DNA from: Vairimorpha necatrix | Taxonomy: Eukaryota | DNA length: 64,000 bases | Assembly (NCBI GenBank): GCA_036630325.1 | Contig: CP142732.1 | Span: forward strand, 124,001 to 188,000 | Reading direction: 5' to 3' | Part shown: piece by piece, positions 1 to 64,000 of the stretch | How positions within the stretch are numbered: position 1 is the stretch's first letter | Layout: each line of letters opens with the position of its first letter | The notes under the pieces: generated by a model | Told to the model about the DNA's origin: nothing | Databases searched by the model: none | What the model saw: only the letters and a program-made list of their open reading frames with translations | Program-made: the position numbers and the translations under genes

Positions 1-130
1 TTAAGAGCTCCGATTAGAACCAAAACTGCAGCATATATACAGCAAGAGTCCTTAAAATGACTTTAGAAAAACTAAAAATATCAGACATGGGCTTGATACT
101 GATTAGGAAGAGGTATTTTAGAGTCCGTTG
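1..130 (+). mobile_element. Degraded 3' end of an RLE-type non-LTR retrotransposon
   Basis: Frameshifted translation AYIQ/RVLKMTLE matches the C-terminus EAYIQYIVMKKTLES of the non-LTR fragment near 18000. Boundaries approximate. Confidence 0.5.
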
Positions 131-398
131 TGTGGGTTTCAAAAGGGAAACGGGGAACTGTCCATGAGACTGTTAGCATATCTTGTGAAAAGTAATTATT
201 AGTTAAGATATTATATTATACTCAAATAAAGTAGTTTATCATTAAATTTCTTTTTTTTGAATATAATTTTTTTTTTTCAAACTTGCATTAAATATAGGTT
301 AAAGGGGATTTGAAAATTTTTATTTATATTTAACATACTGAGAACATTAGATGATGTGATTAACTTGGTTATTATATAGCAGTATTATTTTCAGCCTT

Positions 399-560
399 TA
401 TTGTACTTAATCGGAGGTACGTCTCAATGAGATCGGTGATGATTCGGAAATATAAGATTATTTATTTGATAGTTTAATTCGTCGTATGCTCATGCATTTG
501 AGGCCCTTCCCTTTTACAATATTAGAAGCTTGTTTGTAAACAAACAACATCTAGTTTCTG
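399..560 (-). repeat. Degraded LTR remnant related to the 7137-11350 family
   Basis: Shares cggaggtacgtctcaatgagat with that LTR. Minus strand encodes DLIETYLRL versus NLIETYLRL. No TSD found and ends uncertain. Confidence 0.55.
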
Positions 561-1429
561 ACAAGACATCGAAGAAAACTTAGACTCTTGCTTAATCGTA
601 CATGCACATTGTGATCGGATGCACTACGAATAAGCAATATTATAATGTTCAATCTGATTAATCAAATCATCAGACTCTTATAAAACATTCATACAGTAGA
701 ATTTTTAGCTACTTCAATTTTTTTTTGCTAGTTATTTATCAAATGGATGCTTTTTCATAGTTTCTTTTAAAATACACAAAATATATTAAATATATACAAA
801 ACTAAAAAATTTGTAGATACTTTGATGTTTAGAATAGTATTTTGATATTTTTCACCTTTAGATTTAGAATCCGTTTTTAAGAATATAAAAAAAAACCAAT
901 GGCTTTATCTCTTCGAGCTTTTTTGATCAGCCAAATTTAAGTCGTTAACATAGATATCATTTAAATGCTATACGAGAGATAATACATCATATATTAAATA
1001 TTAGCATACATAGCTCAAGGTTATTACAAGAACTATATATATTTGAGAAAAAATATCTTTAATTTTTTTAAAAAATAGGAAATAATCTCTTGAGGAATCA
1101 ATCCCGACCCTCGAAATTCCAGATACAACGGATTTGATTTTCTTATAAGTATAGGCGTGGAAATTAATCAATAATTAATATGTCTTCAATGTTTTTTTTA
1201 AATTATATGACTATTTGGTAATAGCTACTTTGAATTTATATCCTCTTTAGGACATGTCCTTTAATTTGTTGTAACAAAATCTATCAAAGCAAGCTACTTT
1301 TAATGTGTATTATCAGCTACTATAAAATTATGCATATAAATCTCTTTTCTAATTGTTGTAAGAGAACAACCAGACTAAATTCGAAGCAAATTTCTATTAC
1401 TTACAGGATTGAAATAAATTTTAAAAACA

Positions 1430-2020
1430 AGAGGGCTATGTCCCTATTGCGGATCCCATGAGAAGAATGCGAATCATTTAGCCTCGAGTTTGATCTGATG
1501 TTCGTAGTTAAATTATATGAAAAGACATAATGAGCCCAATATATGTATTCATTTGTTATGTGTAATTTTGGTCTGTGAAATCAAAAAGGATACGTATATC
1601 TCAGTATATCATATTATAAGTAATCAAGTTAAAATAAAAGAGGACATGGGAATATCTACAAATATAAAAATAAACTTTTATAATCAAATTCACTTAGTCA
1701 GAGAATAATAAAAATGTAAATTTTATAGTGAAAGTTGATATCACAATCTAGTTCGACTTACTATAGTCTAGAACGAAAAGGCAAGAAAATATGAATTTCA
1801 AGCTAATTACAAAGTCTAATACGTAAATATGAACAAGAATGGTTTTATATGTGATGATATAAGACAAAGTCAAGTAAAAATATGGTATAAAGTACAAAAA
1901 CGAGCAGAAATAGACCTCCTGTATAGCATACACCCAGACGGGGTGATGAAGAATTCTTTTGAGCACATCTTTTGGACAAAGACGAGGATACGTTCCAAAG
2001 ACCGGATGAAAAAGCAGTAA
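1430..2020 (+). pseudogene. RLE-type (R2/R4/NeSL-like) non-LTR retrotransposon 3' fragment
   Basis: Translates to LCPYCGSHEKNANHLAS then MKRHNE..CIHLL (zinc knuckle plus RHN motif that precede the PD-(D/E)xK endonuclease). Homologous to 18400-18540 on the minus strand. Many stops and frameshifts. Confidence 0.75.
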
Positions 2021-2232
2021 CAAGAAATGTAAGTGCATTGCCCATAGAAATCTTGAATGTATATGAAATGATAGTGAATACATAGATATTAAAGTTATAA
2101 AAATATTACAAAATCTAAAAATTTTAAAGATACTAATCATATAAGCGATATAGGAATATATAGGCTATCATATTTTACATCTGTAAAAATAACATAATGA
2201 TTATATTTTAAATAAGTTGCAAAAGAATATCG

Positions 2233-3302
2233 AGCTAAAATCAGCATTAGTGTAAAAAAAATGGGGGGTCAAAATTTTTAAAAAGTTGCCCCTTTTTTAA
2301 AAAAAGGAAGGGAAGGCTGAGTAAGGAAGAAATTGAAGATTTTTACGAACGTCTGCTAAACAAGAAATATAAGCAGAAATGTGCAAAATGTGGTTGGAAT
2401 ACGTCTAGAGTATCCAACGAAACAGCTTATTTGAGATGCAAGTTTCCCAAATGCAGGCACAGATTTTCAATTTGGAATAATACCTTATTTTCAAATAGTA
2501 AAATAGATCATCTTCTTATGTTGAAAATAATTAATCTGTGGATAATTGGAATTAAAATAGAAAAAAATTTCAAAAATTTTGGATTGTAATGGTCAAAATA
2601 TAAGTTACACACTCGAAAAATTATATAAATTAAAAATTTACGAGAAGTATATAAATAATACAAAACAAATTGGAGGCGGAAATATTATAGTAGAGATCGA
2701 TGAAAGTAAAATAGGGAAGAATAAATACCACAGGGGAAGATTGGTTAAAGGTTTTTGGTGTTTCGGGATGGTAGAAAGGACAGCCGAAAAGAAGATAATC
2801 TTTCAAATAATAAAAAAAAGAAACAAGGAAACATTGCTACCCATTTTATTTAAGCATGTAGATTTTGAATCCGTCATTTATTCGGATATGTGGAGGGCGT
2901 ATTCAACGTTAAAAAATCATTATGCGGACCATAGGACTGTGAATCACAGTCAAACTTTTAGAGACAGTGAGACGGGTGTTCATACAAACACCATCGAAGG
3001 GAATTGGAGGTCTTTAAAAGCCTCTATACCCAATAGGTGGCGGACCTATGAACTAGCTGAGATATATTTGACCCTCTATATGATTAGGAGAAATGAGAAT
3101 CAATAAACCTTCGAAGCATTATTAAAATTATGTTTTTGATATATTTATTTATTTTAATGTTAATTTTTATGCATTTCTACATCTTAATTGCATTTTAGGA
3201 TTTTCCTGAAGTTTTCTCTTCCCTTCCTTTTTTTAAAAAAGGGGCAATTTTTTAAAAATTTTGACCCCCCCCATTTTTTTTACACTAATGCTGATTTTAG
3301 CC
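2233..3302 (+). mobile_element. Merlin/ISXO2-like (IS1595 superfamily) DNA transposon
   Basis: About 83-bp TIRs (gctaaaatcagcattagtgt...), 8-bp TSD GAATATCG at 2225-2232 and 3303-3310, internal DDE transposase. Confidence 0.92.
2579..3106 (+). pseudogene. Merlin/ISXO2 DDE transposase, catalytic part (N-terminal Cys-rich part out of frame upstream, from ~2320)
   Basis: IGGGNIIVEIDESK, VIYSDMWRAY and VNHS...GVHTNTIEGNW motifs. CAKC/CKFPKC region lies upstream in another frame. Confidence 0.85.
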
Positions 3303-6300
3303 GAATATCGTATAAAGTATAGCGGAACAGTTATCTTATGCTAACAGGTACAGCCTAGATAATAGAAATATATAATAGAATAAATTATTTAGAATTTTAG
3401 AAAATCTTTTGCTTTTATTTAGCCCCTCAATTCTCTAATTATTTAAAAATTTGTTATTTCATCCTTTCGTTATTACATTTGCTGTTTTAATAAAGAATGT
3501 GGTTGTTTTTGAAATATCTTTAAATATTTAAGTTATCAAACATTAAATCGTCCTGATAAACGAAAAACATTAATATTCTTCTTTTTGCGTTTGATTTGTA
3601 CTACAAGTAATTTCTTTACATTAAATGATTTAGTACATCGCATAATGAATTTTAGGTAACGTTTGAGGATACTGTCGATCTCAAAGAACGTATATTTGTC
3701 TTTTTTATGTGAAAGTGTTTTTATTATAACAAAACAGTAAAACATAAATCAAATTTAATATTTTGTAAACCGATGAAATTCTCTATTATAAAAAAAAAAG
3801 TAATATCGTAAATATTAAAGTTTGTTGTTCTTGTTGTGTCATTATAGTATTATGTTTTTATAAAAATTTTTTTGTAGAAAGTATTCAACGATATTATGAT
3901 AATTTACATAAAAATTTTTAATGAAATAAAAATATATCAGTATTTTATGTGGTCTGTTGGTTTCCCAACAGACTGAGAAGAATGTTTTTAACTATAATTT
4001 TTATTATTCTTTATACCCTTCTGAGCATTGGTTTCTTTTATGTTTGTCAAGGGGAAAATATTGTCTATTTTTCCTCCAATAACATTAAGAGAAGAAGGAA
4101 AAAAAATACTTATAGAATAGTATTCTTGGTATCCAGGGTCATCTTAGAACCACTGGAGATCTGTCCCTTGACATTTTACATACTAATAAAATTAACCCTA
4201 TTAAAAGCCAAAAAATAAATTTTACACAAACTTAATATTCTTTTTTTTTCAATGCACTGAAAAGTAACAAATAATTTTATAGTGCATTTATTCAAAAAAA
4301 TGTAAGTTAATTACGTTTCTAGAAATGCATATTAATGATCATATATTTAGCAAAGCATAAGTAGGCTCTGGAACCGCAAAATTTCAAATACTTTTCAAAG
4401 ATTTTAGCTTTTGCAACTATGAAACTATAATTTACTGTAAGAAGTTAATATCAGGAATTTACGTTCGTGTTCTGTTGACAAAACAAATCATTTTCATAAA
4501 TAATTAATCCGAATTTGAATTACAAAAATTAAAAAAGACATGCGTACAAAAACAATTAATAACAAATATCATGACCATAGAAAGAATTAATAAATGTTGT
4601 TATCTAACGAAGTTTATAATAGTCAAAATTTAAATAACAAACACTGATTGGTTAGAAAAAAAACTAATAATCGAGGCTATTTGTTAATAGGTACAAATTA
4701 CTTAAAGAATGCGATTAAAGTTTTTTGTGTTTTCTGATGCAAAAGGCAGTTTTATGTATAAACTTAAACTTAATTTTAAATTAAAGTACATTATCATTCT
4801 AACCCATTGTATTGTCATATATTTGGTTTTGAGTATTGTTTTAACTAGATTTAACAATGAACCATGACATTAGTTGCAAAATACTTAAAACTAAGCTGTT
4901 TATTTAATATCGCCATGTGGTTGCTGTGTTTTTTATAATATTTTTATGAACAATTTTTAAATGTTTATTCCAAGTATGTTTTTTCAAAAGTGAAATTAAC
5001 AAGGCAAAAATTAATTTGAATTTAACTTGTATAGAGTTAAAAATATAAAGTTTATAAACTTGCTTTATATGAAGTATCTTCGAAATTCCTAAAATGTTAT
5101 ATTGTGTCTTCTGGGCGGCATTTGCAGTACGAATGCTAACAGAAAATCGTTTTCTTTTATGTTATTTTCAATAAAGGGCGATAATAAGTAAAGTGATAAA
5201 AATGCAGTTAGACGTTAATAAATGTCACAGTCCGGTGAATATCCAAGGGTTATAACCTATAAAAACTCTTAAGTGAGGGAGAACCAGAAAATAGGAAAAA
5301 ATAAATGTTCGATCAAATGATTGCCCAAATTTTGTCTCGACCTTTGAAGGATAATTTTTTATTTATTTTTGAAATTTTGTGAGGGAATAATGAAAAAAGA
5401 AGAAAAGTAAAATAAACAAAAATATTGTTTTTATTCATTACCAAGCAAAATTAGATTCCTAGTACTGATTTCTTTTATAATAATTTCATTACCATCTTCT
5501 CTGCATAATTTAACTTTATTAAATTGTAATATGGCTATAACAACGTAGACTTCTACATCTTATTTTTCATAATTAAAATTACTATTGATAGTAAATTCGC
5601 TGTTCAAAGAGTGTCCAAAAGGACCATTTCTGTTATTTCAGACCCTAAGAAATCATTTTTATATACTTCTTTGTAACATTCTATTCACGGCAGTTTGTGT
5701 ATTGGTTCTAGTTGCATCATATTTAATTTTATTTAAAAAAGAATTGTGCTATTCAATGTATATAAATGTGCAGTTTCTTCTTTTGTTATTTGCATCTAGA
5801 ATATCTAATATACGTTCTTTCGCCTGCTCTTCGTCTTCACTTTCTCGTTCGTGATTTTCGCCATTAATCGATACCAGAATATCCGTAATTCTAGAATCGT
5901 CCATTATGTCACTTATTGTTCTACCAAATATTAAAGTGAATGGTGTTTGTCTCGTAGTAGAGTGTCTTACATGTTATTTGACCAGGTAACTTCTTCGCGT
6001 CGCTTGGTCATTGGCTCAAATCGTTTTTGTTTTCATTGTAAATGCAATCATTTACTTTAATGTTTTGTTGCATCATTCAATCTGTCCTTGTGTACCTGGA
6101 TATCTAGCTCTCTCCCATACGTGTCTTATTTTATGTTTCTGACATAAAAGGACGAGTACTAGATTTACAAATTTTCTGTCGTTATCGGTTTGAAGTATAT
6201 AACAGAACTTAAATGCTCTTAACAAAGTTTCAAAGGCATGATCACAATAATATCTGTTTCGTCAAGCAGTGATACCACCCAACAAAATTCGGTAAATGAA

Positions 6301-6700
6301 TCTGCAATTTTCACTAACCAAAAATAACGTTCACTGTGTTTGTGATATATTCGGAAATTAATCAACCCAACAACATATGTTTTCTTGTGTTTGTAACAAT
6401 TGGTCTAATAACTGGTCTAGTAACAAGTTTCTTTATGGACGACATATATCACAGCCATTCAAAACTCTCTGGATATCTTCACGGGTTGCGTCGAAGACTT
6501 TTGTTTGCAATAATACAAACAATCTGTCCGTCTTTCATTCTCATTTGAGACGAGGTTTAATTTTGAAGCGTTACTTGATGGGGATAAAGAATCTTAATGA
6601 TCTATATAGGCCTACTTTAAATCTCGCCGTATTCTCTGTGATTCTATTAATCAAATCCCGAATTAGGATAATTCTTTTCGATTTCGCCCTAAAAGCAACT

Positions 6701-6961
6701 TATGACATTATTAACCACATTATTTTTTTTTCTATCAAATAAATTTCCTAGAATTTATTTTTCTCTAAATATTTTCTTTTATTTCACCCCAAATACAAAA
6801 GCACAGGAGAGAAAAAATCGCTGTATTCCCAGAGGAGGGAAAATAATGCACAAACAGGCAAATAAAATAAACATAATTTAATTAACAACGAAACTCTAGC
6901 ACCCAGGAGAAGCATCATTGAACACTATATGAGGATTGGCCTTTTACCGGGCAATGCCTCA
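6701..6961 (+). repeat. Solo LTR (261 bp)
   Basis: 5-bp TSD CAACT (6696-6700, 6962-6966). Removing it restores collinearity with the second Ginger copy. 3' part encodes SIIEHYMRIGLLPGNAS, similar to the LTR at 53045-53298. Confidence 0.8.
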
Positions 6962-7387
6962 CAACTCTTTCTTGTTTTTCTACCAATTTTGCTAAAAAAG
7001 ACCAGCTTGTAGGAAGCAAAATTTTCTTGCCTTATTTCGTCCCTCAATTTTTTTTCATGCCCTAATATTAGAGAACTTTAACGTTAAATTTCAAAGACAT
7101 AAAAACAACCGTTTTAGTGGATATTTTTTTAACCATTGACGTACCCCAAGCGGAGGTACGTCTCAATGAGATTATTATATTGTTGTTTGTAAATGTTATT
7201 TTTACTATATTGAGATTTATTATTTTTATGGTTCATCATCCTCTCCTTTGGTGAGGGGCTATTTTTAAATATTTTAAATATTTAATTGTTTGTTAACAAA
7301 CAAACAAATGAATGACATTTAGTTTGAGAAAATATTATAAACTAAATGATTAATGTGATGATGTTTCACATTCATTAATAAAAGTCA

Positions 7388-10300
7388 TCACATCCTGCCC
7401 ACTCCTCCGAATTTGATATCATCTTCATGTATTTCATTTTCAAATCCCTCTAACTTATACCACTTTCCTTTCTTTCCTGCTTTAGTTACTGTCACTGGTC
7501 CTAAATATTGATCATCTAATTTCTTTGCTTTAAAGTTTCTCACGAAAACTTGTTGACCTATTTTGAAAACTGGGGACTTCCTATTTCCGCCCGACTTCTC
7601 GGTATTTTCTCTACAGTTAGTTTGTAATTTATCAATTTTAATCCCGAAAGGATCATATGGACTGTGTCCTATTAAAAAGGTAGTTGGAGATACTTTAAGT
7701 GCAGTATTATAGTTGTGGTTATGTCTTATGTGGATTCCTTCTGATACTGATTTCAGATTTCTACCTTTATATAACCTGAGGCATTGCGTGATTGTTTGGT
7801 TCAGCCTCTCACTGATACCATTACTACTTGGGTGATATATAGGAGTTGCTATCTTTTGTATTTCGTGCTCTGCACAATATTTAATTAACTTCTCTGAATC
7901 ATATTGAGTTCCATTATCAGATATAAAGGTCTTAGGCCTTCCATAAACTTCTATCCAGTCTTTAATACATGTAATTATACGCTCCGCTGTAACCTTATAT
8001 GTAAAGTATACTTTTAGCGTTCTCGTATATACGTCTATAATAGTGATATAATATCCCTTATGACATGTACCGTTATGTATGTAGTTCTCTAGACTAAATG
8101 GTCCATAGATGTCACTCGATATCTTTTCGAATGGTGCAGAGGCTACAATACTATTATAAGATCGGTTTTTTTTCTTATTATTTTTCGTTCTGATGCAATT
8201 GATACAGTTACTTGTAATTTCTTTAATTAACTTTTTTACACCTGTAACTTTGAATATATGCTTAATATTATTGTAAAGAATTGTAGATCCAACGTGTATA
8301 GTTCTTCGATGCATATAATCCAAAAAATTCCTTGACTGATCATTATCTATTATTATTCTGTTCTTCTTGTCTTTAGCCCAAACATTGGGGGTTTCTTTTG
8401 TTTTCATAACGAACTGATTAAGTTCATTTAAGTATCTCGTTTTGTCTATAACTTCTTGACTTGTCGTTAATATCAAATTTCTAGATAAGCTGTCAGCTAT
8501 TACGTTCTTTGTGCCAGATATGGACGTTATTTTGATATTGAACTGGTTCAATATTAACTTCCACCTTTCAATCCTGCTAGATATTTGCTTGTTCGGTAGT
8601 AAACAGTTTTTATTATCAGTAGATACCTCTACATAGTAACCTAATATGATATTTCTGAAATGATTTAACGTCTTAATAATAGCAAATAATTCCTTTTCGA
8701 CTATTGAATAGTTCTTTTCGGTACTGTTTAGCTTTTTGCTGTAGTATCCAAGTATTCCTCCTTCTTGAAAGAGTACACCTCCTATGCCATTATTCGAAGC
8801 GTCGCACTGTATAACAAATTTCTTCGTGTAGTCTGGCAACTTAAGTGTAGCTTTACTAATATCAACTGCGATTTGCGCTACTATATCTTTGTGTTTGTCA
8901 GTCCAAAGTATTCCTGTATTTGTGTTCTTAAGCAGTTCTGTAATGTTCGCAATTTTATCACTCAAGTTAGAAACATAAGGTCTGTACCAGTTCATTATGC
9001 CAATTATTCTTTGCAGCTCCTTTTTTGATTTAGGGTTTCTGAGTGCTAACAATTTCTGAATGCTCGTTAGTTCTGGTTTCATAGTATTTTCACAAATCAC
9101 GTTTCCTAGTATCGTGGTATTATTAGTAAAAAACTCGCTTTTTTCAAAATTTATTGCTACTTCATAACTTTTGAGTCTTCTTAAAATTTTTGACACGGTT
9201 TTTATATGACTTTCAAGGTCTGGTGAAAAGGCCATTATATCATCAATGTAAACAAATATATTATCTATGTCTTCTAGTATTTTGATGATTGTTTTTTGAA
9301 AAATTTTAGGTCCTGAACGAATTCCAAATGGGACCCTTTTGTATTGGTATTGTCTTCCCAATAATGTAAACCCCGTAAATTTCCGACTTTCGGGTTTTAT
9401 GTATAGTTGGTTGAAACCGTTCTTCAGATCGATTTTTGTATACCATTTAGCGCTTCCCATTTGCATAATATTTTCTGTTATATTGGGTATTGCCGCAATC
9501 TCATCTATGACATATTCGTTTATTTCTCTATAATCGACCACCAGTCTCAAATCTTTATTCTTTTTTTCTATTAAAAATGCCGGGCTGGCATATGGCGAAT
9601 CTGAGAGTTCGATTATATCATTTTCTAGTAACCTTTGTAGTTCTCGTTTAGCTCCGACTGTATGTTTATGTGGAACACTGTAGAATTTTGGTTTAGGTGT
9701 TTTAATGTCTTGTCTCATCCTTATTTCTATCGGTTCTATTTTTATTTGTTTATAAGAAGAATTGGTTTTTACATATGAATAAATATAACGTTTTAATTCG
9801 TCGTTATTAAGATTTTCTAAAGACAGACACAGGCTTTCAATTAAAATTTTATCTAAATCTTCGATGTCTGATTCACTGTCTTCTTGGTTCTTTGTACTGA
9901 TCACATCACCGTTGATTATTATAGTCTGATTCTTATAATTCATTATTACTTCGTTACTACTAAGAAATTCGTTTCCTAATACAAATTCGACTGGTAAGTT
10001 ATTCAGTAAGTAAAATTTAACTACGTGGCTTGACTTAGCTCCTATTATTTTAATTTCCTCATTTACTGTCTCAGTACACTCTTCCATGTCATCATTTCCG
10101 TATTTTATAGTTATTGGAGAATCCTCGACGATAGGTATTTTTAGCTTAAGGGCAACTTCTCTCTTTATGAAGTTCCTTGAAGCTCCCGAGTCCATAAAAA
10201 ATGACGTTTGGTATTTTTTAATTACCCCTTGTAGTTCGGGTGTTTTAGTATTTATTCCTTTCTCGCTAATAATCAAGTTCCTAGTCTCTCCTTTCTGTTT

Positions 10301-11197
10301 TTCATCCCTATTCTTAATTTTTTCCTTAATAAATTTCTGGTAGGTCTCGCAATCTTTTGAATCGTGATCATTCTTCTTGTGGTATTTGCACCACTTGTTA
10401 TTGTTTACTGCCTCTAAAGTCTCTTTATAGGGTTCTTTCCTTATAGGATCAAAAACTTTCTTCTCTAGTATCACTTGTTTAGATACTATTTTCTTTTCTA
10501 ACGTGTAAAGAAATCTAATTGCATCTTTATAGTCTTTAAATTCATGCTTGAAAAGCTCTCCATCTGTATATGGACCAAGTCCATTGTAAAAGGTCTCTTC
10601 TACTCGCCTATTGAACTCTGTTTTTGAGAGTTTATTAATTACGGCATAAATGTTAACTAGTTCTTTAATTTCTTGGATGTATTCTTGGATGGTTTCATAG
10701 CTTAATTGTTTAATAGAAGCTAGTTCTGTTAATATGCTTCTGCTATGTTCTATCGGAAATCTAAGACCGATCAGATAATCGCGTGTGGAGAAAAAATCTT
10801 CCACTATCCTCTCTTGCTCGATCAATGAGTCTTTACTCATTTTCCTTATTACCATCATCAGCTGTTTGGGTTTCCATTGGTTTTCTTCTGAGATTTTTTC
10901 GATCTCTTTTAACCATTCTATAATATCTATTGTCCGTATATCTTCAATGTAATAGATATCTGTAGTGAACCTTTGTTCTAAACCTTCTATTTTGGTTTCA
11001 AATGTAATATATTTTCCTTTTAGTTTTTCTGCCTGCTTCCCTTGGTATTTCGACAGTTTCACCTTGCTTGGGATTTCACTCGTTGAATTCAACTTGACGT
11101 ACCCCAAGCGGAGGTACGTCTCAATGAGATTATTATATTGTTGTTTGTAAATGTTATTTTTACTATATTGAGATTTATTATTTTTATGGTTCATCAT
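7388..11197 (-). CDS. Gag-Pol polyprotein (Gag, CHHC knuckle, aspartic protease, RT, RNase H, integrase)
   Basis: WCKYHKKNDHDSKDC; FMDSGAS; LVVDYREIN and YIDD; IQCDAS...EKELFAI; integrase HHCC, SDIYGP, ISDNG, SNGISER. Ty3/Gypsy domain order. Confidence 0.97.
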   Translation of the reverse strand: MMNHKNNKSQYSKNNIYKQQYNNLIETYLRLGYVKLNSTSEIPSKVKLSKYQGKQAEKLKGKYITFETKIEGLEQRFTTDIYYIEDIRTIDIIEWLKEIEKISEENQWKPKQLMMVIRKMSKDSLIEQERIVEDFFSTRDYLIGLRFPIEHSRSILTELASIKQLSYETIQEYIQEIKELVNIYAVINKLSKTEFNRRVEETFYNGLGPYTDGELFKHEFKDYKDAIRFLYTLEKKIVSKQVILEKKVFDPIRKEPYKETLEAVNNNKWCKYHKKNDHDSKDCETYQKFIKEKIKNRDEKQKGETRNLIISEKGINTKTPELQGVIKKYQTSFFMDSGASRNFIKREVALKLKIPIVEDSPITIKYGNDDMEECTETVNEEIKIIGAKSSHVVKFYLLNNLPVEFVLGNEFLSSNEVIMNYKNQTIIINGDVISTKNQEDSESDIEDLDKILIESLCLSLENLNNDELKRYIYSYVKTNSSYKQIKIEPIEIRMRQDIKTPKPKFYSVPHKHTVGAKRELQRLLENDIIELSDSPYASPAFLIEKKNKDLRLVVDYREINEYVIDEIAAIPNITENIMQMGSAKWYTKIDLKNGFNQLYIKPESRKFTGFTLLGRQYQYKRVPFGIRSGPKIFQKTIIKILEDIDNIFVYIDDIMAFSPDLESHIKTVSKILRRLKSYEVAINFEKSEFFTNNTTILGNVICENTMKPELTSIQKLLALRNPKSKKELQRIIGIMNWYRPYVSNLSDKIANITELLKNTNTGILWTDKHKDIVAQIAVDISKATLKLPDYTKKFVIQCDASNNGIGGVLFQEGGILGYYSKKLNSTEKNYSIVEKELFAIIKTLNHFRNIILGYYVEVSTDNKNCLLPNKQISSRIERWKLILNQFNIKITSISGTKNVIADSLSRNLILTTSQEVIDKTRYLNELNQFVMKTKETPNVWAKDKKNRIIIDNDQSRNFLDYMHRRTIHVGSTILYNNIKHIFKVTGVKKLIKEITSNCINCIRTKNNKKKNRSYNSIVASAPFEKISSDIYGPFSLENYIHNGTCHKGYYITIIDVYTRTLKVYFTYKVTAERIITCIKDWIEVYGRPKTFISDNGTQYDSEKLIKYCAEHEIQKIATPIYHPSSNGISERLNQTITQCLRLYKGRNLKSVSEGIHIRHNHNYNTALKVSPTTFLIGHSPYDPFGIKIDKLQTNCRENTEKSGGNRKSPVFKIGQQVFVRNFKAKKLDDQYLGPVTVTKAGKKGKWYKLEGFENEIHEDDIKFGGVGRM
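11082..11093. other. Perfect 12-bp palindrome GTTGAATTCAAC at the expected PBS position of element A
   Basis: Lies 1 nt inside the 5' LTR boundary (11095). No TGG-initiated tRNA-complementary tract there. Confidence 0.9.
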
Positions 11198-13333
11198 CCT
11201 CTCCTTTGGTGAGGGGCTATTTTTAAATATTTTAAATATTTAATTGTTTGTTAACAAACAAACAAATGAATGACATTTAGTTTGAGAAAATATTATAAAC
11301 TAAATGATTAATGTGATGATGTTTCACATTCATTAATAAAAGTCATCACAACCATATAAAGAAAGTATTTTAAGTGGGATATCGCTCCGACTGAATTTTT
11401 TTCACTTCTAAATAGCTTTAAAGGAAAATCGCACCGAACGGTTACAATAACTATCTTATATATTTGTTAATAGTTTTATGTAATACTCCGATCACTTTCT
11501 TTTTTTGAATTCGCTTTTATAATTGCAGGCACTAAAAACAAATACGATGTTGTGTCATTTGTTAATAGATCGATTGCGAAAAGTTTTATATTGTCAAACA
11601 AATCGTGCACAAGTAAAGTTAGCATTTATTTCAAGAAATTAAATTATATTTTATTTCTTAACATTGTGTTTATAATTTGTTGCACATAGTTTTTTTTGTT
11701 GTATTATGAAGTAATATTAAATCTTTTAAATAATCAAAAATTCCTCTGCGGACAAGCCCTATGAATTATCTTACCCTTTAAGTAAGTATTACTCGGCAAA
11801 ATCTTTAGAATGAGAAATTAGTTTTTAATTATGTGTAAAGCAGTATTAATACACATAAGACATTCTATTATATATTCACAGATTTAATATTTAAGATTTT
11901 AATATTTAAAGTTATGTGAATTCATCCATAGTTAATATCTAAACTGTCGTGCTGCTGATTTTATCGTGTTTTATATATATTTAATGAAAATACTATCAGA
12001 GCTAAAATGAAAGGTAAAGTGAAAAAATACCAGGGAGATTGCTGAGATTTAAATCTATCAACTATGAAAGTCAATAATAAATGTGAGGATATTAGATGTA
12101 CAGTAAAAGGAGACCGGAATAATACCATCCATCATTGAAAGGTGGAATCTTTATGTGTGCCAAAACATTAAATATTTTGCTTTAATAAAGAAAAAAATAC
12201 TTGTTGGCTCATTAAAACATTTAATTTTTTTAAATACATTTATTTTATATAATCTCTAGATAAAGCTTTTAGTTTATCAATGATGTTTTTAATGTGCTTA
12301 ATCCGTTTTTTAAGAATTCTTTTACTCTCAGAAGGAAGAGTAAAAAAAATTATGGTTTTTAAATAATGGGCAAAATACTTAAAAAATGAAGAAAGATATT
12401 GGCTCTTAATTAAACATAAAGTACAATAAAATTTTTTAATCTATGCAAATATCCCTTGAAGCTTTGGCTTTAAAAAAAAGTATGCTCAAAACAAGAAAGA
12501 GCAGATTATGTAGATGAGTAAAAACGAATAATTACTAGTTAAGAAATATAGTTTTAATGTGTATTTATGATCATTTAGCTCTTATTTTGCATACGATTTG
12601 TATAAAATTGATCTATAATTATATTCCTTATATTTTTGATTCTTTTAACTCAATTTTGGCCCTTTCTTTACTTAAGATTTATTCCGTATGAAAGCTCAAA
12701 TATTTTTTCTATTTTTCCATTATGCTTGATGTCTTTCTTTTATTTGGTACAAATATGTTCATAGACCATGATTGTCAACTCCTTTATACCAGTGTCCAAG
12801 AAATGCCTCAATTGAACAATTTCTTATTCATTGTAAGTAATAAATTGCAGTATTATTGATGTTAAAATTGCAATGTATTTTAAATATTGTAAATATGGGA
12901 TATGTTTCTATTATAATTGTAAGGGGTATATATAAATTATTTAAGATTCCCGCCCAAACCAAAATAAAAATTAATTTATGATAAAAAAAAATACTAAAAT
13001 TTTACTAATATTAAGAGTAATTGTTTTTATTTTTAAATATTAAAAAGTTAATTGTATAATAAAAATTAATTAAAAAACAATTTGATTAATTAAATATAGT
13101 AAAATATTTATAAAATATTTTTCATAAAGATTAACCTAGAATATAAGATTTATTTAATAGTTAACATCCTGTTTTTTTAATTTAGTTTTCTTGGTATTAG
13201 ACGAAATACAAAAACTTTTATTATTTTCTTATTACTTCAATTTCGTATTGTTAAAATGCTTTAATTTATTCAATTTGTGATGTTTAAAAGTTACATTTGT
13301 TTATAAATAAAAAATCTATTATTAGATACCATA

Positions 13334-13804
13334 ATGAATTACAAAAAAATAAAAGAGGAGAATGAAGAATATCTCAACAAGAAGTATCAAAAGAACATTG
13401 ATATTCATCAATCTCCCGGATTTTATCATAAACCCACTATTTCAAATTATGGCTCTTACCCGACAATTCCTTTTGGATATGAGGAAAAATATTTTCAAAA
13501 ACATAAAGTTGAGAAAGTTAAAAGAAACAAAATACAAAATGTGATAACAATCAATGGACAAAGTTATTATAGCAGAGATGGTGATTTTTATGAAATATTC
13601 TGTTGTGATTATCCAGGTTGTTTTAAAAAGTACATAAGTAAATATTCTTTAAAATATCATATTGAAAAGGGACACACTTCAGATAACCTTGATGTTAATA
13701 AGCCATATGCTTGCAATTTCTGTGGATGTAATAGAAGGTATAAAAATAAGAGCACATTGATAAAGCATGTTGCTGATACTCATTACAAGAAAAATGATAA
13801 TTAA
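13334..13804 (+). CDS. Two-finger C2H2 zinc-finger protein, Sfp1-like finger pattern
   Basis: CDYPGCFKKY...LKYHIEKGH and KPYACNFCGCNRRYKN...H...H. A same-length paralog lies at 28816-29286. Confidence 0.88.
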   Translation: MNYKKIKEENEEYLNKKYQKNIDIHQSPGFYHKPTISNYGSYPTIPFGYEEKYFQKHKVEKVKRNKIQNVITINGQSYYSRDGDFYEIFCCDYPGCFKKYISKYSLKYHIEKGHTSDNLDVNKPYACNFCGCNRRYKNKSTLIKHVADTHYKKNDN

Positions 13805-14817
13805 ATTGTCTTAATGATTTTTATTTATAAAACGAAGCTAAAATCGTCAGTTACTTGATAATCAAAACTTCTAATTTCTCATTTTTGCTTATAAAATTAC
13901 TACAAGTATTTAAAAACAAGACTTATAAGCTCTTTTTAATCCAAAACGCTATCTTTTTCATGATTGCCCCACTGCGAAAAAATGCGAGCTTTTGACATTC
14001 TCGAAAAGTTTTCTGTGTTTCGATTGGACATAGCACAAAAAGCTTTGTTAATATTGTAAAAATTGTTTTTTAGTGTCCGGTAAGAGTTCGAAGGGCATAA
14101 TTTGAATTGCTCGGCAAAATCACTTGTTAATATAAATTTTGCTATAATAACAGAGCAATTATGTACCTCCAAATTTATTTTTATAATATTGGTGTCGTTT
14201 ATCTTAACTATTATGCTTCTTTTTTTGTATTATTGATTATTAATCATCGCTTGAGTATGAATTATCTAGACAATGCTTCTTTTTTACTAATATAGGGATA
14301 CAAAGAACTGTATAAGCATTGATTATGTTTTTCACTTTGCAAAATATTATTAATGTTATAAATTTGATATTAAAATAAATCAAATTTCATAAGAATAAAA
14401 TTAATAATAACGATGCTGCTTTACAATCTAAAAAAATCCTCTTTATTAATAATTTATACCAAAAATTTGTATAATTCGGTAATAAGTGCCGTTGTTCTAA
14501 ACGTTTCCTTGTCGATACCATTTTTAAGTCCATAATTTTTTCCATTAATTCATCATGCAAAATTTTAATAGTGAATGATTGCTCTTAACATCAGTCAAAA
14601 AAAAAGTAAAACACTCTAAGCTATACATTTCTACTATTATAAGTTTAAAGTTAATAGATTTTTGCTAATGTTTGTCCCTGCAGTTTTAAATATGATGATT
14701 ATTTATCATTTTAAAATATTTATTTTGGCAAATTACGGTCGATTTTAAATGGACGCTATAAAATATCGTCTTGTTTTTTTTGATTTAAAATAAATATTCA
14801 ATATTATAATCATTTTC

Positions 14818-14905
14818 GGAGCAGGGTTACTTACAGCCCCGCGCATTTGAGGGTGTACGATTTTTTTTGAATCGTAAAAATGAAGTGCAAAAAACAGAAG
14901 TAAAC
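14818..14905 (+). repeat. Isolated TIR related to the Mutator-like element at 32362-33393
   Basis: ggagcagggttac...tttgagggtgtacgattttttttgaa...gaagtgcaaaa aligns with both TIRs of that element. Confidence 0.6.
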
Positions 14906-15403
14906 ATTAGCACTCAAATTTCTGCATCGTTGAACATTTATTATACTAAATAAATATTTTGCCCATTTTTTGTAGGTTTATTATAATCTTTTAACTACTT
15001 ATTTAATACTTTAGATGTATTTAAAATTTCAACTTTAGATTTAATGTTCTAATTTGAGAAGTATGCATGCGCATACTTAAATATAATACATTGTTTTTTA
15101 ATTCTTTTTTTGGAAAATTTGGTTTCAAAATATCGTCAAAATCGTTTTTAGAATTTATTTAGCCCCTCCAAAAAATTGGAAAATCATTTGAAAAATTAAA
15201 TTTTGAATACAAAGTGTCAATATTCAAGCTTTATAAGTTTCCAAAATTATCTCATTAAGATTTATAAGTGTTTTATACATTTTTTACCTTTATATATTAC
15301 TTTAAGTGTTTTGGAAAATCATACCATGATCTCCTTTTCAAATTCTATCTTCCCAAAATGGAAACGCAAATTGATAGGAGGCGATATCATAAAACATAAT
15401 GAA

Positions 15404-17117
15404 TGGAACCGTTCGGAGCGGACGCCAGGGAAAATGCTTACTTGAGAAGGGTAAAAAATTAAAAAAAATTGTTGTTTATTTGTAATTTGTATTTAAAATT
15501 CCTTTAATTTCAACAGCATGACAATAAAATTGAATAACAATGAAAGACAAGAAGTTTTTGTTTTTTACAGGCTGGCATTGTTCGAACAAGGTTGGTAGAA
15601 AAACAAGAAAAAATTGCTTCCAGGAAAAAAGTGCAAAAATTTATCTTTTTGAGGATGTAATTGACGGTATCACAGAGCTCACGGTGAGATTTAAAGTAGG
15701 TCTATATAGATCATTAAGATTCTTTACCGCCAACGAGCAACGATTCAAAATCGATTATATAAAATTGATCCACGTCTCAAATGGGCATGCGGGACGGGAC
15801 AGATTGTTTCCATTATTGCAAACAAAAGTCTACGACGCAACACAAAAAGATATCCAGAGGGTCTTGAATAGCTGTGATATATGTCAATCAAAGAAAAATC
15901 TAGTAACTAGACCAGTTATTAGACCAATTGTAGCAAGGTATCCAAAGGAAAGATATGTTGCAGACTTGATTGATCTCCGGCTATATCACGAACTCAATGA
16001 AGGATATAAATGGTTATTGAATATTGCAGATTCATTTACCGAATTTTGTTGGACGGTACCATGCTTGACATAACAGGTATTAGTGCAGGGAATGCCTTTG
16101 AGACATTGTTTAGAACATTGGTTCTTATATATACTTCATACTGATAACGGCAGAGAATTTGTAAATCAAACACTTGTCGATTTATGTCAGAAATATGAAA
16201 TAAGACATGTAAGGGGAAGAGCTAGATGTCCATGGATACAAGGACAGATAGAACGATGCAATCAAACAATAAATAGGATGATTGCATCTACTCATAGGAC
16301 AAAAAATATTTTGTGGGCAACGGACCAAGGTACGAGCGATTTACCTGGTCATAAATAATTTAAGACACTCTACTACGAGACGAAACCATTCTATTTAATG
16401 TTTGGTAGACCCATTAGGGACACAATGGCTGAGTCTAGAATCACGGGCATTCTAGAATCGATTAATAGCGAAAATCACGAACAAGAGTGTGAGGACGAAG
16501 AACACGCCGAAGAACTTCTATCAAATGTTCATGATTGCAATATCAATGAAGAAATACAGCAACTATATGCTCTTAATAGCACAATTCGTTTTTAAATCAA
16601 ATTTATCATGATGCAGATAGAATTCATACACATACTGCTGCAGATAGAATGGTACATAGAAGAATGTGGAGAAATGATTTCTTAGAATTTAAAATTGTAG
16701 ATAGAGTTTTATAAGACCTTACATTAACAACAACGTCAATACCAGAAAACATTCTCTATATGAACATTTAGATGCTGAGGTCTATATTGTAACAGACATA
16801 ATAAAATTTATTAAAGTAAAATTATGCAAAGAAGATGATAATGGCATTATAATAGGAGAAATAAGTACTAGAGATCTCGGTTTGCTTGGCAATGAATAAA
16901 GTACTAAAAATTTTTGTTTTAGAAATTTTTCTCCTTTTTTCATAATTCCTTCCCATTATTATAAAAAAAATAGTAAAAATTTATCCTCAAAAATCGAGAC
17001 AAAACTTGGGTAATCATTTAATACGAACATTTATTTGTTCTTATTTTTTGGTTCGATCCTCACTGAAGAGATTTTTTTTTACTTTTTTACCATTGGCGTC
17101 CGCTCCGAACTGTGACA
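15404..17117 (+). mobile_element. Ginger2/TDD-like integrase DNA transposon
   Basis: TIRs TGGAACCGTTCGGAGCGGACGCCA and TGGCGTCCGCTCCGAACTGTGACA, 5-bp TSD ATGAA. Encodes integrase only, no RT. Confidence 0.88.
15540..16900 (+). pseudogene. Retroviral-type (rve) integrase/transposase, frameshifted
   Basis: H..GHAGRD, CDICQ, YVADLID, LHTDNGREF and QGQIERCNQTI spread over ORFs 15540-16073, 16083-16358 and 16398-16595. End approximate. Confidence 0.85.
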
Positions 17118-17148
17118 ATGAATAAATCCCGTTTTTAAAATAAGAAAG

Positions 17149-17488
17149 TGTCCTGTATCAACGGGACTTTGCTATATTTATAATAGCTTTCTAAATAGTT
17201 TTTAATATTATATTTTTTATTGATGGTTTCTCTATTTCTCTTATACTCCATACCCTTCAAAGACAGACTTTCTTTTATAGTTTATTTTTAATTTATTAAA
17301 TGTTGTCAACACTAAACACAAACATTGGCATACTTACCAATGTAGTAACAGCCGTGCAACTTTCGTTTGTTTGTTTGTTTGTGTGACTCTTCTTGGCGGG
17401 TTGCTTGTGATTCCCGACGTGTCATTGGAGATATGTGACAGGCGATGTTTATGACACATGCCCTTGTGATGTAGTAAATAACATCACA
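17149..17488 (-). repeat. Solo LTR (340 bp)
   Basis: TG...CA termini, 5-bp TSD GAAAG. Homologous to the solo LTR at 41399-41714. Confidence 0.85.
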
Positions 17489-17659
17489 GAAAGCATGAGA
17501 AGTCTTTATATAAAATATAATTTTTAAAAAAATTGTCTCTATTAACTACATATTTCCAATAGTTTAACATATTTATTATACAATTTTTGATTAAAGAATC
17601 TCTCTAAAATATAGAATGTGAATTTAATTTTTTCTAAATCTAAATCATATTATTTATTT

Positions 17660-18961
17660 TCATTGTTTGTGTGATCCGGCATGTAGCCTGATCCGAAGTA
17701 GAAGAGGGGGACTATTGATAAACGATTTTTTGAGTTAATTTGCCAGTAAGATACGATAATCTTAGAACAGCTTTCCCCGGTATCGCTCATTGATTCAGCT
17801 ATTCACAGACTCTGGTTTCTGTGGAATTATTTATGTTTTGTTAACTCGAAATTTTTAGCTTCATTCTCCTTTGCTGACACCACTTCTTTAACAGTCGCCA
17901 TATTCGCTAGTGCGCTTACAGCTCTAGCCACCTCTTCTTCTCCTGCATCCTCCTGATCGTATCCTCGTCGTCGTTCCAAAGATATGGACTCTAGAGTCTT
18001 CTTCATCACAATATACTGGATATATGCTTCAAGGTAGGGTTAAATTTCCAGCTCCCTGATGTACTTTCTATGATATTTGGTTACCACTCCATTCCACGTC
18101 ATTACATAAGAAACTATTCTTATCTGGGATTTATGTATTAGTCCCAAATTTGCAAGAAGGTCATATTTTCTTATATTATCATTCTCAACTTAGTTAAGTC
18201 AATCCTGGTTAATTATACCAACTTCAACTTTTAAAATTTCTTTCTTATTCTTGTCAAATACAAGAATATCAAGCTTATTATGGGGTCACCTCTATATTAG
18301 TGGATATTCTCGTATCTACTCTTATTTCTGGCGATCATTTTCCATGATCTCTGTACTGAGTGTCCACGTATTTTCTTTGTCTTCTTAAACCCATATTTAA
18401 TACATAGTAAGAGATGAATGCATCTAACTACCTCGTTGTGTCTTTTCATATAATCAACCCCCAACATTCAATCACACTAGGTAGCTAAATGATCCACGGT
18501 CTTCCTATGAGATCCACAATGGGGACATTGTCCCTCTTGTCCACAGAAGATATTTCTATCCTGTAGGAAGCTGTAAATTGCTTCGGATATAGCCTGATTG
18601 TTTCCTTTAACCAGCCAAGTATAATTGTCCCTAATGCTTACTAAATCATTGTCCCTAGCTTTAAACAACTTTCCATGGTTTGTTTTTATTTTAATTTTGT
18701 TGTAAGGCGCTTCTTTTTAATATTCTATTAGCATCTTCTGGGTTGTCTCTCCTACAAAACTATACCTAATCCTTAGATACTCGTTAATTGTAAACAAGTG
18801 GGATTTGCTCTCTGTCTCTACTTTAAGTATCGCTGCCCGTCTTAGTGAGCTTTTTTAGACTCATCTAAAGTTTTATAAATATTCAGAAGCATACTTTCGC
18901 TTCTATCTATGATACTTATGAGGCCTCTACCAATTTCGGATCTAGGTAGGTATAGTCTTTC
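17660..18961 (-). mobile_element. RLE-type non-LTR retrotransposon, 3' part, degraded
   Basis: ERLYLPRSEIGRGL (post-RT), CPHCGSHRKTVDHLAT, KRHNEVVRCIHL and AYIQYIVMKKTLES. Multiple stops. Confidence 0.85.
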
Positions 18962-20809
18962 CTAGGGGAGTCAAAACTAACATATTTATTTAAATTGTTG
19001 TCTTTTTTATTGCTCATCGAAATTTCGGTCTGGGGTAAATTCCGTTTAAATAGTTGATTAGATCAACTGTCAACTCTTTGAGAAGTAAACAAACAAACAA
19101 GAAAATAATGTTCTACTAAATTAGTACTACTTCATATGACATGCACTTTTCCTACTTTTAGTTTGTGCATGTCAAACATGTCCAATATTTATTTACAATA
19201 CTTCAAGATGTTTGACAGTTCCAATGATCATTGTTTGGTTGGAAGCCGTATCGTCAGTGCAGGTCTGCAGCCTGACACTCTCCCTCCTTTGAAAGAATCC
19301 AATCTCTTGGATCTGACTCTTCAATTTTCATTAGATCTTTTCGATTAACTAAGTATCGGCTTTCCATTTAAACCTTCAAATTCATAGTTTCCATTCTTCC
19401 CCTTTTTTATAACTCTATAGATTCCATCAAAGTTTGCATCTAACTTATTCTCTTTTTCAGTTAACAGTTTTTTTCTTTTTACGTAATAATTTTCATCAAT
19501 ATCGTCAAGGCTTCTACCTTTTTAACATTTTTTATTTCTTTTGCGCGTATTTCTTTTTCTTCATTTATCATTAATTTACGAAATTCGTTTAATCTCTCGA
19601 CTATAAGGCCATTATCTTTAAGGATATTATCATCAATCTTAGCCTCTAGAAACGAATTTGGCAATCTCCCATATAAAAGTTCATACGGTGACCTTTTAGA
19701 TTGTTTTCTTGGAGATATTCGGTAAGCAAATATCGCATAGGGGAGGTATTCATCCCACTGTTTCCACCTACCATCAACTAATTTAGCTAGTTTACCTATT
19801 AGGGGTTTATTAGTGCGCTCTGCTAACCCATTACATTTCGGGTTGTAACTTGAAGTATACGATTTCTTACAATTCAACATGCCACAAATAGTCTTTATCA
19901 ATCTTCTGGTAATTCGAACCTTGATCAGACAATATTTTTTTAGGTGGTCCATGTTGGCAAATTATCTTCTTTAGTATATATAAAGCAATCACATTTATAG
20001 ATTTGGATTTTATTGCTTCTGCTTAGTACCATCAGTTACATATTTTGTTGCGATTACTACGTATCTATTTCCACTACAACTTTTCGGTAAAGGATCTACC
20101 AGGTCTATCCCTATTATGTCCAGGGGATTCATCAGTGGAAGTATTTTTTTCTCGAAATTAATGGCACCCCCGTGGTTTTCGATTACATATGTTACATCTG
20201 CTTATCGTTTCAATCATGTCCTTATACGTGCCTTTCCATTTTAGCTCTCTCAACATGAGTACGTATGTTGCATCAACACGCCATGTTCGCAATCGTGATG
20301 AATTTTTAGAATTACTCGAACCTTTTCGTCAGCGGATATCTTTTTCTCTTCTTGAGTATTTGATGCTATCATCACAATTCTACTGAGTGCATCGGCCATT
20401 ACATTTTTTTTCTCCGGGCATGTATTCGATTTTATATCTATACTCTTGTAAGGTCCAAATCCCTCTCATTAGTCTACCTGTAGTCTCTTTTAGATTTAGT
20501 AGCCATTTTAATGCTTAATGATCTGTCTTTATTATGAACTGTTGTGTCAAAAAAAAACTCGTAGTTTTTTAACTCCCCATACTACACCTAAGCACTGCTT
20601 TTCTGATACCGTGTAATTAATTTCTGCTGGGCTCAAAGTTATTGAGATGCATACAATGGGTCTCAATTATCCATGTTCATCTTCTTGCTGTAATACTACT
20701 CCCAATGCCAAATTTGATGCATCTATATATAAGTATTTTTTCTTTTTGAAATCTAGTAGTTTCAAGCCAGAAGCATTGGCGATTTTTTTTTATACTATTA
20801 AATGCTTGT
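18962..20809 (-). mobile_element. Truncated Ty3/Gypsy element (RNase H, integrase, PPT and probable 3' LTR ~18962-19277)
   Basis: RNase H remnants at 20450-20760, integrase SYNPKCNGLAERTN...SPYELLYGR, PPT next to 19277. Cut off by element E at 20810. Confidence 0.8.
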
Positions 20810-23800
20810 TGTTGAGATTTAAAAAATTATATTTTATATCCTTAATTTTAGAATAAATATGTTTATGGTGGAGAATATAATGAACGAGATAAACAAAGAC
20901 AATATAATTGTAGAAATTAGAATAGCAGAGGCTCCGAGTAGTTGGGCAAAAACGACCAATAAGGAGAAGTTAGATTTTTTTATAAGCAGACTTAACTCTC
21001 ATATTGTAGATTGGATTGTAGGACTTTTAAAGTCACACGGAAAACCGCTTTAACGTTTGAAATCTGGAAAAATAAAGTAGAACAAGAATTTGAGAATAAA
21101 ACATTGCTTTTTGACATTTACAATATGAAGCAAAAGGAAGAACAAAAAGTTGTTGATTTTATTGAAGATGTAGTTTCTAAATGAAATTTCCAATTTCGAC
21201 AAAAGAAAAATTATTAGATCAGGAGTAGATAAAAAGTTAAAAATGATTAAAATTTTTTTTACGACCCAATATGAGATCAACAAAGAATTTTACGAAATAT
21301 TAAATGAAATGGAGAACGAAGCATTATTGAATATCAAGTTGGCTGGTTTAAGACTTACTAAACAGAACCAACCAAATACATGCTTTAGATGCAGAAGGCC
21401 AGGACATTTAGCTAAGGATTGTAGGGTGAATCGAAATAATAAACAGGCTAATGATGATCGAAGGAATATTAATGAGATTGAAAAGGATAGTCAGGAAGTA
21501 GATCAAAGCTTTATTACGAATAAAAATAATTTTATTTATGTTGGGACTAAAAAAGTCCCCGTGGTTTTTGATTCGGGTACGGCCTACAACTTTATCTCTC
21601 TTCAAGCTGTCTATGATTTAAAATTGAAACTCAATAAGAATATGAATGTTTTGAAATTTTTCACATGTCTTGATGAAGAATTTCTAGTTGAAAACCATGT
21701 TATTGAGGAATACAAATATGGTAATAGAATATTTAAAAGCAGAATGTATGTTTTACCTAAAGTAAAAAATTTTAAAATGTTAATAGGAAAAGATGATATT
21801 TGTAAAGTTTTTCGACAATTGAGCAATAGAATTTGTGAGATCAATACAAAACCAGGAGAGAAGGTAATAGAACACGTTTATAGTTTACCAAAGAAATTGG
21901 AGGAAGGAATACAAAACTCTATAAATGAGTTATTAAAAAACGGGCATATAAGGAAATCTAATTCAACATGGCTAAATAACCTTAGGCCAGTGATCAGACC
22001 GGATGGATCCATAAGAGTTACTACAAATTTAATAGCGCTCAGCAGATTGGTAGATCTAGATAATTATTTCCTCCCCAATATTGAAAGACTTATATACAGT
22101 CTTAGAGACATAAAATATATTAAAAATTAATTTAAAAGATGGATTTTTCAAATTAAATTGGCTGAAAAAGACAAACACAAAACCGCTTTCAGATTTAATT
22201 ATTTATTATACGAATGGAACGTAATGCTCATGGGGTTTAAAAATGTACCAGCCGTTTTTCGAAGGTTTATGGACAACGTCCTTGAAGAAGAAAAAGGGAA
22301 AAATTGCTTTGTTTATGTTGATGACATCCTTGTTTTTGGTAGGAATGAAGAAGAACATGATACAAGCTATACAAAGGTTATTAACAAGCTACAAAAATAT
22401 GAGCTACGAATTAACGACTCAAAGACTATACATAAAAAAGATAACATAGAATTTTTAGAACATGTTATTGAATATAACAAGATAAAGCCGAAATTTTCGG
22501 CTGAACAAGGAATTTAAAGTATAGAAAGACCAAATAATAGAAAATCTTGTACGGAATTTTTAGGATTGTTTATTACTATCGTAAATTTATTCCACAATGT
22601 TCAATCATTGCCGGGCCATTGTATGATTTACTTAAAAAGGATGTTGTATTTAAGTGGGAAGAGAAAGAAGAAAAAGCTTTTAAGAAATTAAAAAATATAT
22701 TGAGATCACGCGTGGTTCTATCCCAGCCCAATTACAAAAAACCTTATATTTTGGAAACAGATGCATGCCAGTCAGGAATAGGAGCTATCCTCTCACAAAA
22801 TCATGGAAGTGGTCCAGTACCAATTGCTTTCGCTTCAAGAAGATTGTTACCTACTGAGATAAACTATGGAATCAGCGAAAAAAAATGTTTACCGATGTTA
22901 TAGGGATGAAACATTTCAGATATTATCTCTATGGAAATGAATTTACTGCAGTCACTGATCATAAGGCCCTAGAAACACTAAATCGGGGAGAGATAAAATC
23001 TTTGCGGATCCAACGATGGTTAGACAAACTTAGTGAATATAATTATTGTGTCGTGTATAGAAAAAGAACAAACATTCCACATGTGGATTGCTTATCCAGA
23101 TCACCAAGACAAGAAATTTAGAGATTTAAAATCTAGAATTAGAAATGACCGAGGAAGACAAAAGAAAAATTATCCGTGATAAACACCTAGAACTTGTCCA
23201 TGGAGGTTATAAAGCAGTTCAAAATGAACTTAAAAAGAAATACGATTGGAAAGATATGGAAAAAATTGACTAAAGACGAGCTAAAGAGGTGTATTCGGTG
23301 TAAAATGTATAATATTAAAAGAGGGGATTGAATTTTATTTGTAAAGTCACATGCGATTGGAAAGAAAGTAGCAATAGATATTATTGGTCCAGTTAACAAC
23401 CAATATATCGTGTCTGGGATTGATTACTTTAGTCGATTGGATTTGGAAAGGTACTAAGTTCCAGGGAGAGTAAGAAAATTGTAAAATTTTTAGATATGAT
23501 AAATCAAAAAATTAAGATACATAAACTAATTTTAGATCAATCGAAAGAAAACCATAGTAAAGAAATAAGATGTTGGGCAGCAAGTAATAATGTCGAATTA
23601 CCTTATACCTCGCCATTTCACCACTAGTCCAATAGAAGAGTGGAAAGATTTAATAGAACAACACAAGAAGGAATATACAAACAAGAGGGAAAAGAAAATC
23701 TTAAAATTAAACTTTTAAAGGTTTTAGATGTATATAACAATATATATCATAGTAAGTTAGGTATGTCTCCGAATGATGCTTTAAACCCGACCAATTTCCA

Positions 23801-24125
23801 AAAGGTGAAAGAAAAACAATATGAGGAGATACTAAAATTCAATGAAAGAAATAAAAACCGAGAAACCGAACCACAATTTTCAGAGGGGGATAGCGTTATT
23901 ATAAAAACGGAAACAGGTGTCAAAAAGGAAGAACCCAAATTTAAGGTTAGAGGTTTAATTTTTAAAGTTTTAGAAACAACACATATCTGGTGAGGACAGA
24001 TAACAAAACTATTAAGCGACATTCTTATCAGCTGAAATTAATAATAGACGAATGTTTTTAAGAGGGGGATGTTGAGATTTGAAAAATTATATTTTATAAC
24101 CTTAATTTTAGAATAAATATGTTTA
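20810..24125 (+). mobile_element. Ty3/Gypsy element E with 56-bp LTRs, degraded
   Basis: Direct repeats 20810-20865 and 24070-24125 (2 mismatches), PBS TGGTGGAGAAT (tRNA-Ala-like), PPT AGAGGGGGA. CFRCRRPGHLAKDC, VFDSGT, YVDD, RNase H and integrase in broken ORFs. No TSD seen. Confidence 0.88.
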
Positions 24126-24893
24126 ATGATTAAAACGAAATTCATCAATTTTAATATTCAAAAAAAATTAAACTGCGATGTACAATAATATTTCAACAAA
24201 ACTTTCAAATCTAATGTTATTGTGATGCATTACCCCAAAATAAATGAAAGGTTGGCTTTCGTATATTTTCTTTGGAAAATATTATAAGAATTATTCTCTA
24301 GAGGAAATATTTGTACCATTTCACAGCTCAATTTCCAATCTTGTTGAGCATATATTTATATTTAATATAAATATTTTAACTTGTATAGATAAAATTAAAT
24401 TTAGAGATACAAATACTTCATAACAACGTGTGACATATAAAAGTTTAATGTTTTCGCACTATTAACAAATGTGTTTATGGAATTCTTTGGATTTATTAAA
24501 TAAATTAAAATATGTCAAAAATCTCAAACAACAATACGCTATAAATATTCATTTACAAACAATTTCCATAAATGTATGAGTTTTGTAAAAAAAAAATTTA
24601 ACTTCAAATTGTATATGCGAATGATTTGTTTTGATAATTGTACATATATTAATAAATGTATTAAGCATGCAATATGTCAGGATAAATATTAATTGTGAAA
24701 TATTAATTTTAATTGGATTGACGTCCTTTATAACAGATAACTTATAGTTTTTAAAATAACCATAGCATATTTAAGTTCGCTTTTTTTTGGAAGAAATTAC
24801 AAAGGTAATCAAATAATAACAAACTATATTGTAGGCCCTCCGTTTTGATTTGTTTGACAGCTTAATTACATAAAACATTTTGAAATATAACCC

Positions 24894-25721
24894 ATGGATC
24901 GTTTTTTCTTATGGTATATGTTTGTTTATTATATCGATTTATTTCAAACCATTGTTTATTGCAACTTATTTCACTACAGGGATCTGACAAGTAGGGGTAA
25001 TTTTATATCTGCTACGTTTTACCTATCATTTTTGCAAACATTTGGGTTTATCTCGTTATCACAGTTTTATTTTAAAAAAGAATTTACAAGTATACTAACT
25101 GTGGTGCTTTTAAGAGTGGAGGGATTGGTTGCTTATCTTTATATTAACATATCAAAAAGGTTTTGGCTACCTATAATTACGAATATACTAACTGATATTA
25201 TGTTGGCTTTCTGCATCTATTATTATTGGCCAGTGGTGTATAATATTATTCTACAAAGTTATAATAAAAAAATAGGAGTAGATATTAGGATAAAAGATGT
25301 CTATATAACACGCCACGTATACTCAAGTGTAAAAAGAATATCTTTTATTTTGTATTTGGTTTTAGTTTTTGTTAAAATTACAACACTTGAAGATAATCCC
25401 CTTGTAAAATACCAGTTTCATATATTAGCATTGCCTATATTTATAGTTAAAGTATTAGAAAGGGAAGAGGAAGAAGAAGAAAATAAAACGGCCAAATATT
25501 CTGTTATTTTGTTATTAATAACTATAAGTGGAATTTTGATTTTTACATCTATAATACAGTATTTTGGTAAAGTACATCCTGAATATAGATTACTAAATTT
25601 CATCAATAGTATTCATTTTACGCTTGCTACGTTCCTATCAATTGTTGATTACAATAACTATGGCAAGGGGTTGAAAGAGGCTATAAAATATAAGAAGATT
25701 ACTGCACTGAGAAGGTTATAA
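24894..25721 (+). CDS. Hypothetical multi-pass membrane protein (275 aa, about 7 hydrophobic segments)
   Basis: Long uninterrupted ORF in AT-rich DNA, CCC immediately before the ATG, AATAAA just after the stop, alternating hydrophobic and charged segments. Confidence 0.8.
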   Translation: MDRFFLWYMFVYYIDLFQTIVYCNLFHYRDLTSRGNFISATFYLSFLQTFGFISLSQFYFKKEFTSILTVVLLRVEGLVAYLYINISKRFWLPIITNILTDIMLAFCIYYYWPVVYNIILQSYNKKIGVDIRIKDVYITRHVYSSVKRISFILYLVLVFVKITTLEDNPLVKYQFHILALPIFIVKVLEREEEEEENKTAKYSVILLLITISGILIFTSIIQYFGKVHPEYRLLNFINSIHFTLATFLSIVDYNNYGKGLKEAIKYKKITALRRL

Positions 25722-28700
25722 ATACAAAGGAATAAAAATCAAATTTTATGTTTTTTTAAAAATTTTTGTATTATTTGATTTTTTATAAATAAAAATAATT
25801 TCCTTACTTATTGAGGGGCGTCAGCATTGACTCGATGGTTCCTCCAAACGATAAATCCTGTCTAGATTTTCTTTGTCGATTAAAAATAGACTTGAAAATG
25901 ATTTGTATCCGGAGTGCTTACGGGAGTTTAATAGGCCATTAGGTCCTGGATCAATAAAGAAAAAAAACAAAAATTACTTAAAATGTGAAATTTGAAGAAT
26001 AAAACTATTTTTTGCCCAGTTTTATAAACATATTCTCACTAAAATGTTGTTGATTGAAATAATTTAGTCTTAAACTTACAAGGCAAAAATTATGAGGTTA
26101 TTTTTTTTACAACAAAAAGGGCTATATATTGAGCATTTAATTACCTCCTTATAATGAAACGTTATCTTAAAGAGACAAATCTTAAAACCCCTTTAAAGGG
26201 GTTTTAATAGTGGACAGTTTGAAGCTATCTAAATCGATTGTAAAGCTTTTCGTAAACCTAATCAAGAAGTGTTGAAACGTTAAGATCATCATGAAAAGTG
26301 AGAAATTAATTCACTACTACAATTATATGACAAATTGATTTGAGTGAATCACATGTCGACAATTGCAACCGTAAAAAAAACAAAAAGCGCAAAGTTTATA
26401 TTGTAGTTTACAAGTCGATGGACAAATTTTGATCGACCATATTGATATAACGGCCATTATAAGATTGAAGGTGGGCATTGTTTAATATTAAAGAGATTAG
26501 ACGTGTATTTTAGATTTTACCGGCCTTTGCATAATAAAACAAGCTATGACGAAAAAAGACTGGGTTTGTATTTTTCAAGTTGTTCAGTCCACCAGAGATC
26601 TTTCAAATCAAATAATAAATAAATTTTTGTAAATCAAATTAAAACAGCTTTATCTACTCTAAAATTGTTTAAAAACATAATAGGTAGCTTCCCATAAAAT
26701 CAAACGGGCAAATATAAAAGTTTTATCAAACTTTAACTAGAAAGATTCAAAAAAATTATATAAAGATGGTTTATCGGCCCTTGCAAATTTTATTACAGAG
26801 TATGAAGAAGATAGCTTAAAGTTTATGATTGTGTATTTTAAAATCATAATTAACCAAGTAAAGTGCGACAAAAGGGGGGGTTGACCTATTTATTTAATTA
26901 AAGGGTATTTATTCTGTTTCTACTCAAAATAATGAATTAGTCTATAGGTGATAGTATGAAAAAATCTAAATCTCACTTAAGAAAGAAAGAAATGAAGATG
27001 TCGAACTATATTCTTGTAGAAAATGTCAACCCTTTTTTGAATGATTAAATTATATTTCTAAACTGGATCGTCTTTTATTGATCCATATTCCGAATATACT
27101 TTGGAATTGGGTATAATGTCATTGTAGCTAAAGACTTTGATAAAATATAAAAACATAAAAGACTGATATTATAGTACCTCTTCTCCTAAGAAAGTCGAAT
27201 ACGCAATTCTTCAAAAAGCAAAGTGAAATGTAAAACTGAATAAGTACACAAAATTTTCTTGTGTTTGGGTTTAATAAACTTAGCAAAAACAATCTCTTTA
27301 AAATTTATTTATGCCATTTATATTCTTTCTTTCGTTTTGACCAAAGCGGGCGAGATCATTTACCATGAAAAACATTTATCGTCTACTTATATCTTTAAAA
27401 GTTATGTTATAGAGGAGATCTTTAAGAATTGCCGTCGTTAGATTTAAATTTATATAAATATAAGTATTCACGAAACCAAGACTAGTTTCAATTGTCGTAC
27501 TATTATAAATTGCTCTTTGTCTAATTTTTCGTTATAAACATAATTTAGCTGAAGAACTTCAACTCTTTAAAATATGTTTTTAAAACCTTGTCTTGTTCAC
27601 TTATATCATCTAAAAAAATAAATGAAAAAATTACTTCAAAACGATAAAATTAATGTACGCTCCAAAGATATTAGACATTGCGGTCTCTTAGCCCCTTTAC
27701 TTATATCTAGCAGCCGTTCCATCCTATCTCTTAATATAGAAAATAATCCATGTTTGCTTTGTATTTCCCCATGACGCTTTCAAGTACCGCACTTTCTTGA
27801 TCCACATTTTTGCGTTTTTGAAAACAAATATAGTGCTTAATACTATTTATACTGAGATTTCTACAAATGTATATCAAAAGTCATTAAATAAAATTTGATT
27901 TTTTTATTAGTATAAAAATATGTATTTTTATTAATTTATGACATTTTGATTTGTTAAAATCTTGAAAAAAATAAGTTAAGATAAAGTCTATAATATTTCA
28001 ATGTTCTGTAATTTCCCTAATTATCATTTTCATATAAAAACCCGTCCTTATATAGTTTTAGAATATATAATATATTATACAATATACGTTATACAAATAT
28101 TAAAAATACATAAAGATCATTAAGTACTAATTCTTTTTTATAAGGCTTATAAATAATATTTTAGAATCTTGTGAGAAAAGGACTTATACTTATAAATCTA
28201 ATATTTACATAAAATAGATTTTCAACCATAAAATCTTAAAGATTTTAATTTTGTCATATCTCAAAGATTTTAGAAATTCGTAAACAAATAAGTTAATCTG
28301 AATGTTTATAGTAATTTTTGTGAGACCTTTGAGAGTAGTTATAAATACTGAACAAAAATATATGATACTAGCTCAATACATAAAGAGTTCATTATAGGTT
28401 TATATTGGCAACAAATGTAACATACTGTTTTTTTATAACATTTTAATATATTAGTTTGAGAAACATTTCAATAAGTGTATAACATATGTAATCATACAAT
28501 ATTATTTTTCGATTTCTTAGATTTAAAAATAACATTGCAACTATTACTAGTATGATAATTGATACTTTAAATTGAAATTGTATTTTTACCAGCTAATATT
28601 TATATGATTCCAGGGACATATAACAATTGTTATAAGATAAAAATAACATAGAGGAGAAACGTTTATTTTCATAAATTTTTTTCGAATATTTAAATCAATA

Positions 28701-28815
28701 TATTAAATGCTAATTAATTAAATGTTTGTTTGTTTTTTAATTCGTGTCATAATTGTTGTGGACAATTATGTTTAATTTAATACTTTAAAAAATAAATTCT
28801 GTAATATATTAGACT

Positions 28816-29286
28816 TTAATATTTATGTCTTTGCAAATGTGTGTCTGCGACATGCTTAATTAATGTGCTCTTATTTTTGTATCTCCTAGTACATCCGAAA
28901 AAATTACAGGCATAAGGCTTATTAATATCAAGATTACTTGTTATGTGTCCCTTTTCAGCATGATACTTTAAAGAATATTTATTCATATATATTTTATTAC
29001 AACCTGGATGAACACAACAAAATACTTCGTGCACTTTGCCCTCCCTGCTGTAAAAACTTTGTCCATTAATTGTTATCATGTTCTGTATTCTTTCTCTTTT
29101 ATGTAAATAAAATATGTGATTCTGAAAATCACTTTTGTTATATTCATTGATACTTGTTCGATGCTGTTCAAAATTATCAATTGTTGGTGTATGATAAAGC
29201 AATGAGGATTGTTGCATATTGTGATGTTTCTCATTTTTCCTTCTCAAAATTTCTTGAATATCTGTTTTTATTTTTTTATAATTCAT
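28816..29286 (-). CDS. Two-finger C2H2 zinc-finger protein, paralog of 13334-13804
   Basis: CVHPGCNKIY...LKYHAEKGH and KPYACNFFGCTRRYKNKSTLIKHVADTH. Same 156-aa length. Confidence 0.88.
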   Translation of the reverse strand: MNYKKIKTDIQEILRRKNEKHHNMQQSSLLYHTPTIDNFEQHRTSINEYNKSDFQNHIFYLHKRERIQNMITINGQSFYSREGKVHEVFCCVHPGCNKIYMNKYSLKYHAEKGHITSNLDINKPYACNFFGCTRRYKNKSTLIKHVADTHLQRHKY

Positions 29287-32200
29287 TAAGGTATATAAAT
29301 TAAAATTTTATAATAAAATCAATATCTTTAGTATAAGCAGTTGATTAAGAGAGTGTTGTCATTAAAAAAAGAACAGGTTTTTTAAATTTATGAATCATGT
29401 CAAATGCATAAAAAAATTGACTTTTTACCAAACAATATTCAAATTATAAGATTTTGTATCATAAAAAACATGATGCTGATATTTTGATAGTTTTAACAGC
29501 TTAATTAAAGTCTATATTTAAAATTAAAGCATCGTCATCCAAGAAGAAACAAATCTAATTAAAAATTTTGCAAAGAACTGACTATGTAGGTTTTGTACAA
29601 GGTACTTTTCATTGCCTTTTAAAATGAAAATTTTTAAATTTTGCTAAATTTTTTAAGATGTCATTATTTAATTAATTATTAAAAACAATTGGTCAATATT
29701 ATCTGCTTATATTCATGTTTTTGGTATAATTAGACCGATCACACGTCTTCGTGTGAAGCGATCTGCATATATAATAAAATTTAAATACAAGTTAAATTTT
29801 AAAATTGTAAATTCTCACGAAATATTTATATTTTATGATAAAAGCACCTAAATTTGTACATAAATTGTGACAATTTTATTTCACATTAATAAATTCAAAC
29901 TTGTGTTACTATGATTCCCCCATTGAAGATGTCAACATTTAATTTATTTTGTTTAGAATTGCTGCGATCCATAAAAATTTTTACAAAAATAAAAATTCAA
30001 TTTTATTTCTCAGAATTTATAATATTGAAAAAACTATTTATAAATTATGATTTTTTATGTATTTAATTAATATGTATAAACGTTTTAATTTTAAATTACG
30101 GGCTTTTTTGTTGTTTGAATATGGCAAGGAATTTTATATACGTATTTCGAATATTTATAAAATCGAAAAAAAATCGTTTTTGCTTTTGTTACTGCATGTT
30201 TTTTAAAGCACGTGTAATAAACATGAGTACGTAATGTCATATTTGGTTCCAAATAAAATAATCTAAAAATTCAAATTATAAAGAAAAAAGTATACAAGAA
30301 TGCAAAAAAAACAACATTTTAGTCATTATTTTCTAAATATTAGTTTTTAAATTAATTATTACAAAAAGTAAATTACCGATGGTTTCTATTAGAATCTCGA
30401 TTTATTATTAAATATCGAACTTATTGCTTAATTCAACTAATTACACGTGTAAATTAATAAAATAAATAGTAATTGGGCGATTTTATACTCATTTAGTTTT
30501 TTTTACAAAATACATTTACGATTCATCTATGTTAAGTGCACCAATGTGCATACTTTCATTTCATTAATTTTTCGATCAATAATGGCCTACTTTTACATCG
30601 AAAATGTGTTCGACCAACATAATTAAGAGTTAGAATGTATATAGGGTTTTATTTCATATAGACGAATTTGGAAATTAAAAAATAAAAATAATCTTTTTCT
30701 CGACATGTAATATAACGAACCACTATATTACTACTGAGCATATACATATAAGCCTTTAAAACGCTTTTTCGACTTATGTGCTGATTCATAATTATAATAT
30801 TTTTTAACCGGAAAAAAAGCATAATGCATTCTTTCTTTGGAATTTTTGCAAAAATATATTTATTGTTAATTTTTTATTTATTTGTCGTGATGATATACAA
30901 GATTACTATATAAGATACATTCTCTTTGAAAAGTTTTATATTGCCTTTTACAAACACCTAAATCCCATCTATTTAATATGAATACAGAGTTTTTTTACTT
31001 TATCAAATCAGGCAGTTTACAAACGAATAAAATCTATTCTATAAAAAAAAACTCCAAACTACTCACTTTTTATATGTAAATATGTATTGTGTTTCTTCTC
31101 AATAATCTCGTGGGTCGAAATTATCTTTCTATTTTTCAATTTACCCAATATTTTTGAGATTTATATGATAAACATCATACGTCAGCTGTCAATACAAAGA
31201 TGTCAAAATTGTATGTTCGTTGACATGACTCAATAAACCAAACTGAATTTATTTAATAAAGATCAAAAAGGTTAATATAATTGATTTAAAGAGCTTGTAA
31301 TTTAACTATAATATTACAAATTAAATTTAAAATATATTTTTAAGGAAAGTAATGGAATTATTATAAAAACATGAAACATCATAAAAAAATAATAATTACA
31401 TATTAGTATTAATGAAAGATAAACAAAACTTTTACAATAAAAAAAGGCCTATATATGTGTAGTTTATGATAAATATTCAGTATCAAATTTACATTTATAT
31501 GGATAATGGTTTTATTTATTATCTTTTAATAGATGTCTGTAACTTTATGTTTTTGTTTGTAAATGTACTTTTTTGCATCAAAGTATCATAATTAATATGT
31601 AGATTGACAAAACAATTGTTATAGCATGGCATTTTAGAATAATTTTCATTATGCTCATATTTATGTAGTAAATTAACGTATTTTACCTTAAAACTTAAAT
31701 TTTTATTTGTGTAGTGAATTTTTCTATATACCATAACCATATTTTTCTTGTTAAATTAGGAGCTTATGAAGTTTATATCTTTAAAAAAGTTTTTATTGAC
31801 ATACTATACTTATATATTTCCATAACTTCAAGGAATATTTTTTCTTCATATGTTTATATTTATATAGTTTTAAAATAATAATAAGTCACTCATTTTTGAC
31901 GCGTTTACTTTTTAGTTACATATTATTACGCTTAATCGATGATTTATGCTATTTATTTGTTTAGAAAATAATAAAAAATATTCTTTCGCCTAATTTCCGC
32001 AACGTTATGACTATCAAAGTTTTAATCTCGCCGTTTCACACAAAGGCTGCTTTAAATACTCTTGTTTTGCCCTTTCTTTTGTTTTTTTTTCTACAGTTTA
32101 CTATCTTTTTGACAATATACATATTTATATATAAATAAACATTGTTGGATTGAAAAAATGGGCTATTTTATTGTCGCGCACTCGGAAGAATTTATGAAGA

Positions 32201-32361
32201 AATTTTACATAAGCATAGAGTGTGTTCAATCTAACTTTTTATTTGGGGTTTAAAAAAGTATTATTATTAACAAGGTTATATACAAAAAGATCTTAATTTT
32301 ATAGTAACACTTTACTAATGCCCACATACGTCATGAACATATAAACATAATATAAGATTTT

Positions 32362-33393
32362 AGGTGAAGGATACATTAGACCCCCTCCCTTTGAAGCGCT
32401 TCGATTTTTTTTTTGAACCCCAAAATTAAAGTGCGAAAAAAGAGGAGCAAAAAAGGGAATAAAATTACTAAGCGATCATGACATTAAAAACAATAAATAA
32501 ATATATGCTTAGATCCAAAAATTGATTTTAGATTTAGTTATACTTGTTACCAGAAAAAGAGCTGGTTGTTGAAGAAGGCTTTTTATATAAAGAAGAATTA
32601 TATTTATTTGGCATGTTAGTTCTATTTAAAATTTCTTAAATAGTTTTAGTTTCGGATCTGAAACAAGTATGTTTCAGATCATTATGGTTTGTTTCACCTT
32701 TCAGTTACAGTCTGATTATTGGCGTGTGCAACACAGCCGGTATCAATAATAATCATTTATGGTATTGATTCTTTTTTGCTCTCAATATTTTTTCATTTTT
32801 TTTCATTGTTGGTTTATTATAAAAGTAGATTTTTGACGAAAATCTTTTTTTATAATAAACAACAATTAAAAATATTAATAACGTACATATAAAAAAAGTA
32901 AATAAATGTTCAACGATCTATATAGATTGTTAAATAAAAAAAATTAATTTACAATATGTTAAGTTATTTAGAATTATATAGGTTTATAGGTATATACTTT
33001 TTTAAAATTAAATTTCGCATACAAACATATATTTATTTGGTATTTCTACTGTCTAAAGATGCAAGTATTTTGGGTGCAAATGATTGCTTCTCCTTTATTT
33101 TTCACTTCGTTTTTGAGGTTATAATAAATAAAGTGAACACACTCAGAGGGGGGCGTTTTGGTCCCCAATTCTAAAAAATCAGAAGGGGAAAATGCTTTTT
33201 AGTTTATATTATTGTTAAACTTGCATTAAAATATACCTGTGTACATAAATATTTATTTATTGTTTTTTATGCCATAAGTGCTTAGTAATTTTTGTCTCCT
33301 TCCTGCTCCTCCTTTATTTTGCATTTCGTTTTTGGAGTTCAAAAAAATAAAATGAACACCCTCAAAAGGGGAGGTCTGTGGTACCCCACCTCC
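32362..33393. mobile_element. Non-autonomous Mutator-like (MULE) element
   Basis: Imperfect TIRs of about 150 bp, 9-bp TSD TAAGATTTT (32353-32361, 33394-33402), no transposase. An extra TIR-like copy lies at ~33075-33170. Confidence 0.72.
32545..32735 (-). repeat. Possible degraded solo LTR related to element F
   Basis: Shares the tctgaaaca...tgtttcaga hairpin and an MPNKYNS versus MGKNKYNS start with the 44894-45060 LTR. No TSD. Confidence 0.4.
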
Positions 33394-34333
33394 TAAGATT
33401 TTTAATTAAAAATATATTTTTGTCAAATTTGTTTAAGCTCTTTGTGATTTTATAAACGCATTAAGATTATAACAAAGAGCTGTTGTCTGATAATTCTTTT
33501 GTCTACTCAGTTATATGCATATGCATCAAAAAAATATTTTTACAAATTTATGGCTACATTGTATTTAATTGTTTTTTTTATAATACTTAATTAGCTCGAT
33601 TTTTATGGTTTGATTTTTCTAGATTAGCTTTAGAGATTCTTAAAATTTAATTAAACCTCGCTTTATAAGAATTTTTATAAACAATAAAAATAAATTAAAA
33701 GGGGGTTTTATGTATAAACAAATTATATTTTTTTTATTACGTTCAAAAATTTTTACTCAATCATTGATTATCTTGGAAAATAAATTAAAAAAAATGAAAA
33801 TATGATTTTGCGTTCATATACAAAGTTCTAGAAAAATACTTAAATTGGGTTCACAAAAATATATTTTAGTTTAATAGGGGCCCATAGCTGTGTATAGACT
33901 AACATTTTAGGCACCCGTTTAATAAAGTATCTACGAGGTTCATTTGAGATATTATATTTCTAGTACGTTGGTATTTGCTTTTTTACACTATTTTTTATGG
34001 AATATCACACAACATATATATATAATTATAAAATAGATTATATTAAAAAACTGAATTAGTGATATCTTTTTTTTACACAGATAACTTATAATTATTCAAA
34101 AACAAACAATAACCCATAAATAAAAACATTAAATGCAGTTTTCAATATATAAAGTATATCAATAAAGATCGTACAACCCCCAAATTTATAATACAGTCCA
34201 TTTCTTTTTTATAGACACCTTGTTCCATTATTATAGACACCTTATTTCATTTTTATAGAACCCTTATTTCATTATTAAGAACCCTTGTTCTAATATTTAT
34301 TTTACTATCCTTTGAATATTTAACCCTTAAAAT

Positions 34334-35429
34334 ATGAGAAGCCTAAATGTCAGAGAAGAACTTGAGGAATATCGTAAAGAAGAAATATTTGTTGAGATAG
34401 AAGATGAAACGCAGTTTTATACCCAAGAAAAACCAGGAAGATAATTACCGGGTCGATAATCGAAAGTTTTCTTTCGTTGCTCGACACTGGTATGAAACTT
34501 ATTGATATGGAAGTTGCTAAAAATCTCAGTAAGTCTAGCGTCAAACGCAATATAAAAGCTATCTTACAGGAGAATTTACAAATCTTTCAACTTTTAAAAC
34601 GGCAGGACAAAAAAAGAGTGAATCTTTAAAAGATATTTTATTATGGTTTCAAATATTATTGCAACGGAAATAACCCTGACTCCCTGTCTAGGTCTTTATA
34701 ATTTTTCTGATAAATTGCAAAATGTAAATTCCACGGGACATTACTCTAAGTCAACTGTTTGCAGACTTGTTAAAAATTAGGGTATAGTTCTAAAACCCCG
34801 ATCTTGATTGTACTAAGTAGAAACAGTCCTCAGAACAAGCTGCTAAGGTCTCAATATGCGAGAGTAATAGATATCATATCAAATGATTATTATATTTTTC
34901 TCGATGAAACTGGTTTAAATCTGCACCTTAACAATACTTTTGGTTATTCTTCATGAAATACTAAGTGTTGTGTAACGGTCCCGAATTCGAAAGGGACTAC
35001 TGTTTAAAAATGAGTGCTATAAGCGTTAATAAATTATATGCGCATAAAACTAAAGTCGGAAGTTTTAAATCTACAGATTTTGTCGAATTAATTAACATCA
35101 ATCTACCTATTTGTGAGCAAGAGGAAAACAGAATTATAATATTGGATAACGCATCTATACACAGAACAGCCGAAGTATTTGCAGCCCTTAGAAACAAAGG
35201 ATACAGTCTAAAACTTCTCCCTCCATATTCTCCACAACTAAATTCCATCGAAAAGTTTTTTAACAGTTTCAAGTCCCGAGTTTAACAGAGACCAAGACCA
35301 ACAACCACTCCTTTGTTAATTGATTGTATTGAGGACGTGCTGAACACAGAAGTATTCGTCATGGATGGTTACTTTTTTCATATGAAAGAATTTATCGAGA
35401 AAGCTTTTGTCAATGCGGATTTTTTCTGA
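34334..35429 (+). pseudogene. DD34E Tc1/IS630 transposase, disrupted
   Basis: FLDETG, ILDNASIH and LPPYSPQLNSIE, with 34 residues between the second D and the E. Stops and frameshifts present. Confidence 0.88.
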
Positions 35430-35462
35430 ATTAATGAAATTAAAAATTTTAATTCAAAAAAC

Positions 35463-35692
35463 TGTGGTATCCCACAAGTAATTCATTTTTTTTGTTCTTC
35501 GTTTGTTTGATCAGAACGAATTGTTTGCAAACAAAGAAAACTTTTTATATAAATTTTGCCCTTACCCAGACCAAAAAGGAATACAGACTAACGATGAATA
35601 TTAGAAAACAAAGAAAAACATTGTAAATAAAAAAATTAGTTTAAACGACCACGACAACATGCTGGAACATTTTTATCAGCATGGCTACGTCA
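35463..35692 (+). repeat. Solo LTR (230 bp) related to element A
   Basis: TG...CA termini, TSD AAAAC, ends TACGTCA like element A, encodes NMLEHFYQHGYV versus NLIETYLRLGYV. Confidence 0.85.
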
Positions 35693-35980
35693 AAAACTTT
35701 AAGATGTTTTCATTGTTTCCCATGAAAATATTGATGTTTATACCTTTATCGTTATCTCTTCTTAATGATTCAACTATATAAATAAATTATGAAAAAAATA
35801 AAAATAAATTTTATAACAAGGTGTCTATAAAAATGAAACAAGGTTTCTATAAAAATAAAATGAGGTGTCTATGATATCCTAAATATCATAAAAATAATTT
35901 ATAAATATTTCCCTCCAAATTCTTCCAGTTTTCCCTCCAACATTTATTTAATAATTTTATCCGGAGAGGGGTACGGAGTA

Positions 35981-38900
35981 ATGGAAAGAAGATCTAATAT
36001 TAATAATAAAAATATTTTACATACTTTCCTAAGTGGTGGATACCACAAGTTAAATTTAACAAAGACGTATCCTAAACTAACCAAAAGGATAGAGATTAAA
36101 GAACAGAGAAACATGATCAGCTTCGAGATCAATGTTAAAGGCCTAAAGCAGCCTATTATCAAACAATTAGAGATTGTAAACAACATCGAGAAAACCAATA
36201 TGCTAGAATGGTTTCGAAAGTTCGAAGAGCTACGTAATAAACTGGAATGGGACGAGGAAGAGACTCTCCTAGTATTACAAAATTTAATTGAAAATAAAGA
36301 ATGGAAAGAAAAGACAGTTCTAAAAATTATTTAAAAAGTAAAGAGGAATTATTAAGTGTCGCATATCCACATCACTTATTTTCAAATCTGGGAATTAAAT
36401 TGTTAGAGATTAAACAAAAGAATTATGATTTGATAGAAGATATGTTTGTCGATATCCATGCCAAGCTTGAAGTGGCGGTTTTTTTAGAAAAATATACCAT
36501 AAGTGAATATGAGCGAAGATTTAATAAAATTTGTTTGAATGCCTTGTCTGACGCTACCAAAGACTATGTGATGAAATTAAGTATCAAGAGTGTCAAGGAT
36601 ATTATAAATCTATTGGTAAACTTGGAGAAAGAATTGGTAGTCAGAATTCAGAATGACTTGGAGTTATCAAGAAATGCCCACGTCGAGATAAATGAACCAA
36701 GACAGAGAAATGAGATGAATCGATGGTGTAGCTTGCATAGATCAAGAACTCATAACACAAGTGAGTGTTTCAGTAAAAATAGGCGAATCGAGAATAAGAA
36801 TAATAAGATTTACACAGATGAATTAAAAACAAATAAAAATCTTAAGTTTTCTCATTGTAAGGTAGTTTTAAAAGAAAAGTCCGAATATTTAACAGTAAAA
36901 CTTCCAATATCAATTAAGGGCCACACCGTAATCGCTATTTTAGATACAGGATGTACCAAAAATTTAAAAAGTTTAAAAAAGGTTAAGAAATTAGGTTTCA
37001 TGGCAAGAAAAGACAGAGAGTTTGTATTTATATTTGGAAACGGTTATCAGGAAAAATCAGATGAGATAATAGAAGAGAAGATTAGTATAAATAATTTAAA
37101 TATAAACATTGATTTAAGATTGCACGTGATAAAAGAATTATCAACAGACATAATCTTAGGAGTAGAGTTTTAAGTGAGAATCAAATTATTCTAAATTTTA
37201 TAACCCAAACAATACATCATAATAAGAATATTATTAACATGGTTAACGGATTACCTCAACCATTCGAAGAAAACAATGATTTATTAATGCAAAAATGCTT
37301 TTCAATAAATGAGGAAAATGTCAGCATGAAAAATACTTCAAAAATAATACAATATATAAAAAATAATGATTTGTATAAAGAGATGAAAATTAAAAAAGTT
37401 TCATTTGATATCAACACAAAAGAGGATTTGAAGTTGATAAATAAGAAATACACTATTCCACATAAATTCCTTATAGCGACTAAACAAGAGATACAAAGAT
37501 TGCTAAAAGAGAAAAATATCAAGTATAGTGAAAGTAAGTATAGCAGTCCAGCGTTTGTTATTGCTAAGAAAAATGACGAGATAAGATTAGCAGTAGACTA
37601 CAGAGAATTAAACAAAAATATAATAGATGAATTAGATGTTTTGCCCAAAATTAAAGATCTGATTAACGAGGTCAAAGGGGCAAAATATTTTACTAAAATT
37701 GATTTAAAAAATGGATTTAATCAAGTACCCATAGAAGAAAATTCTATGAATTTAACAAGTTTCAAAATTTTAGGAAACGTGTACAAATATACTAGAATCC
37801 CATTTGGTATTAAATCTGGTCCTAAAATATTCCAAAGGACCATCAACAAAATAATAGCTGAAATACCGAATGTGGTAGTATACATTGATGATATTTATAT
37901 ATACACCACAACCAAAGAAGAGCATAATAAGATTTTATGCCAAGTATTAGATAGGTTGGCTAGTTACGAAGTAAAAATTAACTTTGAAAAAAGCATTTTC
38001 GGAGTTAAAGAAGTTGAAATGTTGGGACTAATAATAAACGAAAAAGAAATTAGACCAAATGTAGCTGTTATTGATAAATTGGTGTTAAAATTAAATATAT
38101 CAAAACGCCGAGAATTACAGAAAATTTCAGGGGTATTGAATTGGTACCGAGAATTTGAACCAAATTTTAGTGCTAAAGTATTGAACTATACGGATAAATT
38201 AAAAGGAGCAGAACAAAAGATAGAACTAACAGATAAAGAAAAGCAAGATATAAAAGATTCGATCACGGAAATTAAAGAAAATGAAAAATAGTGTCCCCTA
38301 AATACGACGAAGAATTCTGGTTACAGACTGACGCATCTGATAAAGCCATGGGAGCAGTATTATTCCAAAAACATGGATGCATAGGATATTATAGTAAGAA
38401 GTTTACAGAAACTGAGATAAACTACACGATTGTTGAAAAAGAGATGTTCGCAATCTTACAGAGTTTAATATTTTTTAAAGGATGCATTCTGGGATATCAA
38501 GTAAAAATTATGTGTGATAACAGAAATTGCTTATTCGAAACAAAAAATAATAATAGTAGAATGATAAGATGGAAATTAAGGCTTAATGAATATAATTTTA
38601 CATTAGAAAGCATCGAACGAAAGAAAAACGTAATCGCAGACTATTTATCGCGAATGTCATCAGATGAAGTACTGCAAGTAAAGAGTAATAATGGAAGGGA
38701 AGATAATATATTACTAAAAGAGACGCCGGCAATTACAACAATTAAATAGAACGGTAAACTTTATATTAAGCCCAATGAAAGTGAAAATTTAGTCGAATAT
38801 GCACTTAAAAAGCAAGCATGCAGGGATGTTTGTACTATATAACAATTTGAAAGATTATTATTATATAAATAACATGAAAGAAGTCATAAGAAAAGTAGTT

Positions 38901-39679
38901 AACAGTTGTCAGAACTGTAAATTTAATAAAAAAATTAGCTATCACAGATTTGAAAATAAACTAAAAATTAAAGCAAGAGCGCCGTTTGATAAAATTTGTT
39001 CAGACATATATGGTCCAACAAAAATAAATAATAAAAAATGGTATATTATGACTATAATTGATGTTTACACAAGATACACAAAGGTATATAAATTAAGAGA
39101 AATTACAGATAAAAGAGTGGTAGAGTGTTTTGGAAAATGGTTTAATATATTTCACCATTTAAAAACAATAATTACTGATAACGGAACACAGTATACTAGT
39201 AATTTAGTAAAAGAATTTACTGATAAGAATGATATAAATCTTATACATGTTCCGAAATACCATCCACAGAGCAATGGTATCTGTGAGAGAACAAATAGCA
39301 CTATCTCTGAAATAATCAGATTATATAGAAAGGAATCTTTAGAAAACATAATAGAAAATATAGAGATTAGACTTAATAAGAACTATAGAAGATCAATAGG
39401 ATGTGCACCTGAAGAATATGTTACAGGTACCAATCAATATGATCCTGAAGACAGAATCCAGCTGAAAAAAATATCAAGCAGTAAGAAACCGTTACAATTA
39501 AGAAAAGTTTCGTCGAATCAAAAATCGGAGATAAAGTATACGTGAAAAACTTTCAAAGCAAGAAATAGGAAAAGGCATTTAAAGGGCCATACATAGTAGA
39601 ATTAGTTAGCAAAAATAACAGATGGATCAAAGTCAAGGAAAAATATGAATAGGTTCATATTGCGGATACTAAAAAATAA
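35981..39679 (+). pseudogene. Gag-Pol of element B, split by stops and frameshifts
   Basis: WCSLHRSRTHNTSEC, ILDTGC, VDYRELN, YIDD, LQTDAS, SDIYGP and ITDNG across six ORF pieces. Confidence 0.92.
36049..36060. other. Perfect 12-bp palindrome GTTAAATTTAAC at the PBS position of element B
   Basis: 1 nt after the 5' LTR end (36047). No TGG tract. Confidence 0.9.
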
Positions 39680-40262
39680 AATCTAAGGAGGGGCGGATTA
39701 TGATATCCTAAATATCATAAAAATAGTTTTTAAATATTTCCCTCCAAATTCTTCCAGTCTTCCCTCCAACATATATTTAAAAATTTTATCCGGAGAGGGG
39801 TACGGAGTTATGGAAAGAAGAAGTAATATTTACAATAAAAATATTTTACATACTTTCCTCAGTGGTGGATACCACAGTGTCTATAAAAATTAAACAAGGT
39901 TTCTAAAAAAATGGAACAAGGTGTCTATAAAAATGAAATAGACTGAAAAACAAATGGTGAAATTCATCTAAAGATTCATTTATTTAATTTTTAACCAGTT
40001 TCATTGGTTTTTTTCCCTTTTACCTATATATGTTATTTTTTAATCGGTTATTCGATAAATTTTCTATTATTTCCTTTGGCTCACCATAAAAAAAACTCAA
40101 TTTATTTATTTTTTTGTTTTCGCATTAGTGTCAAAATCTTTTTTTTATAACAACTAAATCCCCAATAGAAAAATCATTGATAGAATTATAAACACATTTT
40201 CTGTCCATTCAAGCTAAATTATCTTTCATTACACACTGAAACTTTTCCGGCATCGTGTTTAC

Positions 40263-41349
40263 GGTTAAGTTGCGATGTTACCCTCCCCCACCATTAAAAA
40301 AATAAAAAAAAAGACAAAACTAAAATTTATTCAATTAATTCAAAGTCAAATTCGCGGGCTAAATCGTAATTTAAAAACCATATATGTTGAACTTCAAAAA
40401 AGCATAACATTCTTTCAAGTAGTGATTCTCTATAAATTAACTTAAAACGAGCTATATAAAGTTTTCGAATGAGATTCATCAGAGAACCATGGCTTGTTCC
40501 TTCTTTGCGCAATTCCCTTTTAATTTCAGACCACATTCCCTCAATTGTTTAGGAGTGGGCGCCTGTTGTTGGATTTACAAAATTTTGGCTATGATTTACA
40601 GTTAAATGTAAATAGTTATAATCCGGACATAGTTCCGAAAACCCTTCATAACCCCGCCAACAATCAGTAATAATTGTAGATCCAGGTGCGATTTTTCGTT
40701 TTATTAAATCGACCATAGTATTTCTTGATCGATTTTCAACAATTTCGAAAAAAGAATTGCTGTCTCCTCTTACTACTCTACCAACAGCCCCAACTTGGTA
40801 TTGAAGGATTTTACCGTTATGGTTTTTACTTTTGACAAGTAATGTCTCTTCTATTTAGACTATGCAATTTAAACCTCCTATGGTTTTGTTTCTTATATAG
40901 TTGAAATAGGATAAGAATACAGCGTCATTAAAACGCGTAAACCAGCGAGATACGGTACTACTATCTATATCCAATTCGATAGTAGCGTAAACATTGTTTT
41001 CATCTTTAACCCATTTACACAGCAAAATTAAAAAATCTTCGATATCTAATCATGAACTTTTAAAAAGCCTTGTTTGTAACTGTTACCTATGTTTGAGCAT
41101 TTTCACCCATTTCGTCGTAAGTAACAACGATATTTGTCCAAATTATTTTTAATTTTGGTCATGGGTTTCATGCACTTATTGCACATCGGTACCTTTAATA
41201 TATTTTTTTGAAGAAGGAATATAATTAATTCCTCTTTTTTATATATTAATTTTCTAAAATTCTTGATATTCATTTTAGGGGTATAATTTTAGTTTGGTCT
41301 TTTTACTATTTTTTTAGGGGTGGAGGAGGGGGAACATCGCAATTTAACC
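40263..41349 (-). mobile_element. Merlin/ISXO2-like transposon, degraded
   Basis: TIRs GGTTAA(G/A)TTGCGATGTT. Transposase remnants ~40327-41273 (IGGLN, IITDCWRGY, VNHS, MWSEIKR). No clear TSD. Confidence 0.82.
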
Positions 41350-41398
41350 AATTTATTTACTAAAATATATGCGAACATGCAATCATAAAATTTGAAAC

Positions 41399-41714
41399 TG
41401 GGATGTTATGGACTACATCACAATAACAGGTGTCAATAGTGCCATCTGTCAAACATTTCATCTATGACATGTCAAATCGTGAATAAATTAACAAACAAAA
41501 GAATATTGTAAAAACATGCTTACAAATGAGAAAGCACTAATCTTTATCAAAATTCCTGAACAACTATTAAATTAAAAATAAAATATAAAAAGAAGTCTGT
41601 CTTTGAAGGGTATGGAATATCTGAGGAATAGAAACACCATCAATAAAGTTATTAATATTAACAACATTTTAGAATGCTATTTTAAATATAGCAAAGTCCC
41701 GTTTATATAGGACA
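41399..41714 (+). repeat. Solo LTR (316 bp)
   Basis: TG...CA termini, TSD GAAAC. Homologous to 17149-17488. Confidence 0.85.
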
Positions 41715-41782
41715 GAAACAAATTAATGAAGGATTACAAAAAAATATAAATGATCTTCGCTGAAAATGAAATTTAAATAATA

Positions 41783-44700
41783 TGTTAACCATTTATTTAT
41801 TAAGGGATCTAAACCCTACATCCCCCCTCCAGACGGGTAGTCTCTCCATCTTCTAAACAACTCTTCCTTATCTCTTTCAAATCATAATGCCTCTTTTTAA
41901 CAATTTTACCATCCAGTAGTCTCACAATATATGAATCATTTTCACTTATAGCTACGATCCTTCCGCGACCCGTGAATCTTCCCTTGTCTGTTTTCGCACG
42001 TGTACCTAAATTTTCTCTCCTAGCGATTCTTACCTCTTGGCCTACTGTAAATGTCTCTCTGTGTCTTCTCTTGAATCGACCAGCATATTTTCCATTTTCA
42101 TCATTTTCAATTATAACTTCAGCAGTTTGATCTCTCCACGCTTCCATCGGCGTACATTTTATTGCTGTATGTAGTGTATTATTATATCCTTTGATTGCTC
42201 TTTCTATCTTTTCAGAAATATTCCCATCATTTTGCTTTATCAATGTCTCTCTTATAGTTCTGATGCATCTCTCGATTCTACCATTACTCCTATGAGCTTC
42301 TAAGCCCACTTTCCTATGTTTAATATCATTAATACTACACCATTCTTTAAATCTATTACTTACAAACTCTTTTCCGTTGTCTGTCACATATTCCTCTGGA
42401 AATCCATCTTCCCTTATCCACTTTTGTAATACCTCTATAACTTCACTACTCTCTTTACATCTCAAATTCGAACCCCACAACCTTCTAGTAAAGTAATCAA
42501 TACCCAGTAACACATACCTATTCTCTCCACCTATGTCCATTAAATCCAACGCCACTTTCTCCAATTTCTTTCTAGTTACTACGAAATCACATCCTCCTGT
42601 GTTTTTCCTATTGTTAATCCCACATATTTCACAATTCTTAATTACCTTATTAATATGATCTTTCATACCAGGCCAATACCATCTTTGTTTAATGTTATAA
42701 TAAGTGCCTTTGACACCTCTATGGTTTAACTCCTCATGTACTCTTGTTATTTCATGTTCTCTACTATCTAGGCTCAATATCTCTTTCACCTCACCTGTGG
42801 AAAATTCCCAATACTGTTTACCGTCCTTTTCTTTAATATGTTTCTGCTTTTTTCCCAAAATTTGTTTTTCTATCACTTCTTTTCTCTTGTTGTCCTTTTC
42901 TTTTTGTTCATCCGAAACTTCTACCTGATCATACTGCCTACTTAACGCATCTGCATCTGTCATCAACTCCCCTTTCACATACTCTATTGTAAAGTCAAAC
43001 TCTTGTATCTGTTCTACCCATCTGTTTATTCTGTTATTATTGAAGTATGGCTTATTTCTGATCTCTGCTAATGCTTTATGATCCGTCATCAAATGAAATT
43101 TCCTTCCTCTCAAATCACTTTCAAACTTCTTTATTCCAAAAAACACCGCCAACATCTCCTTCTCACTTATCGTATATCTTCGCTCGGTAGGAGTCAACAT
43201 TTTCGATGCCCATTGTATCGGAATCCACTCACCCTCTTTATTTTCTTGTAATAGAATTGCTCCGATCCCCGTATCACACGCATCAGTTCTTACTCTAAAT
43301 AGCTTTTTTCCGTCCGGAATCTTCAACTTTTTCATATCTCTCAAGCCTTGCTTCATATCCTCAAAGGCTCTTTCCATATCCTCCGTCCAATTCCACTTAA
43401 CATCTTTCTTTAAAGCCTCAGTAAGCCTTACTGTTCTATACGCATAGTTGGGAATAAAGTCTCTAAACCAACCAGTTAGTCCTAAAAATCTTCTTAACTC
43501 TCTAACACTCTCAGGTTTTCTATATTCCAATGTCTCCTGCTTTTTAATCTCATTCGGTCCCATGACCTCCCCATTAATTGTTACTCCCAGCAACATCACC
43601 TCATCTTTTTTGTATTGTATCTTTGTTTGGTTTATTCTCAACCCACACTCTTTAAACTTTTTAATTACCCTCTCTAGTAACTCGTCATGCACTCTTACGT
43701 CTTTACCATGAATAACTATATCATCCATATATACTTCCACGCCTTTACCTCTGAATTCATCTAAAACTCTGTTCATTACTCTCTGCATTATATGAGGCGA
43801 ATTCTTAAACCCCATAACCATACTATTCCATTCGTATACTCGACCATTCACTTCAAATGCTGTTTTGTGCTTATGGTGCTCCTCAATCTCAATATGATAA
43901 AACCCTTCTTTTAAGTCGATAACCGTAAATACTTTTGACCCCTGTGTGGCTCTCATAATATCCTTAATTAACGGTAGTGAGTACGGGTCCTTGTCAACCA
44001 AATCGTTTAACGCCTTCAAATTGCTTACCAATCTTACGTCCCCATTTGGTTTTTCAAGTGCTCTTATTGGACTCCTCCACTCACTTTTGGAACGTCTTAT
44101 AACCCCTCTATTTTCCAACTTATTCAAGTACTCCTCAAATTTCACCCTAAGGTAGTATGGCACATTCTGCCCACTTTTCACAACCTTTTCACCTTGCTTA
44201 GTATTTATTGGACACTTCTCTCCTGTGAGATATTTTATCTTTTCTTCTGATTCTTTAAAAACTTCCGGATACTTTTCAATTAAATTTTCTAACTTATTTA
44301 CTGTTTTACATCTTTTCCCTTCATTGTTGATAATTGGTTCTTTCTGTAAAACTTGTTCCTTTTTAATTTTATATTTTTCCCTACCAGCTACACTTTCATG
44401 ACATTCTCTAGCGTAATGCCCTTCTTTCTTACATATAAAACATTTTGTAGTTTCTCTGATTTCTCTTCTTTTCCTATACATCCTAAGATTTTCTTTTCTT
44501 TCTTCCCTAAACTCTTTCAACACTTTATCCATAATCTCTTTAATCATTTCTTGTCTTTCTTCTGACTCTCTCTCAAATTCTGCTCCTTTTTGTAAGCCTT
44601 TATAAATTTCCTCCCAACTGCTCCTTCCGTCACAAAAATTTTCAAAAATATAATTCTGCAAGTTCGCAGATGCCAAATCCATAACATCTTTCCACTCAAC

Positions 44701-44857
44701 TTTCTCAACTTTCAATATTAACTTTAGTCTCTTATCTATCCTAATTGCCTCTTTCTCTAATGTTCTAGCCTCTTGACTACGGGACTTTCTTGTTTCCCTG
44801 TTCATCCTTGTGTTCGCCATGTTAACCATTTATTTATTAAGGGTTCTAACCCCTACA
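41783..44857 (-). mobile_element. Intact minimal Ty3/Gypsy element with 38-bp LTRs
   Basis: LTRs 41783-41820 and 44820-44857 (36/38 identical, TG...CA), TSD TAATA, PBS-like TGGCGAACAC, PPT GGAGGGGGGA. Confidence 0.95.
41809..44829 (-). CDS. Polyprotein: short Gag with CCHC knuckle, RT, RNase H and integrase, no recognisable protease
   Basis: CFICKKEGHYAREC; YMDD; VRTDAC...EKEMLAV...TDHKAL; HEELNH/CEIC, ALDLMD, VTDNG, SNGRIER. No D(T/S)G motif between knuckle and RT. Confidence 0.95.
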   Translation of the reverse strand: MVNMANTRMNRETRKSRSQEARTLEKEAIRIDKRLKLILKVEKVEWKDVMDLASANLQNYIFENFCDGRSSWEEIYKGLQKGAEFERESEERQEMIKEIMDKVLKEFREERKENLRMYRKRREIRETTKCFICKKEGHYARECHESVAGREKYKIKKEQVLQKEPIINNEGKRCKTVNKLENLIEKYPEVFKESEEKIKYLTGEKCPINTKQGEKVVKSGQNVPYYLRVKFEEYLNKLENRGVIRRSKSEWRSPIRALEKPNGDVRLVSNLKALNDLVDKDPYSLPLIKDIMRATQGSKVFTVIDLKEGFYHIEIEEHHKHKTAFEVNGRVYEWNSMVMGFKNSPHIMQRVMNRVLDEFRGKGVEVYMDDIVIHGKDVRVHDELLERVIKKFKECGLRINQTKIQYKKDEVMLLGVTINGEVMGPNEIKKQETLEYRKPESVRELRRFLGLTGWFRDFIPNYAYRTVRLTEALKKDVKWNWTEDMERAFEDMKQGLRDMKKLKIPDGKKLFRVRTDACDTGIGAILLQENKEGEWIPIQWASKMLTPTERRYTISEKEMLAVFFGIKKFESDLRGRKFHLMTDHKALAEIRNKPYFNNNRINRWVEQIQEFDFTIEYVKGELMTDADALSRQYDQVEVSDEQKEKDNKRKEVIEKQILGKKQKHIKEKDGKQYWEFSTGEVKEILSLDSREHEITRVHEELNHRGVKGTYYNIKQRWYWPGMKDHINKVIKNCEICGINNRKNTGGCDFVVTRKKLEKVALDLMDIGGENRYVLLGIDYFTRRLWGSNLRCKESSEVIEVLQKWIREDGFPEEYVTDNGKEFVSNRFKEWCSINDIKHRKVGLEAHRSNGRIERCIRTIRETLIKQNDGNISEKIERAIKGYNNTLHTAIKCTPMEAWRDQTAEVIIENDENGKYAGRFKRRHRETFTVGQEVRIARRENLGTRAKTDKGRFTGRGRIVAISENDSYIVRLLDGKIVKKRHYDLKEIRKSCLEDGETTRLEGGCRV

Positions 44858-44893
44858 TAATATATAAAAAAAATGTGACATAATATTCATAAG

Positions 44894-47800
44894 TGTTGAC
44901 GTTAGACGAAATATGAGATTTAGTTGAATTGTATTTATTTTTACCCATGATTGTTATTCCAAAAAGGTATTTATATTTATTTCTGAAACATTGTTTCAGA
45001 CTGAGACGTTTTACTGATTAGAATTACCAATCATGTTATCTGGACTATCCGCCGTCCACACTCTTCCCTTCAGTAAATAAGATATCGTCTTTTCAGTTTC
45101 GGTTACGGCAACTAAATCCTTACGATTAATGTCAAAGGCTTTTCTTCCACAAAGACTTCTTATCTGATAAGCACCCTTGCCTTTCGCGGCAATAATTTCA
45201 AACTCTTCATCTTCGTATGGTGATTCAAATTTTTGTTAAAAGTGCATGTTTCTTCAGAAGAACCATATCTCCTATTTCCAAGTCATTAGGGTCTGACTTC
45301 TTAAGGTTTCGTTCGTTAACCTTTTCTCTTTTCTTATCTTCTACTTCCTTCACATTTTGCTGGATGACATTTAATTTCTCTTTCTTCTGTCTTACGTATC
45401 CAATTGGATCAACAAAATATAGCTCGAAGTCTTTAGGGATCTCAAGTAGATTACTTGGAATTATCGGCTCTCTACCGTATAATAACATAAACGGTGAAGC
45501 ATTAAAACGTTCTACTATCCCTATCCTATATTGCATCAGCACATATGGGAATACTCTGTCCCAGTTTTGTTCGTGATCTACCATGGCTTTAGATATTTTT
45601 TCTATTATCGTCTTGTTTGTTCTCTCTGCAAGACCATTAGCCTGTGGATAATATGGAGATGAATGTTTAAATCTAGATCCCCATAGTTCTGCTACTGAAT
45701 TTACTAATCTGTTTGTAAACTCCAAACCCTGATCACTCCTGATCGTTTTGACCGTTCCATGTCGTGAAAATACATCTTCCACTAAAAAATCTAGCTATCT
45801 CTTCAGCCGATTTCTTTTTTAACGCTTTACCTTCGACCCATTTGGTAAAATAGTCGGTTGCCAGAACAATGAATCTATTTCCTGATTTGGACTTCGGAAG
45901 AGGACCGATACAGTCGATCCCCATTTTCATAAACGTTCCTTCTAAGTCTGGGGATACTGCTTAAACGGTCTTTTTCTTTTAAATTTTAAGCAAGTTCTAC
46001 AAGTTCTTAACACCTCCTTTACTTTTTCTCTAGATATTCCTGCCCCTGCATGATGTATCTTTAAAAAATTATAAGTGTTATTGGCACAACTATGTCCCGT
46101 TAAAGAATGAGCCTCTAAGATGTATTTCGTAGTCTTCTGCCCATCATCTTCTTTTGTCAACGACTTCAATTGAACTCTTGAAAGGCAATCTGCTACAACA
46201 TTATTTTTTCCTTCTTTATATTCAATGGTAAATACCATATCTGCCAAAAACATCAACCACCTCGCTATCCTTCCCTGAGGATTCTTGACTTTATAGAGCC
46301 ACACAAGAGACTTGTGATCCGTTCGAATGATAAATCTTTTATGTAAATAATTTTTAAAGATTTTCACCGCATAAATAATGGCTAGGGTCTCCTTTTCGAG
46401 AGTAGAATAATTTCTCTCAGCGGGCATTAGGTTTCGACTACAAAATCTGATAACTACATCTTTCCGTTTTTTTCTCTGTTTAAGAACACCGCCTATACAA
46501 TAGTCAGAAGCATCAGATTCTATTATAAACGTTTCTTCCATATCTGGAAGTTCTAAAAAGGCCGAATTTATTAATTTTAGTCGCAAATCATTTACTTTTT
46601 TCTCGACTTCTGTTTTCGAGAATTCTCTTTCCGGTTGATTATTTCATTCAATGCGAACGTTTTATTCGGAAAGTTCTTAAAGTAGTTTCTAAAGTAACCT
46701 ATTCCCCCAACAAAAGAATGCAGCTGTTTAATAGTTTCTATTTTTAGCTTGTCCTTAAATGGTCCTAATCTTATTTCATCTGGAAACACTTTTCGGCGCA
46801 TCGGTCAGAACCCGGACTTTTTTTCTCTCTAAGGGTCCCCCCTTGGAGAGAAACGAAAAAAAATAATAATAATAAAAAACCATTCTATTCTAAGAAAACT
46901 TTGATAATTTCAATGAAGAACTCTCTTGAACTTTTGATGTTTTTATAAATTGCACATCTTCTTCTCCACTTAAATTCTTCCAAAAAATCAGGGATAGCAC
47001 TTTCTTTGATCCCTTTTCTAGCTATTATATCACATTTAAGATGTGACCAAGCACCTTCTATTAAGTTTGTGGTCTCTCCTGCTTCGTTTTTAAAGCCTTC
47101 ATCATGAATTACAACGCGATGATCACCGTTGATAGATTCTACTGCAGCGGGATAAGATTTATGACCATCAGTTATGCATGTAGTGTCATTTTTTATATAC
47201 TTTTTAAAAAACCGAGTCATCGTCTGTATAGTCCGGTTAGGTACTATTTCGATTCTCAGTTCTAACGTTCGCTCGTCTATCGTCCCTACCAACCACACAC
47301 AGTTTTTGACTGTGTCATATCTTTCCGATGGAGATTTGACAAACTTCCCCCTTACTATAACCGTTTCATCGGTCTGTGTCACTTCTTCAAATCCTCCAAT
47401 TTTTTTTTGGTGTTTGAGATTTTCTTTTTTCAGTGCTTCGTATATTTTTTTTAGCTCTGAAGACACTAGAAGCAGACACCCGGGAATTTTTGTTTAGGTT
47501 TAGTGTAGACTGCTTTTCAGTGAACGAATACAGAATATACAAATAATTATGTATAGGTATTCGGGGATTAGAAAATGAAGTTTTATCAAAAACTCCGATT
47601 GATGTTCCACATCCAGTCTTCCCCCTACACTTAAACCGGTGGCAGTTCATGTACGAATCGTCCGGTGTTAATATCATTATACCAGGACATTTCGTACATT
47701 CCATTGTTGTTTTTAGTAGATTTCATCCACTAACCAACATATTGCCTCATGTGGATCTTGGAATATTTTCGACCTACTGTCAAGCGGCTCCATACATACC

Positions 47801-50099
47801 ATAAGGGTAAAATATTTTTGAAAAAATCATCTAAAAAACAAAAATGTTTATAACTCAAGAAATGTTAATGCGAATGAAATTTAAACAAATCTGTAAAATT
47901 TCGACTCTTGGGGATATGGTTCGTAAAAAATATTTCCCCACTTTACGGTCAGTACCCGGATTCAGTACGTAAAATATTATGGAAGTCCGGGTTCTGACCG
48001 TTCTGACCGTTGCGCCCACTTTTCCATTCATCACTGAATGCCCTAATAAGTCTACCCTTTGTGTACAAAACACACTTTTCTCGGTACTTATTTTCAATCC
48101 ATTCGCTAACAGAACTTGAAGCACTTCTTTCACGTCCCTGTGATGTTCTTCGTGTGTTTTACTGTATATGGTAATATCGTCCATATAAACCACGACTTTT
48201 GAATTTATTAAATTCCTAAAAACTCCATACATGAGTCTCTGGAAGGTTGCGGGCGCGTTCGTTAATCCAAAAGGCATCTTACAATACTGAAATTTACCTA
48301 CTGGCGACATAAATGCCGTAAGCTCTTCCGACTCTGGGTCCATCGGTACTTGATGATAACCCTTTTCTAGATCTAACTGTGTGAACCATCTAGCTCCGCT
48401 CAGAGAGTTCAGACACTCTTCAATCGTTGGAGGTTGGCAAACTTCCTTCGCCGTCCGATTATTCAACTGACGATAATCTATACACATTCTGTGTCCTCCT
48501 GTGCGTTTCTTTACAACTACAATAGGCGCGTTCCACCTACTCACACTTTCTTTAATTATACCATTTTTAGCCAGTTACAGGCATTCATTAATAATAAATT
48601 CTTTCTTTTTGCCATCCATGGCATAGCTTCTCATATTTGCTATCGTCACGTTGGGAAGTAAATCAATTTTATGGGCTATTCCCAACGTGTTCCCGAGACC
48701 TTCTTCACGTCCATTCAGTCTTTTGAAGTACTCCTTTACCAATCCTAAGGAGGTGTCACACGCACTGTGCACACTTGGCTGACGTGATGTCTCTATGGAT
48801 AATTGTCTCAACTCGAGACAGTCCATATTCTTTTTCATGTATCCTGTTTTCATAATATTGTTCCTAAGGGTTACTCTCTTCTTTAGGAAATCAATCTTTC
48901 CTTCGTTTCTTGTTAGGAAGTCTCTACCTAATATTATGTCTTCACTTAAGGGACGCATCACTTGGAGTGGGATCCTATACTTCTTCCTCTCAATCTCCAG
49001 GACTTCTTCTATAGTACCATAACTTGAAACTATCCCAGTTGCGGTTGTTATGGGTTCTCTTTTAACATTTTTTATAACTTACATTTTTTGACTAAACTTT
49101 TGTCAATAAAAGAATGAGATACGCCTGTATCTAATAAGGCATCAACAAGTTTTTTATTAAGTTTAACTTTCAAATAGACTAAATCAGTTTTATTTTCTTC
49201 TTCATCAAAAAGTTTTTTCACCTCTTTAGTTTCTTTTGTCTGTCGACGCTTATCGCTTGGACACTTCTTTGCAACATGTGGTCCTCCACAGTTATAGCAA
49301 GCAAAGTTAATTTTAGATTCTTTTCCATGTTTACTTGCCGATATCAAATTTTTAGATTTCACTTCTATCGGCGATCTTCTAGGACTGTATAGTCCTTTAA
49401 TTAGCTTTTCATTTTCTTTTATGATTTTCAAAAGACTCTTCCAATCAATCGATGCTTTCACTTGTTCGAAAAGAACACTTGGGAAAAGCTCGATTAATTC
49501 ATTCTTTTGTACACTAAAATCAAGTTTAGATTTTCGGTTCTGTGCCATAATGTCAAGTATATATTCTTCGAAGTCATTATTTCGGGGACCTGATATTAAA
49601 AGTTTGTACATCTCTTTAGTCTCATTTTTTGTTGTACTTTGGGTTTTACTGAACCTGGTTGTGAAACTACTTTGAATGTGGTGAAATCCGTGTACTCGAT
49701 GTCTTCCAAAGCTACCATCCATTTCTTTGCTTTCCCCACAACATGTGGCTTCATATACGCGAGTAGTTTTCGCCTTTCCATTCTTCTTCCAAATAGGAAA
49801 ACTGTTCAAACCATGCCTCAACTTCTATGCCATCACTACCACCAAATGATCTTATGTCTTTCCTAGAACCCACTGTTTCTAATAACGTGCTCGGCCTGTC
49901 TTTACCTGCAGGTCTATCTTCGTTGTCGCCAATTTTGACGTTAGACGAAATATGAGATTTAGTTGAATTGTATTTATTTTTACCCATGATTGTCATTCCA
50001 AAAAGGTATTTATATTTATTTCTGAAACATTGTTTCAGAATGAAACGTTTTACTGATTAGAATTACCAATCATGATATCTGGACTATCCGCCGTCCACA
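44894..50099 (-). mobile_element. Ty3/Gypsy element F, disrupted, carrying a Merlin insertion
   Basis: 167-bp LTRs (44894-45060, 49933-50099), flanking repeat CATAAG, PBS TGGCGACAACG (tRNA-Ser-like). CYNCGGPHVAKKC, LLDTG, CIDYRQLN, YMDD, RNase H and integrase in pieces. Confidence 0.93.
46795..48016 (-). mobile_element. Merlin/ISXO2-like transposon inserted in the RT of element F
   Basis: TIRs GGCGCA(T/A)CGGTCAGAACCCGGACTT, 8-bp TSD CACTTTTC. Frameshifted transposase ~46885-47802 (TQTDET, ITDGHKSY, TNLIEGAW). Confidence 0.93.
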
Positions 50100-53044
50100 C
50101 ATAAGAACTTAAAGCATAAAGTTGTAAAAACATACAGAATTGTTTGTATATAATGATTCGAAGTCTTGTAAACAAGATGATTGCATATAATTACATTCGA
50201 AAAAAAGATATGATACAACCCTTTTAATCTCTCAACATTAAATTGGGCATTTAATAGTAATGAAGGTTTTTTATATTTAGCAAGGAGAGAGGTATCTTTC
50301 CCACAATTGCATTTTAGTCTCTTGGCTGTTGAATTTTTATTTATATCGATCAAGGGTTAGGTCATGATTTTTTTTTTATTTAATAACCTTAACTTGTTAT
50401 TGTATTCTATTTTAAGTATAAAATTATCACTGCAATGAATAGCTTTCTTGGCTTTGAACATTTTGTTTGTTTTTGCTGCCGATTTTATTAAATATCCATC
50501 TGTTTTATACAAATATATGGCGGGAGCTCATCAAAACAAGATTTTACATTCCTCCTAGTCAAATCGCAGTAGTTTCTGTGTAAAATTCTTACGGAAGAAT
50601 TAAAAATATCCGTTAATAACAATATTTTACTTAACACTTTGACATATTGGCCATTATATGTTCGAGTAACGACATAAATACATACAAAATAGAGATGTCT
50701 TAATTCTTTAAATGTTGATCTTTCTGTTTTTATGTTAAAAATCTTAGAGTGTATATTCTTAGATAATTTTCATTTGATTCAAAGATATAAAAACATATTC
50801 CATCATTAAAAGTTTGGGAGTTGAAACAGAGATAGGGGGTTTATCATATGCTACAGATTGCGTCTTATATTCAAATCTTTGATATAATGCGGGTTGTTTA
50901 TACTATATAAGAACATTTATATTAATTTTGAACTATCCAAATCTTAACAAATATCTCTAACTTCTCAAATTATCGCTTGTATAATACAAAAAAAATTCAT
51001 CTTCTCCATCTTTGATATTGTGATACGAGTAATTGTAATTTAGTATCTGTTATTACTTCGTTGGCGTGTTCCTTTTTGATTTTGTATTACAATCACGGGG
51101 AAAATAAATTTAACAAAAGCTTATATCGTTTACGGGATCTAATTGCCTTGTTTGCTTTTTCGGGTGTTTTATTGTATATTTTTTTAATCAACTCTGGAAT
51201 TTTCAAATTTGATGGCCACTTACAAAGCAATTTAAGAATGTAAGATACATTCCCCTTTGCTAAATACCCAGATTAAAATCAAGTACTTCACGCTATATTT
51301 CCGTGTTCCCATGATATTATCGTAGTCTCACAAATATGAACACGTTTTTATATCCTATTTCATTTTATTAGTTTTATAAAAGAACTTTGCAATCATTATC
51401 TCATTTATAAAGGTCGCCTGAATTTATGATTAAATATCGGCAAAAAAGAGTACGATGTATTTTAAATTCCATGCCCTTGAAACATTATGTTTTTGTCTCT
51501 AACGAATAAAACGAAGGGAAATCCTTATTTAACCAGACAAACATAAAAAACTCATAAATACTTTGATTAAAAGTAGATAAAGGGTTTATCGAATATTCTT
51601 TGGCATGTTTTTTATTCATTAAATTTTATGTAACATATTATCAACTTTTAGTTCTAAAATAGTTTTTTTTGTTGAAAACATGTGGAATTTTCATCTTAGA
51701 TAAGTATTTTTGTTTTTTTTTTCATTTGTCATTCCTGACAATATTCTATCTTTTCATTTGTGGCAAAAAGGATTATCTATGTGAAAAAAATATCGCTTTG
51801 TTTTGAAAATTCTATGTATAATTTTGATAATTTAAATATAATATGAAATTTGTTTTTTAAAATATAAGATGTCCTACCTCTCGTCAAATATATCTAGCTC
51901 ATAAGGAGATTCCCGCTTTCATGATTTGGCAGTTGCATAGAAGTTACACAAATCTATATTATGATTATCTTTACTCATTCATTTTCATTTTTATGTTCTC
52001 ATAAGATATAGCTTTGTAACTGTTGTGACATTCTCATGTCATTATTTACTTTAAATTTTTATTATTAAATACCCCTTAACTTGGATATGTCTAACATGGT
52101 GGAGAATATTTCAAAACAAGACATAGTGGAGTTACTGGCTGATCTCACCATACAAATAACTGTTAAAGATCTGAAAGCTACATTAAAAAAAACTAGAAAG
52201 AAAGCTTTTAAATCCTTAACGGATGAAGAAAAAATTGAGGAAATTTTGGACAAAGCAGATATGGCTATAATCGAAGCCCATGAATGCTTAGAAAGGGATA
52301 AAAAACTAAGAAAGGTTTCTTACGAAGCATGGAAAGAATACATGTTTTCCATTTTTAACAAAAAAAATATCTAAAAGAGAATTCCAGAAAAAGAAGAAAC
52401 ATGTTATGAATTTTTTATAAGGATGAGAAAATTGGGAGATGCTATTATTGATGATGATGAGCTTATACTAGAGAATAGTTACCATGGATTGAGGAATTTG
52501 AGAGAGGAATGTGTACAAACAACACCTAAGTAAAAAATAATTGATGAAGAATTCCTAGATACTATAAGGAAAATAGAGGTAATCAAGAGAGAAGCGTATT
52601 TCAGAAGACTTAATACAAAACAAAGCAGCGCAACGAGAACAGCCCATAAGAGACAGCTGAATAACGTCAAACGGTCGATGAAATTATTGAAGAAAATTTA
52701 GTTTATAACAAGGGTCTTCGGTTTAGGGCCATTTTTGACACAGGTTCGGAAATGGTTTTATAGCAAAACCGATACAAGCACTCTTGTAGATCGGAGCATC
52801 TTTATTGAAAACGCCGATCTATTTATATACCTGCCTATTAGAAGAATTTACGTTAGATGAATATGTGGAAATAGAATTTGAGCATAGCAAAGAACGCTAC
52901 AAAGAGAAGTTATATATTTTACCAACGCGAAATGATAAGACGGCGATGATAGGACGTAAATGGATGATAACACCAAAGCCCGCAAATCCTATCACTGTAA
53001 TAACAGATTTTAATGAAGAAATAAATAGATTATGTGCTTATAAG

Positions 53045-53298
53045 TGTGGTGTTACCACCAGGGAGGCGGCCTGTTTGTAAATAGCACTCGATCGTGCTCC
53101 TCCCTGCAATATAATGTTGATTGTTATTATAATTATTTTTATTGTTTGATTTAATAGACTCCTTGTTTTCTCTTCTCAGTTTCATCCTTATGTGTTTGGG
53201 GTAAAATAAAAGGAAAATATTTATAGCAAAATATTTTCTTGAAAATTCATTTGAAGGGAAATAAATAAAAATAAAATAATGTGGTAAATAATACCACA
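53045..53298 (-). repeat. 5' LTR (254 bp) plus ~20-bp internal stub of another family, inserted in element G
   Basis: TG...CA termini with a terminal hairpin. Encodes MKLRR...STIECYLQTGRLPGGNTT. Insert flanked by GAAAT(AAA); removal restores the host frame DFNEEIKNEGIKG. Confidence 0.8.
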
Positions 53299-55473
53299 GA
53301 AATAAAGAACGAAGGAATAAAGGGATTTGAATGTAATATATATACTGAGGATGGTAAAAAGGTTGTAGATAAGTCATATCGAATACCCCAAGCATGGGAA
53401 GGGAAAATTGAAAAAGAAATACAGAGATTATTATCCAACGAATATATTAGAGAATCTCACTCTACGTGGTTAAATAACGTTAGACTCGTCAAAAAAAAGA
53501 TGGAAGCATACGGCTTACGATAAATTTAATCAAACTGATCAAAATAGTGGCACTAGATAGTTTTACGCTACCAAAGATAGAAGAGCATATCTACCGCCTG
53601 GGAAAAAGCAGATATTTTATTAAGATAGATTTGAAGGAGGCATTCTTTTAGGTAAAGCTAAAAGAGGACGACATGATGAAAACAACTTTCAGGATAAAAA
53701 ACAAGACATATGAATCCACTAGGATGCCTATGGGGATTAAGAACTCCCAGCAATATTTCAAAGAATAGTTGATAAAGTTCTTAAGCAAGAAATTGGGAGA
53801 AATTGGGAGAAATTGTTTCGCGTATTTGGATGATATTCTAAAATATACTGAAACCATTGAAGAGCATATAAAGGCAGTGGGAAGAGTATGTAAATTACTT
53901 AACAACGCAGGATTCTTAGCAAATAAAAAAAAAGAAACTAATAAAAAAAAGAGATAAGTTTTTTGGGGTCACAACATAACGTATAATAAGATAACTCCGT
54001 TGGCAAATAATACTAAAGGAATAAAAAAATATACAACCCCGAGGAATGTAGATGAGGTACGAAAATTATTAAACATTGTAAATTATTACAAAAAATTTAT
54101 AAAGAATTGCGCAGAGATATGCTACCCACTAGTGATACTATTAAATAAGAACAACCGTTCATTTGGGGAAAAGAACAAGAAACGGCATTTCAAACGTTGA
54201 AAGATGCATTAATATCGGTTTTATGCTTGTATCAACCTGATTTTACACGAGACTTTGTATTAACAACAGACGCATCGAACACGGGATTAGGTGCCGTACT
54301 TGGCCAGGAAATAGACGGGAAAGAAAACTAATTGCGTTCGCCTCAAGGCAATTACGACAGGCCGTTGAAATTATACGATTACAGAAAAGGAAATGTTAGA
54401 CACATTTTGGCAATGGAACATTTAAAATATTTCTTCATCGGAAGGAAATTTACAATTTACACGGCTCATAAGGCACCGGAAGCCTTAAACTGTAAGGGTG
54501 AGATAAATTCTCCTAGGATAATAAGATGGATAGAACGATTACAGATGTACGATTTTATATTACGATACAAAACATCTACAGATTTGGAGCAAGTTTATGC
54601 TTTATTGGGGCATTACAGGACGAAAATGCTATTGAAGAAAAAGAAATTGTTGATATGATCATGAAGGTACACGAAAAATTAGTTCATAGAGGCGCAAAAG
54701 TTACTCTTTTTTCAAAAAAAAAGAAGGATGTAATTAAAGTATAACACTAAAGAGAGTAAAGGATGTTTTAAATAGATGTTATAAATGAAAGAGTTTAATC
54801 CGGCGAGAATTAAAGGATTCTGGCACGTGGAAGCATTTGAACCCGGAAAAAAGTTGCTTTTGACATCATAGGACCGATAGAAGATAGATATATAATTGCA
54901 GCTATAGACTATTTCTCAAGATTTGCTTTCGCAAAAGTATTTAAAACAAAAAGTAGTGATAACATATTGATGTTTTTGGAAATTGTACACAAAAAGGTGA
55001 ATATAAAGACACTGATATCAGACGGCGCAAAAGAAAATATAAGTGAAAAGACACGAAATTGGTTATTGGAGAATAAAAAAATACAGCATATTACCTCGCC
55101 CTACCACCATTCTTCAAACAACAGAATAGAAAGATTTAATAATACTGTGGGCGAAGGAATAAATAAGCAGGATAAGAGCATTAGACTGTCGAAGAGAGTA
55201 GATAAGATGATTGAGGCGTGTAATTGTATAAGCCACAGAGCAACGGGGATGACCCAAAAGAGGCATTGGAATTAGAGAACCTCTCGGAAGTTAAAAGAAA
55301 ACATTTTGAAAACAGAATAAATAGATACAAGAGTTTATTCAAACCCCCCCCCCCGAACATAAAAAGTTAGAACTTAGGGATTTAGTCATTATACAAGACC
55401 CTATACACAAATACAAAGGGCAACCAAAGTTTGTAGAAACAGGAGAAGTTATAGGCATTTTGACTAACGATAC

Positions 55474-55724
55474 TGTTGTAGACTGTTAGTCTTCAACATT
55501 TATTTTATTTCCTTCCCTATCAAAACTATCATTGAATTTTCATGAATAAAATTTACTATAAATATATTTTCAGAAAAGGAAGGGTACACAAAAGGAGATA
55601 GATGAGAGGACCAAAGAGCGTCATTTTAGAGAGTTCAGAGGGACTGTAACAAATAAAAAACAATTTATTAAAAGTATTTTAGAATATTACTTTATAACCG
55701 GGAGGGTTTCCCCGGGATACCACA
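55474..55724 (+). repeat. Solo LTR (251 bp)
   Basis: TG...CA termini, TSD GATAC, ends GGATACCACA like elements B and H, encodes SILEYYFITGRVSPGYH. Confidence 0.88.
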
Positions 55725-58700
55725 GATACATATAAAATCAGTAGTAATGGGGAAATAAGTAAAAAACACGCTACGCAGATTAGAAAAATTGACGAAGACG
55801 ATTATTTCTCATAGAGGGGGGATGTTGTGACATTTTCATGTCATTGTTTATTTTATATTTTTATTATTAAATACCCCTTAACTTGGATATGTCTATCAGT
55901 AACATAAACAAATTTTACTAGCTGCAAACTTTTCATATTAAATTAGAGATGAATTTCAGTCTATAAAAACATTAATCATAAAATTTTACGCTAAAAGAGA
56001 AATACTTACGCTCTAGTATTAAGTTTTTGTTATTGAATTTGATATAATCAAAACAGTACTATTGAAATGACGAAAAAGCATACTCAGATTTTTTATACAA
56101 AATAAAATCTAACATCTCTATCATTTTGTATAATTTTTAAAATTATCAGGAATATGGATTGTGTACATCAAAATTTTTTATAATTTGTATATATATTATA
56201 GAGGCATCTAAACATCTCTAGGAACGATGGCATTGTAAATTAGTGTGGTATCCACCACTTAAGAACATGTCAAGAATATTAATATTTATTTGTTTGTTTA
56301 CCGTATTGGTTATTCTTCTTGTTTCCTGTTCTTTATTCATCTCGTACCCCTGGATGGATAAAATGTTTAAATATTTATCGGAGGGAAAAGTATTGGACTT
56401 GGAGGGAAAGATGTCAAATTTGGAGGGAAATGTTAGTAAACATATCGTATGATATTTAGGATATCATAATCTGCCTCTCCCATCATTTTAGAGTTTGGTG
56501 TCGGCAATGTGAATCCACTCGTAGACTCCTTTGACTTTGAACCACCTGCCATTCTTACCAACTGATTCTACTAGGTATGGTCCCGTGATCGCCTTTTCCC
56601 ACTTCTTAGCTAGAAAGTTTCTTACATACACCTTATCTCCGATTTTTACTTTCTTGATCTTTTTCTTCTCCAGATTCTTCTTCGCGGTCTTTGTTATCTT
56701 CTTAAGCCGCACTCTTTCTTTAGGGTCAAATTGATTATTCCCCGTGACTAGCTCTTCCGGGGCGCAGCCTATTGATCTTCTGAAGTTTTTATTTAATCTA
56801 ATTTCGATGTTTTCTAGTATTTTCTCAAGCGGCTCTGATTTGTATAACCTGATTATTTCCGATATAGTGGTATTTGTTCTCTCACAGATGCCATTGCTCT
56901 GTGGGTGGTATTTTGGTACATGTATGAGATTTATATTATTTTCGTTTGCAAAGTTTTTAACTAGATTACTTGTATACTGTGTTCCGTTGTCTGTAATTAT
57001 AGTTTTAGGATAATGGAACTCCCTGCACCATTTTTCAAAACACTCGACCACTCTATTGTTTGTGATTTCTCTTAATTTATACGCCTTTGTATACCTGGTA
57101 TAAACGTCGATGATCGTCAATATGAACCATTTTTTATTGTTTATCCTTGATGGACCGTATATATCTGAACATATTTTTTCAAACGGTGTTTTGGCTGTGA
57201 TTCCCATTTTATCTTCGAGTTTGTGATAGCTAAATTTTTTGTTATGTTTACAGTTTTGACAACTGCTGACTACCCTTTTAATAATTTCTTTCATTTTGTA
57301 TATATAGTAATAATCTTTCAAGTTATAATATAAGACAAACATTCCTGCATGCTTGCTTTTTAAATGCATGCTTTTAATAAAATTTTCACTTTCACTAGAC
57401 TTTATGTGTAGTTTGTCGTTTTTCTTAGTTCCCGGAACAGCTAAGGTTTCCTTAAATACTTCCTTTTCTTCTTTTTCATTGTCTGTTTTAATTTGTAATA
57501 TTTCTTCTGTGGCGACCGTGATAGATGATCCGCAATTACATTTCTTTTTCCCTCTATGCCTTCTAGTGTAAGATTATATTCATTGAGCATCATCTTCCAT
57601 CTTATCATTCTGCTATTATTATTTTGGGTATCAAATAGGCAATTTCTGTTATCGCACATAACTTTAACTGGGTATCCCATGACAATTCCTTTAAAGAATA
57701 TTAGGCTTTGCAATATATTGAACATTTCTTTTAGACAATTGTGTAGTTTGCTTCGGCGTCGGTAAATTTCTTGCTGTAATAACCTATGCATCCGTGTTGT
57801 TGAAACAATACCGCTCCCATGGCTTTCTCCGATGCATCAGTTTGTAGACAAAATTCTTCCCCATATTTCGGGGCCACCAGTTTTCCATTTTCCTTAATTT
57901 CATTGACTAAGGCCCGTATATTTTGCTTCTCGCTCTCTGTTAATTCTATCTTTTGCTCAGCTCCCTTCAGCTTATCAGTTAAATTCATGACTTTGGCACT
58001 AAAATTGGGCACAAACTCTCTGTACCAGTTTAAGATTCCTAGGATTTTCTGTAGCTCCCGTAGTTTTGTTATATCTAACTTTACTAATACTTTACCTATA
58101 TTACTTACATTAGGCTTTATTTCCTTTTCATTTATAATCATGCCTAACATCTCGACTTCTTTAACCGCAAATATACTCTTTTCGAAGTTAATTTTTATTT
58201 TATAACTGGATAATCTGTCTAGTACTTGGTTTAAAATCGTATTATGTTCCTCTTTGGTTAAGGTGTATATTAAAATATCATCAATATATACTACTACATT
58301 GGGTATCTCTGCCAATATTTTATTTATCGTTCTTTGAAATAGTTTGGGGCCTGATTTAATGCCGAATGGGATTCTTGTATATTTGTAAACATTTCCTAAA
58401 ATTTTAAAACTGGTCAGACTCATGGAATTTTCTTCTATGGGTACCTGATTGAATCCGTTTTTTAGGTCGATTTTAGTGAAATACTTTGCACTTTTGACCT
58501 CGTTCATCATATCTTTTATCTTAGGTAGTAAATCCATTTTATCAACTATATTATGCTTCAATTCCCTATAATCTACTACTAGCCTTATTTCGTTATTTTT
58601 CTTGGCAATGACGAATGCGGGGCTGCTGTACTTACTTTCACTGTATTTGATAATTTTCTCTTTCAACAGTCTTTTTATCTCCTGCTTAGTTGCATCAAGG

Positions 58701-59603
58701 TACTTGTGTGGGATCGTGTATTTTTTATTTGTCAGTCTTAAGTTCCCTTTGCTGCTCAGTTCAAATGCAATTCTCTTGATTTTCATCTCTTTGAATAACT
58801 CATTGTTTTTCATGTATTTTAATATCTTCGAGGTGTTCTCGGTGCTGACATTCTTTTCGTTTATGGCAAAACATCTTTGCAATAGTAAATCTCTGTTTTC
58901 CTCGTATGGAAGTGGTAATCCGTTAACCATATTGATAATCCTTTGGTTATTACAGATTGTTTGGGTGGCAAAGTTGAGGATGATTTGATTCTCACTTAAG
59001 AATTCTACCCCCAAGATTATGTCGGCCGATAGTTCTCTTATTACGTGCAGTCTTGTTGGGTTTTCAATATTTAGACTGCTTATTCGAATGTTTTCTTCTA
59101 TAATCTCTCCTGACATCTCCTGGTGTCCGTTACCAAATATAAAGTTTACTCCGATGCCCTTCCTCGTAGTGATCCCTAGTTGGTTCACCTTGTCTACGCT
59201 TACTAGGTTTTTAGTGCAGCCCGTATCCAATATGGCGATTACAGTCTGGCCGTTAATATACACGGGTAGTTTTACTGTTAGATACTCGGATTTTTCTTTT
59301 AAAATTACTTTACAATGGGAAAACATAATATCTTTATTGGATTTAAATTCCTCTTTCTTTATTTTGCTACTCCTATCTTCGTTTCTTTTATTCCTACTAA
59401 AGCAGTCACTAGTGTTATGTGTTCTTGACCTATACAAGCTACACCATCGATTCATTTCATTTCGTAGCATTGGTTCTCTAACGTCGGTCGAGGTACTTCT
59501 GGCTCGATCTAAATCACTATGTATTCTAGCGATTAGTTCCTTCTCCAGAGTTATTAGTAAGTGTATAATTTCTTTGATGTTCTTTACGCCAGCTTTCATA
59601 ACA

Positions 59604-62600
59604 TGTGTTTATTTTCCATAATGAGGGGTAAAAATAATAAGGATATATAACATCCCCCCTCCAAGACGGTAGTCTCATACTAGAACTCATGTATCCCAAG
59701 CAGACCTTTTAAATCATAATGCCGCTTTTTCACGATCCTACCATTTTCCAAACTAACTAAGTACGAGTCACCTCCGCAAACTTCCTTGATAACACCATAT
59801 CCTAAAAACCTTCCTTTCTCATACTTACTACAACCCGATAAGTTCTCTTTCTTCGCTACCCTAACTCTCTGACCTTTATAGAATTTCTCTCTTTTGCGAG
59901 TCACAAACCTCCTACTATAAAATCCTTCAGGTCCATTCTCGATCATAACATGGCCCGTTTCGTCTCTTGAGGCCTCAAACGGTGTACATCTCAACCCTTC
60001 ATGATAGCTGTTATTATAACGCCATATACATCTATTAACCTTGGCTTCAAAATCCACAGCATCATCTTTCAATATTCCTTCTCTTATGGTTCCTATTACC
60101 CTTTCCACTCTTCCATTACTTCTATGACTTTCTACGCTTACTTTCCTATGTAATACATTTTCCTTTGAACACCAATTCCTCATATATTCATTACTAAATT
60201 CTTTACCGTTGTCAGTAATTATTTCTACCGGTTTCATTCCTGATCCACACAACTGTTTTAAAAATCCTACAACCGAGCTTCCGCGTTTGTCCTCTATTAC
60301 TTTTCCCCAAACGATCCTAGTATAATAATCAATCACGACCAACACATATTTCCCTAAATCTCTAAACTCAATCAAATCCAAAGCAACCTTTTCCAAATAA
60401 AATCTTGAACTAACAAAATCACAACCACCACTCTTTTTCCTATTATATATTTGGCAAACTTCACACTTCTTTAAAACATCCTCGATATCCTTCTTCATAC
60501 CCGGCCAATAAAATTCAAACTTCATTGCATAGTACACTGATCCTAAACTTCTATGTCCCAAATTTTCATGAGCATTGACAATTAAACCTTCACGCAATTC
60601 TTTCTTTGGAATCTCCGCTTCTCTACCAGAGTCAAATACCCAAATTTCCTTCCCATCAACAACTTTAACATGCTTGTCCCATTTGCCCCGTGCCTGTTTA
60701 ATACTTCTCTCCTTATTCATTAGCGTTTTCTCATTTTCATGTACCCTACTCAGTGCATCTGCTACAACCATGGTACTAGGCTCTCTATATTCAATGCTAA
60801 AGTCGAACTCTTGAATCTTTTCAATCCACCTGTTAATTCTATTATTGTTAAATGCTGGTTTATTTCTAATCTCGATCAATGCCTTATGATCAGTTTCTAC
60901 CCTAAATCTTCTTCCGCGTAGTTCATATTCAAACTTTTTAATTCCCCAAAAGACTGCATACATCTCCTTCTCACTGATTCCATATCTCGTTTCCGTAGGC
61001 GTAAACTTTTTTGATGCCCACTGTACTGGTACCCAATTACCTTGATCATCTTCCTGCATTAAAACAGCACCCATTCCAACATTACTCGCATCCGTGCGTA
61101 ACAAAAATTCCTTATTATAATTAACAATTGCTAAACCTTTTAAATCCCTAATCACTTCCCTTAAACTAATATATTCTTTTTCCATTTCTTCTGTCCATTT
61201 CCAATTACTTCCTCGTCCTTTAAGAGAATCCGTCAACGCCAATGTACGTTTTGCATAATTATCAATATGATTTCTAAACCATCCAGCCAGCCCAAGAAAC
61301 TTCCTAACATCTGATACACACTCCGGTTTGGGAAATTCTAACGCTTCATTTTGCTTTATTTCAGATGGCAGTATCTCCTTGCCATTAACTGTTACTCCTA
61401 ACAACATCACCTCTCGTTTACATAATTGAACCTTAGCCAAATTAATTTTCATACTATTCTCCTCTAATATATCCACAGCCTCTTTCAACAATTTGTCGTG
61501 ACCCTCTCTTATCTTACTATGAATCACAATATCGTCCATATAAATTTCGATTCCCTTACCAATAAATTTTTCAAAAATCCCATTCATTATTCTTTGTAAT
61601 ATCTGCGGTGAGTTTTTAAACCCCATGACCATCGAATTCCACTCGTATACCTTTTTATTAAACTCAAAAGCCGTCTTAAACCTATCCTTCTCTTCAATCT
61701 CAATACTATAAAACCCCTCCTTTAGATCTATCACGGTAAAAAATTCAGATCCCTGTGTACTTCTAATAACATATCTTATCCTAGTTAACTCATAAGGATC
61801 CTTCTCTACAATGTCATTAAGAGCAATTAAATTACTTACTAATCTTATATCACCATTCGGTTTCTCAATCGCTCTAATGGGATTTCTCCAGTCAGATGTC
61901 GACCTTCTAATTATCTTTCTTCTTTCCAAACTATTAATATAATCTTCCGTCTTCTTCAACAAAGCCTGAGCTATAGCCTGCCCTTTTTTAACAACTTTCT
62001 TGCCTTCTTGAGTCTTGATAATACATTTTTCAACCTTACAAAAACTAATATCTTCATCCTCTCTTCCTCCTACCCGTGAAATAATCTCCTCTAAATACGC
62101 GATGCCTCTTACATCCCTTCTCAACAGAACTCTCTTATTATTGTCCCTTTTGCTATAATCTTGTATATCCCCTAAATTTTTCTTCTTACGTTTCCCACCA
62201 TCAACATTATAATAATCACATTTGTCCGAATTGGAATCGTCATCACATTTCCCCTCTAAGTCTAATTGCACTTTACATTTACCAACATAATTAAAACTAC
62301 TTTTATTTCTTCTGTCTTCAGAATCTCGCCTCATTCCCCTACAAAATCTAACACTATGGCCTAACTTCCCACAATTGTAGCAACGCATATTCTTTTTATT
62401 TTCCTCACGAGACAACTTATTCTTCTCCTCAAATTTAGCCCATAACGCTAGGGACAACTCTTCAAATTCTTTTTTTTTCACTTGTTCCTTTTCCTCCTGA
62501 ATAGCTAGCAACTCTAATTTTTCCTCAATTTCCTTCCAACTACCCTCTTGCGAGATCCTCTCAACAATAAAATTTCTCAATAAAATAGAACCTCTCATAA

Positions 62601-62787
62601 AAATTTCTAATTTAAATCCACACTCATCAATTTTCTCTAAAAACAACTCAAAAACAATCCTTTTAACCTCTTTTAATAATATTCTAGCCTCTTGGCCACG
62701 GTCCTCCTTTGTAGACCCATTTTCTGGTATCGCCCCCATGTGTTTATTTTCCATAATGAGGGGTAAAAATAATAAGGATATATAACA
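59604..62787 (-). mobile_element. Intact minimal Ty3/Gypsy element with 49-bp LTRs
   Basis: Identical LTRs 59604-59652 and 62739-62787, TSD TAACA, PBS-like TGGGGGCG (tRNA-Pro-like), PPT GGAGGGGGA. Removal restores the host frame KDYVMKAGV. Confidence 0.96.
59680..62754 (-). CDS. Polyprotein (1024 aa): short Gag with CCHC knuckle, RT, RNase H and integrase, no recognisable protease
   Basis: Start moved to MENKH inside the LTR, just after CCCC. CYNCGKLGHSVRFC, YMDD, LRTDAS, HENLGH/CEVC, ITDNG, SNGRVER. Confidence 0.95.
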   Translation of the reverse strand: MENKHMGAIPENGSTKEDRGQEARILLKEVKRIVFELFLEKIDECGFKLEIFMRGSILLRNFIVERISQEGSWKEIEEKLELLAIQEEKEQVKKKEFEELSLALWAKFEEKNKLSREENKKNMRCYNCGKLGHSVRFCRGMRRDSEDRRNKSSFNYVGKCKVQLDLEGKCDDDSNSDKCDYYNVDGGKRKKKNLGDIQDYSKRDNNKRVLLRRDVRGIAYLEEIISRVGGREDEDISFCKVEKCIIKTQEGKKVVKKGQAIAQALLKKTEDYINSLERRKIIRRSTSDWRNPIRAIEKPNGDIRLVSNLIALNDIVEKDPYELTRIRYVIRSTQGSEFFTVIDLKEGFYSIEIEEKDRFKTAFEFNKKVYEWNSMVMGFKNSPQILQRIMNGIFEKFIGKGIEIYMDDIVIHSKIREGHDKLLKEAVDILEENSMKINLAKVQLCKREVMLLGVTVNGKEILPSEIKQNEALEFPKPECVSDVRKFLGLAGWFRNHIDNYAKRTLALTDSLKGRGSNWKWTEEMEKEYISLREVIRDLKGLAIVNYNKEFLLRTDASNVGMGAVLMQEDDQGNWVPVQWASKKFTPTETRYGISEKEMYAVFWGIKKFEYELRGRRFRVETDHKALIEIRNKPAFNNNRINRWIEKIQEFDFSIEYREPSTMVVADALSRVHENEKTLMNKERSIKQARGKWDKHVKVVDGKEIWVFDSGREAEIPKKELREGLIVNAHENLGHRSLGSVYYAMKFEFYWPGMKKDIEDVLKKCEVCQIYNRKKSGGCDFVSSRFYLEKVALDLIEFRDLGKYVLVVIDYYTRIVWGKVIEDKRGSSVVGFLKQLCGSGMKPVEIITDNGKEFSNEYMRNWCSKENVLHRKVSVESHRSNGRVERVIGTIREGILKDDAVDFEAKVNRCIWRYNNSYHEGLRCTPFEASRDETGHVMIENGPEGFYSRRFVTRKREKFYKGQRVRVAKKENLSGCSKYEKGRFLGYGVIKEVCGGDSYLVSLENGRIVKKRHYDLKGLLGIHEF

Positions 62788-63299
62788 TAACATAATCTTT
62801 AGTGGCATCTGTTAACGAATTTAGGCATACTTCATTAAATCTTCTTTCGTATTCATTCTTAGTATATTTTTCTAGATACGACGCCACTTCTAATTTGGTC
62901 TGAATTTCCGTAATCATCTCCTCTATTAGGTCATAATTAGTCTGTTTTATTTCTAGCACTCTTACACCCGCCGAAGAGAATAGGTTTTTTGGGTAGGCTA
63001 TACTTAAGATCTCTTCCTTTAATTTCGCGTACGTCTTAGCATCATTTCCATATTGATTTTCATAACCTTCAATTACATTCTGCAGTACTATTAGATTCTC
63101 TTCATCGTTCCATTCTAGTTTATTGCTAATGTCTTCAAATTTTCTAAACCATTTTAACATGTTGGTTTTTTCAATATATTTCACTTTTTCTAATTGTTTA
63201 ATAATTGGCTCCTTTAGGCCTTTGATTTTGATTTCAAAGCTGATCATTTCTTTGATAGATTCAGTTTTTATCCTTTTGTTTAGTTTAGGATACAGCTTG

Positions 63300-63311
63300 G
63301 TTAAATTTAAC
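63300..63311. other. Perfect 12-bp palindrome GTTAAATTTAAC at the PBS position of element H
   Basis: 1 nt inside the 5' LTR boundary (63313). Confidence 0.9.
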
Positions 63312-63741
63312 TTGTGGTATCCACCACTTAAGAACATGTCAAGAATATTAATATTTATTTGTTTGTTTACCGTATTGGTTATTCTTCTTGTTTCCTGTTC
63401 TTTATTCATCTCGTACCCCTGGATGGATAAAATGTTTAAATATTTATCGGAGGGAAAAGTATTGGACTTGGAGGGAAAGATGTCAAATTTGGAGGGAAAT
63501 GTTAGTAAACATATCGTATGATATTTAGGATATCATAATTAGCTATATATAATTTTAATTATCATCTACTTTTCTTATTTCGTTGAACAACATTTTATGT
63601 AAATATTATATAGATTTAAAAATTTTTAAAGGCCTGAAAGCTGCACAATAAACGAACTTATGTCTACTATATCCAAGGATAATGCTATAAAAGATATAAA
63701 TGTTTTAATCATCTTTGATATCATGGGTTGTTTTTAATTAG

Positions 63742-64000
63742 TGCTGTTTATTTTAAGATATCTTAGGAGTAAAAAAAAATACAAATTTATAAATATTCAA
63801 CATCTCTCCTCTTTTATAAGCTAATATACAAGTATTTTGAGGTGACACGTATGTCTTTAAGCCTTCTTCCTTTCGATAATACTATATACGAATTATTTTC
63901 TAATCTTTCTATAATCTCTCCTCTATATTTAAACTTGGGTTGTCCTTTAGCTACAGCAAATTCGTTCTTTATTATCACCTGATCGTTTTCATTAAACACT
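63742..64000 (-). mobile_element. 3' end (integrase tail, PPT, short LTR) of an E/G-like element running off the window
   Basis: FNENDQVIIK...GQPKFK..G matches the tail of element E. PPT AAGAGGAGAGA is followed by TGTTGA at 63802. Outer LTR end approximate. Confidence 0.72.

Follow-up and report, generated by a model that had tools for sequence, protein, structure and literature searches.

Three Ty3/gypsy retrotransposons in a 64-kb stretch of the Vairimorpha necatrix genome, here called the window, carry a perfect 12-nt palindrome in the slot of the tRNA primer-binding site, one nucleotide beyond the LTR. The placement suggests that these elements, designated A, B and H, start copying without a tRNA. 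We tentatively propose, as a reading that falls a little short of probable, that the palindrome is the start site of minus-strand DNA in a tRNA-independent microsporidian Ty3/gypsy lineage and works by self-pairing. Primer choice is a core replication step of LTR retroelements and retroviruses, and to our knowledge only two solutions have been shown experimentally, host tRNA and Tf1-type priming from the transcript 5' end.

Element A is an intact Ty3/gypsy retrotransposon at 7137-11350 on the minus strand. Its LTR repeat pair (7136-7395 and 11094-11353) is identical at 259 of 260 positions, and a 5-bp target-site duplication, ATGGT, at 11351-11355 and 7132-7136 fixes the LTR ends. Two LTRs with a target-site duplication place the element in Ty3/gypsy (Metaviridae), as does the order protease-RT-RNase H-integrase, the gypsy order, of the Pfam matches in its ORF (protease at residues 324-413, RVT_1 at 543-698, RT_RNaseH at 789-886, rve at 1022-1123). 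Unlike in Tf1/sushi elements, no integrase chromodomain was detected among the Pfam matches at E <= 0.001. The parts of element A are:

11095-11350, minus strand: 5' LTR (TGTGATGAC...GGGGTACGTCA), from the repeat pair, with ends given by the ATGGT duplication; the start codon lies inside it, at 11197
11096-11120, minus strand: U5 hairpin (GACGTACC, 9-nt loop, GGTACGTC), read from the sequence; its last pair takes in the penultimate LTR base
11094, minus strand: single A separating the LTR end from the palindrome, with counterparts at 36048 (B) and 63312 (H)
11082-11093, minus strand: 12-nt perfect palindrome GTTGAATTCAAC in the primer-binding slot, encoding part of K-L-N-S-T
11060-11074, minus strand: leader segment (AUCCCAAGC A AGGUG), from the minimum-energy fold; it can pair with U5 at 11101-11116, enclosing the palindrome
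7388-11197, minus strand: single Gag-PR-RT-RNase H-IN ORF of 1269 aa (P0001)
7393-7408, minus strand: polypurine tract GGAGGAGTGGGCAGGA, from the sequence, immediately before the 3' LTR
7137-7392, minus strand: 3' LTR, from the repeat pair and the target-site duplication

An unrelated 18-nt palindrome is present in the U3 of element A (11244-11261).

Element B spans 35870-39876 with broken ORFs, and element H spans 56244-63537. The LTR pairs are 94% identical in B (35870-36047 and 39699-39876) and 100% identical in H (56244-56470 and 63313-63539), and 5-bp target duplications, GTGTC in B and CTAAT in H, fix the LTR ends. At the junction both read CA (LTR end), A (spacer) and GTTAAATTTAAC (palindrome). 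The corresponding features are:

36033-36046, plus strand: U5 hairpin of element B (GTGGT-GGAT-ACCAC)
36049-36060, plus strand: palindrome GTTAAATTTAAC of element B
36067-36072, plus strand: leader partner GTATCC of element B
63314-63327, minus strand: U5 hairpin of element H
63300-63311, minus strand: palindrome GTTAAATTTAAC of element H
63288-63293, minus strand: leader partner GTATCC of element H

The original prediction, that a palindrome replaces the tRNA site in element A and that B and H have the same geometry, is thus borne out, since in 3/3 elements the fixed LTR end (...GTCA or ...CACA) is followed by one A and then the palindrome. The pattern GTTRAATTYAAC occurs three times in the window (11082, 36049 and 63300) against 0.07 expected, and 0/100 shuffles reached three, the three sites being homologous and therefore not independent draws. 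The AT-rich window has many perfect 12-nt palindromes (49 per 64 kb, or 7.7e-4 per position), so that it is the position and the conservation of those at the three sites that carry the argument, not their mere existence.

Five other gypsy elements of the window have TGG-type primer sites, as had also been claimed beforehand: TGGTGGAGAATAT in two elements, and TGGCGAACACAAGG, TGGGGGCGATACC and TGGCGACAACGAAG. These lie 0-3 nt after the LTR, in the same slot as the palindrome; in the element termed D4 the distance is 1 nt, provided that the LTR end is correctly given by its 3' copy. In the RT tree A, B and H form one clade (support 0.95), and their sister is D4 with its TGG-type site. A possible homology between this site and that of element A, suggested by 11/17 bases by eye, found no support in an alignment. 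D4 also carries a 10-nt palindrome, ACCTGCAGGT, 4 nt beyond its TGG-type site.

In none of A, B and H do about 70 bases beyond the LTR contain a TGG, as expected for a site complementary to a tRNA 3' CCA, and the three elements have no separate primer site besides the palindrome after the LTR. TGG runs do occur in U5 (TGGGGTACGTCA in A, TGGTGGATACCACA in B and H) and were rejected as the true primer site, since each LTR contains them and the target duplication follows immediately on the 3' copy. Within the LTRs the best Tf1-style partners of the site are matches of 7-10 nt that are rich in G:U and not common to B and H. When each of the three elements was scanned as a whole, the best partner of the site was the site itself, and no partner of at least 9 nt was found near it. 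Unlike in Tf1/sushi elements, then, the site has no complement at the transcript 5' end in the LTR, as the earlier inspection had already indicated. The window contains no tRNA genes or Rfam families. One near-match to the site (5015-5029, one mismatch) has no LTR or ORF context and was dropped as a chance occurrence.

The palindrome lies within the Gag reading frame and encodes part of VKLNSTS in A and of HKLNLTK in B and H. Its two differences between A and B/H fall at mirror positions (G:C versus A:U), and one of them changes the encoded residue (KLNST versus KLNLT), so that the compensatory pair originally pointed out is real. Across the three elements 5/6 palindrome pairs are invariant and 1/6 is changed on both sides, with 18/18 cells paired; at the DNA level this amounts to three copies from two lineages and one compensatory pair, and a shuffle control for structure pairs is not significant with three sequences (58/500). 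Both changes are transitions and could equally be accommodated by a fixed partner through G:U wobble. B and H are identical in 481/726 aligned columns (66%; LTR plus 500 nt), and their longest identical run, of 31 nt, comprises the final 18 nt of U5, the spacer A and the palindrome. The run ends on the last base of the palindrome, synonymous changes flank it on both sides, and by our own arithmetic sequences that are 66% identical would show so long a run with a probability of about 6e-4. Part of this conservation may reflect protein constraint, the site being coding.

For relatives, all 12 proteins whose match starts at query residue 30 or earlier were taken among the 150 matches listed; the named ones come from Nosema granulosis, Dictyocoela muelleri and V. 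necatrix. Together with A, B and H, 15/15 rows permit a perfect palindrome of at least 12 nt with the same centre within the codon, compared with 3.3% of 12,604 positions in the same proteins as a control. When the right halves were re-dealt among the 14 distinct peptides, a mean of 5.2/14 permitted a palindrome and 0/5000 shuffles reached 14, a test that overstates independence, since the relatives are kin. Leu at -1 goes with a +2 residue whose codon can begin with A (10/10) and Met at -1 with one whose codon can begin with T (4/4), while the centre residue, N, S or I, fits an AT, GC or TA palindrome centre. The relatives share the Gag motif Y[LF]..G ... [LM][NSI]S. This evidence concerns what the proteins could encode, and the half-lengths possible in A, B and H (10, 7 and 7) exceed the real one (6). 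The expectation that relatives keep the palindrome therefore holds for 12/12 of them at the protein level, as compatibility and not as DNA. Self-complementarity is supported as the conserved property in the window, and its extension to other microsporidia would follow from protein sequences.

Further scans gave distant matches. A metagenome scan gave 80 loci with 22-33% identity, in which neither the Gag motif nor a tRNA gene was found; most of these loci are contigs with a single LTR, and the repeats at their ends are assembly overlaps. A scan of viral contigs gave no relative, and one of genome contigs gave four loci with 25-28% identity. A word-based protein search reached 34% identity at best for the whole protein and no match for Gag residues 1-320. 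In sequencing run X1, which may be the window's own source sample and is hence not independent, one contig (382 nt, depth 22.5) covers 10900-11124 with two other letters, none of them listed within 11082-11094, and a second, diverged contig of 107 nt spans the site as well, with 10 other letters over 11061-11128. Run X2 gave LTR pieces only, at high depth, which end at 11094/11095 and continue into unlike sequence, and runs X3 and X4 contained almost no matching sequence. No new palindrome variants were obtained from X1-X4.

Predicted homoduplexes of the palindrome reach -14.0 kcal/mol in A and -9.4 kcal/mol in B/H, the heteroduplex of A with B/H only -5.4 kcal/mol, and palindrome hairpins -1.1 kcal/mol in A and 0 in B/H. 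In leader folds the dimer gains 10.8-11.8 kcal/mol over two monomers. The U5 hairpins, of 8 bp in A and 5 bp in B and H, all close on the penultimate LTR base; their wording is not the same in A as in B and H, and they cannot be aligned by column for a count. The U5-leader stem has 75.8% of its cells paired and one pair changed on both sides, which is not significant with three sequences.

The original idea of a palindrome in this slot turned out to have a precedent in fungi. As described for the GalEa Ty1/Copia elements of Pezizomycotina (Donnart et al. 2017, PMC5445492), a Conserved Hairpin Site, a 10-nt palindrome that includes the last A of the LTR, is kept between distant families of one species, and its common variants, CTGATCAGT and CTAATTAGT, differ by a mirrored G:C to A:T exchange. 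In that description a second box of 9 nt, likewise conserved, lies 12-41 nt downstream and base-pairs with the palindrome apart from a fixed A/A mismatch; a Tf1-type partner is lacking and the priming mechanism is left unsolved (PMC5445492). Judged by this account, A, B and H resemble GalEa in the palindrome at the LTR end instead of a tRNA-type primer site, the mirrored exchange and the missing Tf1-type partner. However, they are Ty3/gypsy and not Copia elements (IN before RT), reside in a microsporidian, and have a palindrome of 12 nt that begins 1 nt after the LTR and lies in the Gag ORF. They also have no second box as described for GalEa but an abutting U5 hairpin and an enclosing U5-leader stem.

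In Tf1 the element's own RNA is reported to serve as primer once RNase H has cut an RNA duplex (PMC7175516), and the self-priming of Tf1/sushi elements (Levin 1995, 1996; Lin and Levin 1997, 1998) is summarised in PMC7175516 and PMC6317226; priming in trans in Tf1 is named in the title of a paper referenced in PMC7235257. In the model proposed here, A, B and H would share with these elements, as so summarised, the independence from tRNA, their own RNA as primer and its release by cutting where an RNA-RNA duplex ends. All three have a U5 stem-loop beside the primer slot, as described for Tf1/sushi. In contrast to the partner given for Tf1, the proposed one would be the site's own counterpart on a second RNA. 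For Ty3, of the same superfamily, the initiation complex is described as dimerising through a 12-nt G:C-rich palindrome at the 5' end of the primer tRNAiMet (PMC5371799). The palindromes agree in length, but that of A, B and H lies in the genome itself, with no tRNA-type site, whereas Ty3 has a tRNA primer site in that account. Similarly, retroviral dimer sites such as the HIV-2 primer-site palindrome (PMC5874298) are reported near or inside the primer site and pair two genomes, which in A, B and H is a prediction. Variants of such sites can restrict pairing to like partners, and the weak predicted heteroduplex beside the two homoduplexes would have the same effect. Unlike A, B and H, which have no separate primer site, the retroviral sites so described accompany a tRNA primer site.

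Minus-strand DNA begins where the LTR ends, and in 3/3 elements the palindrome lies 1 nt beyond this point. It can thus be read as the start site, and the alternative offered in the original prediction, a dimerisation signal with priming elsewhere, is hard to keep. We propose that two genomic RNA copies would join through the palindrome into a 12-bp RNA duplex bounded by mismatches on both sides. One or both strands would be cut at the 3' edge of the duplex, for which the nearest precedent is the RNase H cut of Tf1 at the end of an RNA-RNA duplex. Extension from the new 3'-OH would then cross the single A and enter U5 and R on the partner RNA, giving the LTR end as observed, and if both partners serve as primers for one another, each primer would be shortened by RNase H to about the 12 paired bases. 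The junction expected from such self-priming would be element RNA ending in ...GUUGAAUUCAAC, joined to DNA beginning with T. The U5 hairpin abutting the site and the enclosing U5-leader stem may take the roles that the U5-IR and U5-leader stems have in retroviruses and Tf1. Once cut behind the palindrome, an RNA could not supply the copy of the primer site for the second strand transfer, so that an uncut copy or a template switch would be required. The earlier interpretation thus stands in its sequence part, namely the position in the slot, the absence of TGG and of a Tf1-type partner and the kept self-complementarity; RNA pairing, cut and priming we infer.

Under a different reading, which we regard as unlikely, the role of the palindrome is confined to joining or packaging two genomic RNAs, whether as a dimer initiation site or as a structured platform for initiation, and copying at this place is started with little or no base pairing, by a very short host-RNA match, by a protein, or de novo on a recognised structure. 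All the conservation evidence fits self-pairing without identifying the primer, and the sister element D4 has a TGG-type site plus the 10-nt palindrome ACCTGCAGGT. RNA-linking palindromes are moreover well known in retroviruses, one being reported inside the HIV-2 primer site in vitro (PMC5874298), and in the account of GalEa its authors fitted their palindrome to no priming model (PMC5445492). Known dimer sites, however, occur together with a primer site, usually in the loop of a hairpin, while the slot here is otherwise empty. In addition, we know of no protein-primed or de novo start among LTR elements. The view that LTR adjacency is irrelevant to priming, and that the site is conserved for its Gag peptide or a role in DNA such as binding a dimeric protein, appears improbable to us. 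The site is coding, the relatives share a Gag motif over it, and 12-nt palindromes are as frequent in the window as stated above, element A having also the longer one in U3. But the synonymous positions of B and H are frozen inside the 31-nt run while codons on either side differ synonymously, one paired change alters a residue (S to L), and the peptide columns covary as a palindrome predicts (0/5000 shuffles). The slot would, besides, still have to be served by some primer.

We give equally little credence to a host RNA priming at the site, either an internal tRNA fragment, as in copia, Ty5 and FunCo1, or another small RNA, with the palindromic look being secondary. Primer sites for half-tRNAs and internal tRNA parts are on record (PMC6317226, PMC5445492), and the transitions between A and B/H could be tolerated by wobble with a U and G partner. 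The partner of a perfect 12-nt palindrome must, however, itself carry that palindrome. The anticodon and T arms of tRNAs have 7-base loops, centred on a base, and by this cloverleaf geometry cannot hold an even-length perfect palindrome. The relatives imply varied centres (AT, GC, TA) and flanks (T..A, A..T), all compatible with a palindrome, which would demand a different palindromic host RNA each time, and by eye the site shows no match to the four 3' ends of host tRNAs that can be deduced from the TGG-type sites in the window.

Our preferred reading, self-pairing at the minus-strand start, can be extended, with somewhat more reserve than the reading itself, to a microsporidian Ty3/gypsy clade (Vairimorpha, Nosema, Dictyocoela) that may have dropped tRNA primers and prime from the co-packaged sister genome via the palindrome, with dimerisation and priming as one event and the wording of the palindrome as a family-specific lock. 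Together with GalEa this would possibly form a third general way of priming beside tRNA and Tf1-type 5'-end self-priming, arisen at least twice. A palindrome in the primer slot had been reported once before, in the fungal Copia elements, and left unexplained. With the same layout in a second superfamily and host group, the palindrome itself is likely the working part, and in the present elements it is accompanied by mirrored changes and by relatives' proteins that behave as a palindrome predicts. Microsporidian genomes are small and have few element families, which makes them a workable system on the sequence side, even if the host lives as an obligate intracellular parasite. If true, the proposal would provide a simple model that couples dimerisation to priming.

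The palindrome that the original prediction placed in the slot of the tRNA primer-binding site was confirmed by reading the junctions of the Ty3/gypsy elements A, B and H in the sequence, and the residues predicted to be encoded there are correct (VKLNSTS in A, HKLNLTK in B and H). The window is AT-rich (22-38% G+C) and contains many Ty3/gypsy elements. One protein encoded outside the elements (24894-25721) shares 80% identity with a named Vairimorpha necatrix protein, which identifies the host as a microsporidian, either V. necatrix or closely related to it.

Elements with a palindrome one base after the 5' LTR
7136-7395 and 11094-11353, minus strand: LTR pair of element A as found, 259/260 identical
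11350-11095 and 7392-7137, minus strand: true LTRs of element A, TGTGATGAC...GGGGTACGTCA, ends set by the 5-bp duplication ATGGT on both sides
11095, 11094 and 11093-11082, minus strand: junction of element A, with last LTR base A, one A and palindrome GTTGAATTCAAC
35870-39876, plus strand: element B, LTRs 94% identical, duplication GTGTC, ORFs broken
56244-63537, minus strand: element H, LTRs identical, duplication CTAAT

Element A carries a single ORF of 1269 aa, which starts at 11197 within the 5' LTR, encodes protease, RT, RNase H and integrase in this order and stops within the 3' LTR; a polypurine tract lies directly upstream of the latter. The U3 part of its LTR contains an 18-nt perfect palindrome (TTGTTTGTTAACAAACAA, 11244-11261); between it and the start codon lie an A/T-rich stretch and a CCCC run. 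Both B and H read ...CCACA, one A and GTTAAATTTAAC at the junction. Nested in the Gag/protease region of H is an entire short-LTR element (59602-62788; two identical LTRs of 49 nt, duplication TGTTA), to which H owes its length of 7.3 kb and its two RT-bearing ORFs. B sits in an array of ∼24-nt AAGGTGTCTATAAAAATGAAAC-like tandem repeats (35800-35869 and 39877-39940). Sequencing run X2, from a differently coded organism, contained only pieces resembling the LTR of A (11094-11152 and 11205-11350; very high contig depth, 343-1900). They break off at the edge of the LTR and go over into dissimilar sequence (three contigs, agreement 0.63), and may be solo LTRs or come from a different interior that shares this LTR.

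Perfect 12-nt palindromes are not rare in the window (n = 49, 7.7e-4 per position), and it is the place and persistence of this one, rather than its existence, that is unexpected. Among eight LTR-to-interior junctions five, as predicted, have a TGG-type site, complementary to a tRNA 3' CCA end; it lies 0-3 nt after the LTR (TGGTGGAGAATAT twice, TGGCGAACACAAGG, TGGGGGCGATACC, TGGCGACAACGAAG), and three (A, B and H) have the palindrome 1 nt after it. These three form one clade in the RT tree (support 0.95) with the TGG-type element D4 as sister; their RTs are 48-49% identical when A is compared with B/H, and 83% for B against H. Five of the six palindrome pairs are invariant; the sixth reads G:C in A, and A:U in B and H. 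With three sequences only, the pair count was not significant against shuffled controls (58/500), and wobble could let a fixed partner accommodate both differences, which are transitions. Over LTR plus 500 nt, B and H agree at 481 of 726 alignment columns. Their longest identical run, 31 nt, covers the final 18 nt of U5 and the single A and ends on the palindrome's last base; the next longest measure 21 nt (U3 tip) and 14 nt (leader segment). Since the codons flanking the 31-nt run differ synonymously between B and H (CTA vs TTA before, ACA vs ACC after) and the palindrome is followed by G, A or C in the three elements, selection acts on the nucleotides.

Four gypsy elements of the window have extremely short LTRs of ∼38, 49, 56 and 73 nt, an unusual size.

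Short-LTR elements
41782-44858, minus strand: short-LTR element, only ∼3.1 kb, one 1006-aa ORF starting inside the LTR
59602-62788, minus strand: short-LTR element
20810-24125, plus strand: short-LTR element
52021-55895, plus strand: short-LTR element

All four carry both a polypurine tract and a TGG-type site, with 5-bp duplications where checked (TATTA, TGTTA). In D4, the TGG-type site TGGCGACAACGAAG (49931-49918, minus strand) is followed 4 nt on by a G:C-rich 10-nt palindrome (ACCTGCAGGT, 49913-49904), which could be a separate dimer site. The D4 LTR ends in ...ACGTCAA, like that of A, and its 3' copy and flanks (duplication CTTAT) suggest that the true end lies 2 nt further on. Elsewhere, an inverted pair (13322-13784 and 28836-29298, 72% identical) carries a 156-aa ORF with a weak C2H2 zinc-finger match.

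Word-based protein searches gave no close relative of the element A protein; an exhaustive profile search with its residues 1-1000 gave relatives, and all 12 among the 150 listed matches that start at query residue ≤30, and so cover the site, were kept. Four of ten looked up are named, two from Nosema granulosis and one each from Dictyocoela muelleri and V. necatrix. Because the site is coding, these relatives could be judged by protein coding potential, not DNA, as the longest perfect palindrome under any synonymous coding, centred between a codon's second and third base. This measures what could be encoded, and the possible half-lengths in A, B and H (10, 7, 7) are larger than the actual 6. 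In the alignment column of residue N37 of A, 15/15 rows (12 relatives, A, B and H) allow at least 12 nt, with half-lengths of 6-10, compared to 3.3% among 12,604 control positions from this protein set. The residues vary among rows but vary together: where position -1 is Leu, position +2 is T, I, K or R, residues that all have a codon with initial A (10/10 distinct peptides), and where it is Met, position +2 is F or L, which have one with initial T (4/4). The central residue is N, S or I, in keeping with the codons AAT, AGC and ATA. When right halves were re-dealt among the 14 distinct peptides, a mean of 5.2 allowed 12 nt and 0/5000 shuffles reached 14, a result that overstates independence since the rows are kin.

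Scans of each LTR for a partner of the Tf1 type, the transcript's own 5' end, gave only G:U-rich matches of 7-10 nt, none common to B and H, and no TGG occurs in the ∼70 bases after the LTR of A, B or H. Across each whole element the best partner of the site is the site itself. Its predicted hairpin is weak (-1.1 and 0 kcal/mol) and its predicted two-strand duplex stable (-14.0 kcal/mol in A, -9.4 in B/H), with only -5.4 kcal/mol for the mixed duplex of A with B/H. U5 contains a hairpin whose last pair involves the penultimate base of the LTR (in A GACGTACC, 9 nt, GGTACGTC; in B and H GTGGT-GGAT-ACCAC), and a U5-leader stem encloses the palindrome (GCUUGGGGU/AUCCCAAGC in A, GGAUAC/GUAUCC in B and H). 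Of the stem's pairs, four are common to A and B/H, one differs in both bases and one in a single base. Hairpin and stem overlap and therefore cannot coexist. In retroviruses and Tf1, U5-IR and U5-leader stems surround the primer site in a similar arrangement.

Since the LTR ends where the first base is joined to the primer, the primer must sit on the palindrome. Only a sequence with the same palindrome can partner a perfect palindrome, and the simplest source of one is a second copy of the element RNA. We tentatively propose, at somewhat less than even confidence, that two genomic RNAs pair through the palindrome, that one would be cut at the 3' edge of the 12-bp duplex, and that the new end would be extended across the single A into the partner's U5 and R. 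If priming were reciprocal, RNase H could trim each primer to the 12 paired nt. Second strand transfer would need a supply of the primer-site copy. Trans priming in Tf1 is reportedly named in a paper title. In Tf1, the element's RNase H is able to free a primer by cutting where an RNA-RNA duplex ends (PMC7175516), and the complex that initiates Ty3 reverse transcription dimerises through a 12-nt palindrome, which the primer tRNA carries at its 5' end (PMC5371799). The original interpretation is supported in part: the self-complementary site in the primer slot, with no other partner in the element, holds; dimer formation, cut and priming are proposed.

That the palindrome is a dimer or packaging signal and another primer acts is conceivable but rather unlikely. 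Priming by a host RNA fragment is improbable, since a perfect palindrome of even length does not fit into a tRNA arm with a 7-base loop and several distinct palindromes are implied by the relatives. We give as little weight to a constraint on the peptide or at the DNA level, beside which the synonymous differences between B and H have to be set.

Self-pairing of two genomic RNAs, as favoured here, would differ from Tf1, as A, B and H lack its defining match to the transcript's 5' end. No paper among those listed by the literature searches reports a palindromic primer site in a Ty3/gypsy or microsporidian element. Fungal GalEa Copia elements, of unknown mechanism, are described as lacking a tRNA site; in them a 10-nt palindrome takes in the last LTR A (variants CTGATCAGT and CTAATTAGT) and a second pairing box lies downstream (PMC5445492). 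Compared with that description, A, B and H differ in superfamily, host, palindrome length and offset, their palindrome lies within coding sequence and the second box is absent. This Conserved Hairpin Site of GalEa is the closest published case.

What the first reader, a model, noticed from the sequence alone, without database searches (positions are those of the whole stretch)
36048..36060. Palindromic PBS, second instance (element B)
LTR-CA|A|GTTAAATTTAAC: same spacing and length as in element A although the LTRs and Gag proteins are strongly diverged. This copy supplies the compensatory substitution relative to A.
Basis: seen in the sequence. Interest (0 to 1): 0.72.

Follow-up and report, generated by a model that had tools for sequence, protein, structure and literature searches.

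The report
Palindrome at retrotransposon primer site
A group of jumping genes in microsporidian parasites carries a short, perfectly self-complementary sequence exactly where such elements normally bind a host tRNA to start copying themselves, and evolution keeps it self-complementary, so they probably start DNA synthesis in a different, still untested way.

Summary
GTTAAATTTAAC (36049-36060) is a perfect 12-nt palindrome. It lies one base after the terminal CA of the 5' LTR of a degraded Ty3/gypsy element (B) and inside the Gag reading frame, whose start codon is in the LTR. A second copy of the same family (C) has it in the same position. The intact, distant element A has GTTGAATTCAAC, which differs by one paired double change.

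The palindrome is under selection. In B versus C, the longest identical run ends at its last base. Among 49 distant Gag relatives from at least six microsporidian genera, 38 have a peptide that can encode a 12-nt palindrome in the same register (background 3.4%). In the published Anncaliia algerae consensus DNA, I read a palindrome at this position in 31 of 51 LTR families, in two different codon registers.

No tRNA-type (TGG) site and no Tf1-type complement in the LTR is present. Three other LTR elements in this window do have TGG sites.

The mechanism is inferred, not shown: self-pairing of the element's own RNA replaces the tRNA primer. The closest described analogue is the Conserved Hairpin Site of fungal GalEa copia elements.

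This scan noted the same idea earlier on other DNA of this genome (e1-7176600, e1-7177626).

The parts
35865..35869 (.). Target-site duplication GTGTC, 5' side of element B (3' side at 39877-39881)
35870..36047 (+). 5' LTR of element B (178 bp, TATGATATCC...GGATACCACA); holds the Gag start codon
35981..36331 (+). First 117 codons of Gag of B. The ATG is inside the LTR, the frame runs through the palindrome (peptide GYHKLNLT) and is then broken by a stop at 36332; the copy is degraded.
36048..36048 (+). One-base spacer (A) between the LTR's terminal CA and the palindrome
36049..36060 (+). Perfect 12-nt palindrome GTTAAATTTAAC at the primer-binding position (the finding)
36038..36043 (+). GGATAC, 5' arm of a predicted 6-bp stem that encloses the palindrome (weak support in B and C)
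36067..36072 (+). GTATCC, 3' arm of that stem; lies in the third-longest B/C identical run (36067-36080)
39699..39876 (+). 3' LTR of element B (94% identical to the 5' LTR), ends ...CCACA and is followed by GTGTC
11095..11350 (-). 5' LTR of intact element A (TGTGATGAC...GGGGTACGTCA); Gag ATG at 11197 inside it
11082..11093 (-). Palindrome GTTGAATTCAAC of element A, one base (11094) after the LTR; peptide GYVKLNST
7391..11197 (-). Single open frame of element A: Gag, protease, reverse transcriptase, RNase H, integrase
7137..7392 (-). 3' LTR of element A; target duplication ATGGT at 7132-7136 and 11351-11355
63313..63537 (-). 5' LTR of element C (same family as B); target duplication CTAAT
63300..63311 (-). 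Palindrome GTTAAATTTAAC of element C, one base (63312) after the LTR
56244..56468 (-). 3' LTR of element C

Best explanation
The 12 bases are a selected nucleic-acid element, not a peptide motif. They take the place of the tRNA primer-binding site in a microsporidia-wide group of Ty3/gypsy elements whose Gag starts inside the LTR.

Proposed mechanism (inferred):
- In the genomic RNA the palindrome pairs with the identical palindrome of a second copy of the RNA, forming a 12-bp duplex.
- One strand is cut at the 3' edge of the duplex. By analogy with Tf1, the cut would be made by the RNase H of the reverse transcriptase.
- The new 3'-OH primes minus-strand DNA across the spacer base, U5 and R.
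- The primer and the primer-binding site are therefore the same sequence, which is why the site may drift only by paired changes.
- Relatives that carry a stem-loop at the same place could do the same by folding back on themselves.

What is shown: position, selection, covariation, absence of a TGG site and absence of a complement in the LTR. What is inferred: RNA-RNA pairing, cleavage and priming.
For: Position
- The palindrome starts 1 nt after the LTR's terminal CA in A, B and C, 3 of 3 members of this Gag family in the window.
- The three other LTR elements in the window have TGG 0-4 nt after their LTR.

Conservation in DNA
- The longest B/C identical run (31 nt, 36030-36060) ends at the last palindrome base, while aligned B/C identity is 77%.

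Covariation in proteins
- Of 150 listed relatives (189 hits), 54 have residues in the five motif columns. Five were dropped for insertions.
- 38 of the remaining 49 can encode a 12-nt palindrome in register. The background is 792 of 23,511 windows. Column shuffles give a mean of 16.3 and a maximum of 26 in 5,000.
- The 38 peptides imply 17 distinct 12-mers.
- All 18 rows that failed a stricter test have a fitting window within -4..+12 residues, where 17.6% per row is expected by chance.

DNA in another genus (Anncaliia algerae consensus sequences, PMC4202319 supplement, read by eye)
- 31 of 51 LTR families have the palindrome 0-3 nt after the terminal CA. 29 are perfect, and there are 12 distinct 12-mers, in two codon registers.
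- The DNA matched what the peptide rule implies in the nine families I spot-checked by eye (C, G, H, P, R, X, AD, AF, AQ).

Pairing energy
- Self-duplex is -9.4 (B/C) and -14.0 kcal/mol (A). The 12-mer hairpin is 0 and -1.1.

Precedent
- Tf1/Tj1 prime from their own RNA after cleavage (PMC4600332, passages).
Against: - No experiment or read data bear on priming. The one read-laying run was uninformative for these bases.
- A 12-bp A+U-rich duplex is weak.
- If the template RNA were also cut, minus-strand DNA would lack the site needed for the second strand transfer. The model therefore needs an uncut partner RNA.
- The core is strongly conserved in sequence: GAATTC in 26 of 31 A. algerae families. 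This could also point to recognition by a protein.
- Nine A. algerae families have a stem-loop with a non-palindromic loop at the same place. That fits a fold in cis better than a dimer.
- The phylogeny-aware covariation test had little power: 2 independent pairs on well-supported branches and 6 on all branches, all concordant, but p = 0.5 for the supported ones.
- The protein test shows only that a palindrome can be encoded, not that it is.
Confidence: 0.5

Rival explanations
1. The palindrome is only a dimer-linkage or packaging signal that holds two genomic RNAs together. Minus-strand synthesis is primed by something else.
For: Palindromes in or next to the PBS contribute to RNA dimerisation in HIV-2 and MMTV (PMC5874298, passages). 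The intermolecular duplex is far more stable than the hairpin. In element A the fold places the palindrome in the loop region of a 9-bp stem (-22.8 kcal/mol, z -3.5, 0 of 200 shuffles as good).
Against: The LTR border fixes where the primer's 3' end must pair: at the first bases after the spacer, that is, on the palindrome itself. No TGG or other candidate site lies within 18 nt. A host primer would hold the sequence constant, yet 12 (DNA) to 17 (inferred) different 12-mers occur. The enclosing stem is not significant in B and C (z -1.4 and -1.0).
Confidence: 0.2
2. The element acts in cis as a small hairpin directly after U5. This would be either a fold-back primer after cleavage or a structure that reverse transcriptase recognises, like the Conserved Hairpin Site of fungal GalEa elements.
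For: Nine of 51 A. algerae LTR families carry a 5-7-bp stem with a 4-8-nt loop directly after the LTR (retro A, B, E, M, Q, AL, AU, BL, CA). GalEa elements have a conserved hairpin at the PBS position (PMC5445492, passages).
Against: The 12-mer alone has no stable hairpin (0 and -1.1 kcal/mol). The central four bases are self-complementary in all three window copies and in all 31 A. algerae palindromes (AATT, AGCT, CTAG, CATG), which a hairpin loop does not need. No second complementary box follows within 100 nt.
Confidence: 0.15
3. It is a DNA site for a symmetric (dimeric) protein, such as a host transcription factor or the element's integrase.
For: The core xxTG-AATT-CAxx is strongly conserved in sequence; GAATTC is at the centre in 26 of 31 A. 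algerae families.
Against: The outer pairs covary freely (A.T, T.A, G.C and C.G all occur). One consensus (retro BO) keeps pairing only as T.G, which is tolerated in RNA but not in a DNA site. The position is tied to the LTR end, not to the promoter, and the site is absent from the 3' LTR side.
Confidence: 0.07
4. It is a conserved Gag peptide motif (K/N/I-L-N-S/L) whose DNA happens to be palindromic.
For: The peptide block GY.KLN.T is the best-conserved part of the Gag N-terminus.
Against: The residues covary by Watson-Crick rules, not by chemistry. K or M at the first position goes with I/M/T/F/L/P at the fifth (14 of 14). N or S goes with K/N/R (9 of 9; 3 rows with S at the fifth position were set aside). 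In A. algerae the same palindrome lies in a different codon register (NIEFNT, IFEFKS, HSEFR). The codon choice is improbable given the peptide.
Confidence: 0.02

Closest known systems
[quoted passage not shown] 2017, PMC5445492; passages read)
   Same: No tRNA-type PBS. A short conserved palindrome sits at the PBS position directly after the 5' LTR. Variants arise by paired substitutions. The mechanism is unknown, and the authors suspect that it replaces the PBS.
   Different: CHS is in the copia superfamily and lies in non-coding sequence. Its palindrome is 9-10 nt and includes the LTR's last A. It is defined by a second box 12-41 bp downstream that is complementary to the first, with a fixed A/A mismatch. 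Here the elements are gypsy, the palindrome is 12 nt or longer and in frame within Gag, it usually starts one base after the LTR, and no second box follows.
Self-primed reverse transcription of Tf1/Tj1 (Tf1/sushi group; PMC4600332, passages read)
   Same: A Ty3/gypsy-type element that needs no tRNA. The primer comes from the element's own RNA after cleavage of an RNA duplex at the PBS.
   Different: In Tf1 the PBS pairs with the first bases of the same mRNA (the start of R). Here no LTR segment matches the palindrome: the best has 4-5 mismatches of 12 in A, B and C.
Palindromes used for genome dimerisation in retroviruses (DIS hairpins; PBS palindromes of HIV-2 and MMTV; review PMC5874298, passages read)
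   Same: A self-complementary sequence in the 5' part of the genomic RNA, at or next to the PBS, able to pair between two RNA copies.
   Different: In retroviruses these are usually 6-10 nt and G+C-rich. They either lie in a hairpin loop or are part of a genuine tRNA-complementary PBS, and they exist in addition to tRNA priming.
Microsporidian Ty3/gypsy groups (Parisot et al. 2014, PMC4202319; main text searched, supplement Table S1 and File S1 read in part)
   Same: The same kind of element: a single polyprotein, about 4 kb, LTRs of 50-270 bp. In most families of their Table S1 the ORF starts before the LTR ends.
   Different: The paper's main text has no occurrence of 'primer binding', 'PBS' or 'palindrom'. 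The feature is visible in their sequences but is not described there.
Ty1 of Saccharomyces (recalled, not checked in a call)
   Same: Gag starts inside the 5' LTR, so the primer-binding position lies within the Gag reading frame.
   Different: Ty1 is copia-type and uses initiator tRNA-Met at a TGG-type PBS.

Membership tests
Ty3/gypsy (Metaviridae) LTR retrotransposon | Two LTRs flanked by a short target-site duplication | tested here: met
   A: 256-bp LTRs, ATGGT. B: 178-bp LTRs (94% identical), GTGTC. C: 225-bp LTRs, CTAAT.
Ty3/gypsy (Metaviridae) LTR retrotransposon | Domain order protease, reverse transcriptase, RNase H, integrase | tested here: met
   Pfam on the ORF of A: aspartyl protease 338-427, RVT_1 557-712, RT_RNaseH 803-900, integrase zinc domain 966-1020, rve 1036-1137. 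The pieces of B and C show the same domains.
Ty3/gypsy (Metaviridae) LTR retrotransposon | PBS complementary to a tRNA 3' end (starts TGG) next to the 5' LTR | tested here: not met
   No TGG within 18 nt after the LTR in A, B or C. Elements D, E and the one nested in C have TGG 0-4 nt after their LTR. Pairing to internal tRNA parts could not be tested: there are no tRNA genes in the window and no genome is held.
Tf1/sushi-type self-priming elements | PBS complementary to the 5' end of the element's own transcript (in the LTR) | tested here: not met
   The best LTR match to the palindrome has 4-5 mismatches of 12 in A, B and C.
Tf1/sushi-type self-priming elements | RNase H cleavage of the RNA duplex creates the primer | not testable with these tools
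   Needs biochemistry.
GalEa Conserved Hairpin Site | Host element belongs to the GalEa clade of Ty1/copia | tested here: not met
   Integrase lies after RNase H, which is the gypsy order.
GalEa Conserved Hairpin Site | Palindromic box at the LTR end plus a second complementary box 12-41 bp downstream | tested here: not met
   The palindrome is present. No second copy with up to 2 mismatches lies within 100 nt downstream in A, B or C.
Retroviral dimer initiation site | Palindrome exposed in the loop of a stem-loop, in addition to a separate PBS | tested here: inconclusive
   An enclosing stem is predicted in all three. It is significant only in A (z -3.5) and not in B and C (z -1.4, -1.0). No separate PBS was found.
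Gag family of microsporidian gypsy elements with Gag start in the LTR | Gag profile match, and the start codon upstream of the LTR end | tested here: met
   A, B and C match the Gag profile. The ATG lies 67-103 nt before the LTR end. 189 relatives at E<=0.001. The ten looked up include Anncaliia, Nosema, Vairimorpha, Dictyocoela, Edhazardia and Hepatospora.

The most novel reading that the evidence does not exclude
These elements use a third way of starting reverse transcription among LTR retroelements, besides tRNA priming and Tf1-type priming from the RNA's own 5' end. Two co-packaged genomic RNAs pair through the palindrome, one is cut at its edge, and it primes DNA synthesis on the other. 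Genome dimerisation and priming would then be a single event, encoded within the Gag reading frame.
Probability: 0.33. Interest if true: 0.85.

Novelty: new variant of a known kind. Interest (0 to 1): 0.7.

Why it matters
Every LTR retroelement must solve the problem of priming its first DNA strand. Only two solutions are established: a host tRNA, and the Tf1 self-primer. The fungal GalEa hairpin site is an unexplained third case.

The data here show that a large, old group of Ty3/gypsy elements, spread over at least six microsporidian genera, has replaced the tRNA site with a self-complementary sequence. That sequence must also code for Gag. The coding frame limits which palindromes are possible: in the register of A, B and C, two of the four possible states of pair 4/9 (T.A and C.G) would create stop codons.

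This gives a clear, falsifiable system for studying tRNA-independent priming. It explains a conserved "peptide motif" as an RNA constraint. It also matters for annotation, because LTR finders that require a tRNA-complementary PBS will reject or mis-rank these families.

Tried and rejected
- The whole genome is not held, so no genome-wide census of this family was possible.
- A word-indexed protein search with the Gag part of A found nothing. The full HMMER search did find relatives.
- Related DNA in public collections:
  - The metagenome scan gave 80 generic gypsy loci. None matched the Gag profile except a weak hit in L018, which has no perfect palindrome.
  - The viral scans gave 7 and 0 loci, with no Gag match.
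  - The first genome-collection scan failed because the alignment was too diverse. The narrower alignment gave one truncated locus, L088.
- Laying contigs of two runs on 35700-36700: no variant is listed for 36005-36103, but 178 rows are hidden and many contigs end there. This says nothing either way.
- Tf1-type complement in the LTR: absent.
- tRNA genes in the window: none. Rfam: no family anywhere in the window.
- The bacterial-type promoter scan is irrelevant here.
- Proline at the ninth residue, which could have marked the enclosing stem across relatives, is not conserved. The stem is therefore supported only within this window.
- The phylogeny-aware covariation test was underpowered because the Gag tree is poorly resolved: 3 of 46 inner branches are well supported.
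- Literature searches for a prior description found none for microsporidia. In the 'PBS' hits the one paper I opened used PBS for a buffer. Xu et al. 2006 on Nosema bombycis elements is not in the searchable library and was not seen.
Full report
**What is in the window**

The window is A+T-rich (22-38% G+C) and crowded with mobile elements. Earlier notes of this scan call the genome a Nosema/Vairimorpha-type microsporidian. My own protein hits agree that it is microsporidian. No whole genome is held.

Direct repeats define four LTR pairs. ORFs and Pfam matches give six LTR elements:
- A, 7137-11350, minus strand. It is intact, with one frame carrying Gag, protease, RT, RNase H and integrase.
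- B, 35870-39876, plus strand. It is degraded.
- C, 56244-63537, minus strand. It belongs to the same family as B and is interrupted by a nested 3.2-kb element.
- D, 44896-50100, minus strand.
- Two compact elements without protease: E at 41783-44857 and the one nested in C at 59604-62787.

**The observation**

In B the 5' LTR ends ...GGATACCACA at 36047. One A follows, then GTTAAATTTAAC at 36049-36060. The 3' LTR ends with the same CA and is followed by the 5-bp target duplication, so the LTR border is exact.

A has the same layout with GTTGAATTCAAC. C has it with the same 12-mer as B. The A and B palindromes differ at positions 4 and 9, which are partners.

In all three elements the Gag start codon lies inside the LTR, and the frame reads through the palindrome (GY[HV]KLN[LS]T). 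In A no other in-frame ATG exists for about 100 codons.

A profile of this Gag family finds only A, B and C in the window. So 3 of 3 members carry the palindrome. The other three LTR elements have TGG 0-4 nt after their LTR, as expected for tRNA priming.

**Is it more than chance?**

- Only 49 of about 64,000 window positions start a perfect 12-nt palindrome.
- Given the peptides and the family's codon usage, the palindromic codon choice has probability 0.028 (B/C) and 0.0045 (A).
- B and C are 77% identical over the ungapped Gag start. Their longest identical run in 819 aligned columns is 31 nt, 36030-36060, and it ends exactly at the last palindrome base. The second longest run is the LTR's 5' end.
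- Differences between B and C: 0 of 12 in the palindrome against 63 of 247 downstream. For third positions the counts are 0 of 4 against 31 of 83. For the palindrome alone this single pair is weak (P about 0.03 for all sites, 0.15 for third positions).

**Distant relatives, protein level**

A profile of the three Gag N-termini found 189 proteins at E<=0.001, of which 150 were listed. Ten that I looked up include records from Anncaliia algerae, Nosema granulosis, Vairimorpha necatrix, Dictyocoela muelleri, Edhazardia aedis and Hepatospora eriocheir.

I asked whether the five residues aligned to K-L-N-S/L-T could be encoded as a perfect 12-nt palindrome in the same register.
- 54 proteins have residues in all five columns. 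Five were dropped for insertions.
- 38 of the remaining 49 pass. In the same proteins, 792 of 23,511 other windows pass (3.4%).
- Shuffling residues within columns gives a mean of 16.3 and a maximum of 26 in 5,000 shuffles.
- For the two outer pairs alone, 38 of 40 pass, against a shuffle mean of 18.9 and a maximum of 28.
- Each passing peptide has exactly one palindromic solution, and there are 17 different 12-mers.
- Among the 38 passing peptides, the first codon can start with A in 37 (background 0.48), and the preceding codon can end in C in 38 (background 0.74). Both fit an LTR ending in CA in the same register.

Misses:
- The 11 failures look like misalignments across a variable spacer.
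- With a stricter triple criterion, all 18 non-passing rows have a fitting window within -4..+12 residues, where 17.6% per row is expected by chance.
- Three of the 38 passes (P0031, P0096, P0121) are probably chance hits beside the true motif.

The covariation follows base-pairing rules. K or M at position 1 goes with I/M/T/F/L/P at position 5 in 14 of 14 rows. N or S goes with K/N/R in 9 of 9 rows; three rows with S at position 5 were set aside as ambiguous.

The Gag tree is poorly resolved. The phylogeny-aware test therefore found only 2 independent pairs on supported branches and 6 on all branches. All are concordant, but the test is not significant for the supported ones. These results show that a palindrome can be encoded, not that it is.

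**Distant relatives, DNA level**

The supplement of Parisot et al. 2014 (PMC4202319) holds consensus DNA of A. algerae elements, together with a table of LTR lengths and ORF positions. I read the start of every record whose header matches 'Consensus_retro' (54 records) by eye. Three have no LTR and were left out, which leaves 51.

- 31 of 51 have a palindrome 0-3 nt after the terminal CA. 29 are perfect and 12 nt or longer. One has two N. One keeps pairing only through a T.G.
- 9 of 51 have a 5-7-bp stem with a 4-8-nt loop directly after an LTR.
- 9 of 51 have a TGG-type site.
- 2 of 51 are unclear.

The usual layout is CA, one base, then the 12-mer, as in this window. The longest palindromes (up to 22 nt, retro AD) run back into the LTR. 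There are 12 different perfect 12-mers, for example TTTGAATTCAAA, ATTGAATTCAAT, TTTGAGCTCAAA, GATGAATTCATC, AATGAGCTCATT, TTTGCTAGCAAA and ATTGCATGCAAT.

Where I compared peptide and DNA by eye (families C, G, H, P, R, X, AD, AF, AQ), the DNA is the palindrome that the peptide rule implies. In some families (F, BE, BP) the palindrome sits in a different codon register (NIEFNT, IFEFKS, HSEFR). That is hard to reconcile with a peptide motif.

Caveats:
- This was read by eye.
- The authors' LTR lengths differ by 1-4 nt from my CA-based ends in about ten families.
- For retro BU the table gives an LTR of 90 bp, while the palindrome lies at 129.
- The paper's main text does not mention a PBS or a palindrome.

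**What it is not**

- There is no complement of the palindrome in the LTR (the best has 4-5 mismatches of 12), so it is not a Tf1-type self-primer.
- There is no TGG.
- There is no second complementary box downstream as in the GalEa hairpin site.
- There is no Rfam family.
- A site inside U5 cannot be the PBS, because the 3' LTR contains U5 up to the CA.

**How it most likely works**

The sequence drifts but stays self-complementary, so its pairing partner must change with it. The partner is therefore the same sequence, not a host RNA or a sequence-specific protein.

The 12-mer cannot fold on itself (0 and -1.1 kcal/mol), but it pairs between two molecules at -9.4 and -14.0 kcal/mol. The central four bases are also always self-complementary, which a hairpin would not require.

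The LTR border requires that the primer's 3' end pair with the first palindrome bases. In a palindrome duplex, that 3' end is the last palindrome base of the partner RNA. A cut there would give exactly the observed U5 end. Tf1's RNase H makes a comparable cut in an RNA duplex (PMC4600332).

The A. algerae families with a stem-loop at the same place could do the same by folding back.

All of this is inference. A role in dimerisation alone, or a cis structure, remain real alternatives. In A a 9-bp stem encloses the palindrome (-22.8 kcal/mol, z -3.5). In B and C the equivalent stem is weak and is not marked in the relatives' proteins.

**Comparison and novelty**

The closest described feature is the Conserved Hairpin Site of fungal GalEa copia elements (PMC5445492, passages). 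It has the same position and the same puzzle, but it belongs to a different superfamily, is non-coding, is shorter and has two boxes.

My searches found no description for microsporidia or for gypsy elements. The library lacks most subscription papers, including Xu et al. 2006. I did not open the additional files of PMC5445492.

Earlier notes of this scan reached the same reading on other DNA of this genome (e1-7176600, e1-7177626) and on a copia element of another genome (e1-7504256). I treated them as leads only.

- The third copy in this window.
- The B/C conservation profile.
- The protein-level covariation test across genera.
- The DNA census in A. algerae, with three site types and two codon registers.

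**Verdict**

Priming itself is untested.

Noticed in passing
window 59604-62787 (minus): A compact 3,184-bp gypsy element with no protease domain found is nested in Gag of element C. It has 49-bp LTRs, target duplication TGTTA and a TGG-type site (TGGGGGCGATACC) directly after the LTR. A. algerae retro AB has nearly the same primer site.
   Followed up: partly
window 41783-44857 (minus): Compact 3,075-bp element E with 38-bp LTRs, one 1006-aa frame in which no protease domain was found, and TGGCGAACAC directly after the LTR. It has the same length and LTR size as an element that earlier notes describe elsewhere in this genome.
   Followed up: partly
window 44896-50100 (minus): Gypsy element D (166-bp LTRs, 98% identical) has TGGCGACAACG four bases after its LTR. 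It carries an IS1595/Merlin-type transposase fragment (46885-47493) inside it. Another such transposase ORF lies at 2561-3106.
   Followed up: no
window 35870-35879 and 63528-63537: The LTRs of B and C start TATGATATCC, that is TA and not the usual TG, while A starts TGTGATGAC. With 5-bp target duplications the border is unambiguous in C. Several A. algerae consensus LTRs also start TAT.
   Followed up: partly
PMC4202319 supplement, retro A, B, E, M, Q, AL, AU, BL, CA: Nine A. algerae LTR families carry a 5-7-bp stem with a 4-8-nt loop directly after the LTR instead of a palindrome or a TGG site. In seven of them the LTR ends CCAACC; in Q and CA it ends CCAAGG. This is a third type of site at the primer position.
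   Followed up: partly
window 35965-35975 with 36064-36072; C 63426-63416 with 63296-63288: In the folds of B and C, GGGGUACG just upstream of the Gag AUG pairs with CGUAUCCU or UGUAUCCU just downstream of the palindrome. This would be a long-range pairing of the 5' end with the region after the primer position.
   Followed up: no
window 11232-11261 and 7274-7303: The LTR of A holds a 12-nt palindrome (TTAAATATTTAA) directly beside an 18-nt palindrome (TTGTTTGTTAACAAACAA), about 40-70 nt upstream of the Gag ATG, near the presumed promoter.
   Followed up: no
window 26182-26207: A 26-nt perfect palindrome (TTAAAACCCCTTTAAAGGGGTTTTAA) lies in an A+T-rich stretch with no ORF of 180 aa or more called over it.
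   Followed up: no
window 21174-22130 (plus): A 318-aa open frame with a CCHC zinc knuckle. It does not match the Gag profile of A, B and C and is probably a remnant of another retroelement.
   Followed up: no

Follow-up and report, generated by a model that had tools for sequence, protein, structure and literature searches.

The window, a 64,000-nucleotide stretch of Vairimorpha necatrix DNA, holds a complete LTR retrotransposon on its minus strand, here called element A, and element B, from another family of the lineage to which element A belongs (Table 1). The window is A+T-rich and dense in gypsy-type elements and IS1595-type (Merlin) transposases.

The LTRs of element A rank first among the direct repeats of the region, run from TG to CA, and are identical at 36 of 38 positions. 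All boundary features named in the original prediction are present, namely, the 38-bp repeats, the 5-bp TSD, the PBS-like tract, and the polypurine tract, and the single ORF covering 3,021 of the 3,075 bp from the 5' LTR into the 3' LTR was likewise recovered. The ORF starts at position 29 of the 5' LTR and stops at positions 10 to 12 of the 3' LTR. The last A of the LTR and the TG of the PBS-like tract together make a second in-frame ATG, the PBS also being coding sequence. No tRNA gene, as a possible primer partner for this tract, was found in the window. Pfam places the zinc knuckle at residues 129 to 144, RVT_1 at 259 to 418, RNase H at 481 to 611, and the integrase at 690 to 884. The conserved 3' DNA motif has two matches in the window, in elements A and B, versus 0.01 expected, and is present in the related locus L092 too; judged by eye, it falls in differing reading frames in the C-termini of the relatives.

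Table 1. Positions of elements A and B and their parts in the window
Feature	Position	Strand	Remarks
Element A, complete LTR retrotransposon	41783-44857	minus	3,075 bp; direct-repeat and boundary analysis
5' LTR	44820-44857	minus	38 bp; CCC at LTR position 15, AATAAA at 20 and 24, ATG at 29
3' LTR	41783-41820	minus	38 bp; contains ORF stop codon, AATAAA 7 nt after the stop
TSD copy at 5' end	44858-44862	.	TAATA on the plus strand
TSD copy at 3' end	41778-41782	.	TAATA
PBS-like tract	44802-44819	minus	begins TGG, directly after 5' LTR; 18-nt length nominal
Polypurine tract	41821-41830	minus	directly before 3' LTR
Conserved 3' DNA motif GAGACTAN(0-2)CCGTCT	41831-41844	minus	adjoins purine tract; possible small hairpin
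Single ORF, P0001	41809-44829	minus	3,021 nt, 1,006 aa, 119 kDa
Four-helix domain, aa 15-84	44578-44787	minus	AlphaFold and profile match; probably N-terminal capsid lobe
Long charged helix, continuous aa 72-127	44449-44577	minus	57% D/E/K/R; position of the relatives' second capsid lobe
CCHC zinc knuckle, aa 130-143	44401-44442	minus	Pfam and motif
Linker of about 38 aa where a protease would sit	44287-44400	minus	in-frame ATTAAA at 44367-44362, a weak internal poly(A) candidate
Reverse transcriptase, about aa 182-480	43390-44286	minus	D305, YMDD 367-370; borders approximate
RNase H, aa 481-631	42937-43389	minus	D516, E558, D583, D627
Integrase, after charged linker	41860-42762	minus	HHCC 698/703/733/736; D762, D817, E853 conserved
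Element B, second family of the same lineage	59604-62787	minus	identical 49-bp LTRs, 5-bp TSD, intact ORF, no protease
In-frame AATAAA in element B	62307-62302	minus	after knuckle; Tyr codon follows at a distance of 12 nt

Two contigs of run X1 are collinear with positions 41792 to 44837, with nine differences and no gaps, and contigs of run X2 cover most of element A. The collinear contigs indicate that the assembly of the window did not create the gag-RT junction; X1 is possibly the source of the window itself. Five of the eight listed differences between X1 and the window alter an amino acid, and, with its two LTR mismatches, this copy of element A is slightly aged. The X1 read depth is about 60 to 80 over element A and 12 to 55 in the flanking bins, which is no measure of copy number. 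A contig joint from 41398 to 44863, seen in X1 and X2, may represent an empty site, but it skips 41399 to 41782 too and hence was not counted.

Protease absence and the Gag region

According to the original prediction, about 130 aa of Gag precede the CCHC knuckle and the RT region follows about 40 aa later, leaving neither room nor a D(T/S)G motif for a protease. The Pfam matches and the AlphaFold model reproduce this layout, with the RT's N-terminal helix starting about 40 aa past the knuckle, and a protease is missing from the Pfam, motif, profile, and model results alike. At an E value of ≤1, the ORF matches no protease family in Pfam, and all four ORFs of other element types that were scanned from the window match aspartic-protease families. 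No D[TS]G motif lies upstream of the RT in element A. Precomputed Pfam lists are insufficient for establishing absence, as P0046 and P0047 contain a protease that is missing from theirs.

The protease profile was built from 15 of the 17 protease-bearing sisters, the remaining two being missed by the motif filter. Leave-one-out controls detected 15 of 15 at 25.8 to 73.8 bits, and two window controls of another group scored 32 to 34 bits. None of the 49 scored lineage members, which are those having 100 aa or more upstream of the RT (7 truncated members were omitted), rises above 5.8 bits, element A itself scoring 1.8, and whole-protein scans of all 56 lineage members reach a maximum of 3.0 bits. 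Concealment of a protease in the longer linkers of P0013, P0021, and P0036 was considered and rejected, each scoring below 1 bit with the profile.

The HMM and structure analyses of the N-terminal region revealed no protease fold, and AlphaFold predicts the first 226 residues to be helical, without a protease-like beta domain. By the absence of an aspartic protease between Gag and RT, element A is a derived offshoot of Ty3/Gypsy and not a canonical member.

The AlphaFold model of residues 15 to 127 consists of three helices and one 56-residue helix, with a pLDDT mostly above 90 and no beta domain before the RT. Residues 17 to 84 align by profile with the first half of the two-part sister Gags (E values of 1e-4 and 5e-4); the second half of the sister Gags gave no alignment from element A in the same profile comparison. 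The stretch from the first domain to the knuckle measures only 45 aa and is modelled as one continuous helix (pLDDT 94 to 98). The fold search with the longer model retrieved Arc lobes (Z-scores of 5.1 to 5.8) and the Ty3 N-terminal domain (Z-score of 4.8, rmsd of 3.5, 70 aligned residues) amid unrelated bundles. The VIA search with the domain on its own returned generic helical bundles and no capsid in the top 50, and Foldseek gave no match at an E value of ≤0.001. The similarity to Retrotrans_gag clusters is 0.86 for the Gag of element A, which is a lead only, and 0.95 for the sister P0186. These comparisons suggest, with moderate confidence, that the Gag of element A probably keeps the N-terminal capsid lobe, and in the model the second, C-terminal lobe is apparently gone. 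In Ty3, the C-terminal capsid lobe joins the capsomers, and the shell has 540 subunits (PMC6525542).

A protease-less lineage and its relatives

Element B shares about 47 to 49% amino acid identity with element A and is inserted within another element. The nearest named relatives come from Nosema granulosis (86% identity over RT-RNase H), Vairimorpha, where the family is present in Vairimorpha ceranae, and Enteropsectra. Among the matches listed in the protein search (120 of 127), the best are about 1,000 aa long and many lie on contigs of 3.0 to 3.3 kb. The profile search added 150 further rows, mostly unrelated long proteins, and a scan of genome contigs gave 4 loci. Scans of metagenome and viral contigs (80 and 11 loci) found no lineage member, the best segments having at most 35% identity. 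One lineage member carries an annotation as a KRAB-A protein.

In a quick RT-RNase H tree of 102 rows, 55 rows fall into the protease-less group (SH-aLRT of 84). The careful tree of 57 of the 102 rows joins the 28 protease-less rows in one clade (96/89), which is sister to a group with four protease-bearing proteins, inside a wider clade (99/95). The trees contain no named reference elements, and the Ty3/Gypsy placement means nesting among gypsy-order polyproteins. The RT catalytic residues are kept in 33 to 34 of the 34 aligned rows and the RNase H residues and the integrase D-D-E in all ungapped rows, and catalytic residues are retained at identities to element A down to 43%. A single loss of the protease is the simplest reading of the tree. 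A two-lobe branch without knuckle and protease also exists (P0042, P0044, and P0126), which suggests an order of steps in which the protease was lost first and the second capsid lobe afterwards.

Signs of mobility are the TSDs, the identical LTRs of element B and its nested position, and the 19, 20, and 45 matches of retro L in three Anncaliia strains. The elements belong to one old clade of microsporidian Ty3/Gypsy-derived retrotransposons without a protease, with intact RT, RNase H, and integrase and with ordinary LTR-type insertions. The proposal of a minimal lineage is supported: a protease is found in 0 of 49 relatives, the LTRs of five families measure 38, 49, 38, about 47, and 50 bp, and the relatives share the build of element A.

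The lineage claim stands, but the build of element A had already been tabulated in a 2014 supplement for retro L of Anncaliia algerae, a complete element of 3,127 bp with an LTR of 50 bp and an ORF at 32-3049 (PMC4202319, Table S1). By eye, retro L resembles element A in the LTR-PBS start, Gag pattern, knuckle, short linker, RT, and 3' motif, whereas element A has 38-bp LTRs, against 50 bp in retro L, and an ORF that enters the 3' LTR; retro L is absent from the tree of this analysis. The main text of Parisot et al. 2014 remarks only on the single ORF and has no occurrence of the word "protease", and in the text of its Fig. S1, retro L stands beside the Microsporidia Group 1 label, a grouping that is approximate (PMC4202319). 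The same study reports 45-bp LTRs with a 3.6-kb ORF for retro S.

The protease-bearing sisters P0047, P0046, P0147, and P0202 belong to the sister groups in RT-RNase H and share the single ORF with element A, whereas they have a protease domain and a two-part Gag. P0051, P0186, and the window elements C and D stand further out, and C and D have short LTRs as well (56 and 76 bp). Several sisters also start their ORF at the LTR-PBS junction.

Among classical elements, Tf1 has a single ORF, and the LTRs of Ty3 of yeast span several hundred base pairs. DIRS elements and hepadnaviruses are reverse transcribing and have no aspartic protease, but they lack both a DDE integrase and ordinary LTRs accompanied by a TSD. 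Ty3 resembles element A in its LTRs, PBS, purine tract, TSD, RT-RNase H-integrase order, and knuckle, unlike it in having a protease and the double-lobe capsid (PMC6525542). SMART (PMC3281118) and TR-GAG (PMC4350172) are small, with short terminal repeats and no protease, but SMART measures 292 bp and TR-GAG encodes only Gag, whereas the lineage described here keeps RT, RNase H, and integrase. The available text of PMC13174016 notes a single polyprotein only, and PMC7313128 makes no mention of LTR, gypsy, Ty3, or protease. The open articles and abstracts searched describe no protease-less microsporidian lineage, a search that does not extend to subscription papers such as the original Nbr description, to Repbase, or to the bulk of the 2014 supplement. 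This lineage-wide variant of Ty3/Gypsy-derived elements has apparently gone undiscussed, and its anatomy is well supported.

Short LTRs and their possible transcription signals

The LTR measures 38 bp in element A and 49 bp at both ends of element B. In L092 it is 38 bp, seen at the 3' end only, and in L094 about 47 bp, seen at the 5' end only and with inferred borders. The L092 LTR is identical to that of element A at 28 of 38 positions and has CCC, AATAAA, and ATG at the same positions. The idea that the short LTR is a consequence of protease loss was rejected, as window element C, which has a protease motif, has 56-bp LTRs, and the longer retro S also has short ones.

Microsporidian genes are described to have 5' UTRs of less than 7 nt, a CCC-like motif before the start codon, and an AAUAAA near the stop codon that is read leakily (PMC2803860). 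By analogy, CCC and AATAAA in the LTR of element A may serve as promoter and poly(A) signals, and signals as compact as the microsporidian ones would allow an LTR of 38 to 50 bp. Some 20 to 28 bp of the LTR would then act as the promoter, with transcription beginning just before the ATG at position 29; the RNA would end at or just beyond the LTR end, and a repeat of about 10 to 15 nt could serve strand transfer.

Of 35 proteins, 23 have an internal Met near the N-terminus, another 7 begin with this Met, and in 5 it is missing. Each of the 23 internal Mets follows a Y, H, N, or D (background 12%), as an LTR end of ACA followed by a PBS starting with TGG requires. The beginning of the ORF is coupled to the border of the LTR.

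LTR finders commonly default to a minimum near 100 bp. If finders use such a minimum, families of this kind are missed or mislabelled. Element A brings the practical lower limit of LTR length down to about 38 bp.

Function with or without polyprotein cleavage

The two mechanisms named in the original prediction, an uncut polyprotein and a protease acting in trans, are the main rivals, and the evidence leans to the former. That the polyprotein works without processing has, in our estimate, about an even chance of being correct. The Gag-RT-RNase H-integrase fusion would bind its own RNA via the knuckle, copy it from a tRNA primer, and integrate the product, and instead of the canonical Ty3 shell, it may form a small particle or RNP in which the one capsid lobe and the long helix provide the contacts. 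If free Gag is required, internal polyadenylation shortly past the knuckle may yield a shorter mRNA for it.

A hydrophobic P2/P2'-type motif is found in the RNase H-integrase linker of 4 of 46 members (10 were not scorable) versus 9 of 16 distant relatives, by a rule that was chosen after the linkers had been viewed; charged residues make up 55% of this linker in members versus 28% in distant relatives. The four nearest sisters scored are also without the motif, and two of them have non-canonical DRG or DPG protease motifs. The pattern suggests that cleavage lapsed before the protease was lost. Against the uncut reading weighs that Ty1 and Ty3 are reported to need their own protease and that protease-bearing elements share the genome, making a helper available.

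In the trans-acting alternative, the polyprotein co-assembles by its single lobe into particles of protease-bearing Ty3/Gypsy elements and is cut there, its own RT and integrase being kept because they give sequence specificity or an edge over the helper. The role of the C-terminal lobe in joining capsomers (PMC6525542) speaks for this, as a Gag without that lobe should not build the usual lattice alone, and one Pol per Gag at 119 kDa would be hard to fit into a 540-subunit shell. Protease-bearing elements are present in the same window and, by eye, in Anncaliia, and the Tyr of an NKxxxxY signature past the knuckle, described below, could be a cleavage position. However, the scarcity of the linker cleavage motif among members argues against a helper, the closest protease-bearing relatives in the window (C and D) are broken, and the conserved NK, at 5 to 6 residues ahead of the Tyr, would not reach into the cleft that retropepsins usually bind with. 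We consider a helper a real possibility, though on the improbable side. Trimming by a host protease or the proteasome in flexible charged linkers appears quite unlikely. The linker after the knuckle is of low complexity and predicted to be partly disordered, as such trimming would suit, but neither linker has a motif common to all members, and the linker length varies from about 60 to 200 aa.

A one-off deletion, a dead copy, or an assembly artefact would fit the LTR mismatches and amino acid changes of this copy, and yet element B, the dozens of diverged relatives in one clade, the intact catalytic residues, and the collinear contigs refute it at the level of the lineage and leave it an almost negligible chance overall.

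LTR retrotransposons and retroviruses are generally taken to depend on maturation by a protease and on a capsid of two lobes. An old and still mobile lineage without the protease, and probably without half of the capsid, casts doubt on the view that such elements have to cleave their own protein in order to move and offers a natural test of whether those steps serve chemistry or regulation. At 3 kb, the element is small enough to be tested whole in yeast or in vitro.

A lead on the source of free Gag comes from the residues just past the knuckle, where 19 of 42 knuckle-bearing members have NKxxxxY, equal to 19 of the 24 with NK. Of 143 NK in Pol, 2 show the full signature, and ahead of the knuckle it occurs in 0 of 42. 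Kinship inflates the NKxxxxY count, P0014 and element B being near-identical. In element B, NK is encoded by AAT AAA and the Tyr codon starts 12 nt later, and the same is seen by eye in retro L; the codon check covers two DNAs. RNA cleavage and poly(A) addition within this Tyr codon would complete a UAA stop; alternatively, the signature could mark a protein cleavage site. NKxxxxY is missing from the branch of element A itself and from the P0026 group, and it occurs in 2 of 9 protease-bearing sisters. In element A, an in-frame ATTAAA is followed by a TTA codon at the distance seen in element B, and L092 has nothing comparable. The candidate internal poly(A) signal looks ancestral in the lineage and is not evident in element A itself.

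No Gag-only protein ending at NKxxxxY occurs among the 12 sequences viewed. Short cluster members were rejected as the Gag-only product, as they extend about 75 aa past the NKxxxx site (among the 15 of 31 cluster members listed). The full combination of an uncut fusion, a one-lobe Gag, and a Gag-only mRNA whose stop is completed by poly(A) about 13 nt after the in-frame AAUAAA, together making a self-sufficient element, is a tentative and rather unlikely reading; if true, internal polyadenylation would replace both frameshifting and the protease. Early-terminated Gag-only RNAs are known from the plant Ty1/Copia element EVD, a single-ORF element that gains surplus Gag in this way (PMC5580714); there, splicing creates the stop and a protease is present, whereas in the lineage of element A the poly(A) tail would have to supply the end of the stop codon.

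LTR lengths, priming sites, and nesting

LTR lengths across the elements of the window are 38, 49, 56, 76, 166, 178, 227, and 257 bp. In the two broken relatives of element A (the protease-less retrotransposon with 38-bp LTRs), the PBS starts in the same way as in A. All three members of a related trio lack the TGG-type primer site and carry a perfect 12-bp palindrome directly 3' of the 5' LTR; this trio may use tRNA-free priming.

One trio member, which bears a protease, contains in its gag region element B, which represents a second family of A's protease-less lineage. The LTR pairs of both B and the surrounding element are 100% identical, and because of this full identity both insertions look to be of recent date.

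Features located in the window
Feature	Position	LTR (bp)	Context
Broken relative C	20810-24125	56	
Broken relative D	52021-55898	76	
Palindrome trio element	7136-11350		
Palindrome trio element	35870-39876		
Palindrome trio element	56244-63539	227	surrounds B
Element B	59604-62787		
Merlin/IS1595-type transposase remnant	40327-41288		
Merlin/IS1595-type transposase remnant	46885-47493		within neighbouring 166-bp-LTR element

Related proteins and misleading labels

The related proteins P0042, P0044, P0126, P0149, and P0249 form a branch without a protease in which the zinc knuckle is missing too, with the two-part Gag kept in P0042 and P0126. In P0046 and P0147, the nearest protease-bearing sisters of A's lineage, D[TS]G is replaced by DRG or DPG, a sequence change suggesting that these proteases are possibly in decay.

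Pieces of this eukaryotic lineage (L092-L095) also turn up among genome bins that carry the names Clostridium and Turicibacter, which is probably binning contamination. A full-length member from Vairimorpha ceranae (P0269) is annotated as a “krab-a domain-containing protein.”

Contig junction at element A

In contigs of sequencing runs X1 and X2, window position 41398 is joined to 44863, the first base past A's right target duplication, but the joint omits 41399-41782 as well.
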